Assembly: GCA_045605805.1 (NCBI GenBank)
Contig: JAZUQR010000008.1
Span: forward strand, 32,001-96,000
From: Alphaproteobacteria bacterium
GTDB lineage: Bacteria; Pseudomonadota; Alphaproteobacteria; CAAHEQ01; UBA3637
Reading direction: 5' to 3'
DNA length: 64,000 nucleotides
The translations under genes were made by a program, and so were the position numbers. A model generated the notes under the pieces. It was not told the origin of the DNA and searched no databases. It worked only from the letters and a program-made list of their open reading frames with translations. Below are positions 1 to 64,000 of the stretch, piece after piece (positions within the stretch are counted from its first letter, which is position 1; each line of letters opens with the position of its first letter).

Positions 1-1
1 C

Positions 2-715
2 TCTTGTTGCTCGGGTGCGTACTGGATCGCCTCGGCTTGCGACAAGATTATGGCGGCTGATACGGCTATCCTCGGTTCTATCGGGGTTGTGTCCATCTTT
101 GAAAAAGAGGACGAGAAAAAGACCATTGAGATTGTTTCCTCGCAAAGCCCGAACAAGCGGCCGGACGTGGAAACAGAAGAAGGGAAAGCCAAAATCCAGG
201 CTCATATTGATGCGCTGGCAGAGGTTTTCATCAATAAAGTTGCGATCCACAGGGATATATCGCCGAAAAGTGTCATCGAAAACTTCGGTGGCGGTGATGT
301 TTTTGTGGGCCAAAATGCTGTTCGGATCGGTCTGGCGGACAGTTTAGCTTCGTTTGAAGCCATCATCTCAGACCTTAACACTCAATCAACGGAGAAATCA
401 TTCATGAATGATACTTTAGAAAATCAAGCCGTTGACATCAAAGCACAGGAACGCGAGCGTATGTCTCAAGTTCTTTCTGCCGAAAATGTCAAAGGCAAGG
501 AAGCAACTGCTCAGGCATTGCTTGCCAAGACCGATTTGTCAGCATCTGACATCTTGGCCATTTTAGACACGGTGCCGGTTGCCAAACAAACCAATGCGCT
601 TGATGTGGCAATGGCACAAATCAAAAACCCGGCGATCACACCATCTGCCGAGGATAAAGAAGAAACACCCGAAGACGTTGCAAACCGCATCGCTTCTTAC
701 ACAATTGGAGGTTAA
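2..715 (+). CDS. Phage S49-family head maturation protease with C-terminal scaffold-like tail (5'-truncated by window)
   Basis: The frame is open from the window start and reads SCCSGAYWIASACDKI...ILGSIGV, the S49 catalytic Ser motif. Also A..IGLAD; lies directly upstream of decoration and capsid genes, as lambda C does. Confidence 0.85.
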   Translation, partial: SCCSGAYWIASACDKIMAADTAILGSIGVVSIFEKEDEKKTIEIVSSQSPNKRPDVETEEGKAKIQAHIDALAEVFINKVAIHRDISPKSVIENFGGGDVFVGQNAVRIGLADSLASFEAIISDLNTQSTEKSFMNDTLENQAVDIKAQERERMSQVLSAENVKGKEATAQALLAKTDLSASDILAILDTVPVAKQTNALDVAMAQIKNPAITPSAEDKEETPEDVANRIASYTIGG

Positions 716-718
716 CAC

Positions 719-1069
719 ATGACTGTACAAGGATTTACGGATCAAGGGTCCACAACCGCCGACAACTTATTGGCCGGCGAATTCCCTCGCGTTTCTGAAC
801 TTGCCACCATTACCGGCGGCAGTTACACACGAGGCACAGTATTAAAAGCATCAGGTGATGCTTTGACCATCTGTGGTGCATCTGACACTCCTGAAGCCAT
901 TTTGGCTGAGGCTGTTGATGCAACAAGCGAAGATAAACAAGCCGTCGTCTATTTAACCGGTGAGTTTAACTCCGCGGCTCTGACTGTGGCAAGCGGTGCT
1001 TCCGCTGACGGCTTAAAGGCCAAACTCAGAGCGAAAAACATCTTTATTAAAACAAATCAAGCATACTGA
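719..1069 (+). CDS. Head decoration protein (lambda gpD-like)
   Basis: 116 aa with AILAEAVDA...AVVYLTGEFN motif; lies between protease and major capsid gene; RBS GGAGG. Confidence 0.8.
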   Translation: MTVQGFTDQGSTTADNLLAGEFPRVSELATITGGSYTRGTVLKASGDALTICGASDTPEAILAEAVDATSEDKQAVVYLTGEFNSAALTVASGASADGLKAKLRAKNIFIKTNQAY

Positions 1070-1081
1070 AAGGAATAAATA

Positions 1082-2110
1082 ATGGATATTTTTTCTACAA
1101 ACGTGCTCGCAAAAGTCGTTGAACGTTTACACACGCCTTCGTCTTTCTTGCTCGACACCTTCTTCCCGAATGTGCAAACTTCGGATAAAGAAGAGATCTT
1201 TTTTGATGTAACGGACAGCAAGCCGCGCATCTCTCCGTTTGTTTCTCCACTTCTTCCCGGCAAGGTTGTTGATAGCGGTGGTTATCAGACCAAATCATTC
1301 AAGCCGGCTTATGTGAAAGACAAACGCCGCTTTGATGCAAACATTCCATACAAACGCGTTGCCGGTGAGATTATCGGCGGCTCGTTGGCTCCGGCTCAAC
1401 GCTATGAACGCGCTTTGGCCACAACTTTGACCGACCAGTTAGAAAACCTGACCCGTCGTGAAGAAGTCATGGCGGCCGAAATCTTAAGAACCGGACAAGT
1501 GATTGTTTCCGGCGATGGTTATCCGTCAACAACGGTTAACTTCGGTCGTGATGCGGCTCTGACCAAGGCCTTAACCGGTTCTGCCACATGGGAAACATCA
1601 TCGGTTAATCCAGTTGATGACCTGGAAGACTGGGCTGACTTAATCCAAAGCAAGTCCGGTGTGGTTGCTAAAACGGTCGTCATGGATCCTGAAGCTTGGA
1701 AAATCTTCCGCGCAAAGGACGATGTGAAGAAGTTCTTGGATTACCGCAGAGGCACTAATAACACTTTGCATATTGACCCGATCGTTCGTGGTGAGAACTC
1801 CAAAGTACGCTTTGTCGGCTCTATCGGTGACTTTGATATCTATGTTTATAATGACCTTTATATCAATGATGCCGGCGTTGAAAGCAAACTCTTGCCGGCC
1901 AAAACCGTCATCATGGGAGCCAAAGACGGACTTGAAGGAACCCGTTGCTATGGCGCGATCCACGATGAAAAAGCAAACTGGACAGCCCATCGCTACTTTA
2001 CGAAGTCATGGGTTGAGGAAGATCCATCGGTTCGTTGGCTGTTATTGCAGTCTGCGCCTTTGGTCGTTCCTTATCGTCCAAATGCTTCATTCTGTGCAAC
2101 CATTGGTTAG
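1082..2110 (+). CDS. Major capsid protein (lambda gpE family)
   Basis: 342 aa with FLLDTFFP, PFVSP, FKPAYVK, RREEVMAAE and C-terminal LLQSAPL motifs typical of phage major capsid E. Confidence 0.92.
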   Translation: MDIFSTNVLAKVVERLHTPSSFLLDTFFPNVQTSDKEEIFFDVTDSKPRISPFVSPLLPGKVVDSGGYQTKSFKPAYVKDKRRFDANIPYKRVAGEIIGGSLAPAQRYERALATTLTDQLENLTRREEVMAAEILRTGQVIVSGDGYPSTTVNFGRDAALTKALTGSATWETSSVNPVDDLEDWADLIQSKSGVVAKTVVMDPEAWKIFRAKDDVKKFLDYRRGTNNTLHIDPIVRGENSKVRFVGSIGDFDIYVYNDLYINDAGVESKLLPAKTVIMGAKDGLEGTRCYGAIHDEKANWTAHRYFTKSWVEEDPSVRWLLLQSAPLVVPYRPNASFCATIG

Positions 2111-2119
2111 GAGGTATAA

Positions 2120-2353
2120 ATGCGTATTAAGGCCTTGATTACATTAGTTGTATCTGCCGGCAGAGAAATTGCTCCCGGTAAGGAGTATGACCTGAACGAA
2201 GCAGATGCAAAAAGTCTGATAGAACGCGGTTTTGCAGTGCCTGTTAAAGGTGGCCAAAAGCCGGCAACACAGCCACAGCAACCACAGAAACCTGATGAAA
2301 CAGGAGGTAAAGATGACCCTTCCTCTCAAAAAGGCGGTGGACAGCCTGTTTAA
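2120..2353 (+). CDS. Small phage head-associated protein (FI-like position)
   Basis: 77 aa, RBS AGGAGG, directly after the capsid gene; EADAKSLIERGFA core plus low-complexity tail. Confidence 0.6.
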   Translation: MRIKALITLVVSAGREIAPGKEYDLNEADAKSLIERGFAVPVKGGQKPATQPQQPQKPDETGGKDDPSSQKGGGQPV

Positions 2354-2606
2354 TCGGTGCGGAACGATCGGGAATTATCAAGGACGAGAAGTCCTTTTTT
2401 TATTGATTGAACCGGACGAAGTTGTCGGTGTGGGTTTTGTTAAGGCTCACACCGATACGCATTTTATGAAGATACGGATTTCTGATGCGCCTGATTTAGC
2501 TGTCGGGGACACGATAGAAACAGATGCGGCAACTTATCGGGTGCATACGGAACCGGTCAAAGATATTCATAATCTAGTATGGAGTGTTGATGTGCTATGC
2601 AATTAA
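2313..2606 (+). CDS. Head-tail joining protein
   Basis: Start reassigned to ATG 2313 behind AGGAGGT; beta-rich, GDTIE..YRV motif; position in the head-tail module. Confidence 0.65.
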   Translation: MTLPLKKAVDSLFNRCGTIGNYQGREVLFLLIEPDEVVGVGFVKAHTDTHFMKIRISDAPDLAVGDTIETDAATYRVHTEPVKDIHNLVWSVDVLCN

Positions 2607-3172
2607 AACTTGCACTACAAGGGAAACTGTCTGATGTCATGGAAAAGCACTATTCAGAAGGTGCCAAGGCTGTGACGTTAGGAATATCGGCGGCAACGAA
2701 TGGACTTAAAACGTCTTTGCGTGAACAGGTCCGCTCGGCCGGTATGAGTTCCCGCATGGCCAACACTTGGCGCGGTGTCGTCTATCCGAAAGGAAAGCCG
2801 AGTATCAGCGCGGCCGGTCAGGTCTATTCTAATGCCGAAAAGATTATGCAGGGCTTTGAATACGCAAGCATTATCCGAGGCAAAAACGGTCTTTGGCTTG
2901 CCATTCCGACCGATGCAATCCCGAAAAAAGCACGCGGCAAACGCATGACACCGGGTCTTTATGAACAGATGAAAGGCGTGCGGCTACATTTTGTGTATCG
3001 CCGCAACGCCTGTTCTTTACTGGTGCATACCAAAAAGAAAAAGACGGTCATCGCCTTTATCTTGGTGCCGCAGGTCAAAATGCCGAAATTGATTAACTTT
3101 GCAACCGAAAGCGAGCGTTGGCAAGAAAAAGTGCCGAGCTTGATTTTAGAAAACTGGAGCGAAGATGAGTAA
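2597..3172 (+). CDS. Phage neck/tail-completion protein (DUF6441-like)
   Basis: Basic 191 aa with IRGKNGLWLAIPT and FILVPQVKMPK motifs as seen in alphaproteobacterial prophages; synteny. Confidence 0.6.
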   Translation: MQLKLALQGKLSDVMEKHYSEGAKAVTLGISAATNGLKTSLREQVRSAGMSSRMANTWRGVVYPKGKPSISAAGQVYSNAEKIMQGFEYASIIRGKNGLWLAIPTDAIPKKARGKRMTPGLYEQMKGVRLHFVYRRNACSLLVHTKKKKTVIAFILVPQVKMPKLINFATESERWQEKVPSLILENWSEDE

Positions 3173-3590
3173 AAGAGAAATCGTATTAAACGCTTTATTT
3201 GAAAGACTTTCTACACTTGATGTAACCGTTAAGCGAAACGACCTTCTGCCGCAGAAAATTCCTGATGGCGGTTTGGTTATTTTGCGCGATGGTAATGTCG
3301 GTGAGCCTGAGATTTTATTATCCCCGACTTGCTACATTTTCACACACCGGGCCGAATTGGAAGTCATTGTTCAAAAGGAAACACCGGCCGAGCGCGATCA
3401 GGCCTTGGACTGGCTGTTAGTGGAAATCGGTGAGCTTTTACAAGAGGATCCTCGCCTGGGCGGTGAAGTTGATTATATGCACGCGGATCCACCCGAGTTT
3501 GTGGAAGAACCGGTCGAAGGTGGCGTAACCATCAAAGGCGCAATCGTTCACATCGTTTTAGAATATACCTCAATTTCAAACTTAATTTAA
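3165..3590 (+). CDS. Tail terminator-like protein
   Basis: 141 aa, acidic, LRDG..GEPE and DPRLGG motifs; directly before the tail tube gene. Confidence 0.6.
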   Translation: MSKREIVLNALFERLSTLDVTVKRNDLLPQKIPDGGLVILRDGNVGEPEILLSPTCYIFTHRAELEVIVQKETPAERDQALDWLLVEIGELLQEDPRLGGEVDYMHADPPEFVEEPVEGGVTIKGAIVHIVLEYTSISNLI

Positions 3591-3604
3591 CAAAGGAGAC
3601 AATT

Positions 3605-4546
3605 ATGTCACGAGCATATGGCTGGAATGCCAAATTACTTATTGCTGAAGAAAGCACCTACGGCACTCTTTCTTCGGGACCTTATACCCAAGTGCCGTTT
3701 GCATCAAGCGCAATTGACAGCGAACAAGGGTTGATTTCTTCAAACGTTTTGGGACTTGGCCGCGACCCGACCACTCCGTTCCAAGATGTGATCAATGTTG
3801 AAGGTGACCTGGCTGTTCCGGTTGACCTCAGAAACATCGGAATTTGGCTGAAAGCTGTCTTCGGTACACCCACAACGACGGCAGGAACAGGCTTTGTCAT
3901 GCATACATTTGAAAGCGGAAAGACCTCTTTGCCGAGTTATTCCCTGGAATTAGGCCTAGCCGAAGTTCCGGAATTCATCCGGTTCCTTGGCGCACGTGCC
4001 AATTCTATCGCCTTTAACTTCGCCCGATCCGGTGAAGCACAGGCCACAGTTTCATTAATGGCACAAAGTGAAACCGCCGCTGGAACCTCTATCTCAGAGG
4101 AACCTGTGGTTAAAGATTACACCCGGTTTTCACAGTTCCAAGGCTACATCAAGTCCTTTGGCCAAACGTTGGCTAATGTGACTAGTGCCTCGGTTACCTA
4201 TTCAAATAACCTTGAAAAAATTGAAACGATCCGAAGCGATGGTAAAGTTGAAGCCATTGACCTCGGAGTTGCTTCCTTGTCCGGTTCGATTGCGGTCCGT
4301 TACGGCGATAATGCTCTGATGGATAAAGCGCGCGCCGGAATTCCTATTGATTTGGAACTGGGATATCAACTGTCCAACACACAAAGATTGCTTATCACTT
4401 GCCACGAAGTCTATTTGCCAAAGCCGAAACGTTCTATTTCAGGCCCTGGTGGCATTGAGTGCACTTATGATTTCCAAGGTGCAAAGAATGCGGAACTCGG
4501 CAAAATGGTAACCGTTCAATTGATTAACGATGTGGAGGAATACTAA
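3605..4546 (+). CDS. Phage tail tube (major tail) protein
   Basis: 313 aa; E.TYG, LGLGRDP, HTFESG..LPSYSLE, NNLE and PKRSISGPGGI motifs; synteny. Confidence 0.8.
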   Translation: MSRAYGWNAKLLIAEESTYGTLSSGPYTQVPFASSAIDSEQGLISSNVLGLGRDPTTPFQDVINVEGDLAVPVDLRNIGIWLKAVFGTPTTTAGTGFVMHTFESGKTSLPSYSLELGLAEVPEFIRFLGARANSIAFNFARSGEAQATVSLMAQSETAAGTSISEEPVVKDYTRFSQFQGYIKSFGQTLANVTSASVTYSNNLEKIETIRSDGKVEAIDLGVASLSGSIAVRYGDNALMDKARAGIPIDLELGYQLSNTQRLLITCHEVYLPKPKRSISGPGGIECTYDFQGAKNAELGKMVTVQLINDVEEY

Positions 4547-5082
4547 TGTTAAAGTTGAAGTTTAAGAATGAGCCTTATTGGTTGGATTTGGGAATGGGTG
4601 TCCGGGTTAAAGTCAAACCCTGTACATCTTCGGTCTTTTATGAGGCAAAAGCCTTTATGAATTCTAAGGTAGCCGAGGTAGCAAAACGCTTAAAAGACGT
4701 GCGCGAAAACGGTGCCAAAGATAAAGATTTGCCTGATTTAGAGGACATCACAAAGCGCGAAGCCTATGCAGATCACCAACTGATTTTAGGCCTTGCGCTG
4801 GCGGGCATTATTGAATGGGACGGCATTTTAGAGGCCGACACCGATGAAAAAGCACCGCTGACACCGGCCAAAATTGAGGAACTCTTCACGAACTTTTGGA
4901 GTATCGCCGAAACATTCAGGCAACAGTATTGCGGCATTCAAGAAATACTCGAGGCCGAAAAAAACGCATATACGCCCGAGCAAAGTGGCACTTCGGCTCC
5001 GGGCGAAACTACTGCCAAGGATGCGGTGAAGACGAAATCAACTGTCCCTTCTACAGATGCCGATACGTCGAAACAGCCTTAA
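4546..5082 (+). CDS. Tail assembly chaperone (gpG-like)
   Basis: Lies between the tail tube and tape measure genes; contains EAEKN with a slippery A AAA AAC heptamer. Confidence 0.75.
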   Translation: MLKLKFKNEPYWLDLGMGVRVKVKPCTSSVFYEAKAFMNSKVAEVAKRLKDVRENGAKDKDLPDLEDITKREAYADHQLILGLALAGIIEWDGILEADTDEKAPLTPAKIEELFTNFWSIAETFRQQYCGIQEILEAEKNAYTPEQSGTSAPGETTAKDAVKTKSTVPSTDADTSKQP

Positions 5083-5273
5083 ACACCGTAGAAGGACATC
5101 AGGCTTGGGAGGTTTTGCTTAAACTTTCTGAGCCTGACCTTGGTGTCGCGCTGACGGTGGCAGATAATTTGGGATTAAAAAGTGAAATCATGACGGAGTT
5201 ATTGTCCGTTGGCATACAAGGTATAAAGGCAGGATTAAATGAACACAGCGAAAAAACTTTCAATCAGACTTGA
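4959..5273 (+). CDS. -1 frameshift extension of the tail chaperone (gpGT-like)
   Basis: A AAA AAC at 4959-4965 matches X XXY YYZ; the -1 frame (ORF 4896..5273) is open to 5273 and reads KKRIYARAKWHFG..YC..C...CP. Confidence 0.7.
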   Translation, partial: KKRIYARAKWHFGSGRNYCQGCGEDEINCPFYRCRYVETALNTVEGHQAWEVLLKLSEPDLGVALTVADNLGLKSEIMTELLSVGIQGIKAGLNEHSEKTFNQT

Positions 5274-7884
5274 AGCGGTGGGCGGCGACAAGGTCCGGCA
5301 AGAGTTCAAGAACATTGGCTCGGACGGACAAAAAGCCTTTCAGCGGATAACTCAGGTCATCACACCGGCAAACGATAACTTAAAGGTCTTGGACAACACA
5401 GCCAAGGCCTTTAATAATACCCTCAAACAGGCGGCATCGTTGGCCGGAGCATACTTCGGGTTACGCGGACTGACATCAGCATTCAAAGGTATTGTGCAGA
5501 CAAACAAAGAGTTTGAAAGCCTGATTGGGTCCTTAAAAACGGTGACCGGTTCGGCCAAAGGTGCTCAAGAAGCCTTTTCAATGATCGAAAAGTTTGCGCT
5601 GGACACGCCGTATCAGCTGGAAGAGATTATTGAGGCTTTTACCCGGTTAAAGGCACTGGGCCTTGATGCCACATCTGAAGCCTTAACATCATACGGAAAT
5701 ACCGCTTCGGCGTTTGGTAAAAACATCTTGGACTTTACGAATGCTGTCTCTTCGGCGGTGATGCTGAACTTCAAATCGCTCCGTACCTTTGGTATTCAAA
5801 CCCAGGTCGAGGGCGATAAAGTCCGGTTTACATTCCAAGGGATAACGACTACTGTTGGCAAAAGTGCACAAGAAATTGAAGCCTACCTCAAATCCATCGG
5901 CCTTGTGAACTTCGGCGGTGCGATGAAAGAACAAATGGACACGATGGGCGGTGCCATGTCCAACATTCAGGATGCTATCAGCAAACTCATTCGGTCCATT
6001 GGCGAAAACGGTCTGAACAAAGCCTTAAAAGAGACATTTTTGCAGTTTAACGAGTTGTTAGACGGCTCTGGTGAAGCGGCACAAGCCATTGGCCAAACCT
6101 TGGCGGCGGCTGTTAATGTTGCCAGCAAGGCCTTTTTTACAATGGCCAAATACATTGAGCCGATCATCACACTCTTAACCGTCCGGTTGGGCGCGAGCCT
6201 GATTACCAAGGGAATAGACCTGTTAAAAGCAAGTGTTTATGCCTTAAATGTTGCGCTCATGGGAACCGGAACCGCCGGAGCCTCAGCCACGCTTGGCCTT
6301 AAAATGATGTGGCAAGTTTCCAAAGTGGCCGCAGTTCAAATGTATGCAACAGCGGTGGCGGCTAAAGTTTTGGCCGGTGCCGTTGGCCTTTTGAAAGGAA
6401 TAATGGCACTTCTTGGTGGTCCGGCCGGTTTAATTTTGCTTGTCGTTTATGGTCTTTATAAGCTCATTGACAGTCATAATGTGGCCAAACGCGCGGCAAA
6501 GGATCACGCGGACACCCTGGCAAAGCTCAAGGAACAGATGGCCGAAACGGTCAAAGAAACAACCAACCTTGTGAACGCTCAGACCAAAAATCAAGCTATT
6601 GCCGAATGGTCCTATAAGTTAAAGGTGGCCGAAAAGAATATCCGCGATCTGAAGGAAGAATTGAAAGCAACGGGCGGACTTTCCATGTGGGACCGCTACC
6701 GACCGGATTTCTTAATGAAGGAACACGAGATTTTTGCTAAGGAGTTGGCAGAAATTCTAAGCGAGTCAAAGTATAACCTTCAGGAATATGAACGAGAGAT
6801 TTGGAACTTAGCCTCTGAATATCCGGACTTTAAACCACAGGCGGACAAGATCCAAGAAAAACTTTTGCTCTTAAAGGCCGCCGAGATAGATGCACAAAAG
6901 GCTCGTGACGAGTTAAAGTATATTCAAAATCCGGAACTAAGACCTAAAACCGAAACGCCGGAAGCTCTAAAACCACCAGTTCTGCCAAAAACTGACACAT
7001 CAGCTTACGAAAAGACCATTGAGGACATCAAGCAAAAGGTCTTTGAATTGCAGGATCCTTATGATCAGGCCATGCAAAAAGCGGCCAAATGGCGTGATGA
7101 TGCACTTAAAAACTTGGATAAAACCAAAGCCGGCTACGAGGATTTCAAAAACGATGTGAACCGAGTTTATGACGACATGGTCAAAAAAGCCGGTGAAGCC
7201 GCTCTTCAAAGTTCAAAGGACTGGAAGGACGGCGTAACCCGAGGAATGAAGAGTGTTTATGATGATGCCTCGGATATGGCTTCAATGACCGAAAGCCTGG
7301 TTAAAAGTTCGTTCAAGTCAATGGAAGATACACTGACAAACTTTGTTATGACCGGGAAAGCGAACTTTGGAGACTTTGTTAACTCAGTTGTCGAGGGAAT
7401 GGTCCGAATGGCCATGCAATACGCTGTGATCAAACCGATCATGGGTGGCGTGATGGCTTACTTCGGTGTCCCGACAGCACATACAGGAGGTGTCATTGGT
7501 ACGGATACTTTATCTACTAAGGTTATTAGTCCAAGTGTTTTTGAAAATGCTCCCCGTTTTCATACCGGGGGCTTGGTCGGCGGCGAAGTCCCGATTATCG
7601 CGCAAAAAGGTGAAACGGTATTCACGCCGGGACAGATGAAAGCACTCGGAGCTGAACTCAATTCTAAACCGCCGGTTTACGTCAATGTGAATGTTGTCAA
7701 TAAGGCATCAGGCGCAAAAGCAACCGCAAATCCGACACGCGACCTGAACGGAAATGTCAACCTGGACATCATCGTTGAGCAGATCGAAGGTGCCATTGGT
7801 AAAAACATCAGTAAAGGTGAAGGTTTATCGCCTATCTTGGAACAAAGATATGCCTTAAACCCCGCCTATGGGAGTTATAGATGA
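5239..7884 (+). CDS. Tape measure protein
   Basis: 881 aa, Ala/Gly/Lys-rich and helical; TPYQLEEI tape-measure motif; C-terminal FHTGGLV..GEVPIIAQKGE. Confidence 0.9.
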   Translation: MNTAKKLSIRLEAVGGDKVRQEFKNIGSDGQKAFQRITQVITPANDNLKVLDNTAKAFNNTLKQAASLAGAYFGLRGLTSAFKGIVQTNKEFESLIGSLKTVTGSAKGAQEAFSMIEKFALDTPYQLEEIIEAFTRLKALGLDATSEALTSYGNTASAFGKNILDFTNAVSSAVMLNFKSLRTFGIQTQVEGDKVRFTFQGITTTVGKSAQEIEAYLKSIGLVNFGGAMKEQMDTMGGAMSNIQDAISKLIRSIGENGLNKALKETFLQFNELLDGSGEAAQAIGQTLAAAVNVASKAFFTMAKYIEPIITLLTVRLGASLITKGIDLLKASVYALNVALMGTGTAGASATLGLKMMWQVSKVAAVQMYATAVAAKVLAGAVGLLKGIMALLGGPAGLILLVVYGLYKLIDSHNVAKRAAKDHADTLAKLKEQMAETVKETTNLVNAQTKNQAIAEWSYKLKVAEKNIRDLKEELKATGGLSMWDRYRPDFLMKEHEIFAKELAEILSESKYNLQEYEREIWNLASEYPDFKPQADKIQEKLLLLKAAEIDAQKARDELKYIQNPELRPKTETPEALKPPVLPKTDTSAYEKTIEDIKQKVFELQDPYDQAMQKAAKWRDDALKNLDKTKAGYEDFKNDVNRVYDDMVKKAGEAALQSSKDWKDGVTRGMKSVYDDASDMASMTESLVKSSFKSMEDTLTNFVMTGKANFGDFVNSVVEGMVRMAMQYAVIKPIMGGVMAYFGVPTAHTGGVIGTDTLSTKVISPSVFENAPRFHTGGLVGGEVPIIAQKGETVFTPGQMKALGAELNSKPPVYVNVNVVNKASGAKATANPTRDLNGNVNLDIIVEQIEGAIGKNISKGEGLSPILEQRYALNPAYGSYR

Positions 7885-8357
7885 GCGTTTATTTTCCACC
7901 ACATTTACCTTACCCGACCGTTGAAAACTACTCAATTAAACCGGGTGAAGCAATTATCCGGACAGATATGGAAGCTGGTCCGGCACGTCAAAGGCGGCGT
8001 TACACTCAAACGCCGTCTAAAATTTCTGTGCGTTGGCTGATGAACCCGGACCAATTCTGCATCTTTGAAGCCTGGTATAAATACCATGCCAAAGAAGGTG
8101 GCGAATGGTTCTACATCACACTTTTAGGCGGTATGGGCCTGAGTAACCAAGAGGCCCGCTTTACACAACAATTTGAAGCCAAACTCTTAAACGGCTATTT
8201 GTGGGAAATTACGACCGAGCTTGAAATTCGTGACCGTCCGACTTTGACCGAGGATGCGATGGCGATCGTTATGGATAACGATTACAACAAACTGCTTAAA
8301 ACGTGCGACCGGCTCCATATTTTGGTTCATCGGACGCTTCCAATCAATTTAAATTAA
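7881..8357 (+). CDS. Distal/minor tail protein
   Basis: IRTDMEAGPARQRRR motif; directly follows the tape measure gene. Confidence 0.7.
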   Translation: MSVYFPPHLPYPTVENYSIKPGEAIIRTDMEAGPARQRRRYTQTPSKISVRWLMNPDQFCIFEAWYKYHAKEGGEWFYITLLGGMGLSNQEARFTQQFEAKLLNGYLWEITTELEIRDRPTLTEDAMAIVMDNDYNKLLKTCDRLHILVHRTLPINLN

Positions 8358-8370
8358 GAAAGGACACAAA

Positions 8371-9477
8371 ATGCCAAATATGCAAGAGCGGCTGGAAACA
8401 GCCATTGAGAGGACTGAAACAGATTCCTCGCTATTTCATGACATGGTGCATGGGACCGATACAGAAACGGTAACAACCGAAAACGGCGAAGTTCCGACAG
8501 TTGCAAAGGCTCTTAAAGATGTGCGAGACGAGCTGTACGGACAGACTTCAAGCCTGGTCAATATGGCACAAGCGGCGGCAAGCGATGCGGCGAACTCCGT
8601 TTTGCTTGCTCAGGCTGAAGTCCAAAATGCCAAGGCCGAAGTCGTCAACACACGTCAGGAAGGTCAAAGAGCAAAGGAAGAACTCGAAGCCGCCGGTGCC
8701 AATTTCATTTCGCTTGCGCAGGCTGAAGTGGCAAATGCTCAGGCTGAGGTTGTGAACGCACAATTAGAGGTTCAAAAAGCTAAAGATGAAGTCGAAAACG
8801 CAAAGGCTGAAGTGCAAAACGCCAAAAATGAGGTGCTGAACGCTAAAGCAGAAGTGGTCAACGCTCAAACAGAGGTCGCCAATGCTCACACCGAATTTTT
8901 GAATGCACAAGGTGAAGTGGCCAAAGCGGCTCAGGAAGTCGTCAAAGCCAAGGCCGAAGTGGCAAATGCGCAAGCCGAGGTTATCAATGCACAAACGGAA
9001 GTTCAAAACGCAAAAGATGAAGTCGATAATGCAAAAGCCGAGGTACAGAACGCAAAGGCAGAGGTTCAAAACGCTAAAGCCGAAGTAGAAAAAGCGCGGA
9101 TTTGGTCTGAAGGAACAGATACGGAAGTTTCGGGCCAAGGCGGAACGCACTCTTGCCGAGAATGGGTGAATTTGGCCCGTCAGGCAACCGTTGGTAGTTT
9201 TCCAATGTCAAAAACAGGTATCGCTACGGCAAACCAAACAAACTTGCCGCTTAACCTCAGCACACCGCTAAACAGTGATGAACAAATTCTGTGCGTTATC
9301 GTAGAAAACACAGCACTTCTTCCGGAAAACTATACGTTGGCGGCTGGCGGACAAGCAGTTGTTCTTGCCAATCCGTTATCAGCCGGCGAGCGATGGTGCG
9401 TGAAATGCTTGTACGACCTGCAATCCATGGGCGGCGTTATCGACTGTGTAGTTTATGAAGTAGAAGGAGATGCTTAA
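8371..9477 (+). CDS. Virion-associated coiled-coil protein with heptad repeats (putative fibre stalk)
   Basis: N-terminal TVTTENGEVPTVAK tail-attachment-like motif followed by a long run of A(K/Q)xEVxN heptads. Confidence 0.6.
   Translation: MPNMQERLETAIERTETDSSLFHDMVHGTDTETVTTENGEVPTVAKALKDVRDELYGQTSSLVNMAQAAASDAANSVLLAQAEVQNAKAEVVNTRQEGQRAKEELEAAGANFISLAQAEVANAQAEVVNAQLEVQKAKDEVENAKAEVQNAKNEVLNAKAEVVNAQTEVANAHTEFLNAQGEVAKAAQEVVKAKAEVANAQAEVINAQTEVQNAKDEVDNAKAEVQNAKAEVQNAKAEVEKARIWSEGTDTEVSGQGGTHSCREWVNLARQATVGSFPMSKTGIATANQTNLPLNLSTPLNSDEQILCVIVENTALLPENYTLAAGGQAVVLANPLSAGERWCVKCLYDLQSMGGVIDCVVYEVEGDA
8608..9093 (+). repeat. Degenerate 21-bp (7-aa) tandem repeat array
   Basis: Repeated AQAEVQN/AKAEVVN/AKDEVEN units; about 20 copies with one interruption. 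Confidence 0.8.
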
Positions 9478-9710
9478 TGACCGATACCAGTAAAATTCCG
9501 GCATCAAGATTTTCTAACGAAAGTTTTGATGTCACACCGCAATCAGGCAGTTCCAATGTTATTTCTTCGGGGGCCGTTTTTGATGCCCTTAAGGATAAGT
9601 TGGGAAAGACTGATACAGCTGCCAAGGCAACTGCCGATGCCGATGGCAATATTATCAACCAAACGTATGCAAAATTGAGCGACATAATCACTTTTGAATA
9701 CGAAGATTAA
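9477..9710 (+). CDS. Short tail-fibre-module protein
   Basis: 77 aa; shares PxSGSSNxISSGAV and TAAKATADAxGN motifs with the next two genes. Confidence 0.6.
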   Translation: MTDTSKIPASRFSNESFDVTPQSGSSNVISSGAVFDALKDKLGKTDTAAKATADADGNIINQTYAKLSDIITFEYED

Positions 9711-9732
9711 CTTTAAGAAAGGAAAATTTAAC

Positions 9733-10506
9733 ATGGCAACAAAAAGAATAAAACTTAAAAACGCAACCGGTGACTATTTGGAACCGTATACAACCAATGT
9801 TCCGGACGCAACAACTTCCGCTAAAGGTGTCGTTCAACTTGAAACAACGCCCACAGCGAACTCCTCAAAAGTCCTGACATCCGGAGCAGTCAAAACTGCC
9901 TTGGATGGTAAATTAGGCACATCTGCAACAGCCGCCAAGGCTACAGCCGATGCCAGTGGCAATACGATTACATCAACGTATGCCACAAAAACAGAAGTTC
10001 AAACGGCTCAAACAACAGCCAATGAAGCAAAAAGCATTGCTGAAGGTCGTGTACGTGCGACTGCCTATGCTGATTATCAGGCTATGATTACAGCTTTGAA
10101 TGCGGCATCCGCCACAGACTTCAAAGTTGGTGACAACATCTTTATTCAGGCAAAAAATGTTCCTGATTTGTGGATTTACTCGGTTGAAAGTTCAAGCTCA
10201 ACCTATACTTACACAACAGATGATGCGCTGGTTGCGGCCATTCAATCTGCCGGCTTTGTTCAGATCGGCTACTATAAAGTGGCTGTTCTTGAAACCGAAA
10301 AGGTTGATCTGACGAACTATGTGCCAGCCACAAGAACGGTAAATGGTAAAGCATTGTCAACTAACATCACGCTTTCAGCCGCTGACGTTGGTGCATTAGC
10401 CTCAACCGGAACCGCTGCAAAAGCAACCGCTGATGCAGACGGGAATACAATTTCAACAACATACTTAAAAATATCTAACGCGATTTCTTATGAAGAAATG
10501 GCTTAA
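9733..10506 (+). CDS. Tail fibre protein
   Basis: Start at ATG 9733 behind AAGGA; DATTSAKGVVQL and RTVNGKALSTNITLSAADVGA fibre repeats. Confidence 0.75.
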   Translation: MATKRIKLKNATGDYLEPYTTNVPDATTSAKGVVQLETTPTANSSKVLTSGAVKTALDGKLGTSATAAKATADASGNTITSTYATKTEVQTAQTTANEAKSIAEGRVRATAYADYQAMITALNAASATDFKVGDNIFIQAKNVPDLWIYSVESSSSTYTYTTDDALVAAIQSAGFVQIGYYKVAVLETEKVDLTNYVPATRTVNGKALSTNITLSAADVGALASTGTAAKATADADGNTISTTYLKISNAISYEEMA

Positions 10507-10519
10507 AAAGGAGTAATAC

Positions 10520-12028
10520 ATGGCAAACAAAAACGTGAAGCTTAAAAACCTGAACGGGGATTATCTGTACCCATATACGGATAATCTACCGACAGGATCT
10601 GCATCGGTCGCTGGCAAAGTAAGAGTGGATTCAAGTCCAACTTCAGGTTCTAGTAATGCCATTTCCTCAGGGGCGGTTTATACCGCCCTTGCAGGTAAAT
10701 TAGGCACAACAGAGACAGCGGCCAAAGCAACTGCTGATGCAAGCGGAAATAATATCGCGAACACTTATCTTAAGAAAACAGAGACAGCGGCCAAAGCAAC
10801 TGCTGATGCTGATGGTAACAATATCGCCAGCACATATTTGAAGAAATCTGAAGAAGGTCGAGGCGGTCTTGGTCTTCTGTCTGCACAACTCCGGAAAGCA
10901 TATGCGTGGACATGGTCACAAACTTTAACAAGTGGTCAGGTGCAGATAATTTATTACAATAGCGGGTATAAGTTAATAGCTCCCATTGCGTGTAACAGCT
11001 TCTACAAATACGGCGGAAACTACATTGTAATAGATGGAAAGCTCTATTATTTGAATAGTTATGGCGGTACATTAACTCAATTTGGAACTGATACCAATTA
11101 TAAAGCCGCTATGCAAAACGTTGCAATTAAGGGAACTGGTATTTACTTTGTTGGTAGCACAACCTATGCAAAATGGATAGATCAAGGTGGCACATGGACA
11201 GACATAGGATATGGCTTTGGTATTAAAAATGGTACCCTAGGTGCTTTTGGAACCCAATCCAATACAGGTGCCGCGATCGCATGGGGAATAATTGACAGTG
11301 GTGGTGTTTGGACTCAAATTATAACATCCGGCAATGGTTATTGTGTCGGTCTAAGGGACGGGTATGCCTATTATGCAACCAGCCAGGGTTCAAATGGGAC
11401 AATGATTATCGGGCATCTTGTGCAGTTGGCATCAAAAACCGATTATACCCTTTACGGCGGAAACTCAAACTATATTTATGCTTGCAATGGCAATACCTGT
11501 GACGTGTATCCGATTAATTCAATTGTCAATGGTTATACAACGGGGCCATCTACTACATATACATTCCCCGCCAATATTGTGCAAATTTCTGATAGTTATT
11601 TTCTGCTTGAAGACGGTAGGATGTACAGTAATCAAAGCCTTATCACTTCAGATGTAATTGCACTAGGATCAGGATTCTTCTTGAAGGAAGATGGTGTTTA
11701 TGTTTTATCAACAAGAGTATTTGCAATTGATGGTTCTTTTCAGACCATGTCCGGAAATATATTGTTTTCCGGGGCCGGTTCAATCCAAAGGTCAACAGTT
11801 TACACTGTTGAAAATCCGGCGACAAATTACATTGCCTACAAGAAAGTGAGCCTCCAGGATGCTTCAACAATTACAGCCACAACATCGACAACCGTTACGG
11901 CTGGCGGAACAACGTATACAAGGGATCTAAGTAAGGATTCCACATTTACACAGCCACCGGACGATTTGAAAAAACAAACCCCAACCAAGTGGCAATTTTT
12001 GGAAATGATCAGCAATATAGGAGATTAA
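10520..12028 (+). CDS. Tail fibre / putative receptor-binding protein
   Basis: N-terminal fibre motifs shared with the neighbouring genes, then a Gly/Tyr/Thr-rich beta-type domain. Confidence 0.7.
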   Translation: MANKNVKLKNLNGDYLYPYTDNLPTGSASVAGKVRVDSSPTSGSSNAISSGAVYTALAGKLGTTETAAKATADASGNNIANTYLKKTETAAKATADADGNNIASTYLKKSEEGRGGLGLLSAQLRKAYAWTWSQTLTSGQVQIIYYNSGYKLIAPIACNSFYKYGGNYIVIDGKLYYLNSYGGTLTQFGTDTNYKAAMQNVAIKGTGIYFVGSTTYAKWIDQGGTWTDIGYGFGIKNGTLGAFGTQSNTGAAIAWGIIDSGGVWTQIITSGNGYCVGLRDGYAYYATSQGSNGTMIIGHLVQLASKTDYTLYGGNSNYIYACNGNTCDVYPINSIVNGYTTGPSTTYTFPANIVQISDSYFLLEDGRMYSNQSLITSDVIALGSGFFLKEDGVYVLSTRVFAIDGSFQTMSGNILFSGAGSIQRSTVYTVENPATNYIAYKKVSLQDASTITATTSTTVTAGGTTYTRDLSKDSTFTQPPDDLKKQTPTKWQFLEMISNIGD

Positions 12029-12029
12029 A

Positions 12030-12239
12030 ATGACTGTTTATCACAAACTAATCAATGGCTTTATACTTAACAATTATGAATTAGGCGATATTACCGAAGA
12101 GGAAGCATTCGCACAAGGCTATAAAACGATCAATGAGCCACCACAAGACGGCGAGGCTTATTGTGCCGAAAGCTTCAATGAGGGAGAACATCACATTGAG
12201 GTAAAATGGGTCGAATTCAAGGTTCCGGAGGAACAATGA
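12030..12239 (+). CDS. Small acidic protein, possible fibre assembly chaperone
   Basis: 69 aa, RBS AGGAG, follows the fibre gene; its stop overlaps the next start (ATGA). Confidence 0.5.
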   Translation: MTVYHKLINGFILNNYELGDITEEEAFAQGYKTINEPPQDGEAYCAESFNEGEHHIEVKWVEFKVPEEQ

Positions 12240-12778
12240 CCGACAACACACTTTCGGAAGCATTAAAGGAAGCGTACGCCTCGGCCCCGAGTGATGTGAT
12301 TTTGTTGCACACCTTGGAACTGAGGCACCCGACCTTTATTGATGACAACGGTAATCCGACAGCTATCCGGGTTGTGCGGGACCATATAAACCACACCTGT
12401 ACGCTTGAAAACTCGGCTCCGCTTAACCCGGGCCAACCCGTTGAGTTCATCGCCATGGCCTTTGATTTGGAATTACCACCGGTCAATAACACGCCGACAC
12501 CTGAAATTTCGGTCACGATTGATAACGTTTCAACAGAGATGATCTCTTATCTTGACCGGGCCGTAGAAACTCAGGACATGATTGAGCTGACATATCGGCC
12601 ATATCTGTCTGATGACCTGACAACCCCGCAAATGGACCCGCCGATAACCTTGGTTATTACCGATATTCACGTGGACTGCTATAAAATTACAGCAACAGCC
12701 CGCATGATGGACATCGGCAACCGGTCCTTTCCGGGCGAGAATTACACCGTTAAAAAATATCCGGGATTAACACGATGA
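12236..12778 (+). CDS. Tail tip protein (DUF1833-like)
   Basis: ALKEAYASAP..VILLHTLELRHP and YRPYLSDDL motifs; precedes NlpC/P60 and J-like genes. Confidence 0.75.
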   Translation: MTDNTLSEALKEAYASAPSDVILLHTLELRHPTFIDDNGNPTAIRVVRDHINHTCTLENSAPLNPGQPVEFIAMAFDLELPPVNNTPTPEISVTIDNVSTEMISYLDRAVETQDMIELTYRPYLSDDLTTPQMDPPITLVITDIHVDCYKITATARMMDIGNRSFPGENYTVKKYPGLTR

Positions 12779-13179
12779 CACATTTTGCTTGCAAATATAT
12801 TGGTAAACCATGGGTGGCCGGCGCACAAGGCCCTGACCAGTTTGACTGTTGGGGAATGGTGCGCTGGATCCTTAAATATGAGTACGGCGTAGATGTGCCG
12901 GCGGTCAATGTCAATCCGGACAACTTAAGGAGTGTTTTGATCGCCTTTCGAGAGGATCCTGCTTTTCGGGCCTTTAAGGAAGTTCAAACACCGCAAGACG
13001 GCGATGTCGTTCTGCTTCGTCAATCAAAACATCCGGTTCATGCCGGCTTATGGCTTGATGCAGACGGCGGTGGAATTTTACATTGTTGCCGCGATGGCGG
13101 TGTTGTTTTTCAGGATTTGCCATCTATGCGCCTGTGCGGGTGGCAAATTGACAGCTATTACCGAGTAAAAGGAAAATAA
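12775..13179 (+). CDS. NlpC/P60 tail-associated peptidase
   Basis: GPDQFDCWG catalytic Cys motif; HAG and ILH motifs. Confidence 0.85.
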   Translation: MTHFACKYIGKPWVAGAQGPDQFDCWGMVRWILKYEYGVDVPAVNVNPDNLRSVLIAFREDPAFRAFKEVQTPQDGDVVLLRQSKHPVHAGLWLDADGGGILHCCRDGGVVFQDLPSMRLCGWQIDSYYRVKGK

Positions 13180-15414
13180 ATGATTTACTTTTCACATATT
13201 ACAAACCCTTTTCAGCCGAATAAGGGTCGGATAGATCGTGTCCTTGACGAAGGGAAAACGGTCTGGCAACTGGTCGAAGAACAGAAAGTTGACTTGAAAC
13301 GCCCGACAATTTGTATGATCAACGGTGGTGCAGTCCTCAGAAAGTTTTGGAACGACCTTGTTCAGCCAGATTCGCTTGTTTGCTTTATCACGCTTCCGGA
13401 AGGCGGTGGCGGCGGTAAATCCTCAAATCCAGTTCAGGTTGTTTTAATGGTCGCGGTTGTTGTTGCTTCCGTTTATACCGGTGGTGCTGTGGCGGCGGCC
13501 TATGGTGCTGTTTGGGGTGGTGTTGCGGCGGCGGCAGTTTCCATTGGCGGAAGCTTTCTTGTCAACACATTCGTTCCACCACCTAAGGCCTCTCTTAACG
13601 GGTCCGGCTCGGCCAACTCAATAGCGGCACAAAGTCCGACTTATTCCTTGCAAGCACAAGGTAATCAGGCCCGGCTTGGCAGTCCGATACCGGTTATTTA
13701 TGGCCGACACCTGATTTATCCGGATTTTGCCAGTCAGCCTTATTACGGCTATGCAAACGATGAACAATACACTTATCAAGTGCACTGCATCGGCCAAGGC
13801 TACTATGACATCGAGAAAATCCGGATTGAGGACACGCCAATCAGCTCGTTTGAAGAGATAACATATCAGATTATCAATCCGGGCGAGAAGAACACGCTCT
13901 TTCGTGATGATGTGGTAACTTCGCCGGAGGTTGCCGGACAAGAGCTTTTGAAAGGAAACACGATCGGGCCGTTTGTCTTAAACCCGACCGAAAGTGAAAT
14001 TGACCGGGTGGAAATTGATGTTGCTTGTCAGCGCGGCCTTTATTACGCAAATGACAGCGGCGGCCTGAACACAAAATCGGTTCAATGGCGCGTTGATGCC
14101 CGAAAAATTGATGATGAGGATAATCCCTTGGGTGACTGGTTCACTCTCGGGACCGAAACATTGTCAGCCAATACGGTCAACGGTCTTTACCGGACATATG
14201 GTTATTCGGTGGCAAAAGGCAGATACGAAGTCCGGGCCACACGTTTAGATGATAAAGATACATCTTCACGCGCTGGACATGAACTCCGTTGGGCCTCGGC
14301 AAAAGGCTTTATTGTATCAAATCCGAGTTACGGCGACGTAACCTTGCTCGCCATTAAGATGAAAGCCACAAATAACCTGTCGCAACGTTCAAGCCGTATG
14401 GTTAACTGTATTGTGACAAGGAAGTTGCCGACCTGGTCACCGTCTGGTGGCTGGACCGGCAGAGTGCCGACACGCTCTATCGCCTGGGCAATAGCCGACA
14501 TCTTAAAAGCTAACTATGGTGCAAGACTGACTGACAAGTCCATAGATCTTGAAGGTTTATACCGGCTGGATCAGATTTGGGCCGCACGGGGTGATACGTT
14601 TAATGCCGTCTTTGATTCCAAATTGACGGTTTATGATGCCTTGTCGCGAACCTGCAAAGTCGGACGTTCCGTTCCCTACATTCAAGGCGGCATTGTTCGC
14701 TTTGTCCGGGATGAGCCAAAATCAATACCGGTTGCATTGTTCGGGCCAAGAAACATCGTCAAAAACAGCCTGACAATTCAATACATCATGCCCTCTGAAG
14801 ATACAGCGGACAGCGTTTGTGTTCAGTATTTTTCGGACCGAACTTGGAAGAACTCAGAGATAACCGGCAGTTTTGAAGGCTCCACCTCAGATAAGACGGC
14901 AACGGTTGAGCTTTTCGGTTGTACCGATAAAAACCAAGCTCTCCGGGAGGCCATCTATATGGCGTTGGCTAACCGATATCGCCGGCGAATTGTGACATTT
15001 TCAACCGAATTGGAAGGTCTGATCCCGAGCTATGGGGATTTGATTTCCATTACGCATGATATGCCGCATTGGGGTTCAGGTGGTGAAATCCTGTCAAAAA
15101 ATGACATGACTTTAACGCTATCCGAGCCGGTTGAGTTTACCGAGGGCCAAACTCACTATTTGGCTTTAAGAACTCGAACCGGGGAACTATCAGGACCGTA
15201 CCGGGTAAAAGCCGGTTCGCTTCCGACTGAGGTTATTTTGCTAGATACTCCCGATATTCCTATCGATACCGGGACCGATGCAGAACGAACTCATTTTGCC
15301 TTTGGAACTCAAGACAAATGGGGAACATTAGCTCGTGTGACAGGGATTAAACCACGCTCCGGCAAGGTTGAAATTACCGCCGTCATTGAGGACAACAGAG
15401 TTCACGCCAATTAA
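13180..15414 (+). CDS. Tail tip / host specificity protein (lambda I/J-like)
   Basis: 744 aa; NQARLGSPIPVIYG, GRYEVRATR and TRSIAWAIAD motifs. Confidence 0.85.
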   Translation: MIYFSHITNPFQPNKGRIDRVLDEGKTVWQLVEEQKVDLKRPTICMINGGAVLRKFWNDLVQPDSLVCFITLPEGGGGGKSSNPVQVVLMVAVVVASVYTGGAVAAAYGAVWGGVAAAAVSIGGSFLVNTFVPPPKASLNGSGSANSIAAQSPTYSLQAQGNQARLGSPIPVIYGRHLIYPDFASQPYYGYANDEQYTYQVHCIGQGYYDIEKIRIEDTPISSFEEITYQIINPGEKNTLFRDDVVTSPEVAGQELLKGNTIGPFVLNPTESEIDRVEIDVACQRGLYYANDSGGLNTKSVQWRVDARKIDDEDNPLGDWFTLGTETLSANTVNGLYRTYGYSVAKGRYEVRATRLDDKDTSSRAGHELRWASAKGFIVSNPSYGDVTLLAIKMKATNNLSQRSSRMVNCIVTRKLPTWSPSGGWTGRVPTRSIAWAIADILKANYGARLTDKSIDLEGLYRLDQIWAARGDTFNAVFDSKLTVYDALSRTCKVGRSVPYIQGGIVRFVRDEPKSIPVALFGPRNIVKNSLTIQYIMPSEDTADSVCVQYFSDRTWKNSEITGSFEGSTSDKTATVELFGCTDKNQALREAIYMALANRYRRRIVTFSTELEGLIPSYGDLISITHDMPHWGSGGEILSKNDMTLTLSEPVEFTEGQTHYLALRTRTGELSGPYRVKAGSLPTEVILLDTPDIPIDTGTDAERTHFAFGTQDKWGTLARVTGIKPRSGKVEITAVIEDNRVHAN

Positions 15415-15427
15415 GAAAGGACACATC

Positions 15428-15670
15428 ATGGATTGGATTCAATTTTTACAGATCATCTGCGTACCGGCCTTTGGCTGGTTTTTTTATAAGCTCGGCGAAC
15501 AGCGCAAAGAATTAAAAACTCTTGAGCGCGACCTCAACGAGTTCAAAGTTGCGGTGGCCAAAGAGTATGCCACTCAGGTTAACATCAATCGCCTGGAGAC
15601 AAAGATTGATGAATTACATCAGCTTTTATGGGAGATGCACAATGAACACACCTCGCGGCATAAGAAATAA
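15428..15670 (+). CDS. Membrane-anchored coiled-coil protein (holin/antiholin candidate)
   Basis: One N-terminal TM segment and a RLETKID coiled coil; precedes the endolysin. Confidence 0.55.
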   Translation: MDWIQFLQIICVPAFGWFFYKLGEQRKELKTLERDLNEFKVAVAKEYATQVNINRLETKIDELHQLLWEMHNEHTSRHKK

Positions 15671-16049
15671 TAACCCCGGAAATATCCGGTGGGGATCGGA
15701 CTGGAAAGGATTAAAAAAGGACGGAAAGCAACAGGATCCGTCCTTTTGTGTATTTGAAACGCCTGAATATGGTATCCGGGCGTTGGCCAAATTACTCCGG
15801 AACTATCAGCGGCTTTATGGCCTGAACACGCCTTATCGGATAATCAGCCGGTACGCGCCACCGACCGAAAACGAAACAGTTTCATATATTGACAGCGTTT
15901 CGTGGCAACTGAACATCACGCCGGACACGCCGGTCGACCTTTCGGAAGATGGTGTTTTGATGGTGTTTATAAAAGCAATCATTAGACATGAGAACGGCAT
16001 ACAACCATACTCTAATGAAACTCTATTGAAAGGAATTCAAATGGCATGA
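15642..16049 (+). CDS. Endolysin (lysozyme-like, RNNNPGNI family)
   Basis: RGIRNNNPGNIR, ISRYAPPTEN and AIIRHENG motifs. Confidence 0.85.
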   Translation: MNTPRGIRNNNPGNIRWGSDWKGLKKDGKQQDPSFCVFETPEYGIRALAKLLRNYQRLYGLNTPYRIISRYAPPTENETVSYIDSVSWQLNITPDTPVDLSEDGVLMVFIKAIIRHENGIQPYSNETLLKGIQMA

Positions 16050-16264
16050 AAAAGCGGCTTTGGATCCCGGTCCTCGGGTGGATCCTGTGCTACGGGTTTC
16101 TGCACAACTGCCTGATTTCGCCTATAACAGGCCTGCCGGTAGTGGACTGGGAGTATTTATTAACGGCCATGGGCATTTTACTCGGTGTCAGTGGCGTACG
16201 AGATATTGGGTTAAAGGAAAGGAAAAAACAAGATGTGGTATCAGATAACAAACCTTTGGAATAA
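16046..16264 (+). CDS. Holin-like membrane protein
   Basis: Two hydrophobic segments, LLGVSGVR motif, basic C-terminus; within the lysis cassette. Confidence 0.6.
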   Translation: MKKRLWIPVLGWILCYGFLHNCLISPITGLPVVDWEYLLTAMGILLGVSGVRDIGLKERKKQDVVSDNKPLE

Positions 16265-16454
16265 AGGTAAATACTGGATAATTGCCGGAGCGGTGGCCGT
16301 TTTATACATACTCGGCTATCGGCGCGGCAAGGAAAAAGAACAAGTCAAAGTAATGAAAGGAACGGTGGACAATGTTAAAACAGCTAAGAATAGTCGGGAC
16401 AGCCTGGCTGATCCTGAGCGCGTTAAGCGGTTGCACAACAAATATAAACGGTGA
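16233..16454 (+). CDS. i-spanin-like (Rz-like) protein
   Basis: N-terminal TM segment followed by a basic helical region; overlaps a lipoprotein ORF. Confidence 0.6.
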   Translation: MWYQITNLWNKGKYWIIAGAVAVLYILGYRRGKEKEQVKVMKGTVDNVKTAKNSRDSLADPERVKRLHNKYKR

Positions 16455-16566
16455 TTTTTGCCTTTTATATGAACCGGTGTATGCCGATTATGAGCATGAT
16501 ACCCCGGAAACGGTCCGTCAAATTGATAGAAACAATGTGATTTACGATGATTTATGTACAAATTAA
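16372..16566 (+). CDS. o-spanin-like (Rz1-like) lipoprotein
   Basis: Signal peptide ending in lipobox LSGC; overlaps the previous gene in another frame. Confidence 0.7.
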   Translation: MLKQLRIVGTAWLILSALSGCTTNINGDFCLLYEPVYADYEHDTPETVRQIDRNNVIYDDLCTN

Positions 16567-16663
16567 AAGATTTTGTTTGACTTTTCTTGCAAAAATGGCT
16601 CGAATCATAAGCGGAGGTGTCATGAACCTCTGTAATCTTAATATTAAGAAAGGAAAATTAAAC

Positions 16664-16936
16664 ATGAATAAAACTGAATTTGTTGAAGCAGTTGCTAAAG
16701 AAGCTAAAGCCTCTAAAGCCGCCGCAAATGAATTGGTAAACGCTGTTGTAGCTGTTGTTACAAAAGCATTGAAAAAAGGTGAATCAGTTCAAATCACTGG
16801 TTTCGGTACATTTGAAGTAGCAAAACGCGCCGCTCGTAAAGGTCGCAATCCTGCTACCGGTAAAGAAATCAAAATCCCGGCATCAAAAGCTCCTAAGTTC
16901 AAAGCCGGCGCAGTCTTGAAAAAAGCTGTAAAATAA
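16664..16936 (+). CDS. hup: DNA-binding protein HU
   Basis: MNKTEF...GFGTFEV.KRAARKGRNPATG.EIKIPA..PKFKAG signature; RBS AAGGA. Confidence 0.95.
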   Translation: MNKTEFVEAVAKEAKASKAAANELVNAVVAVVTKALKKGESVQITGFGTFEVAKRAARKGRNPATGKEIKIPASKAPKFKAGAVLKKAVK

Positions 16937-16955
16937 GCCAAATTTGTCTTAATAT

Positions 16956-16986
16956 ACCTCACAGGTTCTATCCCGTGAGGTTTTTT
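16956..16986 (+). terminator. Rho-independent terminator after HU
   Basis: ACCTCAC/GTGAGGT stem followed by a T-run. Confidence 0.75.
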
Positions 16987-16987
16987 G

Positions 16988-17016
16988 TTGCATTTTAATC
17001 TGCCATGGGTTATAAT
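16988..17016 (+). promoter_or_regulatory. Sigma70-type promoter
   Basis: TTGCAT-17 bp-TATAAT. Confidence 0.7.
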
Positions 17017-17021
17017 GACCG

Positions 17022-17241
17022 AGCTTGGTTAGTTATGCCCAATCAGGCTAGGATTCGATAAATCCGATTATCAGTATGGGCAGAAGGTATTTCTGTCGGC
17101 ATCCGCCATGGATACGCCGAAAGATTGTGTTAGTTCATGGGTGGATGCCTGCCGAATAAGGTATCCACCCCAATAAGGCAGGACTATTTCTCATACTGAT
17201 AATAGTTTATCGACATCCACCCGCCTCATCACAGGTGGGTA
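17022..17241 (+). ncRNA. Putative structured RNA or long leader of unknown family
   Basis: Nested inverted repeats: 17055-62 with 17206-13, 17067-78 with 17192-203, 17139-50 with 17159-70, plus smaller hairpins; begins just downstream of a strong promoter. Confidence 0.55.
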
Positions 17242-17274
17242 AATTGTTGATATGGGGCGTATGAAGGGTGGATC

Positions 17275-17715
17275 ATGGGCAAGATATGCTCGTTTTTTGG
17301 ACACAGTCATTTATATGGACAATCGGACCGTATTGCCCAACAATTAAGGCAAGTCATTATCAATTTAATCGGACAAGGTGTTGATACCTTTTACGTTGGC
17401 AATCATGGTGAGTTTGATATTTTTGCCAGCCGGGTAGCCTATGATCTGAAAAGTTTATATCCTAACATCCAAATCATTGTTGTTTTATGTTATCCAAATG
17501 AGTTGCAATACTTAAAATGTGCCTTCACGGATTTTTTGATGCCTCCGGAAATAGAAGCGGCCCCCAAACGGGCTTGCATTGTAACTCGCAATCATTGGGT
17601 TGCTGATAATTCTGACTACATCGTCTGCTTTATCAAATACAAAATGGGTGGAGCCTATGCGGCTATCGAATACGCCCAAAAGCACCATAAACAGATTATA
17701 GAGGTGAGAGCATGA
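17275..17715 (+). CDS. SLOG-superfamily protein (YspA/DUF1273-like)
   Basis: CSFFGH, FYVGNHGEFD, RNHWVADNSD and GGAYAAIEYA motifs. Confidence 0.75.
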   Translation: MGKICSFFGHSHLYGQSDRIAQQLRQVIINLIGQGVDTFYVGNHGEFDIFASRVAYDLKSLYPNIQIIVVLCYPNELQYLKCAFTDFLMPPEIEAAPKRACIVTRNHWVADNSDYIVCFIKYKMGGAYAAIEYAQKHHKQIIEVRA

Positions 17716-17750
17716 ACCAAGCAGGCATACGTCACATTTGGGCTGAACGG

Positions 17751-17779
17751 TTGACTTCGCAAGGGAAGACGGATAAAAT
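17751..17779 (+). promoter_or_regulatory. Sigma70-type promoter for the avd-TR-RT cassette
   Basis: TTGACT-17 bp-TAAAAT upstream of the avd-like gene. Confidence 0.6.
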
Positions 17780-17814
17780 TGGCCCGGTAAAAACTCATAA
17801 AGAATGGTGTAAAA

Positions 17815-18408
17815 ATGCGTAAAGATCAAGTCAGTCGTAATCAAAGAATTCATATGCCCAGGAAGGTAGAAAACGTTTCGGGGCAATTAATGCTACCTGT
17901 GGATGTTGCTTCTGTAAAGCAAGCATTTGCAACAGCTAATGACAAACGATTTAAATATGCTGATGCGCTGGATCAAGCAACCAAAGAAGATCCGGAATTG
18001 CATCAAATTTCAACAATTCCAAGCGATTCAAGCGAATTAATTGTTATAACGAAACTTAAAAAACTGGGGGCTTATATTCTAGCCGTGACGGTTAAATCGC
18101 CGGCCAAATTTAGACCTGTTTTTATCAATCGGATGCAAAATTACAGCTTGTCGGCTTTGGAAAATTTATTGAATGCTAATTTTATTCGGATGGATAGCCC
18201 CGAACATAAAGCCCAGCGAGAAAAGCATCAAACGGATGCACTCATTCAGTTAAAAATGGTGGCATATGTTGCAATGCTGTCGGAAAATGCAAAGTGTATT
18301 TTGATGAGGCAGTATAAACAAATATCAATTCAGGTTGGTGAAATTATTAACCTGATTATGGCATGGAAAAAAAGTGATGATAAACAATGGCAAACAAAAA
18401 AGTTTTGA
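17815..18408 (+). CDS. avd: DGR accessory variability determinant (Avd-like four-helix bundle) with N-terminal extension
   Basis: Basic helical C-terminal ~120 aa (SPAKFR...RMQN...LLNAN...EIINLIMAW); canonical position directly before TR and RT. Confidence 0.75.
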   Translation: MRKDQVSRNQRIHMPRKVENVSGQLMLPVDVASVKQAFATANDKRFKYADALDQATKEDPELHQISTIPSDSSELIVITKLKKLGAYILAVTVKSPAKFRPVFINRMQNYSLSALENLLNANFIRMDSPEHKAQREKHQTDALIQLKMVAYVAMLSENAKCILMRQYKQISIQVGEIINLIMAWKKSDDKQWQTKKF

Positions 18409-18447
18409 ATCCGAAAGGGTCAAAAGAGGGAAAGTTGATAATGCGTA

Positions 18448-18566
18448 TTGTGCCTCTTGGTCCGCGTCTTCAAATGAAAATGAAAACGTGCGTTGCGTCA
18501 ACTATAAGGGCGATAAGAACTGGAATAACACGAATAAACGTAAAATCTCGGCGCGCCCCGATTTGC
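18448..18566 (+). repeat. DGR template repeat (TR)
   Basis: 119-bp ungapped match to 20074-20192; all 23 mismatches are at adenines in this copy; AAT/AAC-rich; lies between avd and RT. Confidence 0.97.
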
Positions 18567-18821
18567 TTTTAAGGAGAACAACAAAATGTGGTCGGCAAAG
18601 ACACAGATCTCTGAAACAAGCCAGATATGTGGATTTTAGAAAAAATCCGCCCGTGCTTAAAGCAAAGGAAACTTTCTCTTTTCTAACCGCTGTCAGCTTA
18701 ATGCTCAGTGCGGTGGAAGAAGTAAAAATGCAAAGTTTGCGTTTTATGGGGTATCACATATATTGACACGTCTTGTTTTAATATATTATCGGGTACCCCT
18801 TTTTTACAACAAAAGAGAACG

Positions 18822-19871
18822 ATGAAGATAGAAGAGATATTTACATTTGAAAACTTGGTTGCGGCCCACAAAGCATGTCGGCTGAGTAAGCAACATAAAC
18901 GAGGAACAATCATGTTTGAAATTGAATTGGGGCGTAATGTCACCAATCTGGTCAAACAATTGACGGCTAGAACATATCGTTTAAGTCCTTACAGATCCTT
19001 TACCATTTATGATCCGAAGAAAAGATTAATTGAAGCGTTACCCTACAAAGACAGAGTGGTTTTAATGTGCTTTTGTCAGCATTCGGTAGCTCCCCGGCTA
19101 GAGAGACACCTGATTTATGACAATGCCGCTTCACGCAAAGAAAAAGGAACGCATTTTGCGGTAGAGAGATTGCATTCATTTATGCGAAAGCTGTACATCA
19201 AAAACAAAACAAATCGGATTTATTTTTTGAAATGCGATATCAGGAAATATTTTCAAAGCATCAATCATGAGATTTTATTGGAACTGTTGGCCAAGACCGG
19301 TTTTTCGGCTGATGAGATGTGGTTTTTAAGGATGATCATTGAATCACACGGTTCCATCGGGTTGCCTTTGGGTAATCAGACCAGCCAATGGTTTGCCTTG
19401 CTTTATTTGAACGGAATGGACAGGCTGATTAAAGAACGTCTGCGTATGTCCTGTTATGTGCGCTATATGGATGATTTTGTTATCCTAAGCGAAGATAAAG
19501 CCAAATTACAGCTGTGTAGAAAGCAAATTGATGAATATGTCAAAGGATTAAAGCTGTCCTTAAATCAAAAGACACAAATCGGGCTGTTATCGGATGGTAT
19601 TGATTTTTTGGGATTTAACCACAAATTATCGGCCACAGGTAAGATTATCAAATCTTTGCGTGGATCGGCCAAAAGCCGCCAAAGAAAATACCTGAAAACC
19701 ATCCGTCATTACTATTTGAATGATGTCCTGGATGATGAGTACCTAGACGTCCGTTTAGCCTCGTTTCGCGGGCATTTAAAGGGGACTAAGAACTGGATCC
19801 ATATCAGCAACCGCTTGGCTTCCTTAAAACACGAGAAACGCCGTACAAAAAAAATTGTTGCAGAACAATAA
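18822..19871 (+). CDS. DGR reverse transcriptase
   Basis: 349 aa; KCDIRKYF, GLPLGNQTSQ (DGR-type GxxxSQ), YVRYMDDF and GIDFLGF motifs; no maturase or endonuclease domain. Confidence 0.95.
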   Translation: MKIEEIFTFENLVAAHKACRLSKQHKRGTIMFEIELGRNVTNLVKQLTARTYRLSPYRSFTIYDPKKRLIEALPYKDRVVLMCFCQHSVAPRLERHLIYDNAASRKEKGTHFAVERLHSFMRKLYIKNKTNRIYFLKCDIRKYFQSINHEILLELLAKTGFSADEMWFLRMIIESHGSIGLPLGNQTSQWFALLYLNGMDRLIKERLRMSCYVRYMDDFVILSEDKAKLQLCRKQIDEYVKGLKLSLNQKTQIGLLSDGIDFLGFNHKLSATGKIIKSLRGSAKSRQRKYLKTIRHYYLNDVLDDEYLDVRLASFRGHLKGTKNWIHISNRLASLKHEKRRTKKIVAEQ

Positions 19872-19886
19872 ATTGTATGATATACT
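19858..19886 (+). promoter_or_regulatory. Sigma70-type promoter for the target operon
   Basis: TTGCAG-17 bp-TATACT with extended -10 TG; RBS AGGAGG at 19905. Confidence 0.55.
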
Positions 19887-19915
19887 GGGAGTATAAGCTA
19901 AATTAGGAGGCTCAT

Positions 19916-21865
19916 ATGGACTTTACGTTTTTGAAGGAAGATCAGATATGGGGCGATGGTGCCCTAGATGTAATGAAGCGTTATGGCACGAAGGTTGCGC
20001 CAACGGATCTGACAGTCATATTGGGTGGTTATATGACTGGTGGAGGTGATCGTACTTCTGAAGATGATCTAACTTGTGCCTCTTGGTCCGCGTCTTCAGA
20101 TGGACATGGAGGCGTGCGTTGCGTCCGCTGTGAGGGCGATGAGCACTGGGGTGGCACGCATGGACGTGTGATCTCGGCGCGCCCCGCTTTGCCTCCATCG
20201 GAGGCATCTAAAATCAGCCCGAGCGAAGCGAGAGCTATCGCTGGAATCCGCGTAGCGGAATATGGGGAATACCCGCAAACGGTCGCCGATGAACGCACCA
20301 GCGAGAAATTAGAAAGATTACATGATTCAAGATCTCTCCGTCCGACCGGAAAAAATTACACATTTGATTCAGTTGGTTTAACCGATTATGACACGTCTTT
20401 TAAGGCCACATCCTATCAGGAATATGAAATGGATGGCAAAAGGTATATCCGCGTTCCTGGACGGCCTGCTGACGACGATAGCAAACTATCTACTGGGGAA
20501 CAGGTAGAGTCCGGAAAACCCTACTGGGTTGAGGTCCAACCGATAGAATGGCTGATGGATAGAAGCGGCACAATGGTCGCCAAAAAATGCTTATTCGCCG
20601 GTATTCAATTTGATACAAAGAGCTCATATGACGGTGACTTCTCTAAAACGTCCATGAAACACTATTTGGACACTTATTTTGCCAAAGAAATGGAGCCAAC
20701 CGGACGTGTGGCCGCAAGAACGGTATCAAGAGACTATGAAGAAGAGCCGGAAAGAAAAGAACCCGTTAAAAAGAAAGAACCGACAGCCAGACAGAAGAAA
20801 TACGGGATCGAGGTATCTGATGAGCCTATGCCCGTCAAGGACCAAATAAACTTCTATATTCAAAACGGAATGAGCTTCATGCTCCATGGCCCGTCCGGTG
20901 TCGGTAAATCACAACGTGTGAAAGAAATTGATCCGGATTTGACCTCAATTACGCTGTGTAACGGAATTTTGCCTGAAGATGTTATCGGTAAAACAATCTA
21001 TCCAAACGGCGTGGGAGCCGATGGGGCCTCCGGTGGTGTTTGGGTGCCGCCTAAGTGGTACACGGATTTGTGCAGAAAATGCGAAACAGAACCGGACAAA
21101 CAGCACGTCTTATTTATCGATGAAGTGACCAATGCGCGTGAAACAACACAAAGTTTGATCTATCACGTAGCGTTGGAAAAATCAATTGCCCAGGGCGTTG
21201 GCAAACTGCCTAATAATGCTGTGGTCGTATTGGCCGGTAACAGCAAGGAAGAATCAGGAGCCGCTTATAACATGCCGGCCCCGTTGTTCAGACGTTTAAG
21301 CCATATTTACTTGGACTTGAATATTCAGGATTGGTTGGAATGGGGCTCGGAACACAGCAAGAGCCATCCGGAAGATCCGGATCGCTTAAACATCCATCCA
21401 TTAGTCGCCAGTTTTGTGGCAACCTACGGACGGCAAGTGTTCTATTCCGAGTATGATGAAGAAAACCCCGGCAAGTTTGCACTTGACCCACGAAAATGGG
21501 AAAAAGTATCAGATAAAATCTACGCTAATAAGGGTATGATGCGCCGTGAGATTTTGGAAGCTGATATCGGGCCTGAGTTGGCGGCCAGTTTGTTGTCTTA
21601 TGCTAAAAATCCGCCGCTATCCCTGGAAGAAGTGATTGAGGGCGAATATACCCGCGAGGATATTCCTACGGGACAGGATGCCCGTTTGGCGTTGGCGTTG
21701 AGTTTGCGTCATGCAACACCGAAACAAGTCGGGAAAGTACGTCAATTTGTTGAAACACAGTTAGGCGCAGAAAATCGTGCGATTTTTGACTCTGTTTGGG
21801 TGGGCAAGGATGATACACGCGCCATGCAGATTGCCACTTTACATAACTTAAAGGGAGGAAGATAA
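19916..21865 (+). CDS. DGR target: N-terminal variable CLec/DUF6273-like domain fused to a MoxR-type AAA+ ATPase
   Basis: VR at codons ~53-93; Walker A GPSGVGKS (aa ~325), Walker B LFIDE, LAGN, PAPLFRRL and DPRKWE. Confidence 0.88.
   Translation: MDFTFLKEDQIWGDGALDVMKRYGTKVAPTDLTVILGGYMTGGGDRTSEDDLTCASWSASSDGHGGVRCVRCEGDEHWGGTHGRVISARPALPPSEASKISPSEARAIAGIRVAEYGEYPQTVADERTSEKLERLHDSRSLRPTGKNYTFDSVGLTDYDTSFKATSYQEYEMDGKRYIRVPGRPADDDSKLSTGEQVESGKPYWVEVQPIEWLMDRSGTMVAKKCLFAGIQFDTKSSYDGDFSKTSMKHYLDTYFAKEMEPTGRVAARTVSRDYEEEPERKEPVKKKEPTARQKKYGIEVSDEPMPVKDQINFYIQNGMSFMLHGPSGVGKSQRVKEIDPDLTSITLCNGILPEDVIGKTIYPNGVGADGASGGVWVPPKWYTDLCRKCETEPDKQHVLFIDEVTNARETTQSLIYHVALEKSIAQGVGKLPNNAVVVLAGNSKEESGAAYNMPAPLFRRLSHIYLDLNIQDWLEWGSEHSKSHPEDPDRLNIHPLVASFVATYGRQVFYSEYDEENPGKFALDPRKWEKVSDKIYANKGMMRREILEADIGPELAASLLSYAKNPPLSLEEVIEGEYTREDIPTGQDARLALALSLRHATPKQVGKVRQFVETQLGAENRAIFDSVWVGKDDTRAMQIATLHNLKGGR
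20074..20192 (+). repeat. DGR variable repeat (VR)
   Basis: In-frame copy of TR with 17 A>G, 5 A>C and 1 A>T changes (counted by eye). Confidence 0.97.
20190..20206. other. Hairpin at the VR 3' end (candidate retrohoming recognition element)
   Basis: TGCCTCC-ATC-GGAGGCA, 7-bp perfect stem; absent after TR; preceded by the GC-only run CGGCGCGCCCCG. Confidence 0.65.
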
Positions 21866-21866
21866 A

Positions 21867-22331
21867 ATGTCATTAAAAGAAATACTCGAAAAAAGTCGGA
21901 AAAAACGCAAGAATGGCTTAGTCATTGGGCCTGATATAGGATGGCTTGGTCCGAAACCCGCCCGAACAAAAGCCGAAAAGATTAATCAAATCAAAACGGA
22001 ATTTATTGATGATAGAGCTTTGTTGATTGTCGGAGCTAAAGCATCCGATTTTGCAGAATATCCGAAGATAGAGGCTGATATCTCAGTTCAACGTTTGATT
22101 CAATATATGGATACGTTTGAAAAAACGGAAGATCATAAAGGTTTCTTGGTCATTGATGGGTTAGACAATATACCTGAATCTGAACAGGAAAAGTTTGTCC
22201 CCTTGTTAAAAGATCGGCAGATTTTATCCAGTAAGCTGCCAAATGAAGTTCAAATTTTGGTTCCTGTGAAAAAAATTGAAGACATTTCAAAAAGGATAAA
22301 ATCTCTGATATTTCCTCTGAAGGTGGTATAA
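21867..22331 (+). CDS. Small protein resembling a degenerate AAA+ core
   Basis: FLVIDGLD...EQ..FVPLLKDRQI...KLPNEVQILV parallels LFIDEVT...Q..IYHVALEKSI...KLPNNAVVVL of the upstream ATPase; no GKS/T. Confidence 0.55.
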   Translation: MSLKEILEKSRKKRKNGLVIGPDIGWLGPKPARTKAEKINQIKTEFIDDRALLIVGAKASDFAEYPKIEADISVQRLIQYMDTFEKTEDHKGFLVIDGLDNIPESEQEKFVPLLKDRQILSSKLPNEVQILVPVKKIEDISKRIKSLIFPLKVV

Positions 22332-24178
22332 TGATCAAAGATGTTTTAAAACAACAAGAAGAAATTCAATATATCAAGGAACAGGTTTTAGCCAAGTTTC
22401 CCTTACTTGGTGTGACGATGATGCCTTTGTCGGTTGTTCCTGATGATAGAATTGGGACAGCGGCCACGGATGGACATAAAATTATCTATTCTCCAAAGTT
22501 TTTTAACACCTTATCGGACGAACAAAAACAATTTGTCTTTGCGCATGAAGTGATGCATGTCGCTTTTAACCATATTTTGCGCAGTAAGGGTCGTAATCAA
22601 AGATTGTGGAATATCGCAACCGATTCTGTTATCAACCAAATCTTGAAAAATGAAAAATTGCCATTAGCGGAAGGTGGCGTTGATATTGCAGAAGCTGTCA
22701 ATCATTCGGCCGAGGAAATGTACGAAAAACTTTTGAAAAAGAAAGAACAGCGCGATCAGGAAAAACAGCAAAATCAAGAGCAAGATCAACAGCAACAACA
22801 ATCACAATCCGGTGGGACGGACCAGCCTCAGGATCAGGATGCACAAAATCAGCCTGAACAGGAACAACCTCAGGATCAAGACGGACAAAATCAATCCGGA
22901 CAAGACCAGCCTCAGGATCAAGACGGGCAAAAGGGACAAGAACAATCCGATCAACAATCAGACGGTTCAGAAAATCAAGATGAACAAAACAAAAATTCAT
23001 CAGAAGGCTCGGAAGGATCCGAACAACAGAAAGATCAATCTCAAGATGGTGATTCAAACTCTGAACAAAACAGTTCTTCCGGTCAGGGAGACGAAAATCA
23101 ATCTGATTCAAATTCCGAACAATCAAGCGACAATCAACAAGGATCCTCTAAACCTCAAAAAGGTGGTCAACGTTCGCAATCCGGTTCTTCCTCTCAATCA
23201 GAAGACACCGACTGGGATGACAGCAATATCGATTGGGACAATGAAGATGAACAAGTAGGCCACGATACACATGATATTTGGAAAGAAGCAGTTGAGCAAG
23301 CAGAACGTGAAGAACAACGAAAACAGGAAGCATCCAAAAAGAAAAGTTTATGGGATAAACTAAAAGAGAACATGGGGCAAAAAGAAGTTAAAGAGGATCA
23401 GCAAGGCGAACCTCAAGAAAAAGAAGCTCCTGTACCGCAAGATGAAAACATGGATGCGTATGAAAAAGGCTTCTTGGCAGAAAATCAAGAAAAACGTCAT
23501 GAGATGGCCGAACAGGTGCGCGAACAATTAAACAGGATAAAAGGAAGCCTCCGTCAATCAAATGATCATACCACAGTCGGGGATGTTGGGGAAACTCAAA
23601 CGCCGGTGGTTGATTGGAAAAAAATGCTTAAAAAATCTTTTGATGAAGAGCGTGATCGTTGGTCCTATCGTCGTTCCGGTTCTGAAAACGACTATATGGC
23701 TCGGGTAGAAGAATTGGAAGATGAAGGCCGTCCGGATACTGAGGTTATGTTGGATGTCAGCGGTTCTGTAAATATCCGCTTGTTACGTGAATTTTTAAGA
23801 CAACTTAAACCGTTACTTAAATCCTCTAAATTAAAGGTCGGTTGCTTTGATGAGTTTGTTTATGATTTTAAAGAAATAAAGACAAAAGAAGATATTGATC
23901 ATTTTCAAATTACGGCAACATCTCAATGGACTGAAAACTGGGATGCGGCTGTCCGGGCATTTTCTAAGAAAAAAGAAGTGAATAAAATTATTTTTACAGA
24001 CGGATATCCATGCCCAGGAACAATGCCTAAAGAAGATTTAAAGGGTAAGAATGTTATTTGGATAGTTTATGGAAATAAAGATTTTAATCCATGCTGTGGT
24101 AAAGTCATCCAGGTTTCTGAACGACAACTTCAGTCGTATATTCAGACGGCCGCTCCACTTTCTAGAGGTGGAAGATAA
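22331..24178 (+). CDS. HExxH metallopeptidase-like plus vWA domain protein (DUF2201-like MoxR partner)
   Basis: TAATDG, FAHEVMH and WNIATD.VIN N-domain; Q/D/S/E-rich linker; DVSGS MIDAS and FTDG motifs. Confidence 0.85.
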   Translation: MIKDVLKQQEEIQYIKEQVLAKFPLLGVTMMPLSVVPDDRIGTAATDGHKIIYSPKFFNTLSDEQKQFVFAHEVMHVAFNHILRSKGRNQRLWNIATDSVINQILKNEKLPLAEGGVDIAEAVNHSAEEMYEKLLKKKEQRDQEKQQNQEQDQQQQQSQSGGTDQPQDQDAQNQPEQEQPQDQDGQNQSGQDQPQDQDGQKGQEQSDQQSDGSENQDEQNKNSSEGSEGSEQQKDQSQDGDSNSEQNSSSGQGDENQSDSNSEQSSDNQQGSSKPQKGGQRSQSGSSSQSEDTDWDDSNIDWDNEDEQVGHDTHDIWKEAVEQAEREEQRKQEASKKKSLWDKLKENMGQKEVKEDQQGEPQEKEAPVPQDENMDAYEKGFLAENQEKRHEMAEQVREQLNRIKGSLRQSNDHTTVGDVGETQTPVVDWKKMLKKSFDEERDRWSYRRSGSENDYMARVEELEDEGRPDTEVMLDVSGSVNIRLLREFLRQLKPLLKSSKLKVGCFDEFVYDFKEIKTKEDIDHFQITATSQWTENWDAAVRAFSKKKEVNKIIFTDGYPCPGTMPKEDLKGKNVIWIVYGNKDFNPCCGKVIQVSERQLQSYIQTAAPLSRGGR

Positions 24179-24220
24179 GGTACAACGCCATTCTTAGGCG
24201 ATGAATGGGAAAGTGTTAAA

Positions 24221-26803
24221 TTAATATAAATTAGCCTCAAAAATTTGATAAAGGTCAAATTCTATACCGTCAACGCCTCTGATGAGGTCTATTTCATCTT
24301 CGGCGGCGACATCAATTCGGGCCTGATCTAAAAACAAGCCTTCTTCTTTTCGTTTAAGCTCTTTTTCAGCGACATTCAGCTGTTTTTGAATTCTTAATTC
24401 CGTGAGCCGGTCTGAAGCGGAGGATATTGTCTCACGAATTTTTTTAACCTCTTGCCTTGCTTCTGAAATGTTTTGCTCTAGGACAGATTTTTGGCGGCTG
24501 GCTTTTATTTTAATTAAATCAACATCCGTATCAAACTTTTTGGTATAATCATTTACATAACGTTCCTTAAGGTCGCGCTGGATGCGTGTATCTAACAAAT
24601 CTCGCGATGAACCGCCAGTCGTTTTTAGCCAATACGGATTCCTCTTTTCTTCAGCTATAAATTCACTAACCGGTTGATTGATAATTTTTTGGCATTCCTC
24701 ATCAGTCATGAGCCGTCCATCAGGTGTCGTACCAACCAAAATGTCATACTCTGATAAATACTGCCGGCGGCGATTACGTAAGACGATGTTATAGAACTTT
24801 ATATTGCATTTTTCTGTTGGCTCAACGGTTTTAATGTCCGCTTTGTCAGAGCATGATATTTCTTGTAAAATACCACGAACAAGCACGGATGTTAAAGTGA
24901 TGCGCCCTGCGACCGGCTTAAAATCTTTACTCATTCCATAAGTCCTGCGACCGGTGTATGGCACATTTCTTGTGCCGGTGTAATAGTAAAACATGTGCGG
25001 CAATTCTTCATCGTCCGGTAAAGTCAGCGTTTGATTGAAGTCATCGATCACATATTCCGGATGCTTTGTCGCAAAATAAAACTTCACAACTTCCCATAAA
25101 TCTTTATTCAAGAACTCCGCTTGTTCCTCTATGTATTTCGGCGAAACGGACACTTTCTCGGCAATATCTTTGGTAAAAGTGGTAAAGAGAGAACTTTCAG
25201 CCGCTGAAACAATGCGCTCATTCGGTTCGCGGTTTACTTCCAAGTTTGTTTCCATATCTGCGCGTATATCACTAAGCGTGCGGCGTTTTTGCAAAACATC
25301 TTCCAGTTTAACATCAAAATTACCGACAATATCGTCCGACATACCAAAAATGCCTTCAAATTGCAGGGTACGCTTGTTTATCAGCTCCAAAATACGGACA
25401 TCCGAGATATTTTCTTTGCTTAAAAGATTGATAACTAAAACATCGGATTGCTGGCCTTGTCGGTGGCAACGACAGATACGCTGTTCCATTTCCACGGCGT
25501 TATAAAGTAAATCATAGTTAACCACAACTGGACAATATTCAATATCCAAGCCTTTGGCCATAGCATCACTACAAATTAAAATTTGCAAATCTTTTTCTGC
25601 CCGAAAACGTGGCAGAGCATCATTTTCTGTATGCTTGATGACATTATATCCGGCGGTTTTAAGCAAATTTGCCAAAACTGGCACGGTGGCAAGATTATCC
25701 ACGAACACAATCGCTTTTTGTGTTTCTTTACGCAATTTTAAGTGTGCAAATGTCGTTTTAATAGCTTTTAGAAATTCTTCCATTTTGGCGGTTTGCGTAA
25801 TTTTTGCCGCCATATCGCGCATTGATTCCAAAATAACACGTTCATCGCCTTGTGTTCGCTCAATAGGTGCTTCCAACATTGTGGCAAATGCTTGTGGTGA
25901 TGAGGCCAAAATGTGGTAAAACATCAAAGTCAGTTGATAATTATCCATTTGCGGATAAGCCTGCTTTTCAGCTAAATTTAAGTATTTTTCGGTTAAATCA
26001 TAAATTTTCTTTTCATCATCTTTTGGTACGTAGTTCAAAACAATCGGTAAGCGACGTGTAAAGTTTACATACTGGCTCGCTTGGCTTTTAAGGGTACGAA
26101 AAGCGAATTGTGATACCCAATTTGATAGTTCTGGATAGTTTTCGGGCTTTCTGAAATACCGGCGATAAAAACTGTCAGGATCCGGCAGAACGCTTTCATC
26201 AATAAAATGTATCAATCCGTAAATATCCATGATACTCATTGTGATCGGCGTTGGCGTTAAAAGCAGTTTGAAAGCATCGCCGACAGCACCCTTAATGGTT
26301 GCAACTGATTTATTGTCCGGCTTAAAAAGAAAATCAGCCTCATCAAACACGGCCAAATCCCAACGAATGCTTTTGACTTTTTCTGCCTCACGGATAACAT
26401 CATCGTATGTGACAAGGCAAATACCTTTACTATCGGCAGTATATTCGGCCCATTTGATAACCGGCAAGGTGAACTCTTCATCAAGTTTTTGTTGCCATTG
26501 TGCCATAAGGTTTTGGGGTAAAACAACCAATATATGTTCTTTTCCCTCGTACCAACGTTGAACTACTACAAGCAAAGCCTCATAAGTTTTACCGAGTGAG
26601 CCTTCATCACATAAAATGCAACCTTTAATCAACCTAGATCGCAGGGCAAAACGGGCCGCGGCTATTTGATAAGGTAATACTTTAATTTTTGAAGAAGCAT
26701 AAACCGCCAGTAAATTATCGTCATCGCGAAAACTGGCCAATCGTCTGGCTTCCACCATAGCGGCAAATTCGGATACAAAACGATACGGCTTAGTCTCTTC
26801 CAT
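24221..26803 (-). CDS. SNF2/RapA-like helicase-family protein with degenerate motifs
   Basis: LPYQ, DEGSLGKT, FDEAD, LLTPTP, VVNYDL and EQRICRCHRQGQ; C-terminal coiled coil. Confidence 0.8.
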   Translation of the reverse strand: MEETKPYRFVSEFAAMVEARRLASFRDDDNLLAVYASSKIKVLPYQIAAARFALRSRLIKGCILCDEGSLGKTYEALLVVVQRWYEGKEHILVVLPQNLMAQWQQKLDEEFTLPVIKWAEYTADSKGICLVTYDDVIREAEKVKSIRWDLAVFDEADFLFKPDNKSVATIKGAVGDAFKLLLTPTPITMSIMDIYGLIHFIDESVLPDPDSFYRRYFRKPENYPELSNWVSQFAFRTLKSQASQYVNFTRRLPIVLNYVPKDDEKKIYDLTEKYLNLAEKQAYPQMDNYQLTLMFYHILASSPQAFATMLEAPIERTQGDERVILESMRDMAAKITQTAKMEEFLKAIKTTFAHLKLRKETQKAIVFVDNLATVPVLANLLKTAGYNVIKHTENDALPRFRAEKDLQILICSDAMAKGLDIEYCPVVVNYDLLYNAVEMEQRICRCHRQGQQSDVLVINLLSKENISDVRILELINKRTLQFEGIFGMSDDIVGNFDVKLEDVLQKRRTLSDIRADMETNLEVNREPNERIVSAAESSLFTTFTKDIAEKVSVSPKYIEEQAEFLNKDLWEVVKFYFATKHPEYVIDDFNQTLTLPDDEELPHMFYYYTGTRNVPYTGRRTYGMSKDFKPVAGRITLTSVLVRGILQEISCSDKADIKTVEPTEKCNIKFYNIVLRNRRRQYLSEYDILVGTTPDGRLMTDEECQKIINQPVSEFIAEEKRNPYWLKTTGGSSRDLLDTRIQRDLKERYVNDYTKKFDTDVDLIKIKASRQKSVLEQNISEARQEVKKIRETISSASDRLTELRIQKQLNVAEKELKRKEEGLFLDQARIDVAAEDEIDLIRGVDGIEFDLYQIFEANLY

Positions 26804-26806
26804 AAT

Positions 26807-29800
26807 TTACACCGTTTTCTTAAATTCCTGCCAATTTCTGACCGGCTGTTCGGAGTAGATAACATTATCAAGAGCTTTGAAGTGCTGTGCGCCGCAATGA
26901 ATCTTTTGTTGTTCTTCCGGTCGCAGGCCATAGAACGAATCAGTTCCTTTGGTTTCAAGCACGAAATAAAGTTTCTGTTCGCCATTTTTCTCTAAATATA
27001 CGGCCCAGTCCGGATTATAGGTTCCAATAGGTGTATCAATCTTAAACCGGCTTGGAATTTTAAAGAACATTTTAACGTCAGGATCCTCATCCAAAGCCAC
27101 GGCAAACGGCTTTTCAACCGTGCTACTGTCATAAATAACATAGTCATAAACGCTGTTTTTAACCGCGACAGCATTACGATCGAGGTTAGCAATCAATTCT
27201 TCACTCGAGAAAATCTCTTGCACGGCATATTCTTCGCCGGCCAATTTAATATACTTAATTCCATCAATGGCCAATGCATGGCGATTGCGCTGGATGATCT
27301 CCAAAACCTTTTCGTAAAAGTCTTGTGGGTTCTTCAAAAAGTCTCCGGCCCGGCTGCTTTCTTGAATGATTTTATTCACGGTCGAACGTTTCAGCAATGT
27401 TTTGGTAGAGATTAAACGCAAAATATCCGGCAGAACATCATAGCTCTTTTCCAGGTTTTGGGTAAACATCGCACCGGCTTGGGCGGTTACGCCTGACTTT
27501 TGAATATCAACCGAGGCTGTCTGACTGAGTAAACGGGCCGAAGCAATCTCCGGCATCTTACGAATATCCTTGATACTGTCGGCGATCAGTTTATCTAAAT
27601 CAAACTGGACCCGATAAGTGGTCTTTTGCTTAATTTTATTCCACAACTCCATAAATTCCGGTGATAATAGCGCACGTTTATTGAGTTTTACCGTTACATC
27701 CTTGGAAGCATCGCGGATGTTGAGCTTATTATCAGCCTTGTTCATGGACTGCAAAATTGCACGTTGCGCGGCTTTTGACCAACGCTCACTTAAATTGAGT
27801 GTACCGGCCGCAAGCTGTGCCTTCATGGTGTCTTTAATCTTGTTCTTGCTGTCAATAACCTTTTTATCTTTCAGCTCATCCATAATCGCGGCCGCTTCCT
27901 CATACGAGAAGGTCTTTTTCTCAACAACAGTTTCTTTATATGTTGTATTAGCAAGCGCGGCAACCGACACCGGCTTTGAAGTTTTGATCATATCTTGAAC
28001 ATGTGTTTTTACAGGTTCAGGCATGGGGATATTTTCGATTTTAATTTCTTCCGGCTTAACTTCCGGTTTAATGTAGCCACCATCATCAATTAAGCCATAT
28101 TTTTGTAAATCTTCAACAATAGCGGTGGCCTCGCTTTCGCTGACTCTACGTTCAACTTCTACTTCTTCATCGTAAGAATAGCCGACAAGCATATCCAACT
28201 CGAAAACGCCAAATTTAACACCGGTTTCATCTTCAATTTCTTTCTGTAATTTATCGGCAAACTCGGCAAAACTTTCGTTGGCGATAACGTGCAAAACATT
28301 GATGTTCTTATCCTCAATCCGTTCTCCGTCCTGATTAACGCAAAGTCTTAAGCCACGACCGATTTTTTGACGGCAGGTAAACAGCGATTTTTGCTCGATC
28401 AGCGTGCAAACTTGGAAGACATTCGGATTATCCCAACCTTCTTTTAAGGCAGAGTGCGAGAAAATAAAGCGGAGCGGACATTCAAACGACAACAGCCACT
28501 CTTTATCTTTCATGATGGTATTGTAGGTGTCGTCATCAGCCTGCGTATCGCCTTTGGTATCCTTATATTTACCTTTTTTATCTTGGGAGAAGTAACCGTT
28601 GTGTGCTTTGTTTACGTCTGTATCGAACTTGGTTTTTAGCTCAGCGTAACGTGGTTTATTGATCAGTTCGTTATAGCATTCTTCGAACATTTTGGCATAA
28701 ATACCTTTGCCGCCATCCTCAGTGCGGTATTTTTTAACCTCATCAATAAAGAACAGGGACAACACCTTAATTCCCATATCAAAATAGCGTAATTCCTTAT
28801 CTAAATGGGTTTTAATGGTCTGATAAATTTGCGCACGTTTCAAAACTTTTTCATCAACGCTACCGATGGCTTTACCCAGGGCAACATATTCCGAGTTTGC
28901 AAATTCCACACCCTCAAGGCCTGATGTACAATCAATCCCTGAAACAACATAGCCTTCATAAATTTTGCGATGGCCGGATTTGATAAACAGATCATCGTCC
29001 GGTTTAACCGTTATAACTTTACGCGTAATATGAGCGTTGTCGTCTTCCACATCAATTTCCAGTTTGGCCGAAAAGCCGTTGGCGTTTGAAACGTTCTTTA
29101 AGGCGATATAGGGTTTGTTTGAATCATTGATAACTGAATTTGAAATAACGCAAATCTGTTTTACTAATCCCAGTTGATACGCATCAACTGGTGTTAAACG
29201 ATAGACAAGATTCTGCTTTTCGCGGTGGGTAGCGGAATAACGCAACACGCACAGCGGATTAAGCATCGCGATGGCTTCCTTTGCCTTTGGCGTATTATCA
29301 ACACTTTGCGGTTCGTCAATAATCACAACCGGATTTGTGTCCTGAATATAGCGCATAGCGGTTTCGCCGTTCAGTTTATCTTGCTCTTGATTGATAATGT
29401 TTTCGGCCTTTTTGAAAGCATCGATGTTGATGATCATGATTTCAATGTTGCTGGAAGTTGCAAAGGCTCGCACATCAGAGAGCTTGGCCGAATTATAAAT
29501 AAAGTAGCGGTACGGCACACCGTCATATTGATTTTTGAAATACTCTTCCGTAACCTGAAACGACTTGTTTACACCTTCGCGAATTGCTACACTCGGTACA
29601 ACAATGATGAACTTTGTAAAACCGTAGCGGTGGTTAAGCTCCAAAATTGTTTTTGTATAAACGAAAGTTTTGCCGGTTCCGGTTTCCATTTCAATTGAAA
29701 GCGGCACCGCCTTTATGCCGTCAATGTTGGTTTGCGGCAGAGAATGAGCCTTTTGGATTGCATGAAGATTGTTGTTTATTGTCTCTTCATCCAACAGCAA

Positions 29801-29965
29801 CTTGTTACCGAACCCAAATTCATTTTGCAGGAAAGAAGCCTGCGCGGAGTTATCGGCGATTGAAAAAGTCATGTTGGCTTTTTCTTGGCCCTTGAATAAC
29901 TCAACCGCCGCATTCGTGGCATCAGTTTGAAATTCTTGATTCTTAAACTTTAGTTTCATGCTCAT
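26807..29965 (-). CDS. res: Type III restriction endonuclease subunit
   Basis: EMETGTGKT, IIDEPQ, LRYSATH, SALKEGWDNPNVFQ and QKIGRGLR motifs; nuclease YNPDW...ETKG. Confidence 0.93.
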   Translation of the reverse strand: MSMKLKFKNQEFQTDATNAAVELFKGQEKANMTFSIADNSAQASFLQNEFGFGNKLLLDEETINNNLHAIQKAHSLPQTNIDGIKAVPLSIEMETGTGKTFVYTKTILELNHRYGFTKFIIVVPSVAIREGVNKSFQVTEEYFKNQYDGVPYRYFIYNSAKLSDVRAFATSSNIEIMIINIDAFKKAENIINQEQDKLNGETAMRYIQDTNPVVIIDEPQSVDNTPKAKEAIAMLNPLCVLRYSATHREKQNLVYRLTPVDAYQLGLVKQICVISNSVINDSNKPYIALKNVSNANGFSAKLEIDVEDDNAHITRKVITVKPDDDLFIKSGHRKIYEGYVVSGIDCTSGLEGVEFANSEYVALGKAIGSVDEKVLKRAQIYQTIKTHLDKELRYFDMGIKVLSLFFIDEVKKYRTEDGGKGIYAKMFEECYNELINKPRYAELKTKFDTDVNKAHNGYFSQDKKGKYKDTKGDTQADDDTYNTIMKDKEWLLSFECPLRFIFSHSALKEGWDNPNVFQVCTLIEQKSLFTCRQKIGRGLRLCVNQDGERIEDKNINVLHVIANESFAEFADKLQKEIEDETGVKFGVFELDMLVGYSYDEEVEVERRVSESEATAIVEDLQKYGLIDDGGYIKPEVKPEEIKIENIPMPEPVKTHVQDMIKTSKPVSVAALANTTYKETVVEKKTFSYEEAAAIMDELKDKKVIDSKNKIKDTMKAQLAAGTLNLSERWSKAAQRAILQSMNKADNKLNIRDASKDVTVKLNKRALLSPEFMELWNKIKQKTTYRVQFDLDKLIADSIKDIRKMPEIASARLLSQTASVDIQKSGVTAQAGAMFTQNLEKSYDVLPDILRLISTKTLLKRSTVNKIIQESSRAGDFLKNPQDFYEKVLEIIQRNRHALAIDGIKYIKLAGEEYAVQEIFSSEELIANLDRNAVAVKNSVYDYVIYDSSTVEKPFAVALDEDPDVKMFFKIPSRFKIDTPIGTYNPDWAVYLEKNGEQKLYFVLETKGTDSFYGLRPEEQQKIHCGAQHFKALDNVIYSEQPVRNWQEFKKTV

Positions 29966-30657
29966 TTACCTATTTTATAAATTACATATTTAATTTCAGG
30001 ATTCGAAAACTGCTCCTTAAAGAAAGATTCCATTTTCTTGTCATTATTCACAACTTCTTTAGGCAATTGATTAAAATTTAATATTGTTTTATCCATCATG
30101 CCTACATCATTTATCAGAATACGATGACGCTTGTCTTCGTTCTTATTCCAGTAGAGGATCGCATACCTTATGGAGCCGGAAATAACCTCATTATCAAACG
30201 TAACGCTGTGCGTTGTAATGGTTTCCAACTTTTTCTTTTTTTTGATTTTACCAGTAAACGGGATAAAAATCGTCTTTTCGGGAGTTTGAACTCTAAAATA
30301 TATGTCTTTATGCATAGGGATTTCAGGCTCATAGGAGTATCTTTTCCCCATAATGTTATATGCATGAAAAGGTTCCAACAAAAATGGCTCATCAAAAGTT
30401 TTTAGTGTCATTAGGTATTTATTGTTGAATACGACAGAGATGGCCGTAATCGTTTTCGGAGAGAGCGTTTTATTGAATATCGTGCAATGTAAACCACTCC
30501 CTTCAAAAGAATTATGATTTTCTCCGAAAGATGTGATTTTAAGATTTTTTGAAAAGTGGTAAAGCCAAAAGCCATAAGCAGTTAAAACAAATATCCCCAA
30601 ATTACCAAGGATGGATGCTACTTTCTCAACAGTTTCCAAATTCAAAAAATCACACAT
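29962..30657 (-). CDS. Hypothetical protein with N-terminal TM helix, inserted between mod and res
   Basis: 231-aa AT-rich ORF, translationally coupled to res (ATGA-type overlap). Confidence 0.7.
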   Translation of the reverse strand: MCDFLNLETVEKVASILGNLGIFVLTAYGFWLYHFSKNLKITSFGENHNSFEGSGLHCTIFNKTLSPKTITAISVVFNNKYLMTLKTFDEPFLLEPFHAYNIMGKRYSYEPEIPMHKDIYFRVQTPEKTIFIPFTGKIKKKKKLETITTHSVTFDNEVISGSIRYAILYWNKNEDKRHRILINDVGMMDKTILNFNQLPKEVVNNDKKMESFFKEQFSNPEIKYVIYKIGK

Positions 30658-30666
30658 CGTCCACCT

Positions 30667-32532
30667 CTACAGCAACATAATTTCCACGCCACTGTCTTTG
30701 CTTATGTAATAAGCGTTGGATAGGGCCACATCATCTTTGAACGCTTCTTCAGCCGCGACAATTTTAGCCGGCGATAATTCGCACATCGCGGTTACGTCTT
30801 CCGGTGTGATACCGCCATTTGAACCGTCCAGGCAAACAAGAACCAAGCCTTCTTCGCCAATGGAATAAACTTTGCGGCCGTTCAAATTATTTTCTGTAAC
30901 CTTATAAGTCTCCGGAATACCAAGCTTCAGCATAACTTCATAAACCACATCTAATTCGGAGCGGTCAATTTTAAGACTCTTTATCATTGTATCGAAGCGT
31001 TCTTTCAAAATCTCTGTCTCGGAGCTTTCCAGCGGTGTATCATCCCACTTAACCAAATTTGATGTATCCAGTTTCAAAACCTTAAAGCCAACATCCACAT
31101 CGGCGTTTTGCTCTTTGATTTTTGCACCGGCGCGGCGGATACGCTCTTTACCGATTTCACAAATGTTTTTATATCCGGCTTTGAAAGCTTCTGACTTTTC
31201 GTCCGTCAGTTCAGGTAACTGCACCATAATAAATTGACGTTTGCCTCCATCTTCTGCGTTGAGTTGCATAACCGCATGGGCGGTGGTGGCCGAACCCGAG
31301 AAGAAGTCAAGAACAATGTCGCCATCAGACACTTTTGACATTAAAATTAGGTCATTTACGAGATTGACTGGTTTTGCATAATCAAAATATGATTTTTCAA
31401 TTTGAAATAATTTTTTAATTTCTTCAGTACCCTTTGCATTTATGTATTCGTCTTTGAATATTGATATAAATTGTTTTTCTCGATTTGAATCATCGCGGAT
31501 TTTTTCGTAAACAATGTAAGTACCATCGGAGCGTTTTTCAAAGATTACATCTCCCTCGCTGACTTTCTTATGCATCTTTTCTTTACCTAAACGCCAACGA
31601 CCCTCTGTCCCATCATTTCGAATAGGATATACATCTTCGCCATTCGGACCTTTTATAGGAAAATACATAGATGGAGAATCTTCTCGTCTTGAACCTGCGC
31701 CCCATTTGTTTAATTCGCGACCTTTCGCATATGCACCTTTTTCATCTTGAAGATTTAGCGTCCTACCTTCTACCTCTACACCACCAAATTCAACATCATT
31801 TATATTCTTAGAGTAGATGAGAACATAATCGTGCGTAACTCTGATGTATTTAGATTGACTGCCACCTTTAATGGCTTCTCGTGTAATTTGCGCAATAAAG
31901 TTTTCTTCTCCGAATACCTCATTACAAATTTTCTTTAGGTTATCCACCTCGTTATCATCAATGCTGATGAAAATAACGCCATCGTCACGGAGCAAGTTGG
32001 CGGCCAAACGTAACCGCGGATACATCATGTTCAGCCAGTTGGTGTGATAACGTCCCATTGTTTCAGGATTAGACTTGGTGGTTTGGCTGGTAATTTCTTT
32101 ATATTTTGCAAGCGGATCTTTGAAGTCATCTTCATAAACAAAGTCATTACCGGTATTATACGGCGGATCAATGTAAATCATCTTAACTTTGCGATAATAA
32201 GCCGTTTGCAACAGCTTTAATACTTCTAAATTGTCGCCCTCAATATACAGATTATTGGTATTTTCAAAGTCCACACTTTCTTCAACACACGGGCGGAGTG
32301 TACCTGTAGAACGTTTTCCGGCGATACGCAGGCACTCTGATTTGCCTTTCCATTCAAACTTGTACTTTTCAAAGTCATTGTCGATATATTCGCCACATAG
32401 TGACAACAGTTTATCAATATCCAGCTTGCCCTCAACAAAACATTGCGGGAAGACGGCTTTTAAGCGTTCCTTATCAGTTTCTGCCACATCCAAACTCTTG
32501 CCGTCTAATTTCTTAATATTAAGTTCTTGCAT
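30667..32532 (-). CDS. mod: Type III adenine DNA methyltransferase subunit
   Basis: IEGDNLEVLK, IYIDPPYNTG and LDFFSGSATTAHA motifs; AT-rich central target recognition domain. Confidence 0.93.
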   Translation of the reverse strand: MQELNIKKLDGKSLDVAETDKERLKAVFPQCFVEGKLDIDKLLSLCGEYIDNDFEKYKFEWKGKSECLRIAGKRSTGTLRPCVEESVDFENTNNLYIEGDNLEVLKLLQTAYYRKVKMIYIDPPYNTGNDFVYEDDFKDPLAKYKEITSQTTKSNPETMGRYHTNWLNMMYPRLRLAANLLRDDGVIFISIDDNEVDNLKKICNEVFGEENFIAQITREAIKGGSQSKYIRVTHDYVLIYSKNINDVEFGGVEVEGRTLNLQDEKGAYAKGRELNKWGAGSRREDSPSMYFPIKGPNGEDVYPIRNDGTEGRWRLGKEKMHKKVSEGDVIFEKRSDGTYIVYEKIRDDSNREKQFISIFKDEYINAKGTEEIKKLFQIEKSYFDYAKPVNLVNDLILMSKVSDGDIVLDFFSGSATTAHAVMQLNAEDGGKRQFIMVQLPELTDEKSEAFKAGYKNICEIGKERIRRAGAKIKEQNADVDVGFKVLKLDTSNLVKWDDTPLESSETEILKERFDTMIKSLKIDRSELDVVYEVMLKLGIPETYKVTENNLNGRKVYSIGEEGLVLVCLDGSNGGITPEDVTAMCELSPAKIVAAEEAFKDDVALSNAYYISKDSGVEIMLL

Positions 32533-32746
32533 AAAGTGCTCCGTTTTTTTGAATTTTACATGGCTATTAAAATACCCAAATCGTTAAATAATTGCAAGGG
32601 AAATGAAAAAATTTCCTTATTTTTTTGAATCCGAAAGGCTTGGTGTGGTTGAATTTGGTAAAAAATCAGATACTACCATCAGGACTTGAAAAAATTTTTT
32701 ATAACATGTATCATCATGAAGAATTTACTTTTTAACAGGACACAAA

Positions 32747-32935
32747 ATGAAATACGACAGCAATAAATTATACATCATCATTGATGAAGAGTATCGCGAT
32801 ACTTTTGAAGACAAGGTTGTGGAATTTTTAAATAAAGGTTATTTGCCTCTCGGAGGTGTTTCAACTTATATTAATGAAGACGGGGCCATTCATTATTGCC
32901 AAGCTCTTTTGCAATCAGAAAAAGAGAAAAGTTAA
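32747..32935 (+). CDS. Small protein (DUF1737-like)
   Basis: FEDKV.EFLNKGY.PLGGVS...YCQAL pattern; RBS AGGA. Confidence 0.55.
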   Translation: MKYDSNKLYIIIDEEYRDTFEDKVVEFLNKGYLPLGGVSTYINEDGAIHYCQALLQSEKEKS

Positions 32936-33211
32936 TTAATCGTTATTTCTCAATGGATTAAGGGTATTTTCCAACTCAATGTCAACCTCTCTTGAGCAGA
33001 TTAGAAACACAAGAGCAATAAAATTGTATGTAAAACATTTCAAATCAATGAGTTAAGAACGAAGCGGCACTTTTTGTTTGGCAGATATGGTTCGGTATAC
33101 TTTTAGGGTATAGGTATACTTTTTAAAGGGTAACAATCAAATTGACAGACACGGCGTGCAAAATTCCAAAAGCGGGAATAGTGGCTAGAACTGGGCTTTA
33201 AGAGGGTATAG

Positions 33212-33242
33212 AAAAAACGGACACTTTTAGGTATCCGTTTTT
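33212..33242 (-). terminator. Terminator downstream of tRNA-Pro
   Basis: ACGGATAC/GTGTCCGT stem with a T-run on the minus strand. Confidence 0.6.
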
Positions 33243-33254
33243 ATTTTTTAATAC

Positions 33255-33331
33255 TGGTCGGAGCGGCGGGATTTGAACCCACGACCACTTGCCCCCCAGA
33301 CAAGTGCGCTACCAGGCTGCGCTACGCTCCG
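33255..33331 (-). tRNA. tRNA-Pro(GGG)
   Basis: Reverse complement CGGAGCGTAGCGCAGCCTGGTAGCGC...CT GGG GG...GTTCAAATCC...CTCCGACCA. Confidence 0.95.
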
Positions 33332-33463
33332 ATAGCAACTATAATACTTATTTTTGTGGTAAATTGCAAGTACTTTTTTTAAGTGTTGCCTCTATTGTAT
33401 TAAAAAAATGTTGACAAAAAATCTTTTTCTGATATAATTTATTTGTTGTTTTAGGAGATAGAG

Positions 33464-33709
33464 ATGCGTCAAAACTTTCACTCTTGCAAAAGTAAAAGAA
33501 ATGAGAATCTTGTTGATTTAAGCCTTGTGCTTGCTTTGTTGGCTTTGGGGATGGTGTTATCTGGTTGGAGTACTGGTCAAGCCATATACAGAAGATATTC
33601 TGCTTCCAAAAATATTCAAGATTCTTGCCAAAAAAATCTTAAAAAAACAAGTTCTGATTCTTTGAAATCCGATTGTTTTTTGTATCATTATAAACATAAC
33701 CAAAAATAA
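33464..33709 (+). CDS. Hypothetical membrane protein
   Basis: RBS AGGAG, upstream TTGACA/TATAAT-like promoter, one TM segment. Confidence 0.5.
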   Translation: MRQNFHSCKSKRNENLVDLSLVLALLALGMVLSGWSTGQAIYRRYSASKNIQDSCQKNLKKTSSDSLKSDCFLYHYKHNQK

Positions 33710-33718
33710 GGAGAAAAT

Positions 33719-34033
33719 ATGTCTAAACAAAATGATAATCAAATTAAAAAAGACGAATACCCTAAAAAGAAAGACTGGTTGGGATTTTCTGAAATTCGTC
33801 CGGGGCTTTATCAATCAGATGTGGATCCGGAAATGATTTTAACAGGCTCTCAATATAATGGGATGGTTATTGGTGGTTTAGGGGCTTTAATAGCTCTTGG
33901 TGTATGGTTGGCTGGTGGAATCAAAGCGGTTAAGTATGTTTTTGCTCCGCCAAAAGCCCCTGCCATTCAACAACAAGTGCCTGAAAATCCGGCTGTGACC
34001 AATAAAATGCACATTATTTCAAAAGAAAGATAA
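33719..34033 (+). CDS. Hypothetical membrane protein
   Basis: RBS AAGGAG; one TM segment. Confidence 0.6.
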   Translation: MSKQNDNQIKKDEYPKKKDWLGFSEIRPGLYQSDVDPEMILTGSQYNGMVIGGLGALIALGVWLAGGIKAVKYVFAPPKAPAIQQQVPENPAVTNKMHIISKER

Positions 34034-34074
34034 AAATACTTGACAAATAGTTAAAAAAGTGTTAATATCTTGTT

Positions 34075-34188
34075 GGAGTGACAAAGAGGCTTGTTGTGTA
34101 ATACTCCTCAACCTTGCAAACAAGTTTGGATTTTCCCCCTTCTTTTTGTTGCTCCTCCTTTTCTCCCACCAGAAATGGTGGGTTTTTT
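34075..34188 (+). ncRNA. Candidate small RNA
   Basis: TTGACA-17 bp-TAATAT promoter (34040-34068); 15-bp closing stem 34075-89 with 34141-55; terminator CCCACCA-GAAA-TGGTGGG-T6. Confidence 0.55.
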
Positions 34189-34244
34189 GTTGACAGAAGG
34201 GTCTTTATGTGATAAAACCTTTTCTATAATGAAAGGATTGTATT

Positions 34245-34772
34245 ATGTTCAGAAAAATTGAAAATGGGCGGACTTTGCTGGAAATGATTGGTGTGATTAC
34301 CATGATTGGGGTTTTGACGGTGGGTGGTACTTCGTTATACACCCAAGCGATGGCAAAGGTTAGATTGAATAATCTTTTAGAGGAAGTGCGCAAACGGGCT
34401 TTGGTGGCGGACCGAAAAACAAGCAGCAGATATACATATGGGATGTTTAATGCCCAAGGCGGCGGTGCAAAGAGTGTGACTTCTTATGGGTATGGTATTG
34501 GGGACAATAACTCTGGAGTCAACCGTTCAGATGGTACCGTGAAAGTTTGGGTTGGACAACTTGAAGGGACAGGCGGAAAACCTTTGGATCCTGCGGTTTG
34601 TGAGGCTTTATTGGCTTCTGTGGCTGAGGGGGATGAGATTAAAACGGGCAGTGTTGTGGGCGTTTATAAAGACAACTGTATGACTAAACTGACTGCTTGT
34701 CGGTCGGAAGATGATGAGGGTGAGATGGTGAATGAGGTTCCGGATGTTGTGTGTATAGAAATTAAATCGTAA
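34245..34772 (+). CDS. Type IV pilin-like protein
   Basis: Class III signal G|RTLLEMIGVITMIGVLTVGG; C-terminal cysteines. Confidence 0.8.
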   Translation: MFRKIENGRTLLEMIGVITMIGVLTVGGTSLYTQAMAKVRLNNLLEEVRKRALVADRKTSSRYTYGMFNAQGGGAKSVTSYGYGIGDNNSGVNRSDGTVKVWVGQLEGTGGKPLDPAVCEALLASVAEGDEIKTGSVVGVYKDNCMTKLTACRSEDDEGEMVNEVPDVVCIEIKS

Positions 34773-34840
34773 AAAAATGCAAAAAATACTTGTATTTTGT
34801 TTTGCTTTGGTGTATGAATAAGATAATAACAGAAAGGTGA

Positions 34841-35896
<1,056 letters not shown>

Positions 35897-35918
35897 TTTA
35901 ACGCCAAAGAGGTGCCGT

Positions 35919-36770
35919 ATGGAGAACAAACAGTTTCGTTTGAAAAGGATTCGCTCTCAGATACGACGCTTGCTTCCTATTGTTTTTTTAATGTTTTCTT
36001 TATGTTTGGTTGTGTTATGGAAAACACAAAACCCTGTTGTGGTAGCTGTGCGGCATGAAGTGGCGGATTTTTTATCGCCTGTGGGTTATGTTTTATCGGC
36101 ACCGGCACGGTGGGTGAAATCTGTTAAAGACGGTTTTCACAGAAGAGCCTTTTTATCCCACAGAAATCAGGTGCTTGAAGAAGAAAATAAGATGTTAAAG
36201 CGGTGGCGGTTATTGGCGTTACAATTGCAATCGGAACAAGATGCAATCAAAAAAATGGTCAATTATGTGCCATATCCAACAGCTGTTTCAAAAGTAGCTC
36301 GGTTGGTGTTGGATACAGGAGATAAGTTTTCAAGAAATTATATTGCTTTGGCTGGTGTGAAAGATGGTATTTCGGTTGGGGCTGTGGCTTTAACGGAAAA
36401 TGGTTTGTTTGCACGAGTGATTGAAGTAGGTGATCATGGGGCAAGGTTGATGCTGTTGACGGATTATTTGTCACGTGTGCCTGTGATGGTGGGTGAAAAA
36501 CGGGTACCGGCTATTTTGTCGGGTGATAATTCATTGAAGCCAAAGTTGATTTTTGTTGAGAAGGATGCTGATATCAAAGAAAACGATCTTGTTTTGACTT
36601 CGGGGCAAGTAGGGGTTTATCCTTCTGGTTTGGCTGTGGGTGTTGTGGCTGCGGTGAAGCAAGGTGATATTTATGTGGACTTGTTTGAAAGCGGTGAAGG
36701 TTTAGAGTTTGTTCGTTTGGTGGATTTCGGTTTATCGGATGTGTTGTTAAAAACAGAGTGTCAGGAGTAG
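35919..36770 (+). CDS. mreC: Rod shape-determining protein MreC
   Basis: TM segment plus coiled coil; TSG..GVYPSGL motif; synteny. Confidence 0.9.
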   Translation: MENKQFRLKRIRSQIRRLLPIVFLMFSLCLVVLWKTQNPVVVAVRHEVADFLSPVGYVLSAPARWVKSVKDGFHRRAFLSHRNQVLEEENKMLKRWRLLALQLQSEQDAIKKMVNYVPYPTAVSKVARLVLDTGDKFSRNYIALAGVKDGISVGAVALTENGLFARVIEVGDHGARLMLLTDYLSRVPVMVGEKRVPAILSGDNSLKPKLIFVEKDADIKENDLVLTSGQVGVYPSGLAVGVVAAVKQGDIYVDLFESGEGLEFVRLVDFGLSDVLLKTECQE

Positions 36771-36774
36771 GGCG

Positions 36775-37281
36775 ATGCATTCCTTTCGTTGGCGATTTTT
36801 CTTTATGCGCTTATTGCCTTTTGTATTTGTTTTGACATTGATTTTATGCCATTTATCGCCTTTTTATTCGTTGCCTTATTTTCCTTTTTCTGTTCAATTG
36901 GCTTTTGTTCCCGTTTTTTATTTTGCTGTTTTTAATCCCAAGGTTTTAAGCTGTTGGGCAGTTTTTTTATTGGGTGTTGTGTCTGATTTATTGACTTCTT
37001 CTGTGTTTGGTGTGACTCCATTTTGCTTTGTATTGATGTATTTTATGGCGAATTTTTTCAGAAAGTATTTTGTTGAGTTTAATTTTTTTGGCCTATGGAT
37101 TGTTTTTTCCGGTGTGCTGTTGATGGTTGAATGTATCAATTATGCTTTGGTGGCTTTGTTTGGGCAAAATCCTGTTGTTTTTTATCCTGTTTTGGTTGAG
37201 TTTTGGATTGTGTGTTTGCTATATCCTTTTTTAATGCGTTTTTGTGCTTATTTGAACAAGAAAACACGAGAGGTTTCATGA
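36775..37281 (+). CDS. mreD: Rod shape-determining protein MreD
   Basis: Very hydrophobic; FLLGVVSDLL motif; synteny. Confidence 0.85.
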   Translation: MHSFRWRFFFMRLLPFVFVLTLILCHLSPFYSLPYFPFSVQLAFVPVFYFAVFNPKVLSCWAVFLLGVVSDLLTSSVFGVTPFCFVLMYFMANFFRKYFVEFNFFGLWIVFSGVLLMVECINYALVALFGQNPVVFYPVLVEFWIVCLLYPFLMRFCAYLNKKTREVS

Positions 37282-39119
37282 GCGTTTGGAAATATGAAAA
37301 ATCACATGTTATTTTCCTGCGGTCCATATCTTTGGTGGGCTTTTTTGTACTTGTTAGTTTTGTTTTAATTGGCCGATTGTTCTATTTGCAGATTTTACAA
37401 GGCGATCGTTTTTTGGTGTTAGCAGAAAAAAACAGAACCGCCCTTCATTTAACAATGCCGGATCGGGGAAAAATATATGACCGAAACGGGGTGATATTGG
37501 CCCAAAATAAACGTGTGTTTCAGGCTGTTTTGATTAAAGAACAGACGGATGATTATAAACGCACTTTATCCAATTTCAAAAAATTGATTCCCATGACTGA
37601 TGAGGAAGAAGAGGAGGTTTTGAAAAAAATACGCTTTAAGCGGCCGTTTATGCCGGTTCAGGTGAAAGATAATTTATCACAAGAGCAGGTGATTTTGCTT
37701 CATTTGAATGCCCCCCTTTTGGAGGGGATTCAAATTGAAGAAACCATGATTCGTACTTATCCTTTTAAGGATTTAACTTCACATTTTTTGGGTTATGTTT
37801 CTTTATTGAATGACCGAGATAAGGATGTGGAAGATAAATGGTTTGATTTGGCTGGTTATCGGATTGGGCGCACTGGGTTGGAAAACTCTATGGAATCTGT
37901 TTTAAGGGGGGAACCCGGCTTCAAAAAAACAGAAATCAATGCGATGGGCCGAACGGTCAGCCTTATGGAAGAAGGGGAGTCTGTTGCGGGACAGGATTTG
38001 CATTTAACCATTGATATTGGTTTACAAAAGGTGGCTTATGACGCTTTGGGCAAAGAGGCGGGAACAGCCATTTTGATTGATATTCATTCGGGTGATATTT
38101 TGGCTTTTGTGTCCACACCGTCCTTTGATCCAAATTTGTTTTTGGCTCCTATTTCCCAAAAGGAGTGGAATAAATTGATGAATAATCAAAAAAAACCATT
38201 ACAAAATAAGGCACTTACGGGGACATATTCCCCAGGTTCCGTGTTTAAGTTGGTGGTGGCTTTGGCTGGTTTGGAAAGCGGGGATATCTCTGCCCATAAA
38301 AAAGTGACCTGTGATGGGGCAACACAATTAGGCAATCAAAAGTTTCACTGTTGGAAAAAGGATGGTCATGGTGCTTTAACTCTGCAAGAGGCTTTGCAAC
38401 ATTCTTGTGATGTGTATTTTTATGAAACTGCCCAAAAAATTGGGGTGGAAAAAATTGTGGCAACGGCCAAAAAATTGGGTTTTGGCGAGGCTGTTCAAAC
38501 AGAGTTGAATATAGACAAAACAGGCCTTTTACCCAATGCAGAATGGAAGGAAAAAAACAAAAATGATGCTTGGCGTATGGGGGATACTTTGAATTTAAGT
38601 ATCGGGCAGGGCTTTTTGCTTGCAACGCCCTTGCAATTAGTGCGTATGGTGGCAGCGATTGCCGGTGATGGTACTTTATCGGATTTGCATTTTATTCAAA
38701 ATAATGTTGAACAAAAACACAAATCTTCTTTATTCAAAAGTTCTCATTTGCGCTTGATTCGGGCTGGTATGTATGATGTGGTGAATAAGGAAAAAGGCAC
38801 TGCTTATGCTTCTCGTTTTACGCAAGGCGGCAAAAAAATGGCGGGCAAAACGGCCACAACGCAGGTGAGGCGCATTTCGTTGAAAGAACGGGAAGAAGGC
38901 TTAAAACAGCAAAAGGATATGCAATGGGAAAGTCGGGATCATGCTTTGTTTGCGGCTTATGCTCCAACAGATAAGCCTCGCTATGCTGTGATTGTTGTTG
39001 TGGAGCATGGTGGTAGCGGTTCGGCCGCAGCAGCTCCGGTGGGCGCAAAAATCTTAAAAGAGGCCTTGAACTTACAAGATAAGCCTGTTAAAATGAAAAC
39101 AGGAGGCACTAAACCATGA
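37278..39119 (+). CDS. mrdA: Penicillin-binding protein 2
   Basis: RGKIYDRNG, PGSVFK (SxxK), SCD and KT(A)T motifs; start placed at ATG 37278 overlapping the mreD stop. Confidence 0.93.
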   Translation: MSVWKYEKSHVIFLRSISLVGFFVLVSFVLIGRLFYLQILQGDRFLVLAEKNRTALHLTMPDRGKIYDRNGVILAQNKRVFQAVLIKEQTDDYKRTLSNFKKLIPMTDEEEEEVLKKIRFKRPFMPVQVKDNLSQEQVILLHLNAPLLEGIQIEETMIRTYPFKDLTSHFLGYVSLLNDRDKDVEDKWFDLAGYRIGRTGLENSMESVLRGEPGFKKTEINAMGRTVSLMEEGESVAGQDLHLTIDIGLQKVAYDALGKEAGTAILIDIHSGDILAFVSTPSFDPNLFLAPISQKEWNKLMNNQKKPLQNKALTGTYSPGSVFKLVVALAGLESGDISAHKKVTCDGATQLGNQKFHCWKKDGHGALTLQEALQHSCDVYFYETAQKIGVEKIVATAKKLGFGEAVQTELNIDKTGLLPNAEWKEKNKNDAWRMGDTLNLSIGQGFLLATPLQLVRMVAAIAGDGTLSDLHFIQNNVEQKHKSSLFKSSHLRLIRAGMYDVVNKEKGTAYASRFTQGGKKMAGKTATTQVRRISLKEREEGLKQQKDMQWESRDHALFAAYAPTDKPRYAVIVVVEHGGSGSAAAAPVGAKILKEALNLQDKPVKMKTGGTKP

Positions 39120-40279
39120 GCTTTTTTAAGGACAGAAACTGTTATATGAAAAACTATAACCTTTCTTTTGCGGAAAAATTGAAAGGGTTTGATTGGTGGC
39201 TTTTGCTTTTGGTTTGTTCGGTTGTTTTTATTGGTATTGGGATGCTGTATTCTGTTGGCGGGGGAAATTGGTCGCCTTGGGCCAGCAGACAGGCAATGCG
39301 TTTTTGTATGAGTTTGTGCTGTTTGATTGTGGTTGCTTTTTTTAATTTGCGTTTTTTTATGAAATATGCTTATTGGATTTATGGGGCAACTTTTTTGATG
39401 CTGATTGCGGTTGAATTGTTTGGTCATGTTGGCATGGGAGCGCAACGCTGGTTGAACTTAGGTGTGATTCATTTACAACCCTCTGAATGTATGAAAATTG
39501 CGTTGGTGTTAGCTTTGGCTCGTTATTTTCATGGGGCCAGTTTAGAGGATGTGCGCAAAATGAAGTTTATTTTCCCCCCCTTGTTGATGATGTTGGCTCC
39601 TGTGGCATTGATTTTGAAACAGCCTGATTTAGGAACGGCAATGATGTTGGTTTTTGTGACGGCTGCTATTTTCTTTTTGGTTGGTGTGCAAGTTTGGAAG
39701 TTCCTTGTGGTTGGTCTTGCTGGGTTATGTTCGTTGCCGATTATATGGAGCTTTTTGCATGATTATCAAAAAAAGCGTGTTTTGACTTTTTTGAATCCCG
39801 AAAATGATCCGATGGGGGCTGGTTATCATATTACTCAATCTAAAATCACTTTGGGTTCGGGTGGTTTTTGGGGCAAAGGTTTTATGCAAGGGACACAAAG
39901 TCGTTTAAGTTTTATTCCGGAAAAACAGACCGATTTTATTTTTACCGTTTTGGCCGAGGAGTTTGGTTTATTCGGTTCGTTGATTTTATATGGTTTATAT
40001 ATGGCTATTTTATGTTATGGTGTTTATATTGCGTTGAAATGCACCAATTTTTTTGGTAAGATTTTGGCTTTGGGTTTAACGGTGAACTTTTCGCTGTATG
40101 TGTTTATCAATATGGGCATGGTCATGGGCATAATGCCTGTGGTGGGTATTCCTTTGCCCTTGGTAAGCTATGGCGGAACGGCAATGATGACCTTATTTAT
40201 TGGTTTTGGGTTGATGGAGTGTGTGGCCATCAATAAAGAAATGGTGATTGGGCGTTTGGGGTCAATAGATGATGAATAA
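39116..40279 (+). CDS. rodA: Rod shape-determining protein RodA
   Basis: GAQRW, QPSE, QPDLGT, PEKQTDFIF and PLVSYGG motifs. Confidence 0.95.
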   Translation: MSFFKDRNCYMKNYNLSFAEKLKGFDWWLLLLVCSVVFIGIGMLYSVGGGNWSPWASRQAMRFCMSLCCLIVVAFFNLRFFMKYAYWIYGATFLMLIAVELFGHVGMGAQRWLNLGVIHLQPSECMKIALVLALARYFHGASLEDVRKMKFIFPPLLMMLAPVALILKQPDLGTAMMLVFVTAAIFFLVGVQVWKFLVVGLAGLCSLPIIWSFLHDYQKKRVLTFLNPENDPMGAGYHITQSKITLGSGGFWGKGFMQGTQSRLSFIPEKQTDFIFTVLAEEFGLFGSLILYGLYMAILCYGVYIALKCTNFFGKILALGLTVNFSLYVFINMGMVMGIMPVVGIPLPLVSYGGTAMMTLFIGFGLMECVAINKEMVIGRLGSIDDE

Positions 40280-41888
40280 TGTTGATTTGATGTTGGATAA
40301 GGCTTTTCAGGCTTTTAATACCAATGATTTAAGGTTGGCAGAAACTTTGTGCCGTGAGGCAATGCGTATTTTGCCAACACATGGGGATGCTCTTTATTTA
40401 TTGGGGCTTATTGCCTATCGTGAGAAATCGTTGAATGTGGCATTGGATTTATTGCATGAGGCGGTGACTTTGTATCCGGCGGTTGTCAATTATGAGCTGG
40501 CTTATGCCGAAGTTTTGCGGGCAAAGGGGTTGTTGGATGAGGCATTGGACATTTATTTAAGACAAATGAATCATCCAAAAGTACGCACAGAAGCAGGTTT
40601 TATTTATTTATCACAAGGGAAGATGGCTTTGGCTAAACAATGTTTCCATACCGCTTTGAAAGATGATGAAAAAATTGCTTCGGCTTATTTGGGTTTGGCG
40701 ATGTTTGCTAAAAATAAAAAGGAGAGAGAAAACTTTTTACTAAAAGCCTTTTCTTGTGAAGCGAATGAGAATACAGCCTATCAATTGGCATTGTTTTATG
40801 TGCGAGCAAAAGATTTTGCAAAGGCCGAAACTATTTTGAAAGAGTATTTAATTTTCAGCCGTGATTGGACATTGTTTGCGGCTGTATTGGAAGGCTTAAA
40901 GCGTCCGGATGAGGCCATGGTTGCTTTGCAAAAGGCCATTGACTTGGATGCTTATAATACAGGGGCTTTTGTGCAACAAGGGCTTTTATTGGAACATTCC
41001 AAGGATTTAGATGGAGCTGCCTGTTCTTATCGCAAGGCTTTGGCGTTGGATGATAGTTTAATTGAGGCACATGACGGTTTAAGCAATGTTTTGATGGCCA
41101 AAGGAGATTTTGCCTTGGCATTAGAGCATACCAGACGGGTTATTTTACATGATCCTAATCATTCAGGCAGTTTGTATAAATTAGGGATTTTATTGGAGCA
41201 GACTGAGGACTTTGAAGAGGCTTTGGGGATTTATTTCAAACTTTTAATTTCAAAACCCAACAAAAAACATTTGGAAAAAAGGATTCATAAAACGATTTTA
41301 GCTTTGGCTCAAACCAAAAAGCGTTTGGCCAAAAAATTTGCCAAAGGATGGCTTAAAAACTTCCCTTGCTCTCGGTTTGCCCAACAAACTTGGAATATGT
41401 TGAAAGTGTTGCTTGTGGCTTTGTTGTTGGGATGTGCTTTGCCTTCGTTTGCTTTTGATGATGAGCAAAATCTGCTTGCATGGGATATGAAATATGCTGC
41501 GCAAGGGGATGCCGAAAGTCAATATAATATGGCTCAATTATGGGAAGAGGGTAAAAAAGTTCCAAAGGATTTGGATCGGGCTTCCTTTTATTACAAACAG
41601 GCGGCCAATCAAAATTATGTGCCAGCCGTGATGGCATTGGCTCGTTTGTATGGGACAAAAAATAATACTTCGCAGGCTATTCTCTATTATGAACAGGCAG
41701 CTGCGTTAGGGGCTGTGCCGGCTCAATTATATCTTGCTTCTTATTATGAAGAAAAAGCGGATTATGCTTTGGCTTATTCTTGGTTGGAGAAAGCTATGCG
41801 AAACATGTTTCCTGCACATGCCGATTTACACCAAGTTTCGCCTAAATTGGCTGAATTACACATTAAACTGCAAGCAAAGGTTGACTGA
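40269..41888 (+). CDS. TPR-repeat plus Sel1-repeat protein
   Basis: TPR-like helices, then an internal signal-peptide-like segment and Sel1 motifs (AAQGDAESQYNMA). Confidence 0.75.
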   Translation: MMNNVDLMLDKAFQAFNTNDLRLAETLCREAMRILPTHGDALYLLGLIAYREKSLNVALDLLHEAVTLYPAVVNYELAYAEVLRAKGLLDEALDIYLRQMNHPKVRTEAGFIYLSQGKMALAKQCFHTALKDDEKIASAYLGLAMFAKNKKERENFLLKAFSCEANENTAYQLALFYVRAKDFAKAETILKEYLIFSRDWTLFAAVLEGLKRPDEAMVALQKAIDLDAYNTGAFVQQGLLLEHSKDLDGAACSYRKALALDDSLIEAHDGLSNVLMAKGDFALALEHTRRVILHDPNHSGSLYKLGILLEQTEDFEEALGIYFKLLISKPNKKHLEKRIHKTILALAQTKKRLAKKFAKGWLKNFPCSRFAQQTWNMLKVLLVALLLGCALPSFAFDDEQNLLAWDMKYAAQGDAESQYNMAQLWEEGKKVPKDLDRASFYYKQAANQNYVPAVMALARLYGTKNNTSQAILYYEQAAALGAVPAQLYLASYYEEKADYALAYSWLEKAMRNMFPAHADLHQVSPKLAELHIKLQAKVD

Positions 41889-42784
41889 TGAAGCACATTC
41901 GGGTTTATTCGGCACCTATGGCGGGGATTTCGGATTATCCTTTTCGGCAAATGCTGCGTCAGTTTGGCAATCAGACTTTGTTTTCTGAAATGATTGGGGT
42001 GGAAACCTTGATTCATGGGCATCCGAAGACATTAAAGATGCTTACTTTTGATAAAGAAAAGGATGTGGTTGTACAATTGGTGGGGGCAAAGCCAGCGTCT
42101 ATGGCAAAGGCTGCAGCGATTGTCGCAGATGCGGGTGCTTGCGGCATTGATATCAATATGGGGTGTCCGGTTAGAAAGTTGATTCAGAATCACTCGGGTG
42201 CTATGTTGATGAAAGAGGTGGATTTGGCGTGCCGCTTGGTGGCGGCTGTGAAATCTTGTGTGGACTTGCCTGTTTCGGTTAAAACCCGTTTGGGATGGGA
42301 TAAAGTGCAGGATTTTGTGGATTTTGTGCCTGCGCTTGTTTCGGCAGGGGCAGAACGCATTGAGATTCATGCCCGCACAAAGGAAATGGGTTATCAAGGC
42401 AAGGCTGATTGGGGCCTTTTGAAGGCTTTGAATGTGGATGTTCCTGTGGTTGTAAATGGTGATATTAAAGATTTTTCTTCAGCCGTTGATGCTCTGGATT
42501 TAAGTGGTGCAGAGGCTGTGATGGTGGGGCGGGCGTTGTTGGGCCGACCTTGGCGTTTGGCAGAAATTGAACAAAATTGCAAGTTAAAGGTGTGTTTGTC
42601 TGATGTCGTTTTAAGACACTTGGATTTGTTGCTGTCACACTATGGAAAAGCTGGTTTATATGTGGCTCGTAAGCATTTGGCATGGTACGCCACCCATAAA
42701 AAAGGTGTTGCAAAGTGGCGTGAAAAAATGTATTCTTTAGAAGATGAACACGCAGTTATCAAGATGATTCAAGATTTTTTTTAA
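41888..42784 (+). CDS. dusB: tRNA-dihydrouridine synthase
   Basis: APMAGISD, DINMGCP, HART and NGDI motifs. Confidence 0.9.
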   Translation: MKHIRVYSAPMAGISDYPFRQMLRQFGNQTLFSEMIGVETLIHGHPKTLKMLTFDKEKDVVVQLVGAKPASMAKAAAIVADAGACGIDINMGCPVRKLIQNHSGAMLMKEVDLACRLVAAVKSCVDLPVSVKTRLGWDKVQDFVDFVPALVSAGAERIEIHARTKEMGYQGKADWGLLKALNVDVPVVVNGDIKDFSSAVDALDLSGAEAVMVGRALLGRPWRLAEIEQNCKLKVCLSDVVLRHLDLLLSHYGKAGLYVARKHLAWYATHKKGVAKWREKMYSLEDEHAVIKMIQDFF

Positions 42785-42796
42785 GGGGAGGGTTGA

Positions 42797-44164
42797 ATGA
42801 AAGTTGTTATTGTGGGTGCTGGTCAAGTTGGTGTTGCGTTGGCAAAGTATTTGCGCATGGAGGACCATTCAGTTGTTTTGGTGGATGATAAAAAAGAAAA
42901 TCTTTTATATCTTTCAGAACAGTTGGATATTCAGACTGTGTTTGGTTCTGGTACTTCTGTTTCTGTTTTAACCCGAGCCGGTACAAAAGATGCGGATATT
43001 TTCTTATCTGTGACGGGAAATGATGAGGTCAATTTAATTTCTTGTATGTTGGCAAAGACTTTGTTCCATGTGAATAAGCGGATTGCACGGTTGACTTCTT
43101 CGGAATATCTTGATAAAAAAAATGCGGCTTTTTTGGAAAGTTTATCTTTGGATGTGGTTGTTTCGCCGGAAGAGGAAACGGCTAAACGCATTTTGGCCGA
43201 TTTAAGTATTCATGGGGCAGTTGATGTCACTTCTTTTGCTGATTCAAAAGTGGAGTTTATTGGTTTGAAATGTCGCAAAAACTGTGCTTTGGTTGGGCAA
43301 ACTGTGCGTCAGGTGCGTGATTTATTGGGTAATGTCAATTTTACCATTGTTTCAGTGCATCGCAAAAATCAGTTGGTTGATTTGGAAGAAACGCCCATCA
43401 AGGCAGGGGATGATATCTATTTCTTCGTGGCCTCTGGTCATTTGGAAAGGGTATTGGATATTTTTGGTTATACTGTTCAATCGCCAGATAATGTGGTGAT
43501 TTTTGGCGGCGGACATATTGGTTATCGTTTGGGTAAGTTATTGGAAGCCCCACTGTATAAGCAAAATTTGACTATTATTGAAAAGTCTGATGAGAGGGCA
43601 AACTTTTTGGCCTCTCATTTAGATGAAGCGATTATTTTGAAAAGTGATGGTTTTGATGATAAATTGTTGGAAGAAATTGATTTCAAACACTTTGATATGG
43701 CGGTGGCAACAACCCATAATGATGAGAACAATGTTTTGCTGTCATTGTTGGCCAAACGCAATGGCATTATGAGGTCTTGTGCTTTGATTCGTAATAATTT
43801 ATACATGAATTATTTGAATGGTTTGGGTATTGATTGTTTTATCAATCCCAATGCTGTGATGGTGTCGGCTATTTTACAGCATTTGCGCAAAGGTCGTGTG
43901 CAAGATGGCTATTTCTTGCAATCCGGTTTGGGTGAGGTGTTGCAGATTGAAGTTTTACCTACGGCTCGGATTACAAAATCGCCTTTGGGACGTATTAAAA
44001 TCCCAAAAGGAATTATCTTAGGGGGTATTTTGCGTGAGGATGTGTTTATGTGTCCGGATGACGATTTGATGATTCAAGCCGGTGATATTGCTTTTGTTTT
44101 TGCTGAAAAAGGATATGTGCGTGATGCCGAAAAATTGTTTATGGTGGATTTGACATTTTTTTAA
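42797..44164 (+). CDS. trkA: Trk system potassium uptake protein TrkA
   Basis: Two RCK domains (GAGQVG, GGGHIG); 455 aa. Confidence 0.92.
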   Translation: MKVVIVGAGQVGVALAKYLRMEDHSVVLVDDKKENLLYLSEQLDIQTVFGSGTSVSVLTRAGTKDADIFLSVTGNDEVNLISCMLAKTLFHVNKRIARLTSSEYLDKKNAAFLESLSLDVVVSPEEETAKRILADLSIHGAVDVTSFADSKVEFIGLKCRKNCALVGQTVRQVRDLLGNVNFTIVSVHRKNQLVDLEETPIKAGDDIYFFVASGHLERVLDIFGYTVQSPDNVVIFGGGHIGYRLGKLLEAPLYKQNLTIIEKSDERANFLASHLDEAIILKSDGFDDKLLEEIDFKHFDMAVATTHNDENNVLLSLLAKRNGIMRSCALIRNNLYMNYLNGLGIDCFINPNAVMVSAILQHLRKGRVQDGYFLQSGLGEVLQIEVLPTARITKSPLGRIKIPKGIILGGILREDVFMCPDDDLMIQAGDIAFVFAEKGYVRDAEKLFMVDLTFF

Positions 44165-44167
44165 GGA

Positions 44168-47100
44168 ATGAATATGAATAAATTATCGGGTATTCCATCT
44201 GGGTTTGAACCGTTTGTTTTGAAAAAACTTGTAAAGAAACACAATGTTGTGGTTCATGTGGCTCAAAATGAAAACAGATTGCGTTTTTTGGCGGATTTGT
44301 TGAAGGTGATTTACCCAAAACAAAAAGTGTTGGTTTTGCCCCCATGGGATACTGTGCCCTATGACAGAACGGCACCGGCTGCGGAGGTGATTGGAAATCA
44401 GGTGGATGTTTTGATGGCGGCTGTTCAAGGTGTTCAAGAGACAATTGTTTTAACTTCGGTGTCGGTTTGGTCACAATTGTTGCCTCCAAAAGATTTTTTT
44501 CAAAACAGAATGTTAAAAATCAAACAGGGCGAGATGTGTTCCTTTGATACGGTGCTTTCTTTTTTGAATGAGAACGGTTATCAACGCACTGATGTGGTGA
44601 TGGAATCGGGTGAATACGCTGTGCGGGGTGGTATTTTAGATGTTTTTGCGGCCGGCATGGGCGAACCTGTGCGGTTGGATTTTTTTGGTGATGAAGTTGA
44701 TTCTATTCGCACTTTTGATGCGGTGACACAACGGACTTTGGCCAAAATTGATGCCTTTTGTATCAAACCAAACCGTTTGTTTTTCTTGGACGAAAAAACA
44801 CAGCAAAGGTTTAGAAGCCGTTATCGGGATTTATTTGGTGAGGTAAGAGATGATGCCATTTATCAAGCGGTTTCCGAAGGACGCTATGTTCAAGGAATGG
44901 AACATTATTTACCATTGTTTTATGAAAAAATGGTGCATTTAACGGATTATTTTTCGCAGGCTGTTTTTACTTTTGATGCCCAATTTTATCAATCTTTTTC
45001 GGCTCGGGAAGCGCAAATAGAAGATTATTATCAGGCAAGATTACAAGCGATGCATGATAGAAATATGGCCCAAACAGCTTATTATCCTATTCCAAAAGAA
45101 TTATTTTTTATTGATAAAAATCAAAGTGATAATTTAATTTCTTCATTTAATTCTTTAATCTTTACGCCTTTCCAAGATGTGGGGGCAAAAGATCAAGGCG
45201 CCCGCATGGGGCGAGATTTTGTTGATGTGCGGGTGAAAAATGATCGGGATATTTTTGAAGCGGTGGCAGACTTTATTCGCACTTCGGATAAAAAAGTGAT
45301 TGTGACGGCTTGTACAGGTGGGTCAGGGCAACGGATTTTAGCTCAATTAAAAGAAAAGAATCTTTTTCTTTTTGAGGCTGATAGTTGGGAAAGTGCTAAC
45401 ACGCACGCTCCCAGTTTGTTTATTTGCCCCTTTACAAGTGGCTTCCAGACAAATGATTTTATTGTGATTACAGAAACGGATATGTTTGGCGAGAGGATTC
45501 AACGGACTGTTCGGAAAAAGCGAGCGGAAAACTTTATTCAAGATATTTCAGCTTTATCTGTGGGTGATTTGGTTGTGCATACTGTGCATGGTATTGGGCA
45601 ATTTGCAGGGCTTGTGCCGTTGCAATTAAATGGAGCCGCCCATGATTGTTTGTGCATTTTATATGCGGACAATGACAAACTTTTTGTGCCGGTTGAAAAT
45701 GCGGATGTATTGTCCCGATATGGTTCGGGCGAAGTGGCGTTGGATCGGATGGGGTCTCACAGTTTTGAAAACAAGAAGGAACGGGTAAAAAAAGATTTAT
45801 TTGCTATGGCGGACAAATTGTTGGATATTGCTTCTCAACGCCTGTTGAATAAAACAGATCGTATTTTGGCCCCCCATGGTTTATATCAAGAGTTTTGCGC
45901 CCGTTTTCCTTATGCCGAAACAGAAGATCAATTGCGCACTATTCAAGAAATTGAAACAGATTTGGCCAAAGGGACTCCTATGGATCGTTTGGTGTGTGGA
46001 GATGTGGGGTTTGGCAAAACAGAAGTGGCTATGCGGGCGGCCTTTTTGGCTGTTTTAAGTGGCAAACAAGTTGTGATTGTGGCTCCAACTACTTTGTTGG
46101 CCAGACAGCATGCTCAAAACTTTGTGGACAGATTCAAGGGCTTCCCTGTGCGGATTGACAGTCTTTCCCGCTTGGTGAGTGCGACACGCAGCAAACAAAT
46201 CAAAAAAGAGTTAGAGCAAGGGACTTTGGACATTGTTGTGGGGACTCATGCGGTTTTAAGCAAAAATATCAAGTTTAAGAATCTGGGTCTTGTGATTGTG
46301 GATGAGGAACAACATTTTGGTGTGGCTCATAAAGAACGCTTGAAAGAGCTTAAAACAGGGGTGCATGTGTTGACCTTAACAGCGACCCCAATTCCAAGAA
46401 CCTTACAATTATCTTTGTCGGGTGTGCGTGAATTATCTGTGATTGCCACACCGCCTGTGGATCGGTTGGCGGTTAAAACATATGTGATGCCCTTTGATGC
46501 GGTTGTGATTAAAGAGGCTATTTTACGAGAACATTTTCGGGGCGGGCAGAGCTTTTTTGTTGTGCCTCGTATTTCTGATATGGCAGAGGTGGCCGATGTT
46601 TTGAAGGCAATTTTGCCAGATATTCGGGTGGTTCAAGCACACGGACAAATGGCCGCTACTCAATTGGAAAAAATTATGACAGATTTTTCCGAAAAGAAGT
46701 TTGATGTTCTTTTGGCAACCAGTATCATTGAGTCCGGCTTGGATATTTCGTCTGTGAATACAATGATTGTTTATCGGGCGGATATGTTTGGTTTGGCGGC
46801 TTTATATCAATTGCGTGGTCGTGTTGGCAGGGGCAAGATTAAAGCCTATGCTTATTTAACAACACCAGAAAACAAAACTTTATCCGAAATGGCACGCAAA
46901 CGATTGGAAGTGATTGGCCGATTAGATAGTTTGGGGGCAGGCTTTGCTTTGGCCAGTCATGATTTGGATATTCGGGGGGCTGGCAACCTGTTAGGAGATG
47001 ATCAATCGGGACATATTCGTGAAATCGGTGTGGCTCTTTATCAAAAAATGTTGGCTGAGACAGTGGCCTCTTTACGGGCAGAAAAGTTTGGTGAAAAAGA

Positions 47101-47569
47101 AGATGTGGTGCAAGATTTTTCGCCACAGATTTCTGTGGGCTTGCCTGTTTTGATTCCGGATACTTATGTGGCCGATTTGGATGTGCGTATGGATTTATAT
47201 CACAGAATGAGTGAACTTTCTTCCCTTGATGAGATAGAGTCTATGCGGGCAGAGTTGATTGACCGTTTTGGACAATATCCAACAGAAACGGAAAATCTGT
47301 TTTTAACTTTGGAGCTTAAAGTGTTGGCTAAACAGGCCCATATTGAACGTTTGGATGCGGGTGATAAAGGGGCAACGGTGACTTTCTTTAACAATACTTT
47401 TCCTAATCCTGCTGGTATGATTCAATATATTCAAAGCCAATTGGGCACTATGAAATTGCGGCCGGATCAAAAATTGATTGTGATGCGCCCTTGGACAAAA
47501 GTTGAAAGTCGCTTGAAAGGGGTGCGGGATATGATTCAAAAGTTTGCGGAATTGGCAAAAAAGAATTGA
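44168..47569 (+). CDS. mfd: Transcription-repair coupling factor
   Basis: GDVGFGKT, DEEQHFG, TATPIPRT and QLRGRVGR motifs; TRCF C-terminus. Confidence 0.97.
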   Translation: MNMNKLSGIPSGFEPFVLKKLVKKHNVVVHVAQNENRLRFLADLLKVIYPKQKVLVLPPWDTVPYDRTAPAAEVIGNQVDVLMAAVQGVQETIVLTSVSVWSQLLPPKDFFQNRMLKIKQGEMCSFDTVLSFLNENGYQRTDVVMESGEYAVRGGILDVFAAGMGEPVRLDFFGDEVDSIRTFDAVTQRTLAKIDAFCIKPNRLFFLDEKTQQRFRSRYRDLFGEVRDDAIYQAVSEGRYVQGMEHYLPLFYEKMVHLTDYFSQAVFTFDAQFYQSFSAREAQIEDYYQARLQAMHDRNMAQTAYYPIPKELFFIDKNQSDNLISSFNSLIFTPFQDVGAKDQGARMGRDFVDVRVKNDRDIFEAVADFIRTSDKKVIVTACTGGSGQRILAQLKEKNLFLFEADSWESANTHAPSLFICPFTSGFQTNDFIVITETDMFGERIQRTVRKKRAENFIQDISALSVGDLVVHTVHGIGQFAGLVPLQLNGAAHDCLCILYADNDKLFVPVENADVLSRYGSGEVALDRMGSHSFENKKERVKKDLFAMADKLLDIASQRLLNKTDRILAPHGLYQEFCARFPYAETEDQLRTIQEIETDLAKGTPMDRLVCGDVGFGKTEVAMRAAFLAVLSGKQVVIVAPTTLLARQHAQNFVDRFKGFPVRIDSLSRLVSATRSKQIKKELEQGTLDIVVGTHAVLSKNIKFKNLGLVIVDEEQHFGVAHKERLKELKTGVHVLTLTATPIPRTLQLSLSGVRELSVIATPPVDRLAVKTYVMPFDAVVIKEAILREHFRGGQSFFVVPRISDMAEVADVLKAILPDIRVVQAHGQMAATQLEKIMTDFSEKKFDVLLATSIIESGLDISSVNTMIVYRADMFGLAALYQLRGRVGRGKIKAYAYLTTPENKTLSEMARKRLEVIGRLDSLGAGFALASHDLDIRGAGNLLGDDQSGHIREIGVALYQKMLAETVASLRAEKFGEKEDVVQDFSPQISVGLPVLIPDTYVADLDVRMDLYHRMSELSSLDEIESMRAELIDRFGQYPTETENLFLTLELKVLAKQAHIERLDAGDKGATVTFFNNTFPNPAGMIQYIQSQLGTMKLRPDQKLIVMRPWTKVESRLKGVRDMIQKFAELAKKN

Positions 47570-47631
47570 TTTTTTGCGAATAAACGGATATAATATACCC
47601 ATTCAAACGCAATCAACGGAAAGGATCACCC

Positions 47632-49344
47632 ATGCGTCAATCAAAACTTATTTCCAAAAAACACAAAGAAAAACCGGCTGATGCCACTTTGGCAAGTCAT
47701 ATTTATTTGTTGCGTGGCGGCTATATTCGCCCTGTGGCAAATGGGATATATTCTTTATTGCCTCCGGCAAAACGCATTCAACAAAAAATTGAAGCCATTA
47801 TTCGTGAAGAAATGAACAAAGTGGATGGGCAAGAAGTTATGATGCCTGTGGTGATGCCTCGTGAGCTATGGGATGAGTCGCAACGGTGGGATTCTGTTGG
47901 GCCGGAATTGCTGCGCTTTAAGGACAGAACAGGGCATGATATGTTGCTTGGGATGACACATGAGGAGGCTTGTACTGCCTTGGCAAGAACAGAGGTGACA
48001 AGTTATCGTGATTATCCTTTTATGTTGTATCAGATTCAGACAAAATATCGGGATGAAGCCCGTTCTCGGGGGGGATTGGTGCGTGTGCGTGAGTTCACTA
48101 TGAAGGATGCTTATTCTTTCCACACCAATGAAGCCGATTTGGATGCATATTATAACCGTATGGCAAAGGCATATGACAATGTTTATCGTCGGATTGGGAT
48201 TCCCGAAGTGGTGGCCATTCAATCGGATACCGGTATGATGGGGGGCAAGGTTGCCCATGAATATCAATTGGTGACCGATGCCGGAGAAGACAAAATTGTG
48301 GCTTGTGATACTTGTCATTCTTATTGGAACTTGGAAGTGGCACATACCAATTATACCTATATGCCAGAAGAATTGTTGCCTTTGGAAGAAATTGAAACAC
48401 CCAATGTCAAAACAATTGATGATTTGGTGACATTGACGGGGATTCCCGCAATAAAGATGGCAAAGATTGTTTTTTATACAACCGAACAAAATGAAACTGT
48501 TGCCGTGATGATTCGGGGCGATTTAGAAATCAATGAAACAAAATTGGCCAAGGTTTTGAAATGTTTATTTAACTTTGCAACGGATGCAGAAGTTTTGAAG
48601 GTGGGTGCTGTCCCTGGTTTTGCAACAGGGATGGGTCTTTCTTGTAAGGTTTTTGCCGATAAATCTGTGTCAGGTGCGTATAACCTTGTTTGTGGGGCAA
48701 ACAAAGAAGGGTATCATTTGAAAAACTTTAATGTTGGACGAGATGTGCCAGAGGCAGAAGTTGTGGATGTTGCCACAGTGAAGGATGGGGATATTTGTCC
48801 AAAGTGTGGGGCAAAGTTGCGTTTAACTCGGGGCATTGAGGTTGGTAATATCTTTAAGTTGGGTACAAAATATACCGCTTCTATGAATATGACCTATACA
48901 GATGAAAATGGGGAAGATAAAGTGCCCTTGATGGCGTGTTATGGTATTGGTGTGGGGCGTTCTTTGGCTTCTGTAATTGAGGCCAAACATGATGATTATG
49001 GTCCCATTTGGCCTTTATCTATTGCTCCATGGCAAGTTCAAATCAACGCAATGGGTTTGGACAAAGAAGGTATTCAGGAAGTGGCCGAAAAACTTTATGC
49101 GGATTTGGAACAAGCAGGCATTGAGGTTTTATATGATGATCGTAATTTGTCGGCTGGTGTTCAGTTTGCTGAGGCGGACTTGACAGGTATTCCTTTGCGT
49201 TTGATTGTTGCTCCCAAAGCGTTGGCGCAAGGGATGATTGAATATAAAGTGCGTGGAACAGATGAAAAAGGATTGATTCCTGTGGAGGAGGCTGTCTCAT
49301 TTGCACAAAATTGGATTCAAAAAGAAATGGAAAAATATAAATAA
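47632..49344 (+). CDS. proS: Proline--tRNA ligase
   Basis: RDEARSRGGLVRVREF, GIEVGNIFKLG and CYGIG motifs; editing domain present. Confidence 0.97.
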   Translation: MRQSKLISKKHKEKPADATLASHIYLLRGGYIRPVANGIYSLLPPAKRIQQKIEAIIREEMNKVDGQEVMMPVVMPRELWDESQRWDSVGPELLRFKDRTGHDMLLGMTHEEACTALARTEVTSYRDYPFMLYQIQTKYRDEARSRGGLVRVREFTMKDAYSFHTNEADLDAYYNRMAKAYDNVYRRIGIPEVVAIQSDTGMMGGKVAHEYQLVTDAGEDKIVACDTCHSYWNLEVAHTNYTYMPEELLPLEEIETPNVKTIDDLVTLTGIPAIKMAKIVFYTTEQNETVAVMIRGDLEINETKLAKVLKCLFNFATDAEVLKVGAVPGFATGMGLSCKVFADKSVSGAYNLVCGANKEGYHLKNFNVGRDVPEAEVVDVATVKDGDICPKCGAKLRLTRGIEVGNIFKLGTKYTASMNMTYTDENGEDKVPLMACYGIGVGRSLASVIEAKHDDYGPIWPLSIAPWQVQINAMGLDKEGIQEVAEKLYADLEQAGIEVLYDDRNLSAGVQFAEADLTGIPLRLIVAPKALAQGMIEYKVRGTDEKGLIPVEEAVSFAQNWIQKEMEKYK

Positions 49345-49367
49345 AAGTTTTCTATTTTATAAAAATC

Positions 49368-49395
49368 AAGCCCCAATTTGATTGGGGCTTTTTTT
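49368..49395. terminator. Terminator between proS and a convergent gene
   Basis: AAGCCCCAAT/ATTGGGGCTT stem followed by a T-run. Confidence 0.75.
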
Positions 49396-49409
49396 GTGGT
49401 ATGTATTGA

Positions 49410-49859
49410 TTAAAATTTGGATAAGTCCAGTTTATTGCCTGGAACAATACCATATTTTTTTGCTTCTCCGGCATTGATTTCCAAAACACCTGCCACAGGG
49501 TGGTTTGGGGTGATAACACTTAAATCATGCGGTTTAGCGTTATAATGAATGTGAACAATCATTCCGTTATGATCAAAGAAAATCATATCCAAAGGAATCA
49601 ATGTGTTCTTCATCCACATGTGGGCATGGCGCACGGGCTTAAACAAAAAAATCATTCCTGTTTTAGGAGCTAGATAACGTCTGTGCATTAAGCCTTTTTG
49701 TTGTTGCTGTGGCGTAATCGCTTTTTCTACACGAAAGTATGTTGGTCCATTTTCGGTTGAAATGGTGAGTTTTGTTTTTCCGCAAAAGTAAATATAGATA
49801 AAAGAAATCAAAAATATTGTAATCAGCGCAATGATGGATATTTTAAGTGTTTTTTTCAT
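49410..49859 (-). CDS. DUF192 family protein
   Basis: GLMHR, GMIF, MWMKNTLIPLDMIF and VLEINAG motifs. Confidence 0.88.
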   Translation of the reverse strand: MKKTLKISIIALITIFLISFIYIYFCGKTKLTISTENGPTYFRVEKAITPQQQQKGLMHRRYLAPKTGMIFLFKPVRHAHMWMKNTLIPLDMIFFDHNGMIVHIHYNAKPHDLSVITPNHPVAGVLEINAGEAKKYGIVPGNKLDLSKF

Positions 49860-49860
49860 G

Positions 49861-50682
49861 TTATTCTCCTTTGTTGATGAAAGTTGCGTTGTATAAAGTT
49901 TTTAGAGGGGGATTGTTTATAATAATTTTGCGAATTGTATCTTTGTAAAGTGGGTCTTCTGGGCGATAGACCTGTATGCTTGCAGCTAATGTATAACCAA
50001 GATTTTCTTTAATGTACCGGTGGCTTGATTTTTGTCTGTGTGTACGCCATTCCCAATAGTTTGCGGCACTGTTCATTTCTTTGACATAGGCTTTTGTGGC
50101 TTCAATTAAAGAATCATATGGCAGTTCGTTGTAATTTTCTTCATCCAGCCACCCCATTTGTCCATAAGGATGTGTCATATTCTTTTTGCCCCAATCGGTT
50201 GCATAAACACTTTGGGCTACTGCAAGGGTGGGGATGACCTCATCCACTTTTAATTGCAGTTGTGTCAGTTTTGTAGCTGTTGTTTTTGTGACGGTGACAT
50301 CATATTTTTCAACAAGCATATGAAAGAAATCTGTTTCCGTTTTGCTCCATTCTTTGCCGCTGTCATATTTATTTTTCAAGACTGTTAAAAGCATTTTTTC
50401 TTTTAAGGCTTGTTCATTTTCACGCAAAATTAAAGCTGTTATAATTTGTGTATAGAGTTCCGGTGAACCGTTTTGGGCAAAGTCCGCAGGTAGTTTGTCA
50501 ACAAAGATGCGGGGGACTTCTGTCAAGGTGGCATCTTTGAAAAGTTCTTTTAATTCGTCTGTTGTTTGTGGGGTCACAATTTGACCCTTTGGCTCTTTGA
50601 TTAGTTCTGGAATGGCCTTATCCAGATTTTGGGCGGATAACGGTAATGTCCATAGGCATAAGGCGATGAGTAGCTTTCGCAT
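49861..50682 (-). CDS. Secreted Bax/glucosaminidase(GH73)-like protein, divergent
   Basis: Signal peptide; KVDEVIPTLAVAQ...WG and Y.SL......Y...MN pattern. Confidence 0.6.
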   Translation of the reverse strand: MRKLLIALCLWTLPLSAQNLDKAIPELIKEPKGQIVTPQTTDELKELFKDATLTEVPRIFVDKLPADFAQNGSPELYTQIITALILRENEQALKEKMLLTVLKNKYDSGKEWSKTETDFFHMLVEKYDVTVTKTTATKLTQLQLKVDEVIPTLAVAQSVYATDWGKKNMTHPYGQMGWLDEENYNELPYDSLIEATKAYVKEMNSAANYWEWRTHRQKSSHRYIKENLGYTLAASIQVYRPEDPLYKDTIRKIIINNPPLKTLYNATFINKGE

Positions 50683-52260
50683 TTATTTCCCCCTTCTTTT
50701 GCGTAATAAAGATACTAATTGTTTAGCGGAAAATGCTTTTGTTGTCAAGAGGCTTATTAAAAAACTTATTCCACCTATGCCAATCAAGATGGATAAATAT
50801 ATAATTTGTGTTATTTTAGAGTGTGTTTGTGAAATTGATGGCAAAATATGTTGTGTGCCAGAAATTACAAGAGCCATTATTATACATGAAATCAAAATGC
50901 GTTTGAGGCGATATTTGAACAGATTATCTAAAGTGAACTCTTTGTGTGATTTTAATCGTACCCAGTATTGACAGGCATTTATCCATGTTGTGATGCCGGT
51001 CGCCAGGGCGATACCGACATAGCCCCAAAATGACATTAAAGATACAGCAAGAATGGCATTTAAGATGACACCAACGATGGCAATTTTAACAGGCGTTGTG
51101 GTATCCCCACGGGCATAAAAGAATGGTGAGAGGGCTTTTGTCATCATATAAGCAGGTAAGCCGATGGCAAAGGCAATTAAGGCACGAGAGGTGTGCATTG
51201 TATCGTTGGCTGAGAACATACCATTTTGGAATAAAGTTTGGATAATAGGTTGTGCCAACAGAATCAGTCCAATCATTGCACCGCAGGACAAAGCTATTGA
51301 CAGTTCCAATCCCCGATTTAGCTGTGTATTGGCTTGTTCTTTTTCTCCTGCTTTAATATGATGCGATAATACCGGCAACAAGGCTGTACCGATGGCAACA
51401 CCAATAATACCAATGGGCAGTTGAAACAGGTGTTGAGCATAGTTTAACCATGACATGGCGCCCGCTCCAACAAATGACACAAAAAGGGTGTCCAAAAATA
51501 GGTTGATTTGATAAACCCCCGAACCCAAAACGCCTGGGGCCATCTTTTTAAGCAGGGTTTTTACTTCACCAGTTATATGAAACAAGGCCTTGATTGGGGA
51601 CATCAGGCCAAACAGATAGCCGGCTTTTTTGATGTGCCATCCCAAGAAGATGAGTTCTATGACACCAGCACCGACAACGCCCCATGCCAATGCGAAGGCG
51701 GGGGCATACTGATTATTTATAAAAGGTGTTAGGCATAATAAGGCACCAATCATACAAATGTTTAACAGGGTTGGGGTAAAGGCAGCTGCCCAAAACTTGC
51801 CGATAGAGTTGAGTATACCAGCTAATAAGGAAACTAATGACACAAAGAGTAAAAATGGAAATGTGATGCGTGATAGTGTTGTTGTGAGTTCCAATTTGCC
51901 TTGTATTTCTTCAAATCCTGGGGCAAACAGAAACATCAGTGCTGGCATAATGATTTCCATGATAAGAACAAAGCCAAGCAAAATATAGAACAGAAAGCTG
52001 AATACAGCTTTGGCAAAGTTTATGGCATCTTGTTTGCTTTTATGTAGTTCTCCGGTAAAAAGGGGGACAAAGGCCACATTCAGCGTGCCTTCGGCAAACA
52101 GGCTTCGGAATAAATTAGGAAAACGCAGAGCCACGAAAAAGGCATCTGCCATCATGCTTGCCCCCAAAAAACGAGCTATTAAAATATCCCGCACAAAGCC
52201 AACGACACGGCTGACTGCGGTTCCAGAACTGATTGTTGCTATACTTTTTAATAATGACAT
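50683..52260 (-). CDS. murJ: Lipid II flippase MurJ
   Basis: SRVVGFVRD, PNLFRSLFAEG, QLPIG and FYARGDT motifs. Confidence 0.95.
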   Translation of the reverse strand: MSLLKSIATISSGTAVSRVVGFVRDILIARFLGASMMADAFFVALRFPNLFRSLFAEGTLNVAFVPLFTGELHKSKQDAINFAKAVFSFLFYILLGFVLIMEIIMPALMFLFAPGFEEIQGKLELTTTLSRITFPFLLFVSLVSLLAGILNSIGKFWAAAFTPTLLNICMIGALLCLTPFINNQYAPAFALAWGVVGAGVIELIFLGWHIKKAGYLFGLMSPIKALFHITGEVKTLLKKMAPGVLGSGVYQINLFLDTLFVSFVGAGAMSWLNYAQHLFQLPIGIIGVAIGTALLPVLSHHIKAGEKEQANTQLNRGLELSIALSCGAMIGLILLAQPIIQTLFQNGMFSANDTMHTSRALIAFAIGLPAYMMTKALSPFFYARGDTTTPVKIAIVGVILNAILAVSLMSFWGYVGIALATGITTWINACQYWVRLKSHKEFTLDNLFKYRLKRILISCIIMALVISGTQHILPSISQTHSKITQIIYLSILIGIGGISFLISLLTTKAFSAKQLVSLLRKRRGK

Positions 52261-52356
52261 GAACATCACTATATGCAAAAAAAAATGAAGATGCAAGAAA
52301 AAAGTTCTTGCTTTTTGAGAAAAAATGGTGTAAATATATTGTTATCCGACTTGAAA

Positions 52357-52433
52357 GGGTGTGTAGCTCAGGTGGTTAGAGCGTTACGTTGACATCGTAA
52401 AGGTCGCAAGTTCGAGTCTTGCCACACCCACCA
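52357..52433 (+). tRNA. tRNA-Val(GAC)
   Basis: Cloverleaf with TTACG-TT GAC AT-CGTAA anticodon arm and CCA end. Confidence 0.95.
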
Positions 52434-52498
52434 TTTTTTGAACGCCTGAGGGCGTTTTTTTTATTGACACTGGTTGATTATTATGTTAGTGTCAAGTT

Positions 52499-53419
52499 AT
52501 GACAGAGGAAAAATCAATTTTTATGTTTCCGGGGCAAGGGGCTCAATCCATTGGGATGGGGGCTGATTTGGCACGGGACTTTAAGGTCGCAAAAGCCGTC
52601 TTTGAAGAAGTGGATGAGACCTTGCATCAAAACTTGTCCTCCTTGATGTTTGAAGGGGATTTGGCGCAATTGACTCAAACACAAAATGCTCAGCCGGCCA
52701 TTATGGCTGTTTCTGTGGCTGTTGTTCGTGTGTTGGAATCGGAAGGCTATGCGTTGCAAGATCATGCTTTGGCTGTGGCCGGACATTCTTTGGGAGAATA
52801 CAGTGCTTTATGTGCTGCCGGTGTTATTACTTTGTCACAGGCGGCGTTGCTTTTACAGGCTAGGGGGCAGGCGATGGCCGAGGCGTGTGAGGCCAATCAA
52901 GGTGGCATGCTGGCTTTGTTGGGGGCAACGCCTGAACAAGCGTATGAGATTGCCGAAAAATGCGGGTGTTATGTGGCCAATGATAATTCGGTGGGACAGA
53001 TTGTTTTAAGCGGTGTTCAAGAGGCGTTATACAAAGCAAAAGTTTGTGCCGCAGAAATGGGTATTAAACGGGCTTTGCCGTTGCAAGTAGCGGGGGCTTT
53101 TCATTCGCCTTTAATGCAGGAAGCGGCAGAAAAAATGCGCTGTGTTTTGGATGAAACCAAGTTTAGTGTGCCAAAAGTGCCGGTTTATTTTAATGTGACG
53201 GCCAAAACAGAATCGGATGTGGGGTGTTTTTCAGATTTGATGGTTCGTCAGATTGTTTCGCCTGTGCGGTGGCGTGAATTGATTTTGAATACAAAGGCGA
53301 ATTCGTTTATAGAATGCGGTTCGGGAAATGTTTTGTGCGGTTTGATTAAACGAATCGTACCGGATGCACAAACCGTTGCCTTGAATTCGTCTGAAACCAT
53401 TCAATCATTCTTGAAATAA
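52499..53419 (+). CDS. fabD: Malonyl CoA-ACP transacylase
   Basis: FPGQGAQ, GHSLGEY and AFHS motifs. Confidence 0.96.
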   Translation: MTEEKSIFMFPGQGAQSIGMGADLARDFKVAKAVFEEVDETLHQNLSSLMFEGDLAQLTQTQNAQPAIMAVSVAVVRVLESEGYALQDHALAVAGHSLGEYSALCAAGVITLSQAALLLQARGQAMAEACEANQGGMLALLGATPEQAYEIAEKCGCYVANDNSVGQIVLSGVQEALYKAKVCAAEMGIKRALPLQVAGAFHSPLMQEAAEKMRCVLDETKFSVPKVPVYFNVTAKTESDVGCFSDLMVRQIVSPVRWRELILNTKANSFIECGSGNVLCGLIKRIVPDAQTVALNSSETIQSFLK

Positions 53420-53434
53420 GAAAGGAAAATGTAA

Positions 53435-55504
53435 ATGGAAGAAAAGGAAATTGAAACTTGGTATAATTTGGTCAATCTTAACTGGTCAAAGAAAAAAGTT
53501 TTAGGGATTGTTGATAAAAATTTGGAATTTTTTTGTCCCTTTACACACGACTTTTTTGAAAAACTTGTGAAAGGATCGGCTAGACCTGGGCCCTTTTTGG
53601 ACAATGATCCTTGCTATAAAGCGATGAAAGAATATATGGAAACACAACAAAAAGAGGCAGAACAAATTGCATCAGACATGGCCAGAATGTCAGGCGACGA
53701 GAGAAAAAATTTTATTACGAATCATGTTGACATTATTACACCTTCTGATGAACTGAAGAAAGAGGTTTTGGATTGGTTGGTAGCGTTGTGTAATACCCCA
53801 GAGGGACGCCAAAATATTGCTCTTGCCATGGGCAGTTATGAGGGGGGAGACGATGGAAAATTTTCAATTCATTTGGGTACAAAAGAAGATTTGAATGGTG
53901 CTGGTGGTTGGGCCAGCACCGGTGGCTCAATGATTATGCTTTCAGAAGAAAGTTGGAAAAATCAGGGTGACTGGAATAAAAACAATACTATTCCTCATGA
54001 GATTTGTCATTTGGGTCAGGAGGATGTTGAAAATCTATCTAACAGAGAATGGGCCTTGTATAATGCCTTGTTGGTTGAGGCTCAGGCACGGCTTGTGGAG
54101 TTTTGTGATGGAGTGACCGAGGGTAGAAATGATAATTTTAAAGGTTTTTTACACTCTTTGAATGATGATTTAGACGCCGTTGTGGAAGATTTGAAAAAAA
54201 GTGGTGTCCTTAAAGAAAATATGACACCAGATGATTTTATAAAATTAAAAGACACCAATCATCCACAATATGATTTAATTATGGGTCGTATTAAAGAAAA
54301 ACAATTTTCTTGTGTGTTGAACAATTTGGGGAAGTATCCTCTATATCAAAGACAGGGGTTGGGGGAACGTTCAGGGCCGGGAAATTTGACGGCATTAAAG
54401 GCATGGGTTGACGTGGTTTGTGAACGAACTGGTATGCGTAAAGATGTTACATGGCCGGAAGTTCATGCTATGGCAACGGGTACCAAAGAAATCCCAGGAT
54501 ACGAAAATTGTTTTACCAAGGAAGGGAAAAGAAGTACAATCGGTGTGCAGAAACATGAATTGGCACAGAAGTTGATTGATTTGGGGTTTGGTAGTAGCAT
54601 AATCTCTTCTTGGGTTAAAGAAGGCAATGAAATCACGATTGAAGATGAAGATAGAGACAAGTGTGTATGTACTTTGGATGAAAATGGCCAACTAAAAGAA
54701 GCAAATGTGACTTATGCGGATGGAGATAAGTGTGTTTATAGCTTTGAAAAAGGCCAACTAAAAGAAGCAAATGTGACTTTTGTGAATGGAGATAAGTGTG
54801 TTTGTAGCTATGAAAATGGCCACCTAATTGAGAGATGGGACTCACCAAAACCATTAGGGGAGTATATAGGTATAGAGCCCAGCAAACGAAAATGGAAGTC
54901 TGATAAAGGCAACAGGCGTATTGATACCATTGTTGATGGTAAAACCGTTGTGGAAGAATATACGGATAAAAAAGGAGATAAGTATAAAGAAGTTTCCAGA
55001 GGTGCTGGTGTGACAACAACAACAGAGTTTGGGGTTGGTGAAAAGCCAAAAACTCAAATAACAAAATTTGCGAATGGAACTGTTATGACCAAAGAGTTTG
55101 GTTCAAAGACCAATAAGATAATTGTGAAAGAGCCAGATGGTCGTGAGACTGTTCGTTTTGAAGATAAAGACGGAAAACTGCTTCCAGAAGATTATACCGA
55201 AGAAATTAAAGAACAACCGAGTGTCGCTTCTGAATCCGAAAATGACAAAGTAGAGGCTAAAAAATCTCTTGGCAATGGCAAGGGCTTGGATGACAAGTTG
55301 CAAGCCAGACAACAAGCCGAAGCGCAAAAATCTTTGGGTAATGGTAAGGGCTTGGATGACAAGTTGCAAGCCAGACAACCGGTAGAGGCGCAAAAATCGC
55401 TGGGTAATGGCAAAGGTTTGGATGATAAGTTGCAAGCCAAACAACAAGCCGAAGAACGTGTGGCAAAGGTGGCCCGTACAAAGGGCAAAGGCCAAAATGC
55501 CTAA
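53435..55504 (+). CDS. Hypothetical protein with HExxH motif and internal repeats
   Basis: 689 aa; HEICH motif; two repeat blocks; A-rich coding strand unlike its neighbours. Confidence 0.75.
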   Translation: MEEKEIETWYNLVNLNWSKKKVLGIVDKNLEFFCPFTHDFFEKLVKGSARPGPFLDNDPCYKAMKEYMETQQKEAEQIASDMARMSGDERKNFITNHVDIITPSDELKKEVLDWLVALCNTPEGRQNIALAMGSYEGGDDGKFSIHLGTKEDLNGAGGWASTGGSMIMLSEESWKNQGDWNKNNTIPHEICHLGQEDVENLSNREWALYNALLVEAQARLVEFCDGVTEGRNDNFKGFLHSLNDDLDAVVEDLKKSGVLKENMTPDDFIKLKDTNHPQYDLIMGRIKEKQFSCVLNNLGKYPLYQRQGLGERSGPGNLTALKAWVDVVCERTGMRKDVTWPEVHAMATGTKEIPGYENCFTKEGKRSTIGVQKHELAQKLIDLGFGSSIISSWVKEGNEITIEDEDRDKCVCTLDENGQLKEANVTYADGDKCVYSFEKGQLKEANVTFVNGDKCVCSYENGHLIERWDSPKPLGEYIGIEPSKRKWKSDKGNRRIDTIVDGKTVVEEYTDKKGDKYKEVSRGAGVTTTTEFGVGEKPKTQITKFANGTVMTKEFGSKTNKIIVKEPDGRETVRFEDKDGKLLPEDYTEEIKEQPSVASESENDKVEAKKSLGNGKGLDDKLQARQQAEAQKSLGNGKGLDDKLQARQPVEAQKSLGNGKGLDDKLQAKQQAEERVAKVARTKGKGQNA
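55250..55447 (+). repeat. 3 x 66-bp coding tandem repeat
   Basis: (V/A)EA(K/Q)KSLGNGKGLDDKLQA(R/K)Q(Q/P) x3. Confidence 0.9.
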
Positions 55505-55676
55505 CCCCTGTTGGTCTTGCGTCATAATAAAAACTCTCCCGACAAAAAATCGGGGGATTTTTTTCTTTATTTTTGAGTGCGTTTTGCTTGTTTTGGAAAA
55601 AAATAAATTTTTTTTGAAAAAAAGTACTTGCAATTTGTTTTGAAATGGGGTATGATAACTTTGTTCTCGTGATTGC

Positions 55677-55753
55677 GGGGTTGTAGCTCAGCTGGTTAGA
55701 GCGTCTGCCTGTCACGCAGAAGGTCGAGGGTTCGAGCCCCTTCAATCCCGCCA
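55677..55753 (+). tRNA. tRNA-Asp(GTC)
   Basis: TCTGC-CT GTC AC-GCAGA anticodon arm, GTTCGAG T-loop, CCA end. Confidence 0.95.
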
Positions 55754-56012
55754 TTAAAAATGTAATGCCTTGATTTTCAAGGCTTTTTTTATGCTTTTTT
55801 TTAGGATTATTTTCCTGTCTGTCAGGACTTCCTCAAATCACACGATGGATGATATTTTAATCAAATTTAAGCAAAATCTCTGCCATTTCCATATCTGATT
55901 AAATGTTGCCAATTATATTTTGATTTAATTTTCTTTAATGGCTTCAGTCAGTTGGGATTAATTCGTTTTTAATATCCATAAAAAAAGCCTTTGAGTATCA
56001 AAGGCTTTTGAT

Positions 56013-56088
56013 TGGCGACCCCAGGGGGATTCGAACCCCCGTTACCGCCGTGAAAGGGCGATGTCCTAGGCCTCTAGACGATGGGGTC
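56013..56088 (-). tRNA. tRNA-Glu(TTC)
   Basis: Reverse complement GACCCCATCGTCTAGAGG...CT TTC AC...GTTCGAATCC...GGTCGCCA. Confidence 0.95.
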
Positions 56089-56229
56089 ATTTTTGCTTAG
56101 AACAAAACCTATTATACATAAAAAAAAGTTTTTTGCAAGCCTTTTTTTAATTTTTTTTATTTTTTTAAGAAAAAACTTGACCTTGAAGCGTTTCTAAGAC
56201 TAAAATAGAACTTATACAAAGGGGGGATT

Positions 56230-58434
56230 TTGAAAAAGATTCTTGATTACTCGGTTTCTGATTTGATGTCAGGGTTGCGCTCTGTGATGCAGAAAGAAAT
56301 GTCTGCTTCTCGTCGCTTGTCGGCTATTTTAACCTTATTGTGTGAGCAGTTGCATATGCCTTCGGCTGTTTTTTATATGATGCGTCCCGGTGAGGTGTTA
56401 GAACGCTATATGATGGTTGGTCAGTCAGGGCAACTGCCTTGTTTCGTGCGTTTAGGTGAGGCTGTGGCTGGTGAGGTGGCTTTAAGTAAAAAGCTGCGGA
56501 TTGTTTATGCCAAAACCGGTTTTAATAAAACAGTGTTTGCTGTGCCTGTCTTGCGGGGCAGCGAGGTGGTGGCTGTTTTGGAAATGCGATCTGATAAAGT
56601 TCAATCGTTGCCAAATGAAGTGATAGAAGCGGTTGAAAATGTAGCGATGATTTTGGCGGAGTTTTTGCCTGAATTGAAAGTGGGTAAAACTTCTGAAAAA
56701 CTTGGAAATATCAGTCCCAGCACACAGATAGAAGGTATTCCCTTGGTGCGTGGCTTTGCTTTGGGCTCGGTTTTAATTCATCGTCGTTTTGAAGTGACCG
56801 GATCTATTTTAACAGATAATCCAAATCGGGAAATTAAAGCCTTGAATGGGGCATTTTCTCGTGTGCAGAGACTTTTGAAAAAGCGTTTGAATCGTACAGG
56901 ACTGCCTATTGAAGAAAAAGAATTATTTGACGGCTATTTGATGTTTTTGAATGATGTTGTTTGGAAAGGCAAGGTCTTATCTTCCATTCAATCGGGCTTG
57001 ACGGCACAGGTTGCTTTGCAAAAGGTGGCTGAGGAAATGATGGATAAAATGCGTTCCTCTGGCGATGTTTATTGGCGTGAACGGGCAAAGGATTTTCAAG
57101 ATTTAACTGTGCGTTTGATGCAATCGTTGGAACAGAAATCAACACGAAAAAAAATTGTTGGAAATAAGATTTTGGTGGCGGATACTTTGGGGGCTTCTGA
57201 ACTGTTGGATTACGATTTGAAGCATATTAAAGGGATTGTGTTGGAAGATGCCTCTCAAACTACCCATGTTGTGATTGTTGCTCGGGCGTATCGCATCCCC
57301 TTGATTGGTGGCGTAAAAGATGTTGCTAAAATGTTTTCCGATTCTGCACCGGTTGCTATGGATGCGGTACGAGGGGTGATTTATTTGCATCCTACTGATG
57401 AAGTGTTAGAGACGCTTCGTGTTCAAAAACAACATTTATTGCGTTTGGCCAGAATGGAGGCCAGACATCGGGATAAACCCGCCTTTACCAAAGATGGTGA
57501 GCGTATTTGCTTGATGTTAAACCTTGGGCTGTCGGCTGGATTGGATAAACTGCCTTCTTGTGATGGTGTGGGGTTGTACAGAACGGAATTGTTGTTTATG
57601 ACGGCCAAGTCTTTTCCGGATATAAAAGCTCAGACAGAAGCCTATAAACGAGTTTTGGCTTTGGCCAAAGGGCTGCCAGTGGTGTTCAGAACATTGGATA
57701 TCGGTTCGGATAAAGTATTGCCGTATTTAACACAACAGACAGAAGAAAATCCGGCCATGGGATGGCGTTCTATTCGTATGGTGTTGGACAGACGGGCTTT
57801 GTTGCGGAATCAGTTGCGGGCTTTGGTGCGAGCAACGGCTGGGGATGTTTTGCGTGTGATGTTCCCAATGGTGACGGATGTTTCCGAATTTTTGGAGGCT
57901 AAACGCACTTTGGACATTGAAGTGAAAAATGCAATGGCTCGCAAAGAAAAAGTACCAAAAGAAATTATGATTGGAACTATGTTGGAAGTCCCATCGTTGA
58001 TTTTTCAATTGGAAAAATTATTACCCTATGTTGATTTTGTTTCGGTTGGGACAAATGATTTGGCACAATTTATGTTTGCTGCCGATCGGACAAACGCCCT
58101 TTTATCTAATCGCTATGATGTTTTATCACCGGCATTTTTGAAGATGTTGAAATATGTCGCTGATATGTGTACAGCCTTCAATGTAAAATGTTCCGTGTGT
58201 GGTGAGATGGCTTCTCGTCCCGTTGATGCTTTGACTTTGGTGGCATTGGGATATCGTGTTTTGTCTATGAGTCCCGAAGCCTTAGGTGGGGTTAAAATGG
58301 CTATTTCTAGTTTGGAGTTGGCTCGGTTTGAAAAATATCTTTACTCTCGGTTGGACAGTGCGCAATCGTCTTTACGAGAGGATTTATATGCTTATTTACG
58401 AGATCATCATGTTCAATTAGGAGATTTACAATGA
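56230..58434 (+). CDS. ptsP: PTS enzyme I-Ntr (GAF-containing)
   Basis: N-terminal GAF-like region; TTHVVIVAR, GVGLYRTE, SVGTNDL and CGEMA motifs. Confidence 0.9.
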   Translation: MKKILDYSVSDLMSGLRSVMQKEMSASRRLSAILTLLCEQLHMPSAVFYMMRPGEVLERYMMVGQSGQLPCFVRLGEAVAGEVALSKKLRIVYAKTGFNKTVFAVPVLRGSEVVAVLEMRSDKVQSLPNEVIEAVENVAMILAEFLPELKVGKTSEKLGNISPSTQIEGIPLVRGFALGSVLIHRRFEVTGSILTDNPNREIKALNGAFSRVQRLLKKRLNRTGLPIEEKELFDGYLMFLNDVVWKGKVLSSIQSGLTAQVALQKVAEEMMDKMRSSGDVYWRERAKDFQDLTVRLMQSLEQKSTRKKIVGNKILVADTLGASELLDYDLKHIKGIVLEDASQTTHVVIVARAYRIPLIGGVKDVAKMFSDSAPVAMDAVRGVIYLHPTDEVLETLRVQKQHLLRLARMEARHRDKPAFTKDGERICLMLNLGLSAGLDKLPSCDGVGLYRTELLFMTAKSFPDIKAQTEAYKRVLALAKGLPVVFRTLDIGSDKVLPYLTQQTEENPAMGWRSIRMVLDRRALLRNQLRALVRATAGDVLRVMFPMVTDVSEFLEAKRTLDIEVKNAMARKEKVPKEIMIGTMLEVPSLIFQLEKLLPYVDFVSVGTNDLAQFMFAADRTNALLSNRYDVLSPAFLKMLKYVADMCTAFNVKCSVCGEMASRPVDALTLVALGYRVLSMSPEALGGVKMAISSLELARFEKYLYSRLDSAQSSLREDLYAYLRDHHVQLGDLQ

Positions 58435-58643
58435 AAAAGTGGATTTTCCCTTTAACAATTTGTGCTGTATTTATTTTTATTGCTGCTTTATTTTTAACAC
58501 CGGATTTTACATCTCGTTGTACTTATGATTTGATTGAATGCGTGGAAATTGGAAATCGTTCTCATTCCTTTTGGGGACGGATATGGGCGCATTTAGGGTG
58601 TGTGTTTTCCAATGTTTTTTGTGTGTTGGGAGGTTTGTTTTAG
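58431..58643 (+). CDS. Small membrane protein
   Basis: Coupled to ptsP and glk; RBS AGGAG; hydrophobic N-terminus. Confidence 0.55.
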   Translation: MKKWIFPLTICAVFIFIAALFLTPDFTSRCTYDLIECVEIGNRSHSFWGRIWAHLGCVFSNVFCVLGGLF

Positions 58644-59501
58644 ATGGCTGTTGTTGTGGGAGATTTTGGTGCAACAAACATTCGTTTGGCTGTGCTTCGT
58701 TCTGGACAAATGTCGGATATTTATCGCTTTGCATGTGATGATTTTCGGGAGGCGTATGCGGTGCTTCGTTCTTTTGTTTATGCTTATGTGCCGGATGTTT
58801 CCTCGGTACTTTTAGGGGTTCCGGGGCCGGTTGTCAATGGATCTGTTTCTTGGACAAATCGACCTTGGCAGTTGGATGAAAAAAAATTAAAAAAGATGTT
58901 TAACCTTCAACAAGTGTTTTTGAAGAATGATTTGGTTGTTCAAGGTGAGGCTTTGCCCTGTTTATCCAAAAAAGATTTTATGGTTTTACAAAAAGGCAAA
59001 GCCAGAACGGGCGTGAAGGTTCTTGCGAATGTTGGCACAGGGCTTGGGGTTTGTTTTGTGTGTGATGGACAAGTTTTTCCTGCGGAATATGGTCAGACTT
59101 TGTTGGAAGACGGTATGCCTTTGGAGAAGATGGTCTCCGCCACCGGTTTTAAGGCTTTGTACGCAGATATTAAAGGTGAAGAAGGTGTTTCTTCTTCGGA
59201 GATTTTTAAGCGTTTTCAGACCAAAGAAACAGCAGCGTTGGAAACATACGAGTTGTTTTATTTGTATTTAGGGCGGACTTTGATGAATTTGGCACTTACT
59301 TTTCAAGCTGTGGGTGGTGTTTATTTTGCGGGTAATATGTTGGATGAGAATACTTTGCAAAACTTTAAGATTATTGAAAAGTTTTTGGCTCATCCCACGA
59401 TGAGACCGATTTTGAAGAATATCCCTGTTTGCTTTGTTAAACAAAAGGATTTTGCTTTTTTGGGGCTCAAAAAGTTAGTGAAAAAATACGATTTGTCATA
59501 G
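58644..59501 (+). CDS. glk: Glucokinase
   Basis: DFGATNIRLA, GVPGPV, ND, GTGLG and GGVYFAG motifs. Confidence 0.85.
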   Translation: MAVVVGDFGATNIRLAVLRSGQMSDIYRFACDDFREAYAVLRSFVYAYVPDVSSVLLGVPGPVVNGSVSWTNRPWQLDEKKLKKMFNLQQVFLKNDLVVQGEALPCLSKKDFMVLQKGKARTGVKVLANVGTGLGVCFVCDGQVFPAEYGQTLLEDGMPLEKMVSATGFKALYADIKGEEGVSSSEIFKRFQTKETAALETYELFYLYLGRTLMNLALTFQAVGGVYFAGNMLDENTLQNFKIIEKFLAHPTMRPILKNIPVCFVKQKDFAFLGLKKLVKKYDLS

Positions 59502-59859
59502 CTAAAAAGCCGTTTCTGCGGGAAGGGGACAAATGTTCTTCCAATCCAAGTCGTTTGAAAATGCCTAACATATCCAGATTTTGAATTTCTTTTGAGGTGC
59601 GACCGTTGACAAATGTGAGAAGTACTGCTTCTAATCCCCTTACAATATGCGAATCGCTTGTGGCATTGAAATAGTGCTTGTCGCCCTCTGTATAGTGTGT
59701 AATCCATACTTGTGATTGACAACCTTCCACTTTGTTTGCGTCTGTTTTGTCGCTTTCAGGAAAGGCGCGCATATGATCTCCAAGGTCAATCAGATAGCGG
59801 TATTTATCTTCCCAATCCATCAACATTTGAAAGTTTTCCATCAATTCTGCTGGTGTCAT
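59467..59859 (-). CDS. sufE: Cysteine desulfuration protein SufE
   Basis: WEDKYRYLIDLG, VEGCQSQVW and LSPSRRNG motifs. Confidence 0.92.
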   Translation of the reverse strand: MTPAELMENFQMLMDWEDKYRYLIDLGDHMRAFPESDKTDANKVEGCQSQVWITHYTEGDKHYFNATSDSHIVRGLEAVLLTFVNGRTSKEIQNLDMLGIFKRLGLEEHLSPSRRNGFLAMTNRIFSLTF

Positions 59860-59930
59860 TTTTTTTCTCCTGTTTTTAATTTATGAAAAAAAGATAGCAT
59901 TTTTTTCTCTTTTATGCTATATTATACAAA

Positions 59931-60599
59931 ATGAAATGGGAAATCAAGCATTTTAATTCTTTATCCAGCACAAATTTAACAGCACGGGATTATCCTGTGG
60001 GTACTGTGGTGTTGGCTGATGTGCAAACCGATGGTCGTGGGCGTTATGGTCGGATATGGCACGGTTCAGCCGGCAACTTATATGCTTCGTTTGTATTTGA
60101 TAGAAATGCTTGCTATGTCCCATATCTTTCTTTTTTGGCCGGATTGGCTTTGGCAGAAAGTTTGCCAGAGCTGAATGTGCGTTTGAAATGGCCAAATGAT
60201 GTTTTGTTGAATGGAGCAAAGGTGGCTGGTATTTTGTTGGAAGTTGTGGATGATAAGGTGATTGTTGGTGTTGGTGTGAATCTTGTTTCTCATCCGGAGG
60301 AAAAAGATATGCTGTATCCGGTTGCTGATTTGTCTGGGCGTTTTACTGCCATGGGTTTGTTGAACCGTTTGATGCTTCAATTGGATGCTTTGTTGGATGT
60401 TTTCCAGAAAAAAGGCTTTGATAAGATTCGCAAGCGGTGGTTGGATTTGGCGGTTGGTGTGGGTGATACGATTTTAGTTCAGCTGCCAACAAAAAAGATA
60501 ACAGGGATTTTTAAGGGGATAGGTGAAGAGGGTGCTTTACTGTTAAAAACCAAAAAAGGCCTTCAAAATATCACTGTGGGAGATGTTTTTTTAATTTAA
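59931..60599 (+). CDS. birA: Biotin--protein ligase (no HTH domain)
   Basis: STN, QTDGRGR, KWPND and KVAGIL motifs. Confidence 0.93.
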   Translation: MKWEIKHFNSLSSTNLTARDYPVGTVVLADVQTDGRGRYGRIWHGSAGNLYASFVFDRNACYVPYLSFLAGLALAESLPELNVRLKWPNDVLLNGAKVAGILLEVVDDKVIVGVGVNLVSHPEEKDMLYPVADLSGRFTAMGLLNRLMLQLDALLDVFQKKGFDKIRKRWLDLAVGVGDTILVQLPTKKITGIFKGIGEEGALLLKTKKGLQNITVGDVFLI

Positions 60600-60629
60600 T
60601 GTATAACTTTAATATGAAAGAATAACTAT

Positions 60630-62318
60630 ATGGAAAATAATGAAAAAAATGAAAATAAAATTGTGATTCCAAAAGATGAGTTTGTTTTTCTTCCTTTGGG
60701 TGGGGCAACAGATATTGGAATGAACTTTTTTGCTTATGGCTATCGTGGTAAGTGGTTGATTGTGGATTGCGGAATAGGTTTTCCTGGTGAAAACTTGCCA
60801 GGGGTGGATTGCTTATTGCCTGATCCGTCTTTTTTATCGGAAAGACAAGAAGATATTGTTGGTTTGGTGATAACGCATGCACACGAAGATCACATTGGAG
60901 CGATTGGTTATTTGTGGCATGATTTACATTGTCCGATTTATTGTACGCCCTTTGCAAATGAGTTAGTTGAATCTAAATTGAGTGAGATGGGCCTTTTGGG
61001 GCGTGCGGATGTGCATGTTGTGGCCCAAGGGGATATTGTGGATTTATCGCCTTTTGAAGTGGAGTTTGTTAGAATGAATCACTCGTTGCCTGAGCCGAAT
61101 GCGTTGGCAATTCGCACCGAAGAAGGGCTTGTTGTTCATACGGGTGATTGGCGTTTGGATGCGGATCCTGTTTTGGGTCAAGCCCCTGATTTTAAGGCAT
61201 TGGAGGACTTTGGTAAAGAAGGGGTTTTAGCGTTGGTTTGTGATTCTACCAATGCTTCGGGTGAAGCATCTGAGTTCACCGAGGCTGATGTGCGTGTGAC
61301 TTTGGAACGATTGGTGAAAGACCATCCGGATGTACACATTGCTGTGGCCTGTTTTGCCAGTAATGTGGCTCGGATGAAAAGCATTTACTATGCGGCTAAT
61401 GCTGCGGGGCGAGAGGTTTGTTTATTGGGACGCAGTTTGTGGCGGATTGATGCGGCAGCGCGGGCCACAGGCTATTTTGATGATATTCCTGAGTTTTTGT
61501 CGGAAGAGGAAGCTGTGGAAAGACCTCGTGGTTCGGTGCTTTATATCTGTACCGGTTCGCAGGGAGAGCCTTATTCTGCGTTGAATAATTTGGCGGCTAC
61601 AACACCGAATAAAGGCTCGGTTTATTTTGGGACAGATGATGTGGTGATTTTTTCGTCTCGTGTTATTCCAGGGAATGAAAAAGCGATTAGTCTTTTGCAA
61701 AAACGCTTGGCCAGCAAGGGTATTAAAATTATTACAGATCGAGAAGATTTGGTTCATGTGTCGGGGCATTATGCGGGCGAAGATTTGGAAAAACTTTATG
61801 CCATTTTGAAGCCAAAAATTGCTTTGCCGGTGCATGGTGAGGCTTTGGAGTTGGTGTACCACAGTAATGTGGCCAAAAAATGTGGGGTACCCTATGTTTT
61901 TTGTTTGGAAGATGGTGAAGTTTTGGTGCTGAGTGGTGATGCTCCAGAGATTTTAGGAGAAGTTCAAGCCGGTATTTTGGCAGTGGACGGCAAACAGATT
62001 ATTCCCCTTAATGCCGAAGTGATTAAAAAACGCAGAAAGATGATGGATGAAGGAACGGCTGTATTGACCTTGGTTATTGATAAAAAGGGACAAGTTTTGG
62101 GACAGCCTCAATTGTCTACTTTTGGATTACTTGCTGCGGATGGGGCAGAGCAGGAAGAATTGCTGGTGCGTATCACAAACGCCATGGCAGAAGTGGCACC
62201 GGAACGATTGGATGATGACAATTTAATCAAGGATAAAATGCGTCATACTATTCGCCAATTCTTGTCTGAAAAATACGGCAAAAAACCTCTGATGGAAATT
62301 CATTTAATACGGGTTTAA
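60630..62318 (+). CDS. rnj: Ribonuclease J
   Basis: THAHEDHIG, HTGDW, DSTN, HVSGH and PVHGE motifs. Confidence 0.95.
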   Translation: MENNEKNENKIVIPKDEFVFLPLGGATDIGMNFFAYGYRGKWLIVDCGIGFPGENLPGVDCLLPDPSFLSERQEDIVGLVITHAHEDHIGAIGYLWHDLHCPIYCTPFANELVESKLSEMGLLGRADVHVVAQGDIVDLSPFEVEFVRMNHSLPEPNALAIRTEEGLVVHTGDWRLDADPVLGQAPDFKALEDFGKEGVLALVCDSTNASGEASEFTEADVRVTLERLVKDHPDVHIAVACFASNVARMKSIYYAANAAGREVCLLGRSLWRIDAAARATGYFDDIPEFLSEEEAVERPRGSVLYICTGSQGEPYSALNNLAATTPNKGSVYFGTDDVVIFSSRVIPGNEKAISLLQKRLASKGIKIITDREDLVHVSGHYAGEDLEKLYAILKPKIALPVHGEALELVYHSNVAKKCGVPYVFCLEDGEVLVLSGDAPEILGEVQAGILAVDGKQIIPLNAEVIKKRRKMMDEGTAVLTLVIDKKGQVLGQPQLSTFGLLAADGAEQEELLVRITNAMAEVAPERLDDDNLIKDKMRHTIRQFLSEKYGKKPLMEIHLIRV

Positions 62319-62319
62319 T

Positions 62320-63624
62320 TTAATGAAGCAAGGGCGACCAAGCCGGATCACTTGCGTCTGTGCTTGTTTGCAGTTCTGTTTCAAAATAGCCTGTGATGTC
62401 AATGGTGAACAGTTTTGCGGTTTGTCCTTTGCCTTTTTTATCCATTGGTGTTTGCTTCCAAAAGGCCAAAATACGCCCATTGGGGGCCCATGTTGGCCCT
62501 TCCACAAGCCAACCCTTTGTAATGAGTCTTTCTCCAGATCCGTTTGGTTTCATAAGGCCAATGTGAAACTGTCCGTCTTTGATTTTTGTGAAGGCAATAT
62601 AATCCCCTCGTGGTGACCAAACAGGGGTGGCATAACTGCCTTCGCCAAAGCTGATTCTTTGCACATTTGTGCCATCTGTGTTCATCACATATAATTGTTG
62701 CTTGCCAGAACGATCCGAGTTGAAAACAATTTGCTTGCCATTTGGGGAAAAGCTGGGTGAGGTATCAATGGCATGATGGTTTGTCAATTGGGTGCGTTTT
62801 TGGGTTTTCAAATGATACAGATAGATTTCTGAATTACCTCGTTTGGATTGCGAATAGACCAAGTATTCTCCGTTGGGTGAAAAACGAGGGGCAAAAGACA
62901 TGCCTTCAAAAGTTCCCAATGCTTTTGTTGTTAAATCTTGCGTGTTCATAATATACAGCTGTGGCTTGCCTTTGGCGTAGGACATATAGACAATTTCTTT
63001 CATGTTTGGTGAAAAGCGAGGTGTCATGGCCATATCTTTTCCGTCTGTTAAATAGCGTAGGTTAGCCCCATCTTGATCCATAACGGCCAATCTTCTTTGA
63101 CGGTTTTGGGCGTTTCCTCGTTCGGAAATGAAGGCGATTTTTGTATCAAAATAACCTTTTTCTCCTGTCAACCGTTCATAAATAATATCGGAAATGACAT
63201 GGGCAATTTTGCGCCAATTATCTGATGGGGCAGACAATCGCTTTGCTTCCAGCTGTTGTTGGGCGTAGATATCCCAAATGCGAAAGGAAATATAGATTTT
63301 ATTGTCCAGCCCTTGACTTATTTCGCCATGAATTAAGGCGTGGGCGTTCAGAGCTTGCCAATCGGCAAAGTGCGGTTGTGTTTGTAAGGAATCCATTTGT
63401 TGGATATGCGCTTCTTTATCTATGATGCGAAACAGATTTGATTTTTCCAGATTTTGAGTAATTATTTGGGTAATTTGTTCCCCAAGATTTGTGTTTGTTG
63501 TGGCGGTAAAGTTGCTTATGGCTATTGGGGTTGGGTCTGATTTTGCGCCTTCTATATCAATGCGCAAAGCAGCCCTTGCATGAGCGGACAGACAAATCAG
63601 GCATAACAGTATCAGCTTTTTCAT
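62320..63624 (-). CDS. tolB: Tol-Pal system protein TolB
   Basis: Signal peptide; [14 protein letters not shown]; PD40 repeats (P.FSPNG, PAWSP). Confidence 0.95.
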
Positions 63625-63636
63625 TTTTCCCCCTTT

Positions 63637-64000
63637 TTAGAACACATTAGCATCCATTGGATTAAAATGCAAGTGTAATTCTTTCCAATCATTATAATGT
63701 TCGGCATAGGTGTTGGCCAAGATTTTGAAAGGTGATTCTTCGCCTTTTTGGGCGCAAATATGGACAGCCCGACGGGCACTTTCAGCCAAAGATTTGAATG
63801 CAGGAAGATTCATATTATTTGAGATAGTGGCTTCTCGGACAGAGCCGTCTTTATTCAGTAATACTTTAATTTCTATGATAATTTCTTCAATGTTTTGGGC
63901 ACCACCGTCTATGTTCCAACACTCACGCAACTTGGAGGCGATGAAGTCTTTTTCGGAAATTGTCAGCACTTTATCTATGCGTCCTTCTAAGCTGGTTGAG
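63637..64000 (-). CDS. tolA: TolA C-terminal domain (5' part outside window)
   Basis: CWNI, AESARRAV..C and W..L.L.FNP motifs; directly upstream of tolB. Confidence 0.75.
   Translation of the reverse strand, partial: STSLEGRIDKVLTISEKDFIASKLRECWNIDGGAQNIEEIIIEIKVLLNKDGSVREATISNNMNLPAFKSLAESARRAVHICAQKGEESPFKILANTYAEHYNDWKELHLHFNPMDANVF

Follow-up and report, generated by a model that had tools for sequence, protein, structure and literature searches.

The locus described here lies at the accessory end of a siphovirus-like prophage, with head, tail and lysis genes upstream. The host, an uncultured alphaproteobacterium of gut or rumen, has a genome of 1.2 Mb, assembled as a MAG of 31 contigs. 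All positions refer to the window, the whole stretch of 64,000 nucleotides that was analysed, and all features are on its forward strand. The operon runs in the same direction as the late structural and lysis genes and sits directly behind the tail and lysis genes, a placement also seen in the viral contig L056; the shared orientation fits a virion or late role as well as one in defence. It starts with an Avd-like accessory gene (17815..18408, 197 aa), directly upstream of which a sigma-70-like promoter match, TTGACT-17-TAAAAT (17751..17779), was found by consensus only (10/12), a weak indication given 27 such sites against 19.3 expected in shuffles. The Avd-like protein matches phrog_3206 (‘Avd protein of DGR’, 6.7e-11), and falls below the cut-offs of Pfam bAvd (1.1e-5, 26.3 bits against 40), spanning the whole model, and of NCBIfam NF033474 (Avd; 23.4 bits against 80, model positions 1-104 of 104). 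Between this gene and a reverse transcriptase (RT; 18822..19871, 349 aa) lies the template repeat (TR; 18448..18566), 119 bp long and containing 36 adenines. The RT matches RVT_1 (9.6e-20) and phrog_1423 (2.5e-93), with sub-threshold NCBIfam matches to other RT classes only, and its translation carries YMDD as well as GNQTSQ, a motif that we take to be typical of DGR RTs. The PHROG and Pfam matches and the translation agree with the earlier note, which had recognised an avd-like gene, a TR and an RT with both motifs, and the element is a genuine DGR of the active type (Avd-like gene, TR, RT). At eight related loci, an avd-like gene is likewise kept upstream of the RT.

The variable repeat (VR; 20074..20192, 119 bp) occupies codons 53-93 of the target ORF. 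In an ungapped comparison it differs from the TR at 23 positions, all of which are TR adenines (17 A>G, 5 A>C and 1 A>T); for 23 random sites of the 119 to all hit the 36 adenines, P is ~1e-15. The repeat limits are exact, extension at either end leading to immediate non-A mismatches. Of the 39 codons in the TR, 8 are AAY, and 22 of the 23 changes fall, in the target frame, on the first or second codon position. Together they alter 16 residues, including NENEN>DGHGG and NYK>RCE, without creating a stop codon. These coordinates, the adenine-only differences and the residue changes had all been read from the sequence in the earlier note, and the computed alignment and codon comparison bear them out, with no non-adenine mismatch in the 119 bp. 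The VR ends in a GC-rich, IMH-like stretch (20176-20186) that is common to TR and VR, beyond which the two sequences part ways. A hairpin with a 7-bp stem and a 3-nt loop (20190-20206) then follows the VR and is absent from the TR; 9 of 11 related VR copies then carry the same hairpin sequence, which presumably is the counterpart of the BPP-1 target-recognition hairpin. When the window protein is aligned with its 38 closest homologues, hypervariability falls on the TR-adenine codons (entropy maxima at codons 62-66, 71-73, 75-77, 79-83 and 85), and V67, V70, G74, R84 and S87-P90 form a fixed framework. In contigs from 4 runs of 4 studies, 21/21 variable VR positions among those listed are TR adenines, the position table covering the whole 501-nt stretch (141 further rows) with TR contigs mapped there too.

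The target (19916..21865, 649 aa) consists of a variable module, a disordered linker and an AAA+ ATPase domain, for which the AF2 model gives a pLDDT >90 over residues 1-262, disorder over residues 263-287 and the AAA+ domain at residues 290-649. The VR and the ATPase share one reading frame in a single uninterrupted ORF, as had been proposed. The earlier note had weighed whether the two might lie in separate ORFs, or whether the fusion might be unique and decaying; it is intact, and the N-terminal module is present from the start in 91 of 120 homologues among those listed (611 homologues were found at E<=1e-3). A hydropathy scan found no transmembrane segments in the target. The step from a missing signal peptide to an intracellular protein is nevertheless weak, because the locus lies in a prophage and virion proteins lack signal peptides too; the scan shows only the absence of a membrane segment.

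The ATPase domain (residues about 290-649; 20783..21865) contains Walker A (GPSGVGKS) and Walker B (LFIDE) motifs, and across 60 sequences G328, G330, K331, D402 and E403 do not vary. It matches phrog_1297 ATPase (1.8e-37), and its best Foldseek hits are NorQ (9qh4_A, E 2.4e-8, TMt 0.62) and CbbQ2 (6l1q_A, 5.1e-8), at 13-15% sequence identity. The earlier assignment to the MoxR type stands on these fold matches, on relatives that do exceed Pfam MoxR-type cut-offs (40.8, 46.1 and 24.6 bits) and on the invariant Walker residues, whereas the target itself stays below those cut-offs (AAA_5, 16.6 against 22 bits; AAA_3, 17.3 against 27). NorQ and CbbQ belong to the MoxR enzymes and act together with vWA proteins, and the vWA partner in NorQ-NorD and CbbQ-CbbO has a MIDAS, as it does here. 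Unlike the window proteins, these pairs serve one fixed client (nitric oxide reductase or Rubisco) and have no variable or peptidase domain.

Two further genes, co-oriented with the target, complete the operon. The second (22331..24178) encodes a 615-aa protein with a metallopeptidase-like domain (DUF2201_N, 2.6e-29), an acidic and Q-rich linker and a vWA-like domain (DUF2201, 5.3e-7, 30.2 bits against a cut-off of 26.4), both matches passing their cut-offs. H72, E73 and H76 of the HExxH motif and D475, S477 and S479 of the MIDAS (DxSxS) are invariant in 13/13 sequences, which agrees with the HExxH-vWA gene recognised earlier. The small ORF in between (21867..22331, 154 aa) matches no family above cut-off; weak hits are NPHP3_N (0.003) and, in PADLOC 2.0, which leaves the target and the DUF2201 protein unmatched, Avs1b at noise level (5.5e-4, 15.4 bits). 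Complex modelling predicts that the small ORF product binds the ATPase: the model reaches an ipSAE of 0.62 against 0.00 for the best control, with contacts to the ATPase chain only, at least 64% of contacts in common between runs and a partner pLDDT of at least 79. Among solved complexes 58 of 80 attain this ipSAE mark, and among mismatched pairs 2 of 110, a calibration that is roughly valid, own alignments having been used.

What, then, is the module that carries the VR? Residues 1-262 (19916..20701) are modelled with a pLDDT of 97.1 and a pTM of 0.93 and belong to a family of 1543 representative clusters. No Pfam model matches the module at E<=10, and DUF6273 (PF19789) in particular finds no match at that threshold in the module and none in the whole genome; a weak DUF6273 match appears in 2 of 84 family members (1.9e-4). 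By these profile searches, the module family is without Pfam annotation. With hhalign, module residues 2-92 align to DUF6273 positions 75-176 (E 2.7e-6), and residues 219-255 to positions 5-39 (E 0.031). On this profile evidence, the module is a DUF6273-like domain: its VR half is a homologue of the C-terminal half of DUF6273, the half in which that domain bears its VR. The module appears to be circularly permuted, the two halves being swapped with the VR half first. Such a swap would explain the ‘N-terminal’ VR of the target. That position, which the earlier note had singled out as atypical, is real, but less unusual than it appears, as the VR is located where DUF6273 targets have it, going by the description of these in PMC11792537. 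The available accounts of DUF6273 domains describe them as DGR targets of gut phages and presumed receptor binders, with a VR that likewise ends in an ...RPAL motif (PMC10743442, PMC11792537). In those accounts, which include the tentaclins, the halves are in the opposite order to what appears in our module, and the domain is followed by Ig-like domains or by nothing, whereas here an AAA+ ATPase follows. Tentaclins have an N-terminal CLec/DUF6273 domain and then Ig-like domains with a C-terminal consensus; a CLec-like fold is not confirmed for the window module. The adaptable sites would amount to about 16 codons in loops between three short beta-strands.

The order Avd-TR-RT-fusion-small ORF-metallopeptidase/vWA recurs in divergent loci, including L056, and a conserved RT-target-small ORF-vWA synteny, as the earlier note had envisaged, is found in genomes and metagenomes alike. 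Both the small ORF and the DUF2201 gene lie behind the target at 8/8 genome loci and at 10 metagenome loci with enough downstream DNA, L036 being the only exception. Independent TR/VR pairs in divergent loci mismatch at adenines in 14/14 (L042), 12/13 (L008) and 11/14 cases (L056, the remaining 3 within the last 12 nt). Conserved in many gut metagenomes, this fusion architecture hints at a protein machine whose target can be programmed, and its being common in gut and rumen metagenomes makes it open to study.

A search of the host’s own genome with the TR finds four places only. Two of these are further VR copies, not mentioned in the earlier note, in the DNA of stand-alone paralogues of the module at contig ends that adjoin host housekeeping genes. 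One (C7:99-217) differs from the TR at adenines only (15/15), and the other (C1:8-126) at 18/19, the exception being one T>G. Since the repeat end is common to the paralogues and, in most copies, so is the hairpin, the window TR would also be able to write into them. Stand-alone module paralogues are common in host genomes without a close RT, and neither TR nor RT was found, with the queries used, in five genomes that have VR-bearing genes, these being MAGs that may be incomplete. So does the prophage DGR edit host genes in trans, given adenine-only VR copies in host paralogues where no RT was found?

We consider it probable, at roughly 60%, that the operon encodes a DGR-programmable adaptor on a MoxR/vWA-peptidase machine carried by the prophage. 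The RT would copy the TR with adenine-specific errors and write the copy into the VR, thereby re-randomising about 16 codons, and an ATPase hexamer would carry six binding heads, each open to re-programming. Were the operon to work like NorQ-NorD and CbbQ-CbbO, a bound client would be remodelled by the ATPase and its vWA partner, and may also be cut by the metallopeptidase domain of the latter. The role would most likely be the recognition of a fast-evolving cytoplasmic protein in phage-host or phage-phage conflict, be it superinfection defence or counter-defence. The genomic context counts in favour, with a DrmD-like SNF2 helicase and type III restriction-modification genes as neighbours of the operon. 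In one homologue, ankyrin repeats take the place of the module ahead of an ATPase that is 84% identical, a swap that, as far as sequence comparison goes, counts in favour of the adaptor. To our knowledge, DGR targets are nearly always passive binders such as tail fibres, surface proteins and sensors; here, a hypervariable domain is joined to an energy-consuming remodelling enzyme with a protease-bearing partner. If true, this would be a natural “programmable unfoldase/protease adaptor”, the 262-aa module offering a compact, well-modelled scaffold (pLDDT 97) that tolerates about 16 randomised positions.

DGR-linked MoxR-vWA conflict systems have already been described, but in those the VR is carried by the vWA protein or by a distinct target gene. 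As far as their published descriptions extend here, the vWA-MoxR-VMAP ternary systems of cyanobacteria, gammaproteobacteria and Thiohalocapsa (Kaur et al. 2020, PMC7159879; Dore et al. 2024, PMC10907252) resemble the window in the genetic coupling of a DGR with an ATPase of the MoxR class and with a vWA protein that comes with a peptidase component, and in having a predicted cytoplasmic target whose diversified domain is read as a sensor. By the same accounts, their VRs lie in C-terminal CLec/FGS domains and their MoxR is separate and invariant, whereas here the VR domain is on the MoxR N-terminus; our vWA protein has, in place of a CLec, an N-terminal HExxH domain of the DUF2201 type. Furthermore, the third component there is a VMAP, and here a 154-aa protein without known family, which is shorter than the described VMAPs, with their peptidase, cyclase or EAD domains, and does not resemble them. 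Finally, the ternary systems are on the chromosome of a multicellular bacterium, and ours belongs to the prophage of a gut bacterium of unicellular type with a 1.2-Mb genome. If the adaptor reading is true, this would widen the link between DGRs and NTPase conflict systems beyond multicellular bacteria, to the phages of gut bacteria with small genomes. New here are the Pfam-unannotated module family, the VR copies in stand-alone paralogues, the DUF6273 homology of the VR half and the small ORF as a predicted ATPase binder. The two-gene core itself is also known from jumbo and T4-like phages as a ‘chaperone-cochaperone’ pair of a MoxR AAA+ ATPase and a metallopeptidase-vWA protein, phage-borne as here (phrog_1297, phrog_1314); the passages of Iyer et al. 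2021 (PMC7824862) on these pairs report no DGR alongside. In line with this, the ATPase part of the target has its counterpart in 406 phage records at <60% identity, several of which bear the name ‘MoxR ATPase’, but these cover query residues of about 300-600 only, without the variable N-terminal module.

More tentatively, the phage DGR may program both its own six-headed machine and the host paralogues, so that phage and host would share a hypervariable repertoire: an anticipatory immune-like or counter-immune system at the protein level, with recognition coupled to ATP-driven remodelling or proteolysis. We regard this wider scheme as possible rather than probable.

An alternative that we think unlikely, yet worth serious attention, is that the DGR switches phage tropism. 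The module would then be a receptor-binding head on or for the virion, with the MoxR ATPase, small ORF and peptidase/vWA protein as morphogenesis chaperones, the fusion either coupling assembly to the head or being itself a virion protein. Phage DGRs usually diversify receptor-binding proteins, and receptor binding is the presumed role of the DUF6273 targets of gut phages according to PMC10743442 and PMC11792537. Moreover, the text of PMC7824862 on phage MoxR and metallopeptidase-vWA pairs proposes them as virion-assembly chaperones, with Acidianus two-tailed virus as precedent. The same-strand position just past the tail and lysis genes, here and in L056, points the same way, and the own-genome TR search found no further VR-bearing gene among the prophage structural genes. 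However, an AAA+ hexamer with a 25-residue disordered linker to the head is no known tail-fibre design, and Pfam profiles find no Ig, Fn3 or fibre domains in the target. The other VR copies lie in host housekeeping neighbourhoods, distant from virion genes; the module or fusion occurs in 29 of 80 host genomes, with a close RT in only 4 of 80; and no module relative was found in 50,697 deposited phage genomes.

Less likely still, the adaptor machine may be a relic: the retroelement would be a fossil or near-fossil, the VR differences old, and the fusion now a phage MoxR ATPase of the usual kind whose N-terminal domain is fixed, homologue variation reflecting old events and paralogue recombination. 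Five fusion loci have no RT within 6-8 kb upstream, and two more (L006, L010) have RT remnants only; together with the five genomes in which neither TR nor RT was found, this means that diversification is not obligatory for the family. At L004, the VR aligns only with a shift and the target is in two overlapping tblastn pieces, and C7 agrees with the prophage copy throughout its first 122 nt, which suggests recombination or assembly mixing. All 24 sequencing runs found, of DNA or of unstated kind, supply contigs only, and these cannot show live heterogeneity within a population. Conversely, no component is damaged in the window (Avd, RT, TR, IMH-like end, hairpin and target), where 22 of 23 changes, all stop-free, fall on codon positions 1 or 2. 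Four other MAGs (L004 among them) have a TR that equals that of the window or is one base off, and their VRs all differ. Unitigs end at the VR edges in 3 of 4 runs, and in run X2 three VR unitigs have depths (3.0, 2.4 and 3.5) that sum to about the flank depth of 9.6, both being patterns that paralogues could cause as well.

The chance that the repeats are a coincidence or an assembly artefact is negligible: the MAG being in 31 contigs is a general caveat only, and the adenine-only TR/VR pattern, the TRs shared between MAGs, the independent TR/VR pairs and the same architecture in independent assemblies of many studies refute it for practical purposes.

The template repeat (TR) of the DGR occupies 18448-18566 on the plus strand, 119 bp with 36 adenines, and is repeated on the same strand by the variable repeat (VR) at 20074-20192, which covers codons 53-93 of a 649-aa target protein. 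In an ungapped comparison the two repeats differ at 23 positions, all 23 of which are adenines in the TR (17 A>G, 5 A>C and 1 A>T), and the probability that 23 randomly placed differences would fall on adenines alone is about 1e-15. The earlier note had proposed these limits, differences confined to adenines, 16 changed residues, and a VR joined to an ATPase in one protein. Each of these claims holds. Non-adenine mismatches number zero inside the repeat and appear once it is widened by a few bases on either side, from which we conclude that its limits had been drawn correctly; codon comparison of TR and VR returns the same 16 altered residues; and both VR and ATPase lie inside the single open reading frame at 19916-21865 (plus strand). 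Of the 23 changes, 22 affect codon positions 1 or 2 and none has given rise to a stop codon; AAY codons account for 8 of the 39 in the TR. A GC-rich stretch closes the repeat in both TR and VR. Directly 3' of the VR lies a DNA hairpin (20190-20206, plus strand) with a 7-bp stem and a 3-nt loop, which is absent after the TR and recurs 3' of 9 out of 11 related VR copies; hairpins of this type mark DGR targets in phage BPP-1. The remaining components are an Avd-like gene (17815-18408, plus strand; PHROG Avd family, 6.7e-11), whose product matches the Avd models of Pfam and NCBIfam over their full length with scores under their cut-offs, and a reverse transcriptase (RT; 18822-19871, plus strand; RVT_1 9.6e-20, phrog_1423 2.5e-93) with intact GNQTSQ and YMDD motifs. 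A weak sigma-70-like promoter match lies at 17751-17779, shortly 5' of the Avd-like gene.

An AlphaFold2 model of the target (60 homologues) predicts residues 1-262, the variable module, with confidence (pLDDT >90); the linker at 263-287 is disordered, and the AAA+ domain spans 290-649. Searches of Pfam, NCBIfam and PADLOC gave nothing usable for the module, the target or the small downstream ORF, the AAA_5 score of the target being 16.6 bits against a Pfam cut-off of 22, which its relatives do pass. A sequence search of the PDB returned no match for the ATPase half or for the downstream DUF2201 protein. In fold the ATPase model is closest to NorQ (9qh4_A, E 2.4e-8, TMt 0.62) and to CbbQ2 (6l1q_A), a Rubisco activase; these two MoxR ATPases act with vWA partners. 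Furthermore, the Walker A (G328, G330, K331) and Walker B (D402, E403) residues are invariant among 60 sequences. As such, fold matches, relatives above the cut-off and invariant Walker residues point to a MoxR-class enzyme.

Could the fusion of module and ATPase be unique and decaying, as the earlier note had considered? It is not: at E<=1e-3 the target has 611 matching proteins, and among the 120 listed homologues 91 carry the module from its start, 21 start inside it and 8 are without it. Several of the 21 begin exactly after the VR, which is expected if contigs break at the VR. In one of the eight (P0074), ankyrin repeats precede the ATPase (84% identical), an arrangement that fits an exchangeable adaptor position ahead of it. 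The order of RT, target, small ORF and vWA gene, for which the earlier note had suggested searching homologous loci, is also conserved across genome and metagenome loci, some of which are without a nearby RT. All 8 genome loci, and 10 metagenome loci that extend far enough downstream, have the small ORF and then the DUF2201 gene after the target, the exception being L036, where another module gene lies 3' of the target. This further gene (L036:1718-2491) replaces the usual next gene after the ATPase gene on a short metagenome contig, and on a second such contig one does so downstream of the small ORF (L039:2409-2555). Avd and RT genes precede the target in loci L001 (the same contig as L032), L002, L004, L005, L008, L033, L034 and L042; no RT was found within 6-8 kb in L003, L007, L009, L037 and L040, and L006 and L010 hold RT fragments only.

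Several divergent cassettes have TR/VR pairs of their own, with 14 of 14 mismatches at adenines in L042 (110 bp), 12 of 13 in L008 (114 bp) and 11 of 14 in L056 (83 bp), where the other three fall in the last 12 nt. The last of these is a viral contig from IMG/VR with a module that is only 37% identical; it was the one locus found when viral contigs were scanned with the module alignment, the full target giving no match there, and the module had no match in GenBank phages. From these divergent cassettes and the viral locus we conclude that the six-gene arrangement is old and phage-borne. Two loci depart from the intact form. In L009 (genome G054, C1:500252-501888) module residues ~105-186 are absent and two frames, of 126 and 447 aa, divide the gene, and this copy, with no RT found nearby, has likely decayed. 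In L010 a truncated copy (6756-7637) comprises the module and the first part of the linker before a stop, with an RT fragment nearby on the opposite strand; it could show how a stand-alone module gene originates from a decayed cassette.

Hypervariability of the target is confined to the codons that the TR predicts. When the window protein is aligned with its 38 closest homologues, the columns of more than 2.8 bits entropy are those of codons 62-64, 66, 71-73, 75, 77, 79-80, 82-83 and 85, which are the TR-adenine codons, and V67, V70, G74, R84 and S87-P90 are nearly invariant in the same 39 proteins. The TRs of four other MAGs match this one exactly or with a single base changed, and every VR differs, with 16-24 changes at adenines; the VR of L004 aligns only after a shift and may be damaged. 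A second hypervariable patch, with entropy of up to 2.8 bits among close homologues, lies upstream of the VR at codons 39-45 (20030-20050), where the TR contains nothing similar and does not account for the variation. A second TR for it was sought, and the sequence upstream of the TR shares no similarity with that part of the gene; the patch may be a selected neighbouring loop, or the result of recombination.

A search of the window's own genome with the TR retrieved two more VR copies, both at contig ends and both in module-only coding DNA adjoining host housekeeping genes. The copy at C7:99-217 has 15 mismatches to the TR, all 15 at adenines, and that at C1:8-126 has 18 at adenines and one T>G. 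The C7 copy is 100% identical to the prophage copy over the first 122 nt and ~94% after the VR. Assemblies of DGR targets tend to break at the VR. The two contigs (C1:1-290 and C7:1-954 of G000) end inside or beside their VR copies, with a mutual overlap that differs in the VR and in codons 39-45, and the end of C1 and start of C7 represent either one stand-alone gene or two. In Logan contigs from four runs of four studies, breaks occur at VR edges in three of the four runs, and among the variable VR positions listed 21 out of 21 are TR adenines, TR contigs also being aligned there; no RNA run contains the stretch. Stand-alone paralogues in related genomes likewise sit in housekeeping neighbourhoods, and most of the differences between their VR regions and this TR (16-20 of 21-28; binomial P 4.5e-5 to 4.8e-9) are at adenines. 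With the queries used, TR and RT were not found in five genomes holding VR-bearing genes, these being MAGs that are possibly incomplete. Of 80 species genomes surveyed in the host's order, 29 contain the module or the fusion and only 4 a close RT (at least 61% identity).

The module belongs to a large family (1543 representative clusters at E<=1e-3, 323 at E<=1e-30), mostly of stand-alone proteins of 260-400 aa. Its profile found only noise in the PDB, the best match being 28 residues of a hemopexin-fold protein at 0.0024. Several weak leads pointed to DUF6273: matches in 2 out of 84 family members at 1.9e-4, rank 5 in the ESM Atlas at 0.88 (a lead only, the Atlas's recognition value lying under its own reliability mark), and a best BFVD match at E 0.053. 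The DUF6273 model itself had no match in the window's own genome or in that of locus L014. Because of these leads we compared profiles, using 20 DUF6273 domains taken from Clostridia genomes. Module residues 2-92, which bear the VR, align with DUF6273 positions 75-176 (E 2.7e-6, probability 88.6%), and residues 219-255 align weakly with positions 5-39 (E 0.031, probability 1.6%). The former alignment is solid and the latter no more than a hint; together they suggest that the module is a circularly permuted DUF6273-like domain, and a swap of its halves would explain why the VR lies near the N-terminus of the target. The VR occupies the position at which gut-phage DUF6273 targets are described as bearing theirs, the C-terminal end of the DUF6273 domain (PMC11792537). 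A published description likens DUF6273 to C-type lectins, its VR making up a beta-hairpin at the surface (PMC10743442). In the secondary-structure string of the module model, the variable codons are predicted to fall in turns between three short strands (56-61, 67-70 and 76-79). In G049, a genome of the host's family, 11 matches cover module residues ~90-265 only, in ORFs of 360-440 aa of which several are tandem (C47, C77, C39, C2); they represent an expansion of paralogues that lack the VR half.

In the 615-aa protein encoded downstream, a long linker rich in acidic residues and Q joins a metallopeptidase-like DUF2201_N domain (2.6e-29) to a VWA-like DUF2201 domain that scores above cut-off. 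The HExxH (H72, E73, H76) and MIDAS (D475, S477, S479) residues of this protein are invariant in 13 sequences. Between it and the target, the small ORF (21867-22331) encodes a 154-aa protein with a conserved core hhhhxGLD...LLKDR and no family match in Pfam, NCBIfam or PADLOC. Its only family hints are to a STAND NTPase core (NPHP3_N 0.003, Avs1b 5.5e-4); the hhhhxGLD motif resembles a Walker B strand and there is no Walker A, so that the protein may be a degenerate P-loop-like domain. When ATPase domain, vWA domain and small protein were modelled as a complex with the small protein as scored partner, its median score was 0.62, against 0.00 for the best of three controls; the calibrated mark is reached by 58 of 80 solved complexes and 2 of 110 mismatched pairs, a rate that is approximate here owing to user-supplied alignments. 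The runs have at least 64% of contacts in common, with partner pLDDT of at least 79, and the confident small-protein contacts are all predicted with the ATPase chain (residues 343-352, 379-384, 402-406 and 533-546). The predicted interface sets ATPase residues 343-352 and 533-546 against residues 16-29 and 108-121 of the small protein. The model thus supports, and does not show, that the small protein binds the ATPase. The three operon proteins are free of hydrophobic segments, their highest Kyte-Doolittle mean over 19 residues being 1.57.

Directly after the operon lies a defence-type island on the minus strand (24221-32532), encoding a DrmD-like SNF2 helicase (1.3e-76), a type III restriction enzyme (9.8e-297), a 231-aa ORF without family and a type III methyltransferase (1.6e-193). 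The helicase of L005 is 65% identical, indicating that the island varies between otherwise similar prophages. So what might such an operon do? Mutagenic retrohoming is probably ongoing, and the ATPase would assemble as a hexamer bearing six variable heads. By analogy with NorQ-NorD and CbbQ-CbbO, it would work with the vWA partner, and a client, presumably a fast-evolving cytoplasmic protein, would be cut by the HExxH domain. We favour a role in conflict on three grounds: the operon occupies an accessory position beside genes for restriction and a helicase, its N-terminal adaptor appears exchangeable, and DGR-linked MoxR-vWA systems provide a precedent. The operon runs in the same direction as the late genes, and phage DGRs usually diversify receptor-binding proteins; both points keep a role in the virion or in receptor binding as a live, if rather unlikely, alternative.

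In DGR-coupled vWA-MoxR-VMAP systems, the VR has been described in CLec domains at the C-terminus of either the vWA protein or the product of a separate target gene (PMC7159879, PMC10907252), whereas here it lies on the MoxR ATPase. Phage pairs of MoxR and metallopeptidase-vWA proteins have been described without a DGR and proposed as virion-assembly aids (PMC7824862), and DUF6273 DGR targets have been described in gut phages, some with VRs near the 5' end (PMC10743442, PMC11792537). The main text of a global DGR survey leaves ATPases unmentioned (PMC8144416). No paper in the literature searched describes a MoxR ATPase bearing a VR, and supplementary target catalogues such as those of PMC8144416 may list one. 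The architecture is real, conserved and, as far as searched, undescribed; it joins three known kinds and is not a categorically new system.

Upstream of the DGR, the prophage encodes a head maturation protease, major head protein, tape measure, minor tail proteins, a J-like tail protein and an endolysin. The DGR is separated from the lysis genes by genes for an HU/IHF-like protein with a 39-residue N-terminal extension (16547-16936; HU-beta 5.8e-28) and a SLOG/YpsA-like protein (17275-17715; 6e-6, below cut-off), both of which are kept in L001, L002, L004 and L005. After the island follows a tRNA-Pro (ggg) at 33255-33331, which may be the prophage attachment site. Within 33000-34500, GC skew jumps at this tRNA from ~0 to +0.3 and gene content turns host-like, and the strongly skewed DNA beyond it looks like host chromosome. 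The host, with a genome of 1.21 Mb (98.85% complete), is, judged from related loci, an uncultured gut or rumen alphaproteobacterium.
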